A model generated the notes under the pieces. That model saw only the letters and a list, made by a program, of their open reading frames with translations. It was not told the origin of the DNA and did no database searches. From Auanema rhodensis (Eukaryota > Animalia > Nematoda): a stretch of DNA of 64,000 bases. Each line of letters starts with the position of its first letter. Position 1 is the first letter of the stretch. This document shows positions 1 to 64,000 of this stretch, piece by piece. The stretch covers positions 8,184,001-8,248,000 of the forward strand of contig OZ059899.1 of NCBI GenBank assembly GCA_964057225.1. Reading direction: 5' to 3'. The position numbers and the translations under genes are program-made.

Positions 1-3000
1 GTCAATCAAGGAGGTCTGATATAAACAAATGTATTGTAGTCTTATTGAACTAATGTTTAAGCTTGAAACTAATTATTCAACCATCACATAGAAAACTTAT
101 GAACGGAAATAAAACATTTCAAATCTTAATTTTGAAAAAACGTGATCGCTGCTGTTTTCTCAAGAATATAAAATCGCTAAAAATTTTTTTTAACTCAATA
201 TTTTCAAATTTCTGCTTGTGATTTCAATTATTCAACATGAGTTTGAACCTTCTGGAAGTTTTAAAAAGTAATGAAAAGAAATAGAATTACCGCTAAAGTC
301 ATGGGTAACATACACAACAAAAATGTTTTAGAAGCCATCACGATACTAGATCGATGTTCAACACCTACATGTAATATAATAAATGTATTTAATATAGAAC
401 CATATAACTATATGAGTATACTTAAGAAAATATAGAAAAATATAAACTAAGGCTAAAAATTCTACGTATGGCAACTGAGCATAGAACAAGAAATGTTTCA
501 GTTGGCCTTCAGAAGGCTACCTATATACCGGAAGACGTTCGGTGTCTTTGTATGTGAGACCGGTCTTGAGCCATCATTGCTCGTAGGCGTCGATCGTTCT
601 TCTTCTCCAGAACCTTAGTTCACAATAACGATGAAAAGAAACATCCACGACGACGATAGAAGCTGCGAAAGACAATTTCAAAACTGTAGAATGTTGCTCT
701 TTCATTCATAGAATTTGGTCTAAAAAATAAAAGAAAAGACAAAACGGCAAAATCCGGCATAAAGAGCAATTTCTTGAATCGGCAATGATGATGAGCGAGA
801 GATACTGTTTCAACCGGAGCGTCATTCTGTCTATTTGGATACTTTCACAAGAAGCATCAACAGAAGTACCTGAGGGCAAATTTCGCATTTTTTTCATCAA
901 AGACGACAGCCGAGAACAGGCACACATAGCAAACGTGTTGCTCATCGACAAAAAAGAGGCATCGGCTCGCACTTTAAGCTGGGAGAAACAATTATTCATC
1001 AAGCATATTTCCGGTACAAAATAGTTCTGGCCTTTTTCTTGGACTAAAACTTGAATTTCTAAGGAAATAGAATCATACATCATCAAGCTTTTCAATTCGT
1101 CTCATTTTACATTCGAAGTTTGTGCATGGATCAGCTTGTCTATTACAGAATAACTTATTTGAATTGTCAAAAATAATCTATACCATTGCAATTCAAATAT
1201 TATTGTTAAAAACAATTTTCTTTTAAACAAAAGGATGTGAAAGATGAGGAAAAACTTGAATTTTAATTAAATTGGAGAAAGTTTTCTTTTTTCATGAAAA
1301 TTTATTGATCTATTTTTTTTCCTTTTTTTTAAAAAACATGTGTCTTTATCTGATTCTATTCTATACAATATGAAGTAAGCAAAAAATAATATAATTTATA
1401 TAAAAAAAGAATAAATTATTTATTTTAATTGTATTCAAATTTAAAAATGATATGAAATTTTTAAATAAAACTTAAAACCATTCAGTATTTATTGGGAAAG
1501 AAATAAAATAAAACAGGAACCATTTCACTCTTTTATTTTCCATTTCTTAATTTTTTTTTCAGAAGAGAAAATGAAACAAGTTAAACCAAACTCATTTAAG
1601 CGTAGACATCTCTTTTGTTCACGAAAACTCAGTACCTTCTGGTGTATCACGTTGTTGAGTCAGCTGCTCATCTTAATTCAAAGACCGATTCCAACATTTG
1701 ACCTTTCTTAACTCAGTTTTAGTGATAGATATGACAACTTATTCATATATTTCTGGCAAAATTTATATTTTGAAATATAAATTTATAATTTTTACTGCTC
1801 AAACTTCTCTGTTGTTTTGATGAGACTTCGAGAATTTCATTAACTTCCTTCCGTTTTATCAAAAAAATTTGTTTGTTTGTGTTTCAATGTAATTCTGTCT
1901 TCCTGATCTCCAATCATTTATCATTCAATTATCTTTCCAAAGCCCCTCTTACTTGCTTTATTCTATATAATATAGTAGTATATGAATTATATATTATATT
2001 TTATTATATTAATCTCTCTATCTATATATGAATCTATGTCTATGTGTGTACATAAGTTTTTTTTTTCAACTCATATACATTATCTTTACTTCTTGTTCGT
2101 CTTCTCAGTATGGCATAGTCTGCCAGCCATTTCCTTCGTCGTGCCGATGGCTTGGAAGCATTTCATGTCTTAGCACCCCCCTTCTCACTCTCCCCCCTTC
2201 TAACACAACCATCGATCCGCTACACATACATACACAATTGAATGTGTTTACTTCCTTCTCTTCTTTTTTTTTGTTTTTTTATTCCTTCTTTATAAACGAA
2301 TTTATACATTTTATTCGTTTTTATAATTTTGTAAATACTTGCCATACTTGTCAAACATTTATCTTTGTTATAACGATTCACTTCACTAATTATCCTTCAA
2401 CTAGTTAAAAATACATCACAAATTTCTATTTTTCTCAGTTACAACTTATCATTCTTGGATGTTGTTCAATATTCTTTTTCTAAAAAGATTTGAAACACCT
2501 TATTTCCAGTTTTCTGCTCTCTGATATATAAATGAAAACCCCATACCTTATGATTCCTCATAATTCTTCAAACAATTCATACTTTCATTATATTTTCCTT
2601 TGATCAATTTCTTGTGTCTTCCATTTTTAATTATTTTTCATTGTAATATGTACATATTTCACTACTTTCATTCAATCAGCATCATTATCATGTGTTTTGC
2701 CATCGCATCTGTCCTTAAACATCATCATAGCTATCTATATGAATGTACGTTAAATCCAGAATTTTTGTTATGATCATGTGACTAATACCTTATCTCTTAG
2801 CTATATCAAACTGATTTTGGTGATATAAGAGATAAGATATGTGATTTTCTGTCTGCTACTGAACTCAAATTTCTATCTTATCATGCGACAATTAACTTCA
2901 CTTTCTTTTTAAATGTGATTAGAAAATTTTATAGTTCATTTCTTTATAGTACTTATAAAAGCTAAAAATATTTTTTTTGTTGTATAACAAGCTCTATATC

Positions 3001-4459
3001 ATTCAAAATCAATGGATTGCTTCCTATATTTGATTTGTATTTTTCTTTTGATTATCCAAGAATTATTAGAATGCCAATAGCACTCAATCATGTTTGTAAC
3101 ACAGCTTGGGCTAAATAGAGAGAATTTCTTCAAAGTGTATGCATATACGGCTACTACCAATCTTTTTTTATCATAACTCATATCTAACCATAACACATCA
3201 GACTCAAGCCTGTCGAATATATCAGAGTTTTCATTGGACATCACTAAGTCAGCTGTTATTAATTCAATTTCGGGATCATCAGATTTCTGTTTTTTGGGTG
3301 CAATGTTGTTAACCAAAGCGTCAATACTACAATTCCTCCATGTTTTTGAACATGTGATCGGAAATTCTCACAGAGCATCATACTCAGACTTCACATTTTC
3401 TCTAACTATCTTACTTTACACATTAATTTTTTTGTTTTGAGAAGGAACAGAAAAAACTAACATAATGCAGGAAGTGTTAAAAAATATTTGTTTGTTCTTT
3501 CTTTGTTTTTCAGTTGATATCAAACTTCAAAACGTTCTAATTGAACCAATTGAACTGAGATTCAATCAGAACAATTTGTTCATGCTCACGCAATGACGTA
3601 GTATTTCATATTATATACATATATATTTATATATTTATATGAAACTCATAACTTTATGATGTCATTCTTATAATGATATTTTATCTTTTTTTACCGTTTT
3701 TTATCATATTAGAACTACGAAACTGGTGCAACTCATCATTTTCTTGTCGTTAATGACACGAGTACCCAATGCTCACGAGGTCTTTCCAATTCAATTTCCC
3801 TTGGGATGCCGGATAAAGTCTTAGAAAAAACTTGAACAGAGCAACTCGAAAAAAATATTTCAAAAACTGCTTTCTATTCTTCAAATCTGAGTTATCAATA
3901 GAATCCCTTATAGCTTTAGGTACATATACTACTTTTCGCCCATGTTACAACATTATTTACACACACATATCGTCTACTTCTTCATTTTTTTCAACTTATG
4001 TCAAGTACCTTCTGACTTTTAACTTAAGCATTCTTTCTACTTTCGTATTGTTTTTTCATTTATTTTTCCATTTTAATTCTTTTCTTCTCATTCATAAGCT
4101 TCAAATCGCAACTCTGAATGGTTAATGTGGTCCAAACTCCAAAAACGTAAAAGTTTTCTTCTTTAATCAGTTCATATACGAATGAAAAGAACCTGCAAGA
4201 AATCATTTTATTTTGAAATAAAATTTTATTCATTCACGATCTATTTTATCTTTTCTACAATATAAAACTCTATCTTTGGTTTATATTTCATTTTTAATGT
4301 TTTTAATGAATTTTAACTAATACGTTTGTCATTTTAATTACAAGTTTTATAATCATATCGTTATTTTATTCTCATTTTCCTAATTTTCACTATTTCGTTT
4401 ATTTTTTATTCTTTTTCACTTCATTGATATACACGAAATGTTATTTATTTGAATTACAG

Positions 4460-7400
4460 ATGACAGACACTACAGAAGTTGTATTTCGTGTTAGGGTACC
4501 AGATGCAGCCGCATGGGAGCATGTATTCGTCGTCGGATCACACGATATACTGGGAAACTGGATAGCTACTACTCAAAGCTGTTCAATGATTCGAAAAGAA
4601 AAGTAAGCATATTTTCATAGTATAATCATGCTTGATCCCCTCCAGATACATATATTTCCTGAAGTTTTGCATAACTTTCCAAAAATTAAATACAGGCTGT
4701 GACCTTTTTTAACCCTGATCTAGTAGCGATATCTTCGAGAAAGCAGTACAAGTGCCAAAGAATGTTGATGAGATTCATTACCGGTATATAATTGGAAGTT
4801 TCTTGGATCCAGCTATTGATGGAACAAATAAGAAACTTATTGTTAATCGGTAAATTATTTTATTTTATTTCCATTTTTATAAATTATATTTAAACTTTGA
4901 AAAAACTTTAATTAGTATCTATACGTAGTAAATCTATAGCAAATGATCGAATTTCACTACATTTATGTACATGCATATGTATGTTATTTGACGTGAAATC
5001 AAAGATTCTATTAATATTAATTAAAATTTATAGAAATTGTAAATTATAACTTCATAGTTAATATAATTAAAGATGGGAATCAATTCTTAAACCACGACGA
5101 TGCATTCCTTCTATGCAAAACAAAAGTCTGAAAGAAGATATATTCGGCTCATATGGTAAACAATATCTTTATACAATTCATGAACTAATGGTATTCAGAT
5201 GGAAAAAAACTTATTTCCAATGGATGGATTTCACAACCTGATGAGCATGTTGTTTTACTAAGAATACACGGAGAAGTATGTTTTCGAAATAAAATAAAGT
5301 TAAAGTTAAAGTTTTAGGCTTTAAAGTTTTATAAACCACGTTTTAAAGAAAGAGAGCATCGCCTAAAAGTTGTGCCATTTGATGTTAGGTTTAGAGAGGT
5401 TAGTATAAGATTTTAATTCAACTTATTATTAAAGAAATTAAAAAAAAAAGGAAAATATTAAAATCTACTTAGATTTATTCATATTATACATATGCGTCAA
5501 AACCATCTCTTCCTCGTAAATTACTTTGGCGCTTATCTTCTGTATATCAATCATCGGTAAATCTGATGTTGTATTGTACTGTGTTGTGATTCTAAAATAT
5601 TCAAATTAAATTCAAAAATCTATTTTAATATTATTAATTATAGAAAGATAGTATTGACGAAGAAAATGAGAAAGACCCTACATTACCTGAAGTTCCTTCA
5701 TTTTCATCAACTGAGCTATCTGTATGCAATATTTTTTACTAAAATATTATTATTACTATGATTATACTATAGGTATTAACAAGAGAAGATCCCCTATTTG
5801 GTGAACAATATGTAAACGGTTCCGTATTTCGCAATAATATAGATTATCTTGTATTCAAAACTAGAAGTGTTGCCATTGAACACCTGGTATTTAAAGCATA
5901 GTATTAACTTCAATACATATATACTTTAGGCTTTTCGTATAGAATTATACTGTGGTCATAATAGAGTTGGGATAGCATATTCATTACCTGCAGCATTGCC
6001 TGATACTTATGGTAAAATAACATTTCCAATCATTTCAACTCATCACACTCCTATTGGTCAAATTGACGGTATGATATTGAGAAAAGGTTTTAATTTTATC
6101 TTTTTCTTATATTACAGTAGATTATATGCTTGTAAAGCATTTACCTATTGAATTACCATTACGAGATTCTCTAGTTAAATCATATGGAAGACACTGGCGA
6201 AAACGTCAAACTTTAGAAGTTGGACATCGTGGTATGGGAAGCTCGTACACAAAGTGAGTTCAAGTTATTCTTGGCAATTATTGATAACAAAACCCATTAA
6301 GATGTGCTGATATCAGAGAAAATACTATGCATTCCTTAAATGAAGCAGCAAGAAAAGGAGCTGATTATGTTGAATTTGATGTACAATTAACAAAGGTATA
6401 TAATAATAATTTAATTTCATACATATGTCCATATTTAGGATTTAGTACCAATTGTCTATCATGATTTTCATGTTCTTGTTGAAGTTTCAAGCCGAAATGG
6501 TAAGATATGGTCAACAAATGAAGAGCACAAACATCACCAAATGGCAATAAAGGTTTTTTATTCATATTTACATATTTTCTTTAATCTAATTATATATTCA
6601 TATTACTTTTTATTCAGGATTTGAAATTGGATCAATTGAATCTTCTTCACTTTGAGCATTTAGCTCATTCAACTTGTAATAATGAAAATATTTTACGAGT
6701 TGTACCTACAGAAGTACTTTCCATCATTTATTGTTATATAGTAATAATGATCTTTTTAAGAAAGAAATTTTGCAAACTCGTGAAACTGCTGTTTCTGATG
6801 ATCTTCTTAACCCATTTCCAACATTAGATAATGTTCTGCAACAAGTTGACAATCGAGTTGGTTTTAATATTGAAGTAAAGTTTCCAATGTCAATGAAAGT
6901 GAGCGCTGTGGTGGTTAAAAACAAGGAAAAATTTAATCTAATTTAAGGACGGCACTCATGAATGTGAAGGTTATTTTGAGAGAAATGTATTTGTGGACAC
7001 CATTTTGACCAGTGTTTTCAAATATTCCAAAGATAGAAGGATACTATTTTCAAGTTTTGATCCTGATATATGTACTCTGTGGGTTATTGATCTTTAAATA
7101 CGAAGATTGTTTCATTTTTTTTTTTACAAAATCTTTCTTTCAGTATATCACAGAAACAACATACATTCCCGGTGCTATTTCTCGTTGTCGGTGAAACAGC
7201 TAGATACACTCCTTTCGAGGTATAACGAAGAAGCGATATTGTATAGTGTTCTATACGTTTGTTTCTAGGATATTAGATCAGATTCATCCAAAATCGCGGT
7301 GCATTATGCTGCAGCAAGTTCTTTGCTGGGTGTCAATTTTCATTCGGAAGAGTTACTAAAGGTTTTTATTCATTTTATCTTAGTTGTTAATGACTTTACA

Positions 7401-7883
7401 TAGGATCGAAATCCTTTAACACATGCTGAAAAGTATAACCTGGTCAAATTTGTTTGGGGGGATGATCTGAATACTAAGGAAAATCAGGAATACTTCAAGA
7501 AAGAGCTAAAAGTTGATGGATTAATCTATGATCGGTAAGCTCATGTCAAGCAAAACTGACTCTATTCATTTTTGTATTTTTTTCAGTATTGGAGAAGATG
7601 GGCCTAGACAAAATGTTTTTGTTGTTGAAAAAGAAGAACGATCTGCTTTATTCTCGCATGCCACATCTCCACGGGTCAGTAGAAGAAACAGCTTAAGCGA
7701 AAATGAGGTAATTACTAAAATACTTTTTCATACAATATAAGTACTTATTTACTTTTTCAGGGAGATAATTGTATTGTACGATTATCAAGAAAAGAAAAAG
7801 ATACATCACCACATGACATGGTTCCTTCGCCTCGAAGATCCAATTCACTTTTTCATGGGCCAACCGCAAAGCCATTATTATAA
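4460..7883 (+). CDS. Glycerophosphocholine phosphodiesterase GPCPD1/GDE5-like (CBM20 + GDPD domain), multi-exon
   Basis: ATG directly follows a TTACAG acceptor. Spliced translation gives an N-terminal CBM20 ([23 protein letters not shown]) and GDPD motifs ([77 protein letters not shown]). Stop TAA 7881-7883, AATAAA at 7912. Cannot tell gpcp-1 from gpcp-2. Confidence 0.92.
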
Positions 7884-8038
7884 TTTTTCCTAAATATTTA
7901 CAGTATTTCAAAATAAAACTTAATATTTTCTTGATTACTTATAACTTATACATTTTAAAAGGCAAAATACAATTTTTGTCTCTGGAAGTTAAGTTAAATT
8001 ATATACGTGGTGATGCACTAGCATTCCCTTCTAAATAG

Positions 8039-8052
8039 GTTGTCATGACAAC
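8039..8052. promoter_or_regulatory. X-box (RFX/DAF-19 binding site)
   Basis: Perfect palindrome GTTGTC-AT-GACAAC matching the X-box consensus GTHNYY-AT-RRNAAC, 57 nt upstream of the ATG of a ciliary dynein-2 light chain gene. Confidence 0.9.
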
Positions 8053-8108
8053 TAAAAACGGGGTTGACCTGTGTGCGTCCCTTTGCACCTCCTTACTCTT
8101 GTAGTTTT

Positions 8109-8655
8109 ATGGAAAACGATCGGGACTTTGTACTTCGTCCAGCTCCCCATAACAAGTAAAACATTATTCTTTTCATTAAATTTGATTAATGTTATTTTCT
8201 TTTTATTAAGATTCCGTATAGAGCAGGGAGAATCAATCCTCCAAAAGGTTTTAGAAAATCAACTAGCGGGACAGACTTACGACGACTGTAGCGTAAATGC
8301 TCTTACTGAAAGTGTTGCTGAAGAAATTCGAACCCAACTTAAAGGTATTATATATGTTCAACCTGTTTGAAATTATTTTTAGGGTTACACTTACCAAACT
8401 ATAAATATATCGTACAAGTCACAATAGCAGAACAACGAGGACAAGCAGCTAAGTAAACGACAAATATTGTTTTTTCAAATTATAAAATTTTATCTTAAGC
8501 ATAGTATCACAATGTGTGTGGGATTCAGATTGTGATGTATTAGTTCATCATTTTTATGATAACGTAAGTCTATTATATAATTTGAATTACAATATTCTGA
8601 CACTTAGGGTTCATTGTGGTCGAAAGCTGTGGTTTTTGCAATATTTCATTATTAA
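8109..8655 (+). CDS. xbx-2: Tctex1-domain dynein light chain (TCTEX1D2/DYNLT2B orthologue), 5 exons
   Basis: Spliced protein MENDRDFVLRPAPHNKFR...EEIRTQLKGLHLPNYKYIVQVTIAEQRGQ..QCVWDSDCD...GSLWSKAVVFAIFHY*. Typical Tctex1D2 motifs plus the upstream X-box. Confidence 0.9.
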
Positions 8656-9148
8656 AAATTTCATATAATACAATAAATGTAAAATTATCTCACTATACAA
8701 ACTTTGCAACATATGTATAAATGGATATATTAGTAGCTAAATATATAGAGATTTAGATGAATATCATCACAGGTAGTAAGTCCGTTTCATGAAACAAGTG
8801 TTAAAATAATTGGAAATGTAAGAAAGTTATTAACTGATCGATAAGATTAAATAAAATTGAATAGAATTTTAGTGTTGAGAAAAATGTACGGTTTCATCAA
8901 AGATAAGGTAAATTGAATGGCATGAGATACTATTAACAAAGATAAACGTTTAAGAATCCTTGAGTTAAAGAAGAATCACAAGAATTCTACACATAGATAT
9001 ATATGTAGATACATAACGAATCCCTGTTTGAAAGAATGAGTCATTTATGAAACCAAAGGCAGGATTTGACTGGAATCAAAACGAAATTTACAAAGAGCAT
9101 ATAAATAACATCAACATATGAATTTGAAATTATGTACATAAGAGTAAC

Positions 9149-12100
9149 TTAACAACAATAATCGTTGATAACAGACGATATATCTCGTGAATCCCAACCA
9201 ATCACGGTACCAGAAATTACATGTGACTTCCTAGCAGCAGCTATTAAACTAATAGCTGCTCGATATTCAGATCTAGCTTTCGAGTAATCTTGTTTAAAGT
9301 GAGCGAATAGTAACCTAGCATATGATTCAGGTTATATGTAGAAAACATTAAATAATTACCTCCGAAGAAGATCTGAAAACTTCTCAGAACATTTTTGAAC
9401 TGTATCTCGATCCGTAATACTGGCTTCAACATCAAACAATGCCAGAAGAGACAGAACTGATAAAGCAGTCTCATTTCCTCGAATTTCATCAGAAAGTGAT
9501 ACGAACAGCCTGTCGATGAAATACAAATTAAGCTTTGAACATTATCTATCTGCTTACCTGCTACATTGCAAAAATAAATCATTTCCAAAAGGCCATTCTT
9601 CGGGTGGAGAAACAGTGTTTTCTTTTGGATCACGATCATAAACCCCTCGCAAGGCCAAATACAAAAGCGCATTCTCTTTAAAAAAACATATTAAGTTCTT
9701 CTTTCTAGAAATATAAAAAAAATAAATAAACAAACTTCTAATTAAAGTTATCTGATCCAGCTGACTAAGACACCTAAACGCAGTGAGGCGACTAAGAGCC
9801 CTAACCATGCTTTGCATTCTAGAATATGATAAAGCATGCTCATTCCCATTTCGGAAATTCTCTAATCTAAACAACGATCAATTACTTGAAATATATAACT
9901 AGAAATGACTTACGCCCAAGAATTTGCACAATCTTTCCAGGTGAGATTCACAAACTCGATTTCATTGAGTACTTCTTTATCGGCAGAAGTTAGAACCCAC
10001 ATTGTTGGATCAACTAAACAATGAATAAAAACATGCTATAAATTATTCAACAAACCTGATATAGATTGCATTTGCGTTTCTAACACTGTAGCATTTGGAT
10101 AATATGAATCGGTGTTATAAAGATTTGCATTTTCCATAGCAGTGTTAGGGTCCTACCACAAAAAAAATTTATAAATTTAAAAATTATTTTTTGAAGCACT
10201 TACATAAGTACTTGGATCAACAACTGTAGGCTGACTTGAATTAAGCCATTGTACAGAAGAATCATCAGATGGTAACAAGCCATTTCTCTTAAAATTCATA
10301 ATGAAATAATATAAACAAAACAAAATTTACTTGAAAATCTTCTGCAGTCTCTAGACGAGCTTCTTCTTTATTCTCGCAGGAATTACAACTAGAATTTTGA
10401 TTACCAGCGGCTAGAAGACTTTTAGTAACCTTTAAATTGACAACATTTTAAAAAGGTTTCTTAAGGCTTAAACATTTCACCTCATCTACAATTACAGAAC
10501 CTGGAGAATATCTACCACATATACAAGTACATCTACAGTTTGCTTGCCTCACAGTATTAGTCTCCATCAATTTTAATAAAATCTAAAATAAACCAAGTAA
10601 ATTAAAAACTAAATGCTTTGTTCATACATCTCTAGGAATTGTCACCATATCAGGAGCAGCAATTCCATGTAAAATAGTGGGAGCTTGAGCAGGTATTGGA
10701 GCAGTTAGCATTGGCGTTTGTATACTAGGAGGTAAAACGGGCTAAACATAATTGATTTAAAATAATAGGCACATATTGCAATACCTTGGGTAATGGAGGT
10801 AGCGTAGTTGTTATAGCTGGCGGATTAACAGTCATTTGAGCAACAACTTGTTGAGCAGCGACTTGCTGAGCTACAACCTGTTGTGCTACAACAGCAGCAG
10901 CGAGCTAAGAAAAAAAATAATTTGAGTCTTGATATTTGATTCTTACGTGATGTTGCTGTTGATTAATAACAGCTTGAGCGGCTACTTGAGCCATAATAGA
11001 CGAGTCCACAGGGGGCACCGAGGGAAGAAGTGAAGGTAGGGGCACAGAAACAGAATTAGAAAATACAGGGGCAGTTGTAGAGCTAACAAGTAATTTTCCA
11101 TTCTCAATAGTTGGTGGGATGAACCCATTGCCACTCATTGTCGTCGAAGGATCAACATCCATTGTATGCGCATGAGAAGTTGTCGCACTTACATCGGCTA
11201 CAGAGTTCGCAGCTATTTTAGTAACTTTGAAAAAAATGCTAAACTGAACTAACCTGTTGTAGGAATAGTGTCAAGAAGAGGATGAGAATTACAAGCTTGA
11301 ATGGGTATTGATTGTAAAACCACAGGAACGTCATCATGCCTAAAAACTTTCCAAATAACTTTGACGAAAATACTATAATCTTACATTCTGAATTTCAATT
11401 CTTCATTTTGCATAACATAATCTCGAACAGTTAATATACCATCTTGAGAATTTCCCGTTTCGTCCATTCGACTATCACTAATAGTCCGATCTCTTCTAGG
11501 AGAAGAGCACTAAACATATCATTTTAAAGTCATATAAATCGTATTTTTATTATGAAGCATACGTTTTCATTGCTTTTAGCTAATGCGTCTTGAAGTCTTC
11601 GTTCTCTATTTTCTTCGACTCTCTGTTTTTTTTCTAATCGTGCTTCTTCTGTCATAATCCATTCTTTTTTCATGCCAACCTAAAACTCAAGAGTTGATAC
11701 AATAATTACAATATATTTTACCTCAAAACACTTCGCTAATCGGCATCTTTGGCAAAAACGCCTTGATACAATATTAATTTCACAGTTTTCATTAAATGGA
11801 CATCTTATATCCTTTTCCTATAAATAAAAATTAAAGTAGAAATTAGTTTCAATTCTTATACCTTGTTAGCATTCCTTCTAAAAAATGCTTTGCATGATTC
11901 ACATGTTATTACGTTAAAGTTGTAGCTAAAAGCTTTATCTCCACAAACCCGGCAAATCTAAAATTCTATAACATTATTCATAGAGTTTTAATTTTACCTT
12001 ATTTGCTGTTCTTTTGTCGCCACTTCCGCTCGACGTGGTGTTAGTTCTTTTTCGAGACGAAGGCTTTTCCGAATTACTATCGTATCCTATAAAAGTGATA

Positions 12101-12695
12101 TGAAAATTTCATTGAAGATATGCTTCAGTTCAGTTACAGATTTTTTTAATTTTTTTTTGTACGATATAATGAAGGTATTATAAACACAAATATTTCGCAA
12201 TTATAGCAACTATCCATCTTCGAACTTGACAATTAAAATGATTTGTGGTAAGAAACGTTTCTGCCTTAACTTAAGAAGAAAACTTATAAATTATATCGAG
12301 ATATATGGATTATACTAAGAAAAACTGATAGGGATAGAACAGGTTATAGAAACTAAGGTTCCATCTATATCTTCAAAGATTCTTAAAGAATAAAACCGGT
12401 TAGGCCAAAAGAAGACATTTAAAAGAAAATCATCGATACCATCTTAAACTTGTGAAGAGGAAAAAAGATAAAAAGCAACATTAAAACAAAATGTTCAAAA
12501 TTTTATCTTTATAGAACAGTAAATCAGTGCATGTATACCTGGTGATGATGAACCACGTCGAGGCGAAATATCAAGACCTTCCGAAGGAGGGGAATGTGGA
12601 TCAATACCACCACTTGAATACCCTATTCCTTCTGATATACCTATATATAATATGTGGGTAAGCTGATAAGGTATCATCAACTCACTACTACTCAT
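9149..12695 (-). CDS. nhr-48: Nuclear hormone receptor of the NR1J (DAF-12/NHR-8/NHR-48) group, multi-exon
   Basis: C4 zinc-finger [88 protein letters not shown] (about 11600-11958), with the CESCKA P-box. Long Q/A/P-rich hinge and divergent LBD ending ...SVINDYCC*. Start codon less certain. Confidence 0.88.
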
Positions 12696-14072
12696 CGAAC
12701 TAAAACTTAAGTCAGGTCTTCAGAGAAGTCCGGCTTTGGGATTCGCCTACGAAGACGGAGAGCTTGATTGTTTTCAGAATACGACGGCACCTAAATAGAA
12801 CTTATTGGTGAATATATGTTGTTCTATTATTTTTTATTACTGATTGATTTCGAAACGGAGCCTGTAGCAAAAATGATGCAGTGATAGGCAACAGAACGAA
12901 GCGGGGAGCTCCTGAACGCGCCGTTTTTGACTTAAAAAGATATTAAAAATCCAAGAATAGAAATGAAGACACAAAGACTAAACATAGAAACGACGAAAAA
13001 TCATTTTATTCGCAAGAAACCAGGCTACAGCTGATGCCTCTCTAGCAATGCGCAAGAAAAAGGAGTGGACATCAAGTGAATTATAAGGTCACAAAACTAA
13101 AACTTAAGAACTTGAAAAAATAATAAAATAAATTAAAAAATTAAAAATACGTGAGAACATGGTACGTGTATCAGGTTAGCGTGGGAAACGAGGGAATCCC
13201 CTTCGAAGTATTGAAGATCAAAAGAGCAGTGATGTGACACAGGGGAATACCATTACGCGACGCAACACGCGACGCATTACAAAGAACAAATAGCCAGGAC
13301 AAGGTTAGTCTATTAAAGATAATCATATGATTATCATAATTATCTGAAGGCCACTCACAAGGGAGAAATTTCGATCCCTTCGATCAATTATTGGTTTGAG
13401 TTGGAAATGTTAGAAGCATGTCACAGAGTATGTTCTTGAAGAAATGACTGCATTATTAAGATCACAAGGAAACTGTCGAAGGTCGTCATGCGGACAGACT
13501 GTACGGATTCGAATTTGTAAGGGGGTGAACCTCACGTGAGGCGATTCCGACGAGTCATGACTTGAAAAGAAATAGAAGACAGATAACTGTCTTTCTCTCT
13601 TTATTTTCAATTCCATTTCACTACCTAACTAACCCCCTCCCCTTGATCGACTCTGCTTCTTACTCGTTCTCTTTCTTTTTCTCTATCAGCCAGTTTTAAT
13701 GTTCTGATTCAAAATCAAAGACCTTCTACCGCCTCGGTCATTAGGCTATGGTGCGCTAGATCCCGAAGGTGCTTGCACTCAGGACACCTGTATGCATGTA
13801 GTCATCGCGAGTGCAATAGAGAGACAAACATGCAAGAGGAATGACAGGAAAAGTAAAGAGAAACGAAAGCTTCGGGAAAAAAGAGAAAAAGGGAAAGAGC
13901 GTAGGGAAAACTCCATTGAAACGATGATGGTCAAATAATGAGTTATGAGCTGTGAGTTCACAGTTGAAAGCAAGCTATCAGGTTTTTTGGCCCTCCTTCT
14001 CATATCTCTGCCTTATGGCGATGTCCCAGACAACTTGGTTAAGAAATTGCACACGAAGAGAAATTATTTCTA

Positions 14073-14074
14073 TC

Positions 14075-14129
<55 letters not shown>
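14073..14129. repeat. (CT)n/(GA)n microsatellite upstream of nhr-48
   Basis: Near-perfect dinucleotide run read directly from the sequence. Confidence 0.95.
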
Positions 14130-15026
14130 GCTCTTTCTCCCTCTATATCTTCCTCTTTCTCTCTCTGGTTATATGTAAAAGAGTACGTGGCGAACAGATA
14201 GAATGAAGAGACTATTTAAACTTCAGAGACACAGATGTATTGATTGATTACACATGATTCAGGGTTACGTACTGTCCGTTTAGGAAATGGGTCTATTTTA
14301 AGATCACAACTCGCTGACAATTATATAAATGATTGGCATTCGAAATCATTGAACTGATTGCGCAGGAAGCGGTTATCTTTCTAGCATTCAAATCATTATC
14401 TTTGTTTTCCATAGGAAAAATCTTAAAAGATTCTGTTGTTTCTAATACATTGTTAGGTGAGGCACTCAATGATTAAAGTCGTTTACTCAAAAGAACAAAG
14501 AATTCTTCATTTATGGCCATTTGATTACAAAATAAGTTATTGTAAAACGTAAACAATGATACTCAGATAAGAAAACAATGCAGGTGAACTTGATACTTCC
14601 AAACCTGAGCGTCATAAGCATATTCGGACGACAAAAGCCGACCGGCTCCCAAGTGATCTTTGATGTCAAATTTGGTATACCCTCATGAAGAATCTATCTG
14701 CCCCAGTTTTCAACTACACAGCCATTTTTCGAAGTAAATACAAGTCAAGGCATTTATTTCTGTAAATATCTCACGTCAAGCAAGTGAACTTAATCAATAA
14801 TTAAAATTATTAGCAAAATGTTGTGACTACTTTTAAAACCAGTAAAAAATAAGTATATGAATATCGATTTCAGTATAAAAATTCATAATACGAGAGCAGA
14901 AGTATGAAACGATCACCGGAATATGATGAAAGAAAATAATTAAAATTTGAGTAAAAAGAAAAAATAAAGAATCTAGAGAATAGAATCAAGATTCGAGTTA
15001 AGAATCTTGCTCATGACTAACAGATT

Positions 15027-18000
15027 TTAAGACTTTTCTGGCATAATCGCGTCCTTCTGCAATTTGGCATTTGATACAGCTTCTTCTGCAGCTGCTATAA
15101 ACTGAGTTAACGACTTCTCATCAATAGGTTGTGGTCCTTCCATGAAAAACACCTGTAAAACAGATGGATTTGTTAACATCTATATTAATTTTAAAGTATT
15201 GTTATTGAAAACTAGCTATGATCACTAATCATGCTTACACTATTAATGATACTTTTTGGTTAATTATTCCTTCAATATATCTTCGTGGTAAAGGCAAATC
15301 AAAAATAGCAAGAAGATTTAAGAACAAAGTAAAGTGCACCCAATTAGACAAGAACCCATATTTCCACATATTTGCAACGTGGCGGTGCTATGATAAGAAT
15401 TGAAGTATTCCTCATTTATTACTTCAAATTCTGAGTTCAAACACCCACATCTCTGCACCCCAGATAGTTTTCAAGATCATAGGTTACAAAATAAGCCTCA
15501 GCTAAGCAATTAACCTCAATAAGATTCAGATGTATACTCAAGTACAGTCATTGGCTGCAATGGGGATCGAACCAAGATTGATAATTTTGGAATCGAGAAC
15601 ATTGCCAATACACCACATTGCACATTCAAACAATAGTAAAATGGCAAACAAATCACCTCGTTGTCTCCTCCGTAAAACCCTTTAAGTAACAAGTACAACT
15701 CTCTGTGTAAGTGAACATAACTCGATTTTGTTCTAAAACGGGTTGTATTATCTGATAACTTCACCAACAGAGATGAATTATCAATTGGTCCTGGAGGTTC
15801 TGAAAACAAAAATTACAAAATAAAAAGTCACTCAACAGATAAAGAACCTGCAACTGGGTCTGTCAAAAATCGTTCCCATGACTGATACCATGATCGACTT
15901 ATTATAACAGGTGGAAGATGCACAATCATTAGAGATTCAGGATTGGAATGCCGCATTTCTTGGATCTAAACATCATTAATTTCAATGTTATCAAACTCAT
16001 TATTTAAAACGAATTATTTACTTCGTCTTCCAGAGCACGGAATTGTTCACTTTGTAATTTCCTTCTTTCACATAAAGAGCGCCATCGCTTATTACAAACA
16101 AGACAATAGTGCAACTTATTCACACGAGGTCCACCTCCAAATCTTAAAGTAAAGTATAACATTTACAATTCGACCACAGACAAGACAGAGATATGTGAAA
16201 TACTTACTCGGAATACAACATATCTGCAAGCTGGGAACTTATCGGTGTGATCAAAGTAGATATATGATCCGCTCGTCGTGGTAATAAATGCCCATGTTGA
16301 CATAAGAAAGAATAGTTAGTAATATGTCCTGGCTTCGAAAAAGTATTGAGCTTCAAAAGCCATTCTGTTGAAATATAACTATGATGACTTATCTAAAACG
16401 ACAGCAAAAATACACAAAAATATCAGCAAAGATTAACCTTAACAGCAGACTCGGGTGATAAGAAGTCCTCTGTTCGTGCCCGAATATACTCAAGCCGAGA
16501 AGGAACTTGACGTTGATAAAAAAGAACATAAGCTTCTTTCGTAAGTACATAAGCAGAATCTAATTTAGTCACGGTAGAATCATCAAACTCGTACCTTCAA
16601 ATTTGAATTTGGGATAATTAATAAAAATTTTCAATGAAACTTACCAATTTCCATCAATCTCGTTTCTGCAGTACGCTAAATAATGGCCACTATCAGCAAC
16701 GCTGCCCTCATGAGTAACAAAACCGCACAAATCATAGACGGCTCCCTCGTTCTCTATGCAAAATTCAGAAATATCTAGGCCAACTAATGGAAAAGCTAAT
16801 TTAGTCGAAACCTAAATTTATGATGTCAAAAAAAGCACATAACAAAACAGAATATACTTTGGCACTCGAATATGAGTCATGTCGAAAGCGCTTAATATGA
16901 ATAGAGAGCACTTCAGGAGCTCTTTTGATTCTACACGTTTTAATTCCGTTCCGAAGTCTATATATAAACAGATTACATGAAGATTATTGAAATATAACGC
17001 ACTTTTTGCATTTTTCGCAAGAATACATATCGTCTCCGACTAAACGATCAGGGCTAAAGAAAGCTTTTAAGCAATCTTCTAATGTTGTATTAGCTGAGAC
17101 GAAAAGGGAAGAGAAGGATCCTAACCATGACCACCATAGGCTCCACTAAGACAATTCAATGATTTCAAGCAGAAAAGGTGTAAGCTTACTGAGTCCTTCT
17201 GTTTTACATTCCCTTCTTCATCGAGATCTTCAGAAAGTCTATCTAGTTGTTCTCTACTCGGTATAGGAAGAGATAAATCCTATAATTGGAATTTATATGC
17301 CGAATATAACTTAAATTGTACTTGGAATGTTTCTGTAGTAGTTGAAACCGTTTGACATGTTAAACATTTTACTCCGCTTTCAATTGTACCATCAAATACA
17401 TCAGTAACAATTGATCTCCAATAGCATGGTTCCTGTTTTTTTTCGGCTGAGTTTTCTTTGAAAATTAAAACTAATTTATAAAAAGTTAAAATAAAACTAA
17501 CCTCTTCCTATTCCCGGTTGCGAACCCTGCCTGGAATCATTAGAAGTCGACGGGCTTTCTCCGTCTGAACTCAACCCGCTATCAGCTGTTTCAAATCTAA
17601 ATGCAATGAGATTTTAAGACATACTTAACGAAATTCCTACTGATCACTATCATTAGAACTAGTTGAACTATGTCTATTTGATCTCTGGGATCCAGAATTG
17701 ATGAATTCTACTTCATAAGAATATACAGGTTGGGATAACTCTCTATAATACTGATGTAAAAAAAAATCTATTTTCTTTGGTTTAACCTATGAATCAACTC
17801 TAACAAACATCTTATCAGTTCTTGAGCGTCCTGTTGATTCCATCCTCGAAATTGTGGAAACATTTCCCTTACTCGCTAAACAACCGCAAACATGATAACA
17901 AATGAATTTAAAAACACACAGTAAGTAATGCTTTAGGAGAGATAGAAGGCTCTCGCTGGGGACTCCACAATCGCTGTATAAGTTGAGCCATTTGGTTACT

Positions 18001-19103
18001 AACAAGAGGTTCTCGTAAAGCGTAAGGTCGAAGATCACCCTATACAATAACATTATGATTAACAAAATTACTAATATCTTACTTTATCCCTGAAGAAATC
18101 AGAAAAAGGGGGGCAGCTCGATAATACTTGAATAGCTGCATTGAAATAGCATGTATTACCAATATTAGTTAAACCAGTGAGGCCTGTATAAACAAAATGT
18201 TAACAAAATTAGTTATTCTCAAAGCACCTTTAGGAAAATCATCTTCAAACGAATCTTCCATTTGTTTTACATATGCTCTACTTTGAGGAGTTGAATACTG
18301 AATGGCTGGTCCTCGTGTTTTATCCTAAAGATTTCAAAGCGATAAAGAAGATGAAAAAGTGAAAGTTACATAGTTAGATATGGCATTTTTCTTTTCTACT
18401 AATGGCATTTCAAAGCTTTGTGAGCATGATTGTTTCGTTTGAGGTGAGTTGGAGGGAGGCCACCGACGTCCTCGTTTTAAAGTTTTTAGAGTCCTTCGAA
18501 GCTAAAGATTTAAACATTTAGTTATCTGAAGCATTATAAATAAAACACGAACCTCAGCTGATAAAGGTGTCACATTATTATCTCTATCAACTTCCACATC
18601 ACAAATATAACAATAAAGTCTATTATTACCACGATGGACAAAAATATCATGACCAGGATTATTCTTAAATTTCAAATAATAAAAAAACTATGATGACTGA
18701 TAAACTCACTTCATGATGTTCATAAACATGAAGTTCTTCCTTCAAGCCACAAAACGAAGACCCACAAGATGGGTACAAGCAACCCCATCGGGATCTAGCT
18801 TCGCCAGGACATAACGCACAGTTTTGCTGAATATATTATATATTGCTAACAAAAAATATTTCCTGATAACCTGTTGCAGGGATATGAAATCTTCACGAGT
18901 AAGAACGTCAAGGGAAGACTTAACATGAAGACAATTAGATTGTCCTGGAGAACTGAAAATAAGAAAAATATTGCAATATTCAGTCAAATTATTACTTACC
19001 TAGAAGGATTACTAGACTCATTGTCCACAGACTCTTCTTCCGTTAAAACGAGAGACGAAGAACTATCAGCTTTCCCAGTTCGTTCCGATTGCTTTCGTCT
19101 CAT
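15027..19103 (-). CDS. usp-33: Ubiquitin-specific protease, USP20/USP33 family (zf-UBP + peptidase C19 + DUSP), multi-exon
   Basis: zf-UBP ([32 protein letters not shown]), Cys box [22 protein letters not shown], His box [25 protein letters not shown], and DUSP motif [10 protein letters not shown]. Ends ...AIMPEKS*. Confidence 0.88.
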
Positions 19104-19319
19104 CTATATATAGAGAACAAATAAATACAAACACATCTATGAAAATGTTCAAATAAGAAATTGGTTAAGAACCAATTACAAAAAAATAAACAAAACAAAA
19201 AGACGGGATCTTGTAATATGTACACGTAAGAAAAGAAACACACGGGTAATTGGAAAACAAACCAATAAGAACAAGTATTTAAAACAATTATGAAAACACC
19301 AAATACAACTAAAAATAAT

Positions 19320-20961
<1,642 letters not shown>

Positions 20962-21545
20962 AATAATTCAACAATAAATGACATACAACTGAAAAATAAA
21001 TTTGACGTTTTTGAAATGAATTTTGAAATATCGATTAGTTTTAATGATGGAGATTTTATTTTTGTTATGTTTTTAGTGAATGAATTACTATATAGATAAT
21101 ATGTGCATAATAAAATCAATTATATTTCAGCTTATTTCAAAATATAATTGGCGTAACTATAGATAATTGCAAAATTATGATTTGAAAAATCGGATAGTTA
21201 GCGAGTGTGTTGTATATGCACACTCCTCGAAATGACCAATGAACAATAAATTGGTCTTGCACCGGCGTTTACCGTGTCATGACATGTCTAACATTTTCAC
21301 ATTTTTGCATTTTTCTTATTTTTCGTGTCATTTTAACATTTTTTCTAATTGTTTGGTTTTTCTTGAAGCTGTTATAGTAATTTTTGATGCCCATCAGTAT
21401 ATTGATTACTTATAATGAGAGGATTTCTTAAAATTTTGACTCCTTGATTTTAGGACTGTTTTTCTATCTTCTAATCTTATATTCGTTGTGACTGTATTTT
21501 ATAAAATGCACTAGTACCTATATTCCTTTTCTTTTTTAGGTAATA
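20962..21545. promoter_or_regulatory. Shared divergent promoter region of cdc-7 and rpl-28
   Basis: 584-nt head-to-head gap with a GC-richer core at about 21200-21290. A pyrimidine tract and TTTTAG acceptor lie just before the rpl-28 ATG. Confidence 0.55.
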
Positions 21546-22187
21546 ATGTCCGCTGATCTTACTTGGCAAATCATCAGAAACAACAGTTGCTTCCTTAGAC
21601 GCCAGAGGGGCATCAACAAGCTTTTCTCCGTCGAGAAGTTCAACCTTAAGGGAAAGAACTCTCCCCGTTACAATGGATTGATCAGCAGAAGAGCCATCGA
21701 CGTTTCTCCAGCTGAGGACGGTAAGGGACTCGTTGTCTCTACCAAGGTTGCCGGTGAGTTTTTTTAAAATTGTTGTTATCATAACTAATTTACGTTTTTA
21801 ATTGCTTTTTCATTTTAGGTAAGGTTAACCAGCCAGCCAAGAACGTTGCTGTTCAGGCTTTCAAGAACCCAGAAACTGCCACCAAGTCTCTTAAGGCTAT
21901 CGCTAAGAACCAAAAGCTTTCCAGCCAATACAGAGTATGTTTTTGTTATCATAACTGCTTGTGCGCAACAGCGAAAAGTTTTGGTCCTAGTTGTAATTTT
22001 CAAATTCTTCCCTTTGGAGTTTCGCTATACTTCCTGTGAAAATAGCTGTTGCGCGCGTGCCGGTTAATGAGTGGTGTGCAAGCTCCGCCCAATGTGTCGA
22101 TTTCAGCTGGCCCAGAGACGTGCCTCTGCCATCATTCGCTCCCAGCGGCCTAAGTCGAAGAAGTATGTTAAGAAGACTGAGGCTTAA
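21546..22187 (+). CDS. rpl-28: 60S ribosomal protein L28 (eL28), 3 exons (21546-21753, 21819-21934, 22107-22187)
   Basis: MSADLTWQIIRNNSCFLRRQRGINKLFSVEKFNLKGKNSPRYNGL...LAQRRASAIIRSQRPKSKKYVKKTEA*. Codon bias typical of highly expressed genes. Confidence 0.96.
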
Positions 22188-22238
22188 TTCAGCTCTGTTA
22201 TTTGTTTTCGAATGAACCTGTTTCTAATATGATGTTCT

Positions 22239-25200
22239 ATGATGTTGTTTATTATAAGTTTAATGTTTACTACTGGTTATGGGTGCAGGGTATCCGTTTC
22301 ATGCGTAAACGGAACTTTGTCCGAACCAGAGCTTTCGACTGCATTCGCTAGTGAGATATGCTCACAGATCTCCTTGACTCCGACTTGTCATGTAGATTCT
22401 CTTAGTCCGTTTCTACTAATCAATCAGAAAAATGTTTACGAGTTGAATTTATCACAATGTAACGCTACTGAAGTTATGTGGCAGTCTGTGATCTCATCAG
22501 GCGTTAACGTGGACTTGAGTAGATGCCCTCTTAGCTGTAGTTGTGTGAATTCGTATATGGCTCATTTACCTTCTCATCATATACGGCTCAAGCTTCCTAT
22601 GTCATATTCTTGTGGATCTGAGCACGAGAAATGTGCTCAAGGACAAGTGTTGCCGCGAAATGAAATTCTCAATATTGAGATAGGAACGCCACTAGAAATA
22701 AAATTCACTATTGATGAAGGGATTGTCTATCCCGAATTGATAAATAAGAACAGGTGAGTAGTAAGTGCAATTTCCTTTTTAAGTCAAATGTTTAGTATCT
22801 TAGTTCTTTTGCAAGTTGCTTCTAATATATTAATCATGAGCAAAAGTCACATACGGCCCTATAATACACTTATGTGAGAAAAACTATATGAATTTCTAAT
22901 TCTTCAGACAGTATTTTATCTTTCCTGAAATGGAAAGACATAACGGAACAGAGGTTGTGACACCTCGAGAAATTCGTCTTAATATAGAGTCGGCGACAGA
23001 GGACTTGATTGGTCATGTGAAATTCATTTGTTGGCACTGCGGACACCCTATAAGCAGTTCTGTTGAGGTGAGAAGCCTTTAATAGGATTTTTCTTTGAGA
23101 GAGCGAGAACTAGACTGAATTTATAACACCTGCTATTTGAGTTTTGAGCTACATGGCGTTTCTTTTTCGCTTATATGTGAATTTGATTCTAGTTTTGAGT
23201 TTATACTTTTAACTCTCATATTTGCAATAATTACATTCAAGACGGCATTGTCATTGTTAACTCACAAAAATTACCAAAGAAATTAAAAATTTTATCTCTG
23301 AAATCCGTGGCTTATGGTAGTATTCAATACAGGGCATTCATTCTTAACAAAAATTCAAATAAAAACAAACAATTTGTTTTACGAAAAATATATTCCTCAT
23401 TTGTTCTTTACTGTTTCTTCGATGTTTCTTCTTTATACACATATATATATAAATAATTTCAATAAAATGCTCAATTCATGAAGATTTTTCTATTAGGGCC
23501 TCTAGTTCTCGGATGTGAGCCCTTCCTTTCCCACAAGTTCCCTGTTTCTTTCTTTCACGCGTCTTTCCATCTTTATCTCTCTTGACGTCGGATTATCTTT
23601 CTTCATATATACTTCTTAAGGATCGGACGTGAGATGTTTCTTGAATTCCAATGCTCCCTGATCTCTCGTTAGAACTTTCAAACATATAGCTAATGTTCTC
23701 GATGCTATTAGGCCATAGAAATATTTTGCTCTATACATATATATGTTTGTCCACTATTATGAAATTATAAAAAATGATATATGATGTGAGCGTAACTTTT
23801 CATAATTTTAATTTCAATTTATTCACATTTATGTGACGGTCTATAATTCTGAATTGAAACAAAATTTATTAGCTAAATGTTCATGCCTAGCAGTGTTGGG
23901 TAGTTCCTGTATTAGTTAGCGAGCAAGGTTTCAATGTTCCTTCTAATCTACTTGAAGCACAATTGACGAGCACTCCTAAAGAAAGGCAATGGTTCTCATG
24001 TCCTTCCATCAATTTTCTTAATCTTCTATTTCGTTACAAGTGAAGGAGAAAGAAAGAGAGATGAAAGACGAATGAGAGAGCAGCCGGCAAGTAAAGTAAG
24101 AAAAATTGGTTCATCATCATTTTGTCTTGCGTAAATAATTAAAAAAAACAAAATTAAAATAAGATTCTTCAATTTTATATTTTACGTCATTCTACAAGGT
24201 TTCGACCAGTGCTTCTTCAGCTTCACTTGCCAGCTTATCCAATTGCTATAATTCGTTCTCAATATGATTCTCAATTTTACTACGTCACAAGTTATGAAGG
24301 GTTGAAATAAAAGCCCAAATTAGAAACCACACAAGGCTGATCTCTACTTATTTTTAAAAGATTTGCTCAAAGAAAAGGAGCAGCAGACCTTTCCGTATTA
24401 GCAAAACAGCAACAAAAGTATTTTGAACACAATTTCTAGCACATAGTTTATCTTGATCTCATGGGCTGCCTATATTTTGATTAGTCCATGTATGGATATG
24501 TGAGCGTATGTAGCAGAGCCCCTGCTATCGATTGTGCTGCTTGCCCGTCTAAAAGAAAAAAGAAAAAAGATGACGAAAAGTAGAGGAGGTGGAGGTACGG
24601 AAGGGAGGTAAGAGGGACTGAGAGAGGGAAAGCACGCAGATAGGCGAGAATTGCCAACAAAATGAGAGATGAGGAAGTAGCAGTGATGGGAGAAGATGAA
24701 AGGAAGAAAATTTTGGAATGTGCGTGTAGAGAAGACGTATGTCATTAGGAGTAACGCTATTTCGTGACTACTAATAAGGGTGCAGGTCATAATAGCTGAA
24801 ATTAGAAAGTGTGCCCGAGCTGCCTTGTCTTTTCCGGTTCTTCCTAAAAAGGACGGCTCTGTCCTGAATCGGCTTGTTTCAAGTTCTAATTTCTATAAAT
24901 GTACACCATATGGGGCTTATGAATGCTGTGAGAAATCAAGATAGCAGATAGCCGGAAAGACGTTTTGCTTACGATAGTTTGAGCTCAAATCAAGTGACAT
25001 ATGTATGCATAGAAAATGTTCAAGTTTTGATTAGCTTCATTAGTTTCATCCTCTATCGTATAATTTCCGAAGCAAACTAGTTGAACTCTGTGAGCTAGTG
25101 GGCTCAACCTATTTAAACTCTTTCCAATTTTTTCTCCTGATCCTAGTGGCTCGCTCAAAACTTAATTAGTCGGAATACGTAGTTGGATATATCAGGTGTT

Positions 25201-28200
25201 AATATCTCATCCTATTCATATCCATACAAAAGAAGCATAATAAATTAGTCAGAGAGAGATGTATACATGTGTGATGGAGACTGCGAATGCGACATGCTTC
25301 ATATATTTTATGCGCCGTAGTTCTTCCGCCTACGATTTAATTATTATTCATTAATCAATAAATTTCTTTCCTAGGCTTGCGAGTGCTGTTTCTAATCTCT
25401 TTAGTTGAGTTTGTTACTTATAGCTTGGAACAGAGTTCTTTTTGTCTTGTGTTCTGCGATAGTTTCGTAAACCACATCTATGTTGCTATGATCAAAATAA
25501 GAAGCTTGTGATATAAACTATTGAATAATCCTGATAACTACTTCTATATCGATAGTCTAATGATTTTAAGCCTGGTAGAAAGAAATTAAATGAATAAATC
25601 GAGCCTTGTGCTTTGTCCACACGGGGTTGTTAATCTAGATGATAATCCTGTTGCTGGGCAGCCAATATTAAAGCTTATGAAGTCACCGAATTCAACTTCA
25701 TTGTCTAGCCGTCTAATATTTTCCGTTTTCAAAAAAATTACAAAATTGCTACTTGAAAGTGTTGCGAACAAATCTTGTTAAATGAAATTCTGATTCATAA
25801 CAATAGGGGCTCGAAAAGTTAGTTTGCATGACAACTGCTTTGAAAAGGAGATTATATCACCAAATATAAAATAATAGTTCGTATATGTTGTCCTAAGTTT
25901 GTACCTATGTACACCTAGAACAATGAGCAGTGAACCATAAGCTTTGAATGTAAAAATAGCCAAATAGAAAAGAAATACAGAATACTGTGCCATTAATTAA
26001 CGGAATTGGTTATTCTGTATTGATATTGTTGTGTAATTGTTATGAATGTTTTGTATTATATGGAATGCGTAAATATAGATGTATGTCAAATATAATTTCA
26101 CTAGTTAAAATTATGGATTTAGGCTTTATCTGAGTAATAGATAATTGAAGCTTTTAACTATACTAATTACACGCACCGGATCATATAAATGAAATGTTTC
26201 TGTCAATATAAATATAAAGAGAAATATTTGATGAAGTTGTAGTTGCAATATCAACTTTCATCTGTTTATCGTAGTGATATTATAATATGGTTATTAAATA
26301 TATCATCATATTATTACAAAATATTACTTAAAGATCAATTAAAGTACCTGTTGATTGGGGGTGTATAGCTTGTAGAATTTTGTAATGCAACCACTTCTAA
26401 CAGTTTTACAGCAATGAAATAAAAATTGAAAGCATAGATATATTTCACGTGAGAACGTCGTGACTTGTTTGAAGAATAAATTGGTTAACAATGACAATGT
26501 TGAGAAAATTAGATAAACCACAAGTTGTATCCCCGTTATTATCGTTTATCTTTGTTTCAGATTCATATAGCTAAATCACTTGAAGTTACTATTGTTGACG
26601 ATGAATCTAATAATGATCTCAGCCATCTAGTTGTATCAGGACATCCAATTAATTCTCTATCTCTTACTGTGACGGATAGTACGGGAAAGGTAATTTCATT
26701 ATAAATATATAATAAAAAAAAATCGTAGTGTTGAAATAACAAGAATACATATTTAGTTGCATTTGAATTTATTAATTTTAAATTGTTCAAATTAATTCAT
26801 AATATATATATATACACATATATAATAAAATTATATTTATAGATACATACATATGTATTTATATAAAGCATGAAATACAAATAAAAAAATTTTTGTAGAT
26901 TAAACTTTATTTTATAATAATAAAATATTTTGTAGTTTAACTCTAGTCATGCTTTACCGGTTGCTCTAAAAGACGATTCGCCTTTTAATCTTTTCGGAAC
27001 TTTATTCATTCGTCCTGAAACAGCGTGAGTTTGCCATTTTTAAAACTTTAAACATAAGAAAAATCAATAATTACTTGTTTTTATTTAATTATTTGCAGCC
27101 ACTGGTCTTTTCACAAGCGGGTTTTTTCGATTTATGTTCGATATCCTCTATACACCATAGGTGCAGAGCATGACCAAATCATCAGTTCTGGAAATTTTAC
27201 TTTTAAAATCTGCAACCATATCAACGAAGCACATAATCCAGTGAGTTTGAGTTTGAATTTTGTTCTTATGTAATGTTTTATCTATTCATAATATGTTTTG
27301 TTAAAGGTTGTCTCATTATTTTCGGATAATAATACTGAGACTTTTGTAGAATGTGGAACAGCTTATCATTACTTGAATATATCAAAGGTTTATTTTTTTG
27401 TATTTTTACTTTTTACTTCTTTTCAATTATAATATTTATAGTTTTTTTTTGATGCAACAAAAATTTATTTTCTGATTTAGAATTCTTCGATAATAGAAAA
27501 TTTGAGTAGCAATCAACATGTACATTGGATTATTATACTAATCTGTATTATTATTCTTCTTCCTTTTGTAATCTATCCAAACATGAAGTTTTTGAGATCC
27601 CGGATTATTCGGAACAAGGTTAGTGTTTGATAAACGGTCTATGTGTTGTTACTTATTTTTGAAGGGCTTTAAGTTCCAGATGGCGTCTAGACTATCTCGT
27701 AGGTTACCAGGAGCTCGTAGAACCAGCATATCAACTGAAGAGACAATGCTTCGATTAGGTATATTTCATTTTATATGCATCGATATCCAACAAAGCTGGC
27801 TTGAACATGCAAGAAAAATACATATTTTTCACGAAGTGGAAACATTTTTCTTATTTTGATATAATATGGAAGATATATAAATAAGCTGGCTGCTCAAAAA
27901 TATAGTAATACTGAACTTTATTGACGTGAAAACGGATAATCTTCTTCTTTTCACAACTTTGATGCAAATGTTACAAAAGATACCCAAGAGATATAGTTAC
28001 TTAGGAAAATAATGATTTTGCCAGTTATAATTAGTTCTAAATCGTTTGTTTCGTGTGATATTAAATGAAATTGCATATAGATGATAGACATGTTCAATAA
28101 AACATGAAAAGCTGCTCATATTGCATATGAAATACTCTAAATGTTTTTTTTTCAGAAGAACGAGCTTCGTTGTCATCTTCAGATTATTCAGGACAAATAA

Positions 28201-30142
28201 TTCCTAGTATTAATGGGGCTAGTATACAAATTCATGAACGTATAGGAAAGGTAAACAATTTTTTGAAAAGAAAAAAGAAAATTTTCGTTGTTTCTCATAT
28301 TTAGGGAGCATTTGGGGAAGTTTATTGTGGAACTTGGGACATCAAAGGTGAACGTAGTGTAGCAGTAAAAGCTATTTATCAAGCAGATGAACAAATTGAA
28401 AAAGAAGTAACATATTATATTCACACTTTTTTTTTTCAAAATTTTGTTTTTGATTACCGTTTCGATCAGATTGTTATTTGGTTTAACTTGATATTATTTT
28501 TACCGAAACGTTCAGATTTATATTTTCATGAAGTGTGCGAAGATAACATAACATGAACAGAGGAAAATTATATATTTTCTCCTTTCAAAATGGAATTATT
28601 TCTTAATTAATAAAGTTCTTATTATAGGCTCAAGTTCTATGCAGCTTAGATCATCCCAACATTGTACGATTATATGGCATGACAAGGGATGGTAGTAAAC
28701 TTCTTTTAGTTTTTGAAATGATGAATTTAGGTGAATTTGAATTGAATTTGCATTGTTTATATACATTCATATATAAATTTGTAAATAAATATGTATTAAT
28801 ATAAATTTTTAAGGCGATTTGCGGTCATATTTGAAGAGCCGAGCTCCTCAAGCTACTAATTATTCCCAATTTCCTCCTGCATTAACCTTAGATGAACAAA
28901 AGTTTATATTGCGAGAGGTAATGAGTTTTTTTATTCTACTTTATAATTTTTTTTCTGAAGATTGCCAAAGGTGTTCATTATTTGGGTGCACAGCAAATTG
29001 TGCACCGAGATCTAGCTGCAAGAAACTGTTTAGTTTCCGGAAAATCAGACTTACGATGTACTTCTGCAAGCCAACGGCCGCCGACTACTGTCAAGGTATA
29101 CATCTCAACTAATATTTTTATAATTATAAGCATAATCTCATATATGTTTAGTGATGAGCATAAAATCAGAATTTTAAAACTAATTCTCAAGATTTATTCA
29201 AGCATAAAACTTAGTTAAAAATAGAATTTTGCTTTCGCCAATTTTTGTCAATGATCTTTTGTATTTTATAAAAAAAAATTATATATATAAATTTGTGTAC
29301 ATATTTATCCAACAAGACAAAAATAATAAAATTATTGAAATAGGAAAAATAAAAAATGTTCATCCTTTTGCTATTATTTTAAAATAATTCTAAAAATGAA
29401 AGAATTTTTCATCCATCTTCTTTCGTTACCATGCAAAATATATTCATGTTTTTATTTTTCTATTTTTTGACTACAAACTGTAATGATAGAATGAATGTTT
29501 AATCACAATTTTGAGAATGGTAGCAATATGATATTAATACTTATTTTAGTTTTTTTCATATGCATTTCTTGAATTTGTTCCTTTCAGATTTCGGATTTTG
29601 GCATGTCTAGACGACTGAATTATCAGTCTGAATACTACCAAATGATGAATCAGTCGTTATTACCCGTTCGTTGGCTTCCTCCAGAAGCAATATCACATCA
29701 CAAATTCAGTCATGCTAGTGATATATGGTAGTTTCGAGATATTTGTAGCAAAGAGTTATTTTCAAAATTTTCAAGGGCTCTCGGCGTGACCATGTGGGAA
29801 GTATTCAGTTATGGCGAAGTCCCATTCGATACTTTAACTAACGACGAAGTTGTTTCGTACGCTATGGCTGGTTAGTACAGTGACATAAGATCATGTTTCT
29901 GATATAAAACGCTGTTTTCAGGTATGCGTCCTCCAAAGCCAAATGCTTGTCCTGCGGAAATTTACGAAGTTATGGAGAAATGTTGGGCAATGATTCCCGA
30001 TGAACGTATATCAATTGAAGATATCTTACTACATCCCTCAATATCAGCAATTACTGATATGAAAACTTCAGCTGCTAATCTTTCAACTTATACAGTTGCA
30101 GATAGTTCCTCATCCTCTTCACCTTCTACAGTTAAAGCTTAG
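22239..30142 (+). CDS. trk-1: Trk-family receptor tyrosine kinase, multi-exon with a ~3.5-kb intron
   Basis: Signal peptide MMLFIISLMFTTGYG, LRR-CT-like CPLSCSC, Ig/FN3-like exons, TM WIIILICIIILLPFVIY (about 27527-27580). Kinase motifs GKGAFG, VAVK, HRDLAARN, DFGMSRRLNYQSEYY (YxxxYY loop), LPVRWLPPE and SDIWALGVTMWEVFSYGEVP are all intact. Confidence 0.85.
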
Positions 30143-33100
30143 AAAAGAATAATTAGAAGCAGTTAACACTAGAAAGTGAAGACGTTGTGCCGTTGTCATA
30201 CATAATACTTTTTAAAATTTTTAAATTTGCATTCAAATATCATCATATTACAATCATACAAAATTAATTCAGTTATATTTTCTTATTTTTATTATTTGTT
30301 GGGAAAAAGTTATATTTTTATGTAATTTCAATATGTCATGAACCAATCACATTCCCTTATTCCGTGATCATTATTATATGGGTTTTCATTTGTACAAAAT
30401 TGTATACAATGTGTTATATCAATTCATATAGAAAAGCTTATTTATAAAAATTTTTTAAATTATTTTATTTGAAATATAAAGGCGGCAATGTTCTATTTAA
30501 ATATTAAATATATGAATATAGTATATGTATTAAAGATAGATAGATAATGCTATATACATATATGTATAATATATAGTTATATGTGTATGTTATATTATTT
30601 ATATTATAATTTTACGTAAAACAATATAATTCAATAATAAGTTTATCAAATTTCAGATTATTAATAATATAAAAAAAAAGATATTAATTAACTTACAAAA
30701 AACTTATATATAATATTCTCATTCAACATTCTACATTTTTTCTTTTCTTTACAATAGTTTTAGATTAAATATTTGCTTATTGAACCCATAAAGATCTTCT
30801 ATTTTTACAATGCAAGCATAAAAAGAGCAAAATGATAAGAAATTCTGTGAAACTATTAACTCTTATTAGGTTATTATCAGTAAAAACTTGGATATAATCC
30901 TACATAATCTACGCTGAAGTCATCTTGCGCAATTTCAAGTTTTCAAAATTAAGTAATAATATACTATATATACATGTATATATATATATATATATACAAA
31001 TGTAAGAAATATAATATATATGTATTTAAAAGTTCAAATCGAACAGACGAGTCAGTGTTCGTCTACAAATGTTCTTCAAATCTATTCCTCTATCTTTATT
31101 CATTCTCTTTCTGTCTTCTTTTATATCTTTTTTCTTTTTTCAAATTTATATTCCGGTGGTTTAGTCGAACTCCATCGTGGTCTTCGTGGTCGTCGTTAGT
31201 TGTCCACGGTCAGTTCAGCTTCTCTGTCTGCTCCCTCTGCATACATCATAATGTCTATGAACGAGGCGCGATAGAGAGCTGGCGAGTAGGCTAAGGGCGC
31301 GGGGTGCCATGCGGTACCCGGCTGGGGCCGGCCTGCACCCTCTCTCTTGTTACCCCCATCTAGCCAGTTCATCTGTTGTCATCTCTAACCAGCCGTTCAA
31401 CGTTCCTCGTATGGAACAATCATTTAACTATGTTCAATATCAGCAGTATCAGATAGATTGAAATGTTGGTATATGTTCAATAGTTCAGATAGTTGCATAT
31501 GTAACAATGAAAATCGAAGTGCTACAGATGATTTCTCAGCATTTTCAACATAAGCATTTTCTCAAATCTCATTCTTTATTATATTCTTGTTATTGTTGTG
31601 TAATATAATGATATATAATCATACATACATACATATATAGATAAAGATATATAAATATTGCTAAAACTCAAATATATTTCATCTAAACTCAAGTTCATAC
31701 TAATTAAGTTTATTAAGCTATAGCTATCTAAAAAAATGAAATAACAAGCAAATGTTCTAACGTTAATGATTTCTATCTCAACAATGTTCTTAAGTTCTTT
31801 TCATTTTCATCTGAAGAACTACGGTTATTGATTTCACAGTTTTTCTACCAATTGTTCAATTTTAGACTTAAGCTCCTTGGTTGAAATGAAAGATGACGAG
31901 AGGTCACTTTCGTCCATTTCTGATCTATTTTTTTTCTGCTCTATGTCAATTCTCTTTTAGCGATGCACCATGTTTGTTCTACCAATTTTGAACGTTCGAA
32001 CGCTTCGTGTTCCACCGTTCGGCCTAGTTTAGCGTCTTTCTTCTTTCAAAAATCTTTTCTTTAGCTCACCAATCCTGTCCAAAAATATGTTATAGGCCTA
32101 GTTCTCCCTTTATTTTCGAACACTGTCTACGGCTAATCTTTGACTTGCAGACACAAAAAATTACCTACGAATTTCGAATACCATTACCCTCAGGCGTAAT
32201 TGACATTTCATGGCGATGTGCTCGGCCTTCACCTACTAGTCTGCTAACTTTCACTTATTTCGAACACTCCATGATCTGGATTCCAGATATGGTCATTCAG
32301 GCGTTCTTTTCGAAAAAGAACGCATACAGTTTTGTTTCTTTGTCCCCTCTTTTCTCTCTGACACTTGTACTCTTTGACACACACTCATTCATCATTCGTC
32401 TTTTATTTCACTTCGGTCATCTTTGTATCTTTCTGTACTCTCATTTTCCCCAAATTCGGTACAAGACCCTTTGCTCATCTTTTCACTTTTAGTTCCAGAT
32501 AGACGAACGTTTTCGTTAGCTCCTCCCATTTTTCTTGTGTTCCAGCACTCAGTGTCACCCTCGTACCACTCCAATTCAGTTGGTCCTCCCTTCTCCACTA
32601 CATATTGTTCAAATTTTAAAACACTTTTTCTTTTTACAACAATCTTACTATCATATAATCATTGATTTATATAATATTCTTTAATAAAATATAATTTTGT
32701 TTAAAAAAAAACGAACGCTTAACATGTCGTCTTCATTATAGATATATGTTGTCTTTAGACGGTGACAAGATTCGAAGAACGCATCGTGCCATCCAGTGCT
32801 ACTTGAAACGGGTTCACTGGAAACAAACTCAACCAATAGAATTTTAGTGTTCAAAATTGCTTATCACTTGATACTTCCAAATGTTCAATGACTTTAACGT
32901 GGAACAATAATATAACTTAACTTCACAGTAATTATTCTGTTGGCTTGTATGACATTAATCTTTTCATTGAACATATTTTATTTTGAAATCGCCCAGTCAT
33001 TAATCAGCCATGTCCGCGAACGAACGCTATCCGAGCAGTACGTTCCGAAAACTGATGGTGGTCTCATTACTGACTTCGTCCATTCGAATCAGTTTGTCTT

Positions 33101-34761
33101 TTCTTTACATGATACAAATGTTAAATTTCATACATAACAGCGTTCAACAAACGTATGAAAAGGCAATATTTCTGGAAAGTGGTAAAATTGAGACTTGTTT
33201 TCTTGGATTGGAGCGCAACCTAAAAGGGCAATTTTTCACTTACTCATCATCTTCCTCTATTTTTATACAGTCTCTTACATCTACGTCATCGACAATATCT
33301 ATTTGCCCCCCCAACCTGATTGTGTACGACACTTTCTTATACTTAAAAGTTATCATTAGGATAAAGGTTGGTCAGCTTAGCTATCTTTGACCATTGTTTT
33401 TATTCTAATCTTATCAGTAGCTTCTTAACACTGCTGAACCTTCATGAAATTCATGTGTTATCCGATTTTCTCTCTTGAAAAAGCTAATAGCATGGTGTTC
33501 AAAAATTTTTTTTTGCTTTTCTCCAACTCTTCTGATCTATATGCCCAGTCAAATGTAATGGCGCCTGGCAGTGCCGCTGTTCCCTACGGCACAAATAACG
33601 AACATCGTCGGTGGCCACCAATAAATATTGTTCATCCAGCATATTTTTGATCCAAATATTTCTGTTTTTTTATGCCAATTTTGCATTAAATACAATGAAT
33701 AATATTTCTAATACAGAGTTCATTTCAAACATTAGCCATTCAACCTGTATATATATATATATATATATCATATTTCTTTTAGTCTACGATTTCGTATTTT
33801 GATCATCTTCTCAAAACTTCTTATTATTCGTGAAGAACTAAAGCTTTTATTTACAGGGATAATCTCAACAAGGGTAGGGGCCTGCGACGCCCTCTCCTCC
33901 TCTCACCTTAAAACGTAAGTTGTATCCTTTTCATGTAAACTTTATACTAATTTATACAATCATTCAACACTGCATCCTTTCAGGTGTGCAGCGATATGTG
34001 AAGGCTATGAGATGAACCGGACGGGTAGCTTAGCACATGTTAATAAAGCTATAATTTCTTTTTAACTAGTGTTCATAATATCTTTTCCGGACAAATAAGT
34101 TTAGCCTGTTCTAAGTAATTTAAAAACGTGTTAATGGTTATAGTAAAATTTAAATATTTCAGAAGTTACAACAGCTATCCTTATTTGAGATCAGTACCAT
34201 GATGATTATAATTTGCTATAAATACTAATTCCTTAAATCAAGATATAATTAAACATCATGATAATATTATCCGTTAATGGGCTACATGGAGGTTAGAGCG
34301 GCGTAGTCACAGTCGAGTTGTATCGATGACTGTTTCATAACAATAAAACAATTTTTAAATATTTTTATTTTAATTATTGATATGTATACAAACTTTTCAA
34401 CAACAACAATTTAGAAAAATATATATTCAAATTTGTACAATCAAAGTGATAAGAATCACTTATGAATAGGAGCCAAGAAAATACAGCAATTAGTAGGAGA
34501 ATCATAAAAAAAAGTTCAATTATAAGTGTGATTGTGAAAGTGAACACATCCTCTCTAAACTCGAGCATAAAACCAAAAACTGAGAAAAAAAGTTTTTGTT
34601 TTTTCATAACAACTTAAATTTAAAGAATATCTAGAAGATGTACTTGAATTGTTTATTGAGGGGGCGGGCACGAACACATTCACACACCTAATATTAAAAA
34701 TAAATACACACAGAGTTAATAAGGAATTAATTAGATTATGAGCCTGAATGTGAGCGAGATC

Positions 34762-36089
34762 CTACCATCTTTGAAGTCGTCTAACTAACTGTATATCCTT
34801 TGGTTGTAGAGTTACACGTTTCGCGTGAACAGCACAAAGATAACTGTCTGTGAACACTTGCACCAAGAATGCTTCAGTTGCCTAAAAATAAATTATATCT
34901 AGAATCCATCAATTATAATATTACTTCTTGTAAAGCAGCTAAAGCTTCTGAAGTGAAACGATAACCACAACTTCGAGCATCCATCTCGATTGCAATTTCC
35001 CTCACTAACCTTTGAAACGGTAACTAAAATAAAATTTTATAAGCTGTCAATCACTATAGACTACCTTTTGAATTAGCATGTTAGTAGTTTTTTGATATTT
35101 TCTGATTTCTTTTAGAACTTTAACACCAGGTCTATATCCTGGTTGGGACGTGGCTTTTCTATGAAAGTATGCGGATTTAGCTTTTTTAGTACTTACTGAA
35201 AAATATAGTATAAGAAAATAATGATAAAAAAGACAAACCAGGATATCTAGAATGGGAGGAAATAGTGGAAGCTCTTTCAAGAGCATCAAGCCTTTGTTGT
35301 CTATTTAGAGGTTTTCTATATTGTTGAGGTGTTTCTAATGCCATCATACGAATTGGAGATAAATTGTGTTGATTAGGCTGATTTTCAGGTTCATCATCGG
35401 AGGACTCAACTTCCTTTAAAGAATTTCAGTTAAAAAAAAAAAAGATAAACAAAATGATACCTCAATAGTAACACCTTCATAATCATCAATAGAGTCATAC
35501 CCTTCTGGGGCCGGAGGCTCACGTATTCTACTAGATTCGGGAGTCTCATAATTTCGGGCAGGACTAAAAAAATACAATAAACAAACAGCTTCAAAACGTA
35601 AAATCATACCGAGCGTAGCTTTGGAAGCCAAGATTCTCTTTATTCATTTGATGAGTTGGTGTGTACCTTTAAAACAAAATAATGATTATTCACAAAGAGG
35701 ACACATACTCTAAAGTATCAGCATTATACATTTTTGAGTAAGGATCTTGCGGAGAATTATACAACGAAGGTCCACCATTTCTAAATACTAAATATGAAAA
35801 CAAAATAAACAAATTTGCTTACGTATGATCATACATTACTCTTTCCTCTGTTGTTATAGTTGTTCTTCTGTACATATCTGGCATTGCTGAGCCATTTGAA
35901 TTAAATGAAGAGAAATACCCTCGAGAATTTGGAGTACCTGTAATTTTAATAGGTTATATTATTAACGAATCAAAAATAATTATTACCTGATACATAACCC
36001 ATTGACATTCCATTGCTTTGATTTGATGTTAATTTTTGTACATGACGATTTTTCTCAGCTTTTTGAGCAATGGGCTTTACACGAACCAT
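34762..36089 (-). CDS. hcp-3: Centromeric histone H3 variant (CENP-A/CenH3)-like, about 9 exons, long N-terminal tail
   Basis: C-terminal histone fold [96 protein letters not shown], with a lengthened loop 1. The tail of roughly 200 aa is unrelated to canonical H3 apart from its first residues, and the gene has introns. Confidence 0.82.
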
Positions 36090-36115
36090 TGCCTAATGCT
36101 ATAATATAAAACTTT

Positions 36116-36163
36116 AACAAACAAATTAACAAACAAATTAAACAAGAAATTAAGCAAGAAATT
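36116..36163. repeat. Short degenerate tandem repeat (~12-nt unit, AACAAACAAATT/AAGCAAGAAATT, about 4 copies) just 5' of the CENP-A ATG
   Basis: Read directly. U-rich on the transcribed strand, so it would fall in the outron. Confidence 0.7.
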
Positions 36164-38458
36164 ATATAAGCAAATTGAATAGATTAATATTAAAGGAATA
36201 AGCTAATTTCAATAAAGCCAAGTAACTATGCCAAATTCAAAAAATAAACTGACGCGCGCATCTAGCAGCCTGTCGTGCCGGGACCAAACGCGTCACTTAT
36301 TATTGGAACTATGGTTACTGAGGAGATGGCAATCAGGAGTACAGTAGCTTTGAAGTTATTATTAGAAAGAGTAGCGTTGAAATAACTTAGTAACAGAATG
36401 AAAAATCACAATTATTTATTTTTAGTATTGGCAGCTTAGAATAAGAAACTAATGTTACTAATAAATATCCCTAATAAATTTCAATTTCGATTTAAAAATT
36501 TTTAAAACCTAAACATCTCAAAATGAATAAAAATTAGAATTAAGATTTCTGAATATTTCTATCTTTAAAAATAAAAAAATTGTGTGTTGGCTTTACTGAT
36601 AAATATTTTGATAGTTCTCAAAAGTGAAAAAGTAAGCGGATATTGAACAAAAAGTTTTCAAAGATAAGCCAAACATACAATGTTTATAAATTAATAGAAT
36701 ATAATTAAAATTATAATTATAATTAGAAAGGTGATACTATCATTTATTGTCGAACAATTTTGTTTAGAGTTCATTGTTTTTGTGTAAATTATAGTACTTT
36801 GAATTATGCCACTGGTGTTGCATATGCGGTAATGTGAAAGAGCTACAAAAATACTTATGCTCTGATAGGTCATGTATGATCCCCATGGTTATTTTTGAAA
36901 ATATTAAGCCAGAAATTTGTATACCTACACATATATACATTTTAATAATATATATAGTATTATATTATTATTAAAATGTTTGTAAAATATGTTTTTTCAT
37001 TGATTTGAATACTATTTGAGATGAAACAAATTGAATTCTTGAACAATTATTTTGAAAAAAAGCTATTAATAGTTGAATCATTGATGGTCAGTAGCTATTG
37101 TATCAATTTGCCAAATATAGTGTGTCATATCAAATATGAAAGGATAGAAGCCAGTATACAAAACCGATCTGGCTATTGATCAGATGCCGAGAGTGCTAAG
37201 GGCAGAGTTTCCTGTTTGTTCTTGACCAATATTTACCTACAAAAATTGCAAGATGCCAGTCAAGTTAACTATAAAACATACATGTAACTTCTTTTTCTCT
37301 GGAAATCGCCCTTTAAATATAAAACATATTACCAAATGTATACTAACATTTTATCTTTCATATTAAAGGAAGTCGTGTAGCTCTACATTTTGATATTTTA
37401 GTTCAATGTAATTGTATTTGATTAAGGTATTATATTAAGCGATGAGCTTATTTACTTGACGTAGATAAAAAAACTCAGAAAATTTCAGTCCGAATATTGA
37501 GGTTCTTTCTTTTCTTTTTGTTTTTTTAACGCGCTTCCTATTTTTAATTCGAATGTCAACTTCAGTTTCTAACTAAACATTGACGCATCAATGTTGCTTC
37601 ATCTCTAGAGCTTTGACAATTTTCATTATCCTTATCACTAAATAAAATTAATAATTAAAAGCATATTGTATTATGGAATAGTTTAGGATTTCTTTTATTT
37701 CTCTTATTTCCGATGTGTTCAATTCTCCTGTCTGTGTGACTGACTATATGTGACGTGTTTGCCCTCCTCCTGCCTCCCTTTCCCTCCGTATATACAAGAG
37801 AATGAGAAATAAAGAGAAAAGAAGAGACAAAAAGTGAAAGAGAAAGAGAGAGAGAATGATAGATAGAGTCAGTATAGCAAAGAGAAAGACGATAGAGAGG
37901 AAGAGGAAAGGAGGAGCAGCATCAACATCTGAGCTCGAACATAAAATCATTTACCGTTCTCTAGTAACTGTTCAGAAAAATGTTATCACGCTTAACTGTT
38001 TGTTCAAACCTCTTAACATTATTTTTTCAACTTTTTTTTGAATAAGTGTCTTTCAAAGTTTCATTTTCTTTGCTCATATTACTATTGAATGTTGTAAATC
38101 AAGAGATATGTACATGTATAGATTTGGCACCTATTCGAACTGTATTGGAGATTTCGGATTTATCGCGGGTTTTCAATGCAACATTTCTATTTTCTATTAA
38201 TCTATATTTTATATAATATAATATAATAGTTGTCATGATATTGATGTGACTTGTATAATACTGATTCATAAGTTTTTTTAACTGCTGTTATTTGCATTCG
38301 CTTTTGAATATAATTTTGCTGTTTTAATAACTTTTTCTTTAGTGTATAATTCTATATTTAGGAAAGTATATATAATCGAACGAAGATTATTCAGACATCT
38401 TGGGGTTTATTCTAACTATCATATAATTAAACTATTTATTCTATAATTAATATTTTCT

Positions 38459-41400
38459 ATGTCGGACAAGTACATGCATAGTTCTAGTTCTGACTATCAA
38501 AAATCATCACCGCCTCAACAACAACAGCAATGGGTTGATATTCAATTGAATACATTCTCAAATTGGATAAATGAACAGGTTACTACTATTTTTATTTTAT
38601 TTGCAATCTAAAATAACATATTACCATCTTCTAAAGAATATTTATTTTATGATATTGTCATAATCGTTCTGGTGGTTCTGTTAGTTTTCTTTTAAACTCT
38701 GCATAGAACCGACTTGAGCTTAAGTATTAAGATATGTGTTGGTCATTTCTGTATTTATTCTTCGTCTCTGACGACCCCTTATCTTCTGCTGTGTATTGTA
38801 CCTGCATTGAGATGAAAACGGACGACGAAGGAGAAGGACGAAGCTCTGACGAGTCCGTACCTTTAACTCTCGCTGCGGTATATTGAAGCCACAATGACAG
38901 TCAATGCAAACGGTCAGATCTATTGACAAACAAACAAACGAACTGACAATCATTCAAATTGACAACGATGCATTTAAAAAAATGCTGAATGTTTGACAAG
39001 TTTTGTTTGGATGTTCGATAGAGATAAATATCAAGTTCAGTTCATCAACAATCCAAAAACAGCTGATACTCTAAAACAAAAAAAATTTCACAGTCTGTAT
39101 AATTATGAAAAAACAAAATATTTTTTCCTTTTCTTGCAGATGCAGTCAAATGTGATAAAACATCTGACAGATGATTTAGCTGATGGTGTTTTGTTAATTC
39201 GATTGGTGGAAACATTACAAGGAAGACGATATTTTGGAAAAGTAAACACAAAAAGAAATCATTAAATATGTAAATTTGATTTAATAACAGGTTTACGATG
39301 ATAATCCGACTGAAATACAACGATTAATGAATGTTCAAATGGCTTTAGATGCATTAAGAGAAGATGGTGTGAAAACTGTTAATATAGGTGAGTCTGATTT
39401 GATATTTTTATAAATATTTACAACAAATATGATGATTTAAAACTTGAGCATAACTCTGCATCATTCTGCATTTTATTTCATTTGTTGATTAGCTTCACCT
39501 TATTTGCCTTCGTTCATTACTGTTGACCTTTGTGTCGTTGATGTGATGCTTAATGTCTGCTACTCTCGATTGTGTTCATCTGGCTTACTCAAAAGCTAAT
39601 AATCAGTCGCGAACGGTAAAGGCAATAGGAAAAGCCGCGGAACATGCGCATGACGGGTGCATTCGTGACAATAACTCAATTCAAGTTTGTACAAGAAATG
39701 AACAAAGTTCGAGCTTGCGCTTAAGCATGATTAAGCATGCTTTCACAAAATACAACAACAATTATTAGAAGAGAAAATGAAAAATATGATTCAAATTGTT
39801 TCAGGGAGCCATGACATAGTAGAAGGAAATACTAAATTAATATTAGGATTAATTTGGTGCCTCGTGCAGAGGTATCAAATCGCATCCAGGACCAAAATTC
39901 CTCCTAAAAAGCTTGTTATGGCTTGGATTCAGGTAGCGTATTCTTCTTCCTTACTTTTTATGAATGATATTATCTAAGTCTAACTACATATTCACATTAA
40001 AGTTCTATATGTTTAAACATAATTTGCTATCTTATCGCTTAACATTGTGAGAAAACTTAGAATGAGTTCTAATATAAACCTAAAATGCTTGCATTCGTAG
40101 CCGTCGATAGCTCAGTTGGTAGAGCGGAGGACTGTAGAGTTGTGGCTATCCTTAGGTCGCTGGTTCGAATCCGGCTCGACGGAATGTTTTTTGCATTTCT
40201 GAATGAGGATTTTAATAATATTTTTTTGATTTAATTTATGAGAATTTACGTTCTGCATCTTTTTAAGACTTGTTTTTATACCAAAAAACGTGTGATTATA
40301 GAAAATTATATAAATATTCAATTGGTGGCTCATTTGAATTTATTTAGTCTGTTATACCTGAATTGAAATTGGTTAATTTTCGTACAAGCTGGAACGATGG
40401 ACGTGCTTTATCTGCGTTATTAGAATATTGTCAACCTGGATTATGTCCAGAATGGTCTCGTTTAGATCCACGAAATGCGTAAGAATTTAATAATTATTTT
40501 TGATAATTCCAGTTAAAATATATTTTTTACTATGTGATATTAATACTGTTTTTACTCTTTCAATTTCCAGAAGAGAAAACTGTGCTAGAGCCTTAGAGTT
40601 AGCTGAACAGTACTTAGGAATTCCACAAATTTTGTCGGCCGATCACTTAAGCTCTATTCATCTGGATGAGCTATCATGTATTACATATTTATCCTATTTT
40701 ATTCGTCGAGATGGTCCAGGATATCGAGCCACATTACAACGTGCACAACTAGTAAGTTATAATCAAAAATGCAAAAAAAAACATTTTTTTTTAGATGTTA
40801 CCTGAATGTGATGTACAGGATTTTGATATGTCTTGGAGTGATGGTTATTTGTTAGCATTATTAGTTGAAGCTGTTGGAGGACAAGTATAATAATTAAAAA
40901 AAAAACACTTTAATTTATTTTTGTAATTTAGGTTCCGGATTTTGCTAGAATGAGTTTCGAATCATTTCGAGATTGTGTAGATAATATAACATGTTGTAAG
41001 TATATTAAGTTTTTTCTTTTATAAAAACACAAATTAAAAATCATTTATGTATTACTTTCATCAGGTTTGGACTCAGTGTTAAATTTGGGTGTAGCATCCT
41101 TAGTTGGAGCTGAAGATCTAGCTGATCCACAAGGAGAACATTTAGGAACTATGGCGTTAGTAGCCGCAATTTTATCTGTTGGTCCAGAACAAGATATCTT
41201 TGTAACTCAATGTTTCATAAACCAACAGGTTTGTTCTTTTATTATTTTTTAAAAAATGTTTTTGTTGTATTTCAACTATATTGATTTGTTTCAGGTCAAT
41301 TTGGATTTAGCGTTTGCCGAAGGCAGTGAGGTCCGCGTTGATGAGTTGGATGTACAAGTGTTAGGTCCAAGCGGCCAACTTTTGTCTAACCAAACTATTA

Positions 41401-44400
41401 GATTGAGGAAAAGTCGAACAACACACGGTGCTGTATTATCGCTTGTGCCATCGGATCCAGGATTTCATCAGGTATGAAATTGTTTTATATCATGATTATA
41501 CTAATTTCAAACTTTGATATCATATTCTCTAACCAATTTTTTTACTTTTTTTTTCTCATTTCTTTAACAGAATTGAACTAGGTATGTTGTACTTCAATTT
41601 GTCTTATTGAATGGTCGTTCACTCATGATAACCTTGGCGATAATGAACGATTCAAACTGCCACCTCAAAACTTTTTCTTGGAAGAAAGCGTATTTCATCC
41701 AAGTTTGCATAAAATAATTTCATTATTACGATAATGTCATTCTTTTATATATGATGTGTTAATTCTTGATAAAATATCATCATAGATATCCATCTTTTCG
41801 TTATCTTTTTTTTTTAAATTGTTGAAAGAAAAAGAAAATAATGCAATTGTTCTACGTTAGCGACAAAAATGTAGTTTTCGATCATGCTGTCGGATATTCC
41901 GCATTGCTTGTTGATGGATCGTAAATTTAAAATTTTTTTCAACTGAAAAAGGAAATAAGAAAAATTTTTATGATTCCGGAATATATTGTTTTTTTAATAT
42001 TAGAGATAGCTTTCTTATATTTGTTCTCACTTGTTTCTGGGGGGTTTGCGCCATCTAAAGACTCTTTGACTTCAGTTTAAGGCGAAGATAGTCCACATAT
42101 AAGGTAACCTTGACTTGCCTTCTCTTATTTATTGCCTCTCGAAACGTAACATCAGCATTCACAGTCTCAAATCTCTCTTCATCTCATATTCTCTATGATA
42201 TTCTTATAAAGTCCCCTCTCTCCCTCCCCCCTTTCTCTCTCTGTTTCTCTCTGTTTCTCTCTCTCTCCCTCTCTCTCTCTTTCAATCTCTCTCTACATAC
42301 AATATCGTTCACTCCATAGCTATTTATAATTACTTTTATCTACTCCTTTTATATATGTTTACATATTGTTCAAACTAGCAAAAAACATGCGCTGACGAGA
42401 CAAATTCCTCTGGAACATATGTAAAGACGCATAATTCACTTTATTATTTTATCTATTAGAATCAATGTATTTTCAAAATAAGAAAGAACTAAGATAGGTG
42501 AAACTGTATATATGTACATCCACACCATATTACTAGCGTGTTGTCGATGATGATGATGATGCTTACGATGCATGGCTGCTGACTACCTTGACCTCATAGG
42601 TCTCTATGTCTTTGTATATGAAGATGTAGAACTATTGTGTAACGTTAAAGAGAAGAAGCTCTTACAGTTCTAATAATTCTTTTTTAAATTTTTTTTCAAG
42701 CGAAATTTCTAATTTGAATAATAATTCTATAATTTTCGATTAAATATCAACTTAATTATAAAGAAATATATACAAGAATCAATTCTTTTTGAGCTTTTCC
42801 TTTAAATGTTTCATCTTATTATCATTGAAATCTGACGATTTGAAAATTATAAATGTAAAGAAAAACAAAATAAAAGTCTTATTGAAGAATTTGATCTTAG
42901 ATAGTATTCAATAACATTTATTTTGTATCATATACTTGTTATTGCTCCCATCACGCGGTCAAATTTTCATTTTTTTTGCAAAAACTTTAATTCTTGTTTT
43001 CTATTTATTCAAGTTCATTCATATAATGGCATGATGAAGTTACTAGTGACCAACTGCAATCAGAAAATTGTTGCTGTGCAATACACTAATTAGACCTTGA
43101 GCGTTAATGCTATCATAAAGCTTAAAGCTGTTCCTATCACCTAAATGATATTAATCAACTTCTAATCATCATTTAACTGTAAAAGTGAAACAGAAGTTTG
43201 AAGAATTTAGATTTTGTCCAAGTATATTCTCTTAATTTATCGTTTCATTTCTTATCTTTCTAACCGATAATTCCGTAAATTCTTAAATTCATTTCTTTTC
43301 TAATCGTGTCCGTTTGATAGCCCGAGGCATTGATACATATACGTAAATACTTATGTATCACGTTTAATATGATATGGAATGAAGTCCGCTGAACAATATT
43401 CAAAGTTGGATGGTAGCCAAGGTCTTTCATGGGTGTGAACGGTTGGCTATATGTCGACCGCCCAGAATGGGGGCATCTGACATCCTTCTATTCCGTTTCA
43501 TGCATAGTATCCTTTTTGAGTGTCGGAGGACAAGACAAAAAATTTGCTAATCCAAGCATTATCGTTTGATTCGATTGCAAGAGAAATAAGTCAAAATGGA
43601 GTCAGAAGTTATTCATAATGCTGACATCCATACATACATCTTGTATACAATTCGGTTCATAAAGTAGTTGAATTGAAAGAAAAAGTTTTATAGAAAAACA
43701 TCCAATTTACACTACTTCATGAAATATCTATATTCATGTATGTACATATACATATACATTCATATTGTTATTTGGTTACATTAACAAAATAATTTTTAAA
43801 AAAATAAGAAGAAAATGTTTGAAAGCTAATCAATCATTCAGTCAACGATTATACTATTAGGGAAGTTTTTTTCTAAACTTTCATGTATTGCTATAGTCTA
43901 TGTTTGTCTTCTGCTTGTTTCTGTCTGTATTCTACAACAAGCTTCAACTAGTTCTACCAACTTATATTTACTACATCGTTGTTTTTTTTTTCATCTAACT
44001 AATCCTAACATTATTTTCTGAAAATTACTCTACGTTTTGTATCTTTCCAAGTTTTAAAGAAATTTTTATTCTTGTTATGTAAACATTCCTGACCGGAAGT
44101 TGATTCAACCAAAATAAAGTCCAAAAAAAAGTGATAAATTGCTGTTCATCCAAGCTTGACAGAAATATCGAAGAATTTATTTTTTCGATAGGTTTTCGAC
44201 ATTCAAAACTAGACCTGCCACTTAATATAGTCTAATGTCCTTTAGTTAATAATATCCTCATGTTTCTCTTTAAGTTGTTCGGTTTTTCGTTTTCTTTCAA
44301 CCTTTAATGTTTCGTCTGACTGGCAATGTTTCATCGATTGAGAAGTGTTGAATCTTTCGTTTTAATGGAGAGAGACTTCAATGCAATAACACTATTAAAT

Positions 44401-47400
44401 TTGACTGAATAATAGTAAATTTGTATTAAATATTCTAAACAATTCAACCTCATCTTTTAAACTATTAATAATGTATATATTTATGTTTTAATCAGAAATA
44501 TAATATAACGAGTATATAGGGGGGTGGAGGTGGGTGGGGAGTCGATCTCATTTTGAGAGAACTATTGGTTTGATATCTTGAATCGAAGTTTTGTGTTCGA
44601 TACGGTTTGATGCAAAGCAAGGCTGGCACTTCGCCTATTTCCTTTGGTAATTTTACCTAATGATTGACTCGTTATATCTTGCATTCTTTTCTCTCTCAAA
44701 AAAGTTTTTTAAACATTTTTTTTCTATTTTTTATATAATTTTTAAAATTTTCAGGTTCGCATTTTTTGCCAGGGTACTGAGTTACCCTCATCGCCTATCT
44801 CCTTACGTGTGCTGAGCACTGAAGACAGTCGTGCGGCATCGCGTAACACTGCACGTGCGACATCGTCTGCTTCTGTTCCTCCACACCCAGCAGATTATCG
44901 TTCCACATCAGGTGACGGAGTATTAGACGAATCTGTTGTTGCTCCTACTCAATCAGTATCGTATCCCCCCTCACATCGTCCAAACCATCAGCAACATTCC
45001 GTTGGTGATAACGACGATAGACGACATATTAGTTCATTATCTACTGCTGTTCGAAAAACAGAAAAAGCCTCAATATCTGTTGAACGTTCTTATTCTGAAG
45101 CTTCGGACATTGATATTTCACATAAATCGTTCGCACAGCGTCGTCTACATATCATTAAACAATTAGAAGCTCAAAATCACCCAGTATGTTATAATATAAT
45201 TATTTATTTCTTTATAATAGATTGTGAATGAAATTTTAATATCTTGATTATAGCTAAGAGAACAACCACGTGAACCAACAACACAACAATCATCTTTTAA
45301 ATCATATTCTACGAAAGTAATTATATATCTTTGATAATATTTATAAGTATATATTCTAGGTACCTGTTACCTTAGAAGCATCAGCACATCACGAAATGTC
45401 GTTAACAGGCCCTTCGGATAGCACTCATCATTCAAGACCTTCTGATGTTGGTCTTGTTAGTTTTTCTGGATTAACAGAGCCTTGTTCTGTTGGATCTATA
45501 GTTGAAGTTGTGGTATGCTTCATGTAATATACGAGAAATAACCAACGCATTTAGATAAATGCTCACGGTGAAACTGCCACAACAGGTTCAGTCTATGTTG
45601 ATGCGGTTGCTCCTTCAGGACGTGTGATCAACTGTGATGTAATTCATCGTCAGAATTGCTTCATGGCAACATTCACACCTACAGAAGTTGGTATGTTGAT
45701 TTGCGATATATTTCATTTTTAATCTTATTATCAATTAACAAATACTAGTTTTCCAACTACGTAATCTAATTCTTAATTTGATATTCATTTAATATTCTAT
45801 TTCTTGTTTATTCACTGAAAATCATTAGCTATATACTTCTGATTTAACTATATACATATATACATATGTATATATGTATTTATACAGTAATATAATTATT
45901 TGAATAGTTTGAACAATTTTATTTTACCTCCAGTTAGATAATTAATCTATGAAATGAACATTATTATAAAATATTAAGAGTGAGAGAGATTGAGAGAGAG
46001 AGCGAGAGAGAGAGAGAGATTGAGAGAGAGCGAGAGAGAGAGAGAGAGAGAAGTTGGGAGGGGAGGGGGGAGGAAGGAAGGGAGGGAAAAGAAAGAGATA
46101 CGAGATAGACAGTAATCTATAGTGATCGTAACTAATGATCCTGATTATATGAGATTCATATACCTCTCCACGTATTTTCTCTTTAGTCTTCGTTTTCTCC
46201 TTTCTTAATCTCTCCTTCTACTTTACTTCTTACTCTGTTCATCTTTTCCTTGTTTGGGTTTGTTATCGATTTGCTGATGATTCTTGAGTCTCGCAAGATG
46301 ACGACAGAACGACAGCGCGTCTGTGTGCGTGGTCTTGCGGTTGTTGTATATCGTCGGCCTTTGACCTTCAAGAAGGAGTGAATCCGACCACCCGCTACAT
46401 TCGTTCTTGTGGATTTCTCAGTAACTCTTTCTATCTCTACTCACCTTTCTTCCTTTCGCTCTCATGGTTTTGCGTTACCTGAACCAGATTGCCCTCCCTT
46501 TCCATCTTTCTATCTCTCCGTCTTTTCTTGATATCTTTCTGTTGTCGTTATTACCGTTAGCCTTGTTTTGTGTGTCTCTCCTGAACCGCCTGACAAGACC
46601 GTGACTACTATGTATCAAGACGTTCTTCCTCATTGTATATCTGCATCAATTTTTCTCTTTTGCGCTCTTCTAGATCTTAGAAACACAATAGATTATGAGA
46701 TAGAAAGAGACATAGGAACAGCGATTCCATGATATATATGGATACCACACCCATTATACCTATCTTCTCTTTACCTTTAGCCTCTCTCTCTCTCTTTCCT
46801 TACTGTTATCTCTCTCAAATTCCTACCCCTCAGATCTCATCCCAACTCTTCATCTTCATATACATGGATCCCCCATTTGCTCAATATTACAACAAATAGA
46901 AATTCTCATTGATTATTGATGATTAATTAACTTACTCACTAACTATATCTATTAATTATATTTCTTAATTTTATTTTTGTTATTTAGGCCTTTGGCGTAT
47001 TGGTATTTTATACGAAGGAGATCACATCCGTGGTAGTCCTTTTGCTTGTCAGGTTAGAGACTTTTTGAAAAATTTATTTTTTATTTGTTTCTATTTACAA
47101 CTTAACTTAATTTTATTAGTACATTATCCATTAAAGTTCACTTTTTCAGGTTTTCGACGCTAATCTTGTTAACGTTTACGGATTAGACGTTGGACTTGTA
47201 GGGCAAGAGTTACGATTCACAGCTGACGCCAGCCAGGCCGGAAGTGGTCAACTTAAGGTTAGTTCTTAAACTATTTTCATCTTTCAATATGAATATTCAA
47301 GTTCTTTTCTATATCTTCATTCTATTCTTATTTCCTTTTCTCTTTATTCATTTGATTATTCTATATTTCAATATTCATTTTTCTTTTTAATTTTTCATTC

Positions 47401-47967
47401 ACTTTCTAATTTATTTTTATTTTGTGTGTTTTTGGAAGTTTTTTATTTAAACGTATTGTTTCATTATGGTTATCGTCATATGTCAAATACTATTTCATGT
47501 ATTGTCTATAACCCACTATGGGCGTGAATTGCATTTGAATGACGACGACAGACGACATTTTTCAACACAAGACATCTTACATCATCAACCACTCCCATTA
47601 TCAGCTGCCTATTAATGTAAAAAAGGCTTTGAAACCTAAATTTTGCGCTTTTATAAAATATATTTATTTGTTTTCTACCATAATTCTTACAATTAGAATA
47701 TTAAAAAGCGATTTACTGTTATTATCTTCCTTACTATCTCATACTTGACTTGGCTATTTGCTAGGCTTTCTTCAGAGTATTTTGTTTAAAACGGTTGATT
47801 TCAACTTTTTCTCAATAATAAACATAAAAAATGGTTTATGCCAAAAATTTGTTGCAAATGCAGCTGTAAATGGTTTGGCTTTCAATCGTTGTTGTCCATT
47901 TGAATGTTCCTGTGCGCAACCATCGTCTTATTTTTATCTTTCTCAATAGTCTCTAGTTATGTCTCTA

Positions 47968-48023
<56 letters not shown>

Positions 48024-49826
48024 CATCTTCGCTTTCTTTGCTTTCTCTTAAACAATATCTATGTCTTCATACAACTATCTTTCTAAACAGTTTCCCCATT
48101 TCTCCGTATTTCTCTCTCTCTCTCCCTCCTTCTATCATGATCATCAATTTCGCGAAACTTCTTTCTATAATTGTAATTATCAATTGATAGAACAATATGT
48201 TTTCCTTATATAATCTATTAAAACAAATTTTATTTATTTAAAATTTTTCTATCATATTTTGAAATTTACACATATTTGCCATCTATGTTTAAGTTTAAGC
48301 TTTTTGAAAGATTCATCATTGTTATTTCTTCAGCTTGAGATTAATATCCATAAATTTGATGATTTTTGTGGAAAATTGAGAAACTAAAAGTTATTCTCGT
48401 ATTGTGTCGTTTTTCAATATTGTCATTCGGTGCATGTTTTTTGTTTCAAATTTTCGTTCATTTGCTGCAACTACTTGATGAGATACTTCATATCTTCACA
48501 AATAATAGTGTTTGTCTCTCATTGATAACTATTTCAAAAGATAAAAATCTGAGAAGAGAAGAAGAAGAAGAAGAAAATTATTTTATTTTTGTCCTTTTCT
48601 TCTTCTATTAACTTTTTCCAATAAAATTATTGTATTCTATTGACTGTGTAATCAGTAATTATCACCATTTAGGTATCAGTTTTCCGTCACGGACGTGAAA
48701 TTGAAAGTTCTGTCGAGGAACAAGGCAATTCACGAATATATAGAATAAATTTTATACCGGACGGAGCTGGACAATATAAGATTCACGTCATATTTAACCG
48801 AATGGAGGCTAAAGGTCTTTTTCTCTAATTCTATGTTATGTTATAATCATAATATGAACTTTAGGTTCGCCATTCATATTGGATATAGCTGATGCTTCAT
48901 CTGTCAGTGTCTATGGAGAAAATCTCCGTATGGCATCTGTAGGAAATGAAGCAACATTCATGATACATGCAGTTGGAGCAGATTGCAAGGATATTGGAGT
49001 GTTTATCACAGGTTTTTATATTTCTTATTCATCATATAGTTTTCTGATAACATTAATAACTAAACGTTTATTAAGTCGCGTGCGATTGTGTGTATGTGAG
49101 TGTCAGTCAGTCCCTTGTCCCTTTTTTTTCATTTAATTTATTGTTATTTTGTTTATTAACTTATATTTGTTAATATGTTTAAATGCATTATTTGGTTTGT
49201 ATATTGGGTAGACGGGTTATCTGTTCGCTTTATCATCGTATATTGGATGTCGCATATACACATGTGTCCATGTTTTTTGGTGCTTTCACCAATCACTGTT
49301 TCGTCAAGTCATATGTATGTTTTGTGTTTTTATTGTGTTTTTATTTTATTTAATTTTTTTTATTATGGTTATTTATTCTTTATTAGGACCATCTGGACGA
49401 GTACACAATGCTCGAATTGTTCAATCTGATGATGTTACTTTTCGAGTAATATGGATACCTAAAGATCCTGGTTCGTTTACTATTTTTAAGTTTTCCGAAA
49501 CAAATATCAATTTCGTTAAAATTTTATTTGGGTAAAAGTGGGGATTATACCTTTTATTTGTTTATATGTTATATATTTATTCATTTTTTTTGAAAAGAAA
49601 TAAAGAAAGATAGATTATACTATATTAATTAATATATTAATCATATATATTTTATTCTAGGAGAGCATACAATCGATGTACGATTATTCGATCAAAGTGT
49701 ATATGATTCTCCATATATTTGCAATGTTGGAGCTCCAGAATTAGTCGATGTTCGTGCCATGCCTCGTCGTATTCAAGCTAAAGATTTGTACACTGATCAT
49801 AGTTTTGAAAGTAAGTTTATATTTAA

Positions 49827-49872
<46 letters not shown>

Positions 49873-52800
49873 ATATTAAAAGTATTTTAACTTTTATTTA
49901 TTTGAAACTAATATTTTGAACTGTCAAAGACATACCGTCTTGTTTATAAAATCTAAATATCATGTCTTGATCGGCATCAAACCAATAGATTGTAAAGGCA
50001 AATATCTGCGTTCATTCATGATCACCAGAAAGACAGAAAGAACCAGAAGGTTTCACGCTACTTGGAGAGTTCTCTCACTATTTTTCCTTTTTTCATCTAG
50101 CCTCTCATCTCCACTTGAGTTGTTGTCCTGATGGCATAAAACTTCGTTTTCCGGTCCTAACCCGAAGTTTGCTCCATGATGCCGTTGCAAGAACACCATT
50201 TTGATTTTTAATACAATGCTCTATACTATCTATCTCTAGTTAATTTTTATTGAAAATTCTTTAAGAATTAAAAAAAAACTGTTTGTTCTCATTGTTTGAT
50301 TCCGTGAGTATCTTCTTATGTTTTTCAAACTTTTTTTAATTTCAAACAATAATCATAGCGTTAAGTTTTTTTGATTTTCTTTATATTTTCTTTATAATTA
50401 TCTAAAAATTAAAATATTGATTTTATTTATAAAAATAGTTAATCATATCTTTATATAAAAATATTGTTTCAACAACTATGGCCATCTTAAACTTAAATCA
50501 ATAGTTTTGTTTTACTTAAGTTTGTGTTGAAGTTAGTTTTACTTCTGAATCCACTAAATCAATTTTTTAAACTTTTAACAAATAATATTATATATTTAAA
50601 AAATTATATATATAATAATATAATATTTATGATGTATATGAAACTTTGAAATAGTTTTGTTATTTTATACATAACTATTCATATTTGTGATTCGTTAATA
50701 TGATTCATTTAAATGATGATAAAATATGAATAATCTTTGTATTCAATTAATAATTAAGTTTTGATGTTTCATAAAAGCTTCTTTTCTCATTTTACTTTCA
50801 AAAATTATATTTATAGTTGACGCTTCTTCCGCTGGATCTGGAAATTTGGAGATCATGATCAATGGTGGACGAGTTCCATGCCGGGTTAAAGAAATTGGTA
50901 CACGTCAATATATGGCTATATTCACACCTACACAAGTAATATTGATTTATTTACAATATAATTAAGCTCATTGTATTATAGTCTGTAACACATACAGTTG
51001 AAATGCGATTTAATGGAGAAGAAATAACTGGAAGTCCATGGCGTATTCCTGTAGAAGACAGAGGAGAACGTCGCCAAGATATGGCTAGGTAATTCATTGA
51101 ATATTATAATAAAATTATAATTTTCTTTGTAGAACAATATCATATTATTCTGAATTATCTGGTCCAGGGTTGGTTCGTGCTCCTGTTGGAGGAGCAGCAT
51201 CTTTTGATATTACTGGAGAGGGATTAGAACAAGCTGATATTCAAACTAAAATTTTCGGACCTGATGGTCGCGAATTTCCAGTTACTATCGTTCCAAAAGG
51301 TGCTGGAAAATTCACAGCAGAATATAAAGTTGAACAGGTAAATAAGAATTCGATTATTGATAGAAGATTGATATGTAAATATTATATAATTATATTTAAT
51401 TAGGTTGGAGAACATCAATTAACTGTATGGATTGCTGGACGAAAAGTTGATGGAAGTCCATTATCGGTAGCTGGTTATTCCTCTCAAAAAGTTCGTATTG
51501 AGCCATTAGGTGGTGGAGCTGTAGGCCAACCGGTTCAATTTGTTGGTATGTTGCTTATTTAGTACAACAAACATAATTTTGAAGTAAAGAAACAAGACCA
51601 CAATACATATAATTAAGAATTCAAAGTAATTTTGTATAAGGAAATTAAATAGAAAACAACATATACATATAACTGTTCAAATTCTTCATATATATGTATA
51701 GTATATATAAAGAGAATGAGAGAGATATCTATTGTATTTGGCTTACTTTTGAATAGATATGAGTTCACCACAACATTTCAAACCATTGCAAACTGTTAAA
51801 AAGCAACCGATTTTGTATATTTTGATTATTTATAATCTCCTTCCTCTCCTCTCTCCTTTTTTTCCATCTCAATCTCTTATTCTCTGTATATATATCTTTT
51901 TCTCTCATTTTACCATTCTCTTTCTTTTTTCTCATTCATATTCTCATGTACAACCTCTTTTTCATCATGCCTTTCCCTCCTTCTATTTCTCTCCTTTTCT
52001 CTCTTTTCGCTCATTTTACTCTCTCGAAACAACTTAGGCCCCGCCCAATGTATACTAGGTTGCACGGTTGATCAATGCTACTGTAACGATTGACAAAGCT
52101 AAAGCGACAGAAATTGCTGTCTGCCTGTAAAGCTTTCTCATGGTTCAACCAGGTCAATCGTCAGCACAATCACAGAATCACTCAAATTCTGATGAGCCGA
52201 CGACAACTTCTGCTGTTCAATCAAGCAAATCTAGAGCTTCGTCAGTATCATCTACTCGAACTACCACTGTTACATACCGAACCACTACAGCTACAGCTAA
52301 GCCAGCTGTAGCTGTACCTAGTATATCTAAAGCACCTACTGTGCAATCAATTAAGAATCAAATTAAATATTTTTCTCAACTCTATGTTATTCCTGCAGTT
52401 GATGCCGTCGAAGCCGGAAAAGGACAACTCGAAATTTCTGTCAATCAAGGACGTGTTCCAAACAATGTTCAGATGCAAGGAGCCGGACGGTAAATTTTCT
52501 TTTAATTTTTAATCAAAAAATATGTTTTTCTTTTCTTTAAACATCATTCGGCTAAGGTTTGATGATCGAACTTTAAGACTATGCCTATCGGTTATACCTG
52601 TACCAATGTATTGATTCACTGTACCGTTTCGTTAGGCTCAATTCACTGTACTTCCATGTTCGATCCGGTTTATCGATTTTTTTTCCTAACAACTACTAGA
52701 AATACAATGTAGAATATCATAATAGGCTAAACGGAAACTGGTTATCTTTTCTATAAGGTTTCACATGCCAATGTGTAGCAGTTCAGCTGTTTATGATAGA

Positions 52801-55800
52801 TAATCCTCAAAAAATGGTCGTTTTCTACAATTATTTTTTTTTCTTGACCATATGGGGAAAAACGTTTTTTTTTTCATGAAAATATTTTGAAAATATATGA
52901 AATAGTTAATAAAACTGAAACAAAAAGGTAACTCTCAATATGGAAATGTGAATATTATTTGAAAATACTTATTCATATATTCAATGATTTTTAAAGATTT
53001 TGCCCTATATTTATTGTTTTCTGCACTTATTTATTAGATAAAATTTCTAATTATCGAGATTTTTTTTTCAGATGCTTGGTTACATTCATTCCTCAGAAGG
53101 CTGGAACATATGTGATTGATGTAACATTCAATGGAGAACAGGTTCAAGGTATGTGACACAAAAGTTTTTCTTTTCAATTAGAAAAAAAAAGGTAAATTCA
53201 TTCATAGACAGCTCATTTACATAGCTTTTTCATATAAAGTTACTATAATAACCTGAATAGGGAAAAGTTTACAAAAGACTTGCTGTCATTGTTAATATAA
53301 GTGATGGTGATGATAGAAAAATGATTTGAATGACTCAATTCTGTTGAGATAATATGGGGTTAAAACAAGAAAAGCTTTTTTTAATGCTTTAAAACATGAA
53401 ATGAACTAGAGACATTTTGGTAGTAGACAACTGTTTATGTTGTTTGTTTCTCATTTTTGTTATCTTACTCTCTTCTTAATTCATTGTCTCTTTTGTCGTT
53501 TTTTTCATTTCTTTCTATCTCTTATTCATTTTAATGACACATCTTCTCTATGTCTATTTTCATCGAATAGCCAGGAAAAGGTTATTAAAAACATTTATAG
53601 GCAGAACGATGAAGAAGTGTTGAAGAAAATAGACAAAAGAAGCTTCCTGTCCTCTTACAAGTGGGCTTTAAAATAATTTTATAAGAACCAAGGAAACTTG
53701 CTCCACTTAGAAGTAATGTAAAGGTCTAAATGCAATGACAACGAAAAATTGAGTACAGAAGAGGCAAGCCAATGAAGCATCCAACCATTGCATCGGTCTT
53801 GCTGTTTTAGGATTGTTGAAAACAGCTTTTTGATTGTTTTGCATTAATGTTCTTGAGAATTGGTCTGCTATATGAATCATCACAATATAATTTATTGAAA
53901 AAGTCTCATTTTTCATTTTTTTTTCAACAAAAATTGTTTTGAAACTCAGAAAATACAGCATGATATCATTCAATCGTGACAGTTTTATCTTAAGATTATT
54001 CCTTTAGATTATAGGTACAACATCTTTATACAAGTTTATTGAAATTATATATATCAATTATATTTTTTTATTATTATTTAAGTAATACATTAGAAACATT
54101 CCATAGTCTCTGAAAGAAGAAAAAAAAGTTTTAATTAACAATAGATAGAAACGAATAACTGGAACCAATCATAATGCAATGATTGAGAGATATTTCTGAA
54201 AACTAAAGTATATATCATATAATTAATTGAAAATTTATAAGAAAATATTATTTGTATATAATTAATAAGTTAGGAAAATATTTAATAAAATTATTATAGG
54301 TTGCCCTATTCGAGTAGAAATTTTACCAAAGCAAGTAGGCCAGCAAGTTCAAACTAATCTCACACCAACGGCTGTTTCAACAGCGGTATCAGCAGGTAAT
54401 TCTTTAAAAAATCAACAATATTAAACTTCTTTATTAATTATATAAAATATTATTACAATATTTGTTCCAAATTTTTATATTTGTGGTCAGTTTTACCTTG
54501 AAATATGGTTATGACCATAATAATTCGATTTTCATGAATGTGTAGTCATCATATACTCAATGAGAATGATCCTGAACTAGATTTCGCATGTTTAGTCAAC
54601 GGTGAATTACCATAATCTGATGTCAAACCTCAGTTTTAGAATATATGAAACTATAATTATACTCAAACCTATTCTACCTCCCTTACATAGACCAATATGT
54701 TTAACATAAATATAATACATATTACTATAGTATGAATATTAATTACAATTAAAATTAAAAATATGTATATATGTAATCAATAATTAAATTTGAATTTATA
54801 ATTAAAAAAAAAAACTAAAAAAAAGTTTGAAAGTAGAAATAAAACATTAAAATTCAGATGGCTCGAAATCAATTGCATCACAATTACGGGATAATGTTAC
54901 TGGAACTTCTCCAACTGCTTCATCTATTCTGAGCCATGTAAGACAACATAGCGAAGAGAGAAGAGCAGATGCTCCAAAAAGTACACATATCATGAAGGAT
55001 ATTCGTGGTCGTTCAGAACAACCATGGAAATCTGTAAGTATATGATTAATAAGTAAAAATATACATATAACATAATATAATTAAAATGATAATAATTTTC
55101 TTTTTTTTTTCAGACATTTGCTCCAACATCTCCAACATCATCGAGACTAAGTTCTTCTTTATCTCCTCAACGCGAATGGGCTGGTAGTGCTATTTATGAT
55201 AAAATATATGGAAACACTGCAAGAACACTTTCACCATCTGATCCATCAAGGTATATTTCTTACAAATGTATGTTAATTATATTAAATATGTTGTTAAGAA
55301 CTCGTATTATTTCTGAGACAACAACCACGACAACAACTATTAGAAGAACACCATCTCCAGTTATGCCAGGAGTCAGGTAGGCTTAGTTACAGTTCATTTC
55401 ATTTTTTTCAGTCATTAAAATTATTGAAATCGTATATATACAGATCTCGCGAATTTGCTGAACGTCAAATGAGAACACCATCACCATCTTCGAACCTGAG
55501 TCGCCCATATACTAGTCCATTTACTAATAGAACTACATCAGAACGTGATTATAGGTATTTAACAGAGTAATATAGCTTATTTGAATTTACCGGATATATT
55601 ACAGATCACCCTCACCACTTAGAGACGATATGGGAAGTCGAAGTAATCTTACTTCACCAAACCGAGAAACTACTCCATCTCCTGCATCTGGCCCACGAAT
55701 CAAACGAATAGAACGAATTGATCCAATAGGTGACGAAGAAGAACGTGAAAGAAGACGTCAAATACCATCTGAAGTTGAAAAGGTTGATATTTTAAAATCT

Positions 55801-58800
55801 TGATTTCATATATTGTTTTTATTATTAAGAATCAATCAGCTGTAGGATATACTGTAGCACAGTATGGCGATCCATCTGTTCGTCATTTCGGAGACACATT
55901 AGAGAAAAAGCCAGCTACTTCATCATCTCAATTGCCTCATTCTGCTACTGTTTTTGAGGTAAAACATTAATTTTTACTGAAAAAATAAAAATTGTTTCAT
56001 TAATTTAGAAGTCAGATATTGTTGATAACAAGCCACCAATTCAGAGAGAACCAAGTCCTCCTGCTCCAACGTCTCTGCCTCCACGTGAAAATGATCTTGA
56101 CCGATTTAGGTTAGTTTGAAGTTTCCTAACTATATAAATTTTGAAAATATTATAGATCCCCAAGTCCACCACCAGATTATGATAATCGTCCATCAAGTAC
56201 AACATACAAGGTAGTTTTGTTTCTTTTCATCTTTTTTTTATATTTTTCTCTTAATTCTTCGTTCAATTAATTGCTAATGTGATCAAATTATTTATCATGC
56301 TTCAACAAGTCATTGGTTTCAATTTATTTCATTTGTAACATTTCTATTTCTTTTCATTCAAAATCATAAAAAAAAAAACTTTTTTTTAAACGTTTTAAAC
56401 GTTTTATATTTCTTTTTAAATTTTAGAAATACGAACCCCAATATTTCGAGTCATCAACAAAAACTACTACTTCCATGAATATACCACCTCAACAATGGCA
56501 ACAACAAGAAACTGAAAGGTATTTATAATAATTTCTAAATAAATAATATTTTCATATAATTAATAATAATAATAATATATGTGTATAAGTATATAAAGAC
56601 ATGTATTCAACAAATATTTCTTGGAAATATGGAATATGAAATGTGATTGTAATGTACAGTAAATGAACAGGATTCTGATTGTTTTGATCGGCAACGTCAA
56701 TGACTATAGCATGACACTATACTTATATGACAATGTGTCTGTCAATCTAATTCAGTTTATTATATAAGATTCTAGATAACTATGATCTTTTTTATTTTTT
56801 TAATAAACAAATTTTTTTTACAGACAATACGAAGAAGTTACTCCTCGGCCGGCTGATTTAAAGACGACTAAAGACGATATGCCATATCGTACTCATAGCA
56901 CTACACAAGTTCCTAATCTTTCAATTCTGAAGAAGGAAGAGCCTGCTAGCCCTGGGTTCCTTCGTACACAATCTGAAGTAAATACTTCTTCTTTATAATA
57001 ACTAAATATTATAATATTTATAGTTAATTAATGCTGCAGCAGTTAATGAACCATCTTTACATCGTACAGAAGAACGAGAGCTCATCTATGATATGCCACC
57101 ATCTACGTAAGTTATTTACTGATTTAAGCTTCTGTTAATGACTATAACTATATACATATAAATGAATAATTTTAGCGATGATGAAAGAGAAAAAATTGGA
57201 AAACTGAGTGATGATATGCACCCAGTTAAACCTAATTTCCAAAGACGTCCTATTCATGAGTATGTATTTGTAATAGAAATTATACTTATTTTTGTATTTT
57301 AGTCAATCTGTTGAAATTGATGAGCCATTGGATGAAGATATCAACGATCCTATTGAAGTAGCTGAATCTCAAACCCAAGTTCAAACATTAGAGCCTGTTA
57401 ATGAGCTTCCTCAATCACCAGCTCCATCTGCTCCAACAACTCCAGCTACTACACCAAAACTTTCAGCCAAATTCAAGAAGGTAGTTCAAAGAGTATCTGA
57501 TATTTACTTTTAAAATTTGATTCAGGAAGGCAAAGATACCAAACCATTTGATTTTGGTAAAAGTAAATTCACGTCCAAGCATGAAGTCATCAAGAGAGGT
57601 AAAGATGTTGAAGTAAAACTTGAAAACTTGAAACTTGGCAAAGAAGATGTGCTGAGAGTTGTTGTTATGGGTATGTCTATTAATAGATTCACGTTTTTAT
57701 TTTTCAATTCAATTTATAATATTTTAGCTCCAATTCGTCCAAGTGATGGAATTAATGAACCTCATGAAGTTGAGACTAAAGTCAAAAAGAGTGGAAGTAA
57801 ATATGAAATATGTTTCAAGCCAACGGATGTAGGAACTCATAAGGTTAACTATATATATTATTTTAATATAATTTATAATTGTTATTACAGGTTTTTGCAT
57901 ATGTTAATGAAATTTCTCATCCATCATCACCTTTTGCTATTCGAGTCTATGATGCTTCACAGATTATGGTTGGTGAAATTCCTGCTCAATCTCGTCTTAA
58001 TGATACAGTTGAATTCACTGGTAATGGAACTACAGTATAGAATTTTATTTTTATTTTGAATTACAGTTGATGCTGGACGTGCTGGATTCGGTAATCTAGA
58101 AATGGCTATTAAAGATTCTGATGGAGTTATAATTCCATCGCATGTTACTCAACTTGAAACTGGATCAGCCAAGTTTTTAGTAACATTTACTCCAGCTACC
58201 AAAGGACAATATACTGTTAACATAACATTTAACAAAGAAATATTAAAAAGTAAAAATAATTTTAATATTATATATTATATGAATGAAATATTTTAGATTC
58301 TCCATTTGAAGTTCAAATAGTAGAGAATGTTCAACCAATTGAAACTGCTATAGTTGGTGCTGCTGCTACAGCAAGTCCACAATCTCCACAGCTCACTAAG
58401 AAAGAATTGAAAAAAGAAAAAGAAGAAAAGAAACGCGAGGAGAAAGAGAGAGCCAAAAGAGAAAAAGAAGAAAAGGCTACTTCCAAAGCAAAAAAAGTTA
58501 GTTTTCAACAATATTTTTTGTTTTCTTTTCCCAGAAATATACTATGCCATGCGTTCAGAGCAAAGGTCGAAGCATATCTAAAACTGCTGTTACTAAGATA
58601 CCATCACTTTCTCGTGTACAACAACCATCAACAATCCACGTAGAAGTAGCTGGATCTGAGGAGCTTGCAGTTACCGTTATCGGTTAGAATCCAATTATTT
58701 TACCTGTTTTGTCCTATGTTTTGTGTATTATTTCATGTTTTATTATTATTATTTTTTGTTTTAATTCTGTTTATATTTAAAATTTTCAGACAAACAGTTA

Positions 58801-61800
58801 AGTTTAAAATATTTTATTTTGTCCCCTGTTATACGTCCGAGAGTGAGAGAGTTTGTAATTAGAAATGTTTATGTTGTTTCTTAAAATTCTTATATCACTA
58901 TTATTCAATTTAGATAACAAGAAACGAGAATTGCCAACGGAAATCTCTGAATTAGAACCGGGTGTTATGCAAGTTAACTTTGTTCCTGTCGATGTTGGAG
59001 ATCATGAGATTCATGTCAAGTATGGTGGAACTCCAGTCAATAGTAGTCCATTCACTTGTCGTGCTTATGATCCCACAATGATCCGAGTTGGAACTATTCC
59101 AAAAGGACTTGTTGATAAGCCAGTTTATTTCACAGGTTTTTGAGCTATATTTTGCTGTAACGTATATTATTTGTATTATAGTTGATGCATCCGAAGCAGG
59201 GGTTGGAAACTTGGAAGTTGCTGTTAACGAAGGTCGTGTGCCATCTATGGCTCATGCTCTTGGACAACATAAATATGATATATCGTTTGTACCTAAGGAC
59301 AATACGGATCATACAATTACTGTTCGTTTCAACAATGAACCTGTTCCTGGTATGATTAAGCTAGAAGCTAGCTTTGAACATGTTCATTATTCTAGGCTCG
59401 CCATTTACTTGTCGAATGATGGCTTCACCTCAAGCCACTGCATCTGGTCCAGGTCTCGAACGTATTGCCGTTGATGAAGAAACTCATTTTGTGCTTCAAG
59501 CTAATGGTATTAAACTTCCCAGAACTACCCTTACTCAGCATTCTTTCATAATTCAGGACCAACAGAAACATCTCCAGAAGTCCGTGTTCGCGATTCTCAA
59601 GGAAATGACTTACCAGTCAAAGCTAATACCAACAAGATGGATCCATCTCTTACTGTTGTTAACTTTACTCCAAAATGTGTTGGAAATCATCAGGTGAGTA
59701 TTGATATTGAATATATGTCAAACAGTGATTTTTCAGATTGACGTATCATTGGATAGCGAACCAATTGCTGGATCACCTTTCACAGCTAAGGCTTATGATG
59801 CTCGACAAGCTCGTCTCAGTCCATGTGATCGTGCATTTGTTGGAAAACCAACTACCTTTACTATTGGTATATCATATTAATTGTCATTTATTTTATAAAT
59901 GATTATATAATCAGATGCTGCAAGAGCTGGAGCTGGAAATATGGAAATCATTGTTTCTGTTGACAATCGTAATGTTCCAAATTACGTTCAATCCGAGGGT
60001 CAAGCCAAGTTCAAGGTTTCTTTCACTCCACAAGAACCACGAGATCATATAATTAGTGTAAAGTTCAATGGAGTTAGTGTACCAGGTGAGTATAAATAAA
60101 GTTTTTTCTGTTTTTAATTTTACATATTAATCAATTATTTGATCATTAACTATTTTTCAATACAGGATCACCTATGACTTGTCCTGTCGATTCTTCAGCT
60201 GGGCCACAGAGCGGTAATAATACTCCTGTTCTTGCTACTGCTACTCATACCTCTTCCGCCGCTGCTGCTCCAAATCAAAAACGCGAAAAGCTTGGTCTTG
60301 GAAAAGAACTTGCTGGTGCTCAGGTATACTCAGATAAATACATGAAACATCCAACACAATATAACCCAGGTTGGACAGAAAAAAGGATTTACTATCGCAA
60401 ATTCTGGAGGACGCGCAAAGGATTGCAATGTTATCATCATAGGTAACAAATTTTTATATACAAGCATCGTTTTTGGGTTTTTTGAAATATTACTTTTGGT
60501 TTCCTTGTCTTTGAATATTCCTGGGTTTCTTTGGTTTTCTTTTCCAACTTTATGATCTCCACTATCTGCATGTCCTGTGTTTTTGGGTCTTAACGTCAAA
60601 TGAAATTTCAAATCGAAGAAAAAAGATAATTCGTTTGAAAATGTCTTTCGTTTGGTCTTTGTTATGTGTTTGACTATTTGACCCCACCTTAGCTCCTGAT
60701 GGATCAGAACTTCCTGCACAAGTTGAATCATTGAATGAATCATATTTCATTAGTTTCATACCGCGTATGAAAGGTAAGATAAAGATTTATTAAGTGATAA
60801 ACTATTTGTTGTGTTCAAGGTAAACATGAATTGAAAATACAATTAGATGGTGAGGAGCTTCATTCAGAACCAGTAGTATTTTTGGTTCGTGAAGCTCCAT
60901 TGCGACTTCCACCTGTGTGTATAATTGGAAAAAAATACAGCTTTGATGGTAATTTATAGTTAAAATAGTTTAATATTTTTGTTTATTTAAAGTTGAATCT
61001 GTTGATAAAGAAGAATTGCAAGTTGATATTCGTGATTCTGAAGGCAAATCACAGCCCGTACTTCTTGAAGAATTAACAGAATCTAAAGGCATTCGGGCTA
61101 GTTGCCGTTTCAAACAGGTGAATACATCTGATAATGATTTCAGTTTACTGATTTTTCCATTTTTAGATTGGTGTTCATACAATTGCTTGTTATATTAATA
61201 ACGAACTCATACATGATATTCGATATCAGAAAGTAATTGATCCTATCAATGCTGTTCAATTGATTTCCGAACTACCAAAGCAAGTAGTTGGCTTTCCTTC
61301 GGAGCACAAACTACTTATTGAATCTGGATTAGAATCTGATGTTACAGTAGAAATTGAAGGGCCAGATCGGAATATTATTAAATCCTCTCTAAACAAAGTA
61401 TCCGAAACTTTATGGGCTATTTCATGGACACCAACGGTTTGTTTTAAGTTTTATCATATTTTTTAAAATTTATTTGTTTCCAGGTTGAAGGACAACATGA
61501 ATTATCAATATTAGTTGCTTCAAATCATATATCCGGTTCACCATTCCCTTTATCCGTACTAGATCCAAGTGCAGTGCGTGTAATTGGTTTGCGTGGAGAT
61601 CGAGTTGGAACCGAAATTCAATTCAATGGTTTACATTAATACTATTATTTCAAATTATTAATTATTATTATAGTTGATTATGCATTATCTGGTGGACAAT
61701 CGGCATCTGTTGATGTTCGTTTTGGAAATAAGACAGTTGAATGTATTGTAAAAAAAGTAAAACCAGGATTACTAGTTTGCTCTTTTGTTCCGCAAAAGCA

Positions 61801-64000
61801 AGGCTTACATACAGTTGATATAACTATAGATGGTCTTCTATTACCAGGTTGATATAAAATATTTTATATCTGAAACTAACTTTATTATTTATCATAGATT
61901 GTCCATTAGAATGTTTTGTATCCGATGCTGGTGCTGTTCGAGCATCAGGAGATGCATTACGGCGAGCTCAACGAGGACGAGTTGCACGTTTTGAAGTATC
62001 CTTAAACGATGCAAATCGTGGAGAACTCGATGTCCTCGTATCTGGTAAGAATCAGCAAAAGCTTTACAAGCAAAACCCTGAATTTATAACCATAACATTG
62101 ATAAAAAAAAATATATATATATAATTAACGTTTTCAAAATTAAACAAAATAATAAAATAAAATTTAATCTAATATTTTAGGTATTTCAGATATCATGCAT
62201 GTTTCCCTCTCCCATATCTTTAATATTTATGTTATACTCTTTTCAATTTAGCATGTATTCCATTTCCTATTCCTTATTTACATGTTTATTTTTAATTTTC
62301 TGCTTTTATAAATTAACTATCATACATGCTTTGAACATATTTTTTCAGATCCAAAAGGTGGCCCAGTTCCTGTTCGATGTTATAAACAACAAGATGATAG
62401 TTATTGGGTTGAATTCACTCCAGAGCAAACTGGAACACATACGATTGAAGTTACATTTGGAGATGTTGCTGTATCTGGATCACCCTTCCGTTGTGAAGTT
62501 GTGGATCCAAAGCAAGTTGTTGTCCGTGGAGTACCTGACAGCATTGTACTTCGTCATGCTACCACTTTTAATGGTAAAACAATCGCTGCAATGTCTCATT
62601 TTCACATTGTTATTCAGTTAATCGTGGTGAAGCTGGAACTGGCGATTTGCTAGTTGATGTCACTGATCCATCAGGAACTCCATTGAAGTTAGATTTATTA
62701 AAATCTCCTGGAGGGGAAGAACGATACACCTTCTTGCCTAATCAAACTGGTCCGCATAAGATAAACTTACGTATGTCTGGGTTCCAAGTTCCAGGTGAGT
62801 AGTTTTAATAAATAAATTTTTATATGAAATATTCAGGTTATCCACAAACTGTTAATGTTGGAGAACAAGAATTACCAACCGTCTATGGTGCAGCTATTGA
62901 TCAATCCATCAAGATCAATGAGCCAGCTAGTTTGATATTCGATCCTAAAAGTATGCACGGAGGTCTCAAAATATACGTTAATGGTCCACAAAATACTAAA
63001 ATCCATCACAACGTTATGCGTCGTCCAAACGGAACATCAGAAATCGTTTTCTATCCGGAAGAAGTTGGAATCCACAAAGTCAATATTGATTTCAACAACA
63101 AGCCTTTGAAAGGTTTCTTTAAAAATTGATTACCTAGTTCATGAAATAAATTGCAGGTAGTCCTTTCTCTGTTCAAGTAGTTGATCCATCTAAAGTTATC
63201 GTCAATGATTTGGACATGGATCGGGATGGATGTCTGCTTTTGCGATTGGGTCACAACAACATGTTTGACGTGGATGCTACGGCAGCCGGACCCGGTAAGT
63301 ATAATTTGATGAAATAGTTAAATACATAAATGTTTATCAATCAACTTGAATAGTATAAATTCATTCAGGCAAACTTCGTGCCGAAGTTCGAGATGCGGAC
63401 AACGTTTTGTTACGCGACGGTCCGGAAGTCGACGATCTCGGATACGGCAAGTATCGTGTAGCCTTCTCTCCACGTCAACCCGGACGGTATGAAAGCATCA
63501 TGTTCATGATTACAATTATAACTTTATGTTTTAGATATTCCATTTTCTTGTTCTGGAATGAATTACCAGTAGACGGAGCATATCCAGTTCGTGCTCGTTC
63601 CGGAAATGATGAATTACCCTCAACATCAAAACATACAGTGGCTCATACTCAACAAGTTGTGTCACATGGGCCATCTGGATCGACTGGAGCATCATCGTCA
63701 TCGCCTATCACCCATAAAAGGTAAACTGATTATTGAGATCATAGATTAATCTCTAAGAGAATTTAAAAATAAATAAAAGTTAATGTTCTCCTTTTCAGAG
63801 ACAAATCTAATTCATCTGCTGTTATGACTGCTTCTGCTGCTTCTAATAAGGTTTGTTGTACTTTCTTATTTTTCTAATTTATATTTGTTTAGGTTATGCA
63901 AGAGCCTAGCAATACACCAGCTGATTTGATCAATGTTGATGCCTCAACTCTGAAAATAGGAATAATCGGCGAAGAATTGAAAACTTTGATTGATACAAGA
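38459..64000 (+). CDS. fln-2: Filamin FLN-2-like (three CH domains + many Ig-filamin repeats + S/P/R-rich spacer); 3' end beyond the window
   Basis: CH1 WVDIQLNTFSNWINEQ..DLADGVLLIRLVETL..DIVEGNTKLILGLIWCLV; CH2 NFRTSWNDGRALSALL; CH3 DFDMSWSDGYLLALLV. Repeated filamin motifs (VDAVEAGKGQLEISV, DAGRAGFGNLEM, DASEAGVGNLEV, GSPF). Three CH domains distinguish FLN-2 from FLN-1. Confidence 0.92.
40101..40183 (+). tRNA. tRNA-Tyr (anticodon GTA) with a 10-nt intron (40138-40147), nested sense in an fln-2 intron
   Basis: CCGTCGA..TCGACGG-A acceptor stem, A box TAGCTCAGTTGG, anticodon arm AGGA-CT-GTA-G, B box GGTTCGAATCC, and a T6 Pol III terminator at 40187-40192. Confidence 0.97.
45977..46098 (+). 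repeat. (GA)n microsatellite merging into a G-rich polypurine tract (fln-2 intron)
   Basis: About 120 nt almost entirely purine, with an internal GAGAGATTGAGAGAGAG..C duplication and GGG runs. Confidence 0.9.
47972..48023. repeat. (CT)n microsatellite (fln-2 intron)
   Basis: Read directly; preceded by a tandem GTCTCTAGTTAT x2. Confidence 0.95.
49830..49868. repeat. (TA)n microsatellite (fln-2 intron)
   Basis: Read directly. Confidence 0.95.

Follow-up and report, generated by a model that had tools for sequence, protein, structure and literature searches.

In the nematode Auanema rhodensis, the gene for ribosomal protein eL28 (rpl-28) and a receptor tyrosine kinase gene lie head to tail on the same strand, with only 51 nt between the rpl-28 stop codon and the kinase ATG (22239), and this tight arrangement is shared with three other lineages. 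The pair is a new form of putative operon without an intercistronic region. The reading tentatively preferred here, which falls a little short of probable, is that rpl-28 and the Trk/ROR-like kinase constitute an old spacer-less unit in which the kinase is expressed through read-through of the rpl-28 poly(A) signal. For spacer-less operons it is unsettled whether one precursor yields both mRNAs or whether 3'-end formation competes with downstream expression. The geometry of the rpl-28/kinase pair is unusually clear in this respect, as the kinase ATG follows the signal by 28–36 nt from this species to Pristionchus and splice acceptors are depleted between the two genes.

The rpl-28 and kinase genes

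All positions refer to the window, that is, the whole stretch of 64,000 nt that was analysed, and the main features are collected in Table 1. The product of rpl-28 is the ribosomal protein eL28 (Ribosomal_L28e, Pfam PF01778, E=7.5e-18), and its three exons are backed by GT..AG joints at 21752/21818 and 21934/22107 in RNA contigs. The gene is very highly expressed, with contig depths in the thousands, and its mRNA carries an SL1 leader: in contigs of runs X1, X3 and X4 the SL1 letters GGTTTAATTACCCAAG, followed by TTTGAG, are joined at 21540, the 5' end of the mRNA, which places the ATG 6 nt further on. Because the upstream Ser/Thr protein kinase gene lies on the opposite strand, rpl-28 is the first gene on its own strand and heads the unit. 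These two divergent genes have a common promoter region at about 20900–21540. A Ser/Thr protein kinase neighbour is also annotated at the Pristionchus locus L007, and synteny with Pristionchus extends over the whole neighbourhood. Protein searches by word index, using kinase exon 1, rpl-28 exon 1 and an ectodomain alignment, returned no close relatives, and their sole eL28 match (L001) is a distant environmental transcript, uninformative on gene order.

Table 1. Features of the rpl-28/kinase region, in window positions
Feature	Position	Strand	Basis
Divergent Ser/Thr protein kinase gene, exons	20350..20867	-	ORF pieces; Pfam Pkinase E=3.6e-10 for 20350-20550
rpl-28 SL1 trans-splice acceptor, TTTTTTAG	21532..21539	+	RNA contigs
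rpl-28 (eL28) CDS, 134 aa	21546..22187	+	Exons 21546-21753, 21819-21934, 22107-22187; TAA 22185-22187
Ultra-conserved last 45 nt of rpl-28 intron 2, including CCGCCC and the exon 3 acceptor	22062..22106	+	Alignment
TTCAG, candidate SL acceptor, this species only	22188..22192	+	Sequence; PWM; not conserved
rpl-28 3'UTR core: TGTTATTTGTTTT, then AATGAA (22211-22216), then CCTGTTT	22197..22225	+	Sequence
Predicted rpl-28 cleavage zone, adenosines about 18 nt from the signal	22226..22232	+	Inferred from C. elegans spacing
Two out-of-frame upstream ATGs (22229 and 22232)	22229..22234	+	Open 40-codon ORF overlapping the kinase start
Receptor tyrosine kinase gene, 16 exons, 775 aa	22239..30142	+	RNA joints, gene model, Pfam, PDB matches

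From its sequence, the kinase protein starts with a signal peptide, followed by an ectodomain that is Cys-rich and LRR-cap-like; exon 7 (27481-27618) encodes a transmembrane segment, and the kinase domain is of Trk/ROR-like type. Exon 1 (22239-22753) had been proposed to connect to the kinase exons, and the contigs of four RNA runs establish that it is real and spliced onward, with joints at 22750/22905, 23065/26559, 26687/26934, 27024/27099 and 27240/27307; a loose contig end at 27387 matches the sequence from 27481 on. An exon-by-exon Pfam scan placed a tyrosine kinase domain (PF07714, PK_Tyr_Ser-Thr) on exons 13, 14 and 16 and gave no Pfam domain for the ectodomain. The kinase domain is closest to Trk kinases: among PDB structures, the N-lobe of the L005 orthologue best matches TrkC, TrkB and TrkA, and the activation-loop exon matches ROR1 first and TrkA second. 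The name "Trk-like", given to the gene at the outset, is a fair one for the kinase domain. Orthologue ectodomains are only about 25–30% identical across the four lineages, and a CPLxCxC..W cap-like motif is conserved in them. The AlphaFold model has a mean pLDDT of 61, and its Foldseek matches, all with E >0.1, consist almost entirely of LRR proteins, the TrkA ectodomain among them.

The N-terminus of the kinase is hydrophobic and signal-peptide-like, and is kept in orthologues. An alternative start at 22263, behind the AG at 22257-22258, was rejected since it would lose the hydrophobic signal peptide kept by all orthologues. A fusion protein of rpl-28 and the kinase is likewise ruled out by a stop in each frame (22185, 22230). 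An Rfam scan of 19000-26000 gave two snoRNA-like matches and no others, both below threshold and within the long kinase intron; rpl-28 intron 2 and the gap had none.

Signals and spacing in the gap

Reading of the sequence confirmed the positions originally given to the rpl-28 TAA (22185-22187), TTCAG (22188-22192), AATGAA (22211-22216) and the kinase ATG. A UUGUU element lies on both sides of the poly(A) signal (TTTGTTTT, AATGAA, CTGTTT). This layout of UUGUU, poly(A) signal and UGUU is typical of nematode ribosomal protein genes and is the same in L004, L005, L002 and L007; a UUGUU-type 3'UTR element has been described for C. elegans ribosomal protein genes (PMC3575287). In C. elegans, AAUGAA is the commonest variant poly(A) signal, and cleavage occurs at an A, at a mean distance of 18 nt from the signal (PMC6886508). 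With this spacing, rpl-28 cleavage is predicted 7–13 nt before the kinase ATG, with no AG after it, so that the 3'UTR of rpl-28 has to overlap the 5'UTR of the kinase, in line with the original prediction. The same prediction had excluded an intercistronic region of about 100 nt, for which 51 nt from stop to ATG indeed leaves no room. Folding of the RNA between 22160 and 22290 yielded no structure beyond shuffled controls (z = +0.58), and a stem-loop spacer element is therefore not supported.

The adjacency of the two genes, whose conservation in related genomes had been proposed at the outset as a check, is kept in three further lineages, namely L004, L005/L009 and Pristionchus (L002/L007), where the head-to-tail pair has a gap of 53, 53 or 64 nt, giving a range of 51–64 nt with this species included. 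The start of the poly(A) signal lies 28–36 nt from the kinase ATG in all of these tight lineages. Such conservation of tight spacing argues against chance. In Parelaphostrongylus (P. tenuis) the kinase lies about 4 kb from rpl-28 and has its own acceptor; the two genes thus need not be paired, which counts against the read-through model. In every tight lineage the kinase ATG falls about 10–18 nt past the expected rpl-28 cleavage site, which implies that the kinase mRNA derives from transcripts left uncut there. The position of the ATG thus supports both the overlap and an either/or relation between the two mRNAs.

The element TTCAG had been put forward as the acceptor for the kinase. It does contain the sole AG within the 51-nt gap, and its PWM score is 5.3 bits, compared with 2.1–12.1 for real acceptors (leave-one-out). 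Scores this high are reached by about 7% of all AGs in the window, so that one acceptor-like AG in 51 nt is not above chance. The gaps of Pristionchus and L004 contain no AG at all, and in L005 the acceptor is located elsewhere; across the gaps AG is depleted (2 observed vs 9.1 expected, P about 0.001). TTCAG therefore cannot be the conserved route of kinase expression. Of the initial model, in which one pre-mRNA gives either rpl-28 or the kinase, the anatomy, overlap and adjacency hold, whereas TTCAG as a conserved acceptor has to be given up.

Three upstream ATGs are found in the gap, two of which (22212 and 22229) had been pointed out before, while the third (22232) had been missed. The first is in the kinase frame and opens 6 codons, with a stop ending at 22232. 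The out-of-frame ATGs at 22229 and 22232 open 40 and 39 codons, respectively, and both of these frames overlap the kinase start, where ATGs 22239 and 22242 are both in the kinase frame. An equivalent upstream ATG is present at -7 to -13 in every tight lineage. Conserved out-of-frame upstream ATGs of this kind would further lower kinase translation. The presence of several upstream ATGs in its leader also counts against the read-through model.

Possible sources of the kinase mRNA

In all four RNA runs, contigs of 2.7–2.9 kb extend unbroken from 22107 (22123 in X4) to 22750 and continue through confirmed GT..AG joints. Since introns are without coverage, the contigs reflect RNA, not DNA. Coverage by 31-mers passes without a break out of rpl-28 exon 3 and into the kinase in 4/4 runs, a pattern that two mRNAs sharing at least 30 nt would equally produce. 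Contigs built on a 31-mer graph merge overlapping transcripts, and a bridging contig is not equivalent to a single bridging molecule. The contigs of the four runs have no loose end between 22188 and 22300, and no SL–kinase junction or poly(A) end was seen in them. The assembler clips short tips of this sort, those with a spliced leader whenever the graph offers a longer path, which makes their absence uninformative. Kinase depth is much lower than that of rpl-28, contig depth being a whole-contig mean that mixes k-mers of both genes.

In X1, a single contig covers rpl-28 exons 2 and 3 together with the gap and the kinase. It agrees with a true bicistronic mRNA, composed of SL1, rpl-28, the gap and the kinase, from which the kinase would be translated by re-initiation or leaky scanning. 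Such an mRNA needs no acceptor, which fits the lineages without AG. This explanation is nevertheless highly improbable, as a two-gene contig does not prove one molecule, eukaryotic ribosomes re-initiate inefficiently once they have translated an ORF of 134 codons, and out-of-frame ATGs lie in between. We know of no precedent for bicistronic expression of this kind among nematode operons.

Contig continuity might instead be low-level read-through noise of the very highly expressed rpl-28, next to an independent kinase gene whose transcription would start only a few bases upstream of 22239, giving a very short leader. The depth of rpl-28 is hundreds of times that of the kinase (contig means), so that 0.1% read-through would bridge 51 nt in the k-mer graph, and the synteny with Pristionchus means that the adjacency could be inherited gene order. 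Two merely close genes are very unlikely, however, given that the 51–64 nt gap and the distance of 28–36 nt from signal to ATG are kept in four lineages despite the low identity of their ectodomains, that a core promoter would have no space outside rpl-28, and that AG depletion and the conserved upstream ATG point to constraint on the gap.

In the preferred read-through model, a kinase mRNA with an ordinary leader would form only from a transcript that passes the rpl-28 poly(A) signal uncut, because no acceptor lies between the expected cleavage place and the ATG. Use of the rpl-28 signal and formation of a kinase mRNA would then be mutually exclusive on any one RNA molecule; the case for overlap and mutual exclusion combines the observed anatomy with inference. 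The most likely source of the kinase mRNA would be rare transcripts that start at the very strong rpl-28 promoter and read through the variant AAUGAA, so that kinase output would amount to a small fraction of that of rpl-28. In this species, its 5' end may correspond to spliced-leader addition at TTCAG (22192/22193), which is the weakest step of the model because that acceptor is missing in relatives.

A stricter version, which we consider unlikely, holds that the rpl-28 poly(A) site is a conserved gate and that the kinase is made only from transcripts escaping it, several lineages having no acceptor between the ORFs. If true, it would constitute a mode of downstream-cistron expression not yet described in nematodes, with an acceptor or start site inside the upstream coding sequence and with translation damped by a conserved overlapping uORF. 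The dosage of a neurotrophin-receptor-like kinase would in that case be tied to the growth-driven transcription of a ribosomal gene.

The strongly conserved end of rpl-28 intron 2 (Table 1) is, from its sequence, a candidate internal promoter or splicing-control element. Its bases are the same as in L005/L009 at 44/45 positions, compared with 61/81 in the adjoining coding exon; Pristionchus retains it in part, whereas P. tenuis, the sole species with a distant kinase, lacks it. An exact search for it in JGI metagenome contigs gave no match. As a promoter, it would make the locus a hybrid unit, with kinase transcription starting in the intron or in exon 3; a start site inside rpl-28 is the case named at the outset as refuting the initial model. 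The kinase leader would still overlap the rpl-28 3' end, and the poly(A) signal would be skipped as too near the start site; the 5' end would be kept as it is or, in this species, trans-spliced at 22106/7 or TTCAG, with no such site in Pristionchus or L004. This possibility, which we regard as somewhat unlikely, draws on the conservation of the element, on its GC box (CCGCCC) and on its ability to account for kinase expression in lineages whose gap has no AG, and it is just as compatible with the contig data. On the other hand, conservation beside a 3' splice site fits control of rpl-28 splicing equally, and in the window a strong stem is predicted to form between the element and the 5' part of the intron. 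In addition, its CCAAT-like part is not conserved in L005, and the link between the element and tight spacing comes from one loose-spaced species. Acting as an internal promoter, the element would make the rpl-28 promoter needless for the kinase, a point against the read-through model.

A further proposal is that an acceptor within rpl-28 has a dual use, the spliced leader being added at 22106/22107 or at the conserved coding AG 22145, so that the kinase leader would consist of rpl-28 exon 3 and the gap, and TTCAG would be incidental. In lineages with an AG-less gap, the sole possible trans-splice site lies upstream of the rpl-28 stop, and the contigs of X2 and X3 start at the exon 2/exon 3 junction and that of X4 within exon 3. 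Dual use is still decidedly unlikely: the exon 3 acceptor is efficiently cis-spliced on the full rpl-28 precursor, AG 22145 scores low (2.1 bits) and owes its conservation to coding sequence, and the leader would contain four upstream ATGs. The contigs have no SL junction there either, a junction of the kind whose tips the assembler clips.

Relation to known operon types

C. elegans SL1-type operons have their trans-splice site immediately next to the poly(A) site (Williams et al. 1999, as reported in PMC1488885 and PMC9258526). The rpl-28/kinase pair resembles them in that both genes are on the same strand without an intercistronic region, the upstream gene carries a poly(A) signal of its own, and the expected outcome is either the upstream or the downstream mRNA from one precursor. 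It differs in the place of the acceptor, as the sole AG (22191-22192) precedes AATGAA, lying 19 nt upstream of the signal and about 35 nt before the predicted cleavage, and is missing in relatives. Mutual exclusion has been argued for spacer-less Ciona operons as well as for C. elegans SL1-type operons (PMC1488885). In Ciona intestinalis, which belongs to a different phylum, operons without intercistronic DNA have abutting cistrons, and mutual exclusion follows the same logic as here (PMC1488885). There, the upstream 3' end and the acceptor AG fall at the same place and canonical signals are frequently missing, whereas in the rpl-28/kinase pair a conserved signal lies downstream of the candidate acceptor.

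In SL2-type operons, SL2 is recruited by a spacer of about 100 nt (PMC1488885). The present pair shares with them the same orientation, an SL1 first gene with a strong promoter and a second gene without obvious promoter space, but it lacks the spacer: 51 nt separate stop and start, at most about 13 nt lie between predicted cleavage and the ATG, and no AG follows 22192.

Since rpl-28 is among the most strongly transcribed genes and the kinase is a low-abundance signalling receptor, competition between 3'-end formation and downstream expression should be measurable and open to genetic test, and the pair would illustrate how a receptor may rely on a housekeeping promoter. In C. elegans hybrid operons, internal promoters drive downstream genes. 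The rpl-28/kinase pair is comparable insofar as a candidate conserved intronic element inside the upstream gene could drive the downstream one, with the difference that this element is situated in the last intron of the upstream gene, not in a spacer.

The rpl-28/kinase gene pair and the gap between its members

The upstream gene of the pair encodes ribosomal protein eL28 (Pfam PF01778, E=7.5e-18 for exon 1). A Ser/Thr kinase gene lies upstream of it on the opposite strand, so that rpl-28 is the first gene on its own strand, behind a divergent promoter region. The downstream gene, whose long ORF in the window is opened by the ATG at 22239, encodes a protein with a hydrophobic N-terminus, a transmembrane segment in exon 7 and a tyrosine kinase domain assigned by Pfam to three exons. 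The closest solved structures to this domain are TrkC, TrkB and TrkA, plus ROR1, which makes the label "Trk-like" fair for the kinase domain. The ectodomain gave no Pfam match; its AlphaFold model, a weak one (mean pLDDT 61), is similar to leucine-rich-repeat proteins, among them the TrkA ectodomain, with no match significant.

Features of the rpl-28/kinase locus (positions within the window)
Feature	Position	Strand	Remark
rpl-28	21546-21753, 21819-21934, 22107-22187	+	134-aa reading frame over three exons
SL1 junction of rpl-28	21540
Segment pairing with intron 2 element	21960-21972		predicted
rpl-28 intron 2 element	22062-22106		last 45 nt of intron
rpl-28 stop	22185-22187		TAA
Proposed acceptor	22188-22192		TTCAG
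Poly(A) signal	22211-22216		AATGAA
Gap ATG	22212		kinase frame, six codons, stop ending at 22232
Gap ATGs	22229, 22232		out of frame, 40 and 39 codons, extending past kinase start
Predicted rpl-28 cleavage	about 22226-22232
Kinase gene	22239-30142	+	gene model, 16 exons, 775 aa
Kinase intron 2	23068-26560		3.5 kb
RNA piece in kinase intron 2	25440-25603		164 nt
C/D snoRNA-like match	24138-24247	+	sub-threshold
C/D snoRNA-like match	24748-24891	-	sub-threshold

The sequence bears out the layout of the original prediction, with the stop codon, TTCAG, AATGAA and kinase ATG at the positions tabulated and a single AG, that of TTCAG, in the 51-nt gap. The two additional ATGs claimed for the gap (22212 and 22229) are both present, but the count was wrong, a third being found at 22232. 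Among the variant poly(A) signals of C. elegans, AAUGAA is the most frequent (11% of genes), and cleavage in that species averages 18 nt from the signal, nearly always at A (PMC6886508). By this spacing, rpl-28 would be cleaved 7-13 nt short of the kinase ATG. Between that predicted site and the ATG there is no acceptor, so that a kinase mRNA with a leader of normal length must begin upstream of that site and be uncleaved there. Only a model with a leader shorter than about 10 nt would thus avoid the proposed overlap between rpl-28 3'UTR and kinase 5'UTR, and the same applies to the either/or relationship between use of the rpl-28 signal and production of kinase mRNA.

Conservation of the gap in relatives

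Kinase exon 1, used in an exhaustive profile search, gave weak but specific matches to relatives; their alignment displays invariant cysteines, a WQ and a CPLxCxC motif. Conserved adjacency of the two genes, which the original prediction had singled out as a check, is found: the pair is tight in L004, the L005 group and Pristionchus, and adjacent at a distance in Parelaphostrongylus tenuis.

Gap between the rpl-28 stop and the kinase ATG in the window and in loci of relatives
Locus	Stop-to-ATG gap	AG in gap	Poly(A) signal
Window	51 nt	1 (TTCAG)	AATGAA
L004	53 nt	0	AATGAA
L005, L006, L009, L010	53 nt	1, inside AATGAAG	AATGAA
Pristionchus L002, L003, L007	64 nt	0	TATAAA or CATAAA
Parelaphostrongylus tenuis L008	~3.96 kb	not applicable	AATAAA

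L007 (assembly GCA_036245785.1) was placed in Pristionchus because its accession prefix occurs in PMC11544036, whose abstract deals with this genus. The window (16800-30200) and L007 (1-24000) have a common neighbourhood of ubiquitin hydrolase (-), Ser/Thr kinase (-), rpl-28 (+) and receptor kinase (+), followed in Pristionchus by a Tctex-1 gene (-). The gene calls of L007 omit rpl-28 and split the receptor kinase into two genes. In P. tenuis (L008, assembly GCA_019055375.1; PMC10940269), the genes are still same-strand neighbours (6041-10001), and an ordinary acceptor stands 4 nt ahead of the kinase ATG. The locus of this large-genome strongylid can serve as a natural comparison for the tight arrangement.

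The internal layout of the gap is also kept. UUGUU-like motifs flank the poly(A) signal on both sides, a layout typical of ribosomal protein 3'UTRs that is on record for the C. elegans genes of this class (PMC3575287). The distance from signal start to kinase ATG is 28, 31, 30, 36 and 36 nt in the tight-gap loci, so that in the relatives cleavage is predicted about 10-18 nt short of the ATG. In each of the tight lineages an out-of-frame ATG with a purine at -3 precedes the kinase start codon by 7-13 nt (window 22229-22234; L004 101; L005 204; L007 10032; L002 548). These upstream ATGs are in better context than the main ATG, and each opens an ORF of 16-42 codons overlapping the kinase start; they may act as a translation brake or form part of a cleavage-site motif.

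AG is depleted in the four independent gaps compared (window 22188-22238 and its equivalents in L004, L005 and L007), with 2 observed where shuffles predict 9.1 (P about 0.001) and the AG frequency of local introns predicts about 12. This suggests that, in an organism that trans-splices, acceptors are selected against in a 3'UTR belonging to a gene with very high expression. Against a matrix built from 18 acceptors of the locus itself, TTCAG scores 5.3 bits, within the leave-one-out range (2.1-12.1) and under its median; some 7% of the AGs in the whole window do equally well. The proposal that TTCAG is the acceptor used for the kinase stands on weaker ground, given its absence in two lineages, the different position of the AG in a third and the general depletion. 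In Pristionchus and L004, expression of the kinase does not rely on a gap acceptor, and the same mechanism may operate in A. rhodensis.

RNA cover and the source of kinase transcripts

The locus is present in four RNA runs of one study (X1-X4), available as assembled contigs. These join SL1 to rpl-28 and contain GT..AG joints for the two rpl-28 introns and for kinase introns 1 to 5. Beyond 27387, a loose contig end corresponds to the exon at 27481, and the 1.4-1.5 kb of contig left over is compatible with another 1212 nt of coding sequence and a 3'UTR. The contigs show the 22239 exon spliced in the direction of the kinase exons, which removes one way in which the original prediction could have failed. 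There is essentially no intron depth, indicating that the signal derives from RNA and not from contaminating DNA.

Each of the four runs has a 2.7-2.9 kb contig that extends unbroken from rpl-28 exon 3 (22107; 22123 in X4) across the gap to 22750, and that of X1 includes 112 nt of exon 2 as well. Since the 31-mer assembler links any two RNAs with 30 nt in common, this continuity means no more than that every 31-mer across the gap has RNA cover. Where a longer path exists, the assembler also removes brief dead ends of the kind that a 22-nt spliced leader or a poly(A) tail would form, so that the lack of such loose ends in 22188-22300 is uninformative either way.

The simplest source of kinase transcripts would be read-through from the rpl-28 promoter past its poly(A) signal, because rpl-28 heads the unit, the signal is a variant, and rpl-28 depth (thousands) far exceeds the kinase averages (tens to hundreds, partly from the rpl-28 segment). 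A promoter inside rpl-28 is a real rival. The intron 2 element is identical to L005/L009 at 44 of 45 positions, versus 61 of 81 in the adjoining coding exon; in Pristionchus it can be recognised in part, and P. tenuis, the only species with a distant kinase, lacks it. Control of rpl-28 splicing would be an equally good explanation of the element. A strong long-range stem that includes it is predicted in the window, and it matched no Rfam family. Further rival accounts are a true bicistronic mRNA, dual cis/trans use of the rpl-28 exon 3 acceptor, and plain proximity with read-through noise.

Among known arrangements, the locus lacks the spacer of standard SL2 operons and, unlike SL1-type operons, has no trans-splice site adjoining the poly(A) site. 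It resembles SL1-type and Ciona operons in being spacer-less and in the mutual exclusion expected, a logic already argued for both (PMC1488885). Conservation over distant rhabditid lineages adds interest, as does the fact that a signalling receptor is paired with a ribosomal protein gene. The interpretation turns on the 5' end of the kinase mRNA, for which the routes named above are all candidates.

Two minor features of the RNA data concern other parts of the locus. A 116-nt contig in X4 (depth ~3500) joins rpl-28 exon 2 (21843-21872) to a complete SL1 and the rpl-28 5' end (21534-21603), and probably represents a chimera of a very abundant mRNA that arose in the library or during assembly. 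Kinase intron 2, unusually long for this gene, contains a piece with low RNA depth in one run (X1) and two C/D snoRNA-like Rfam matches.
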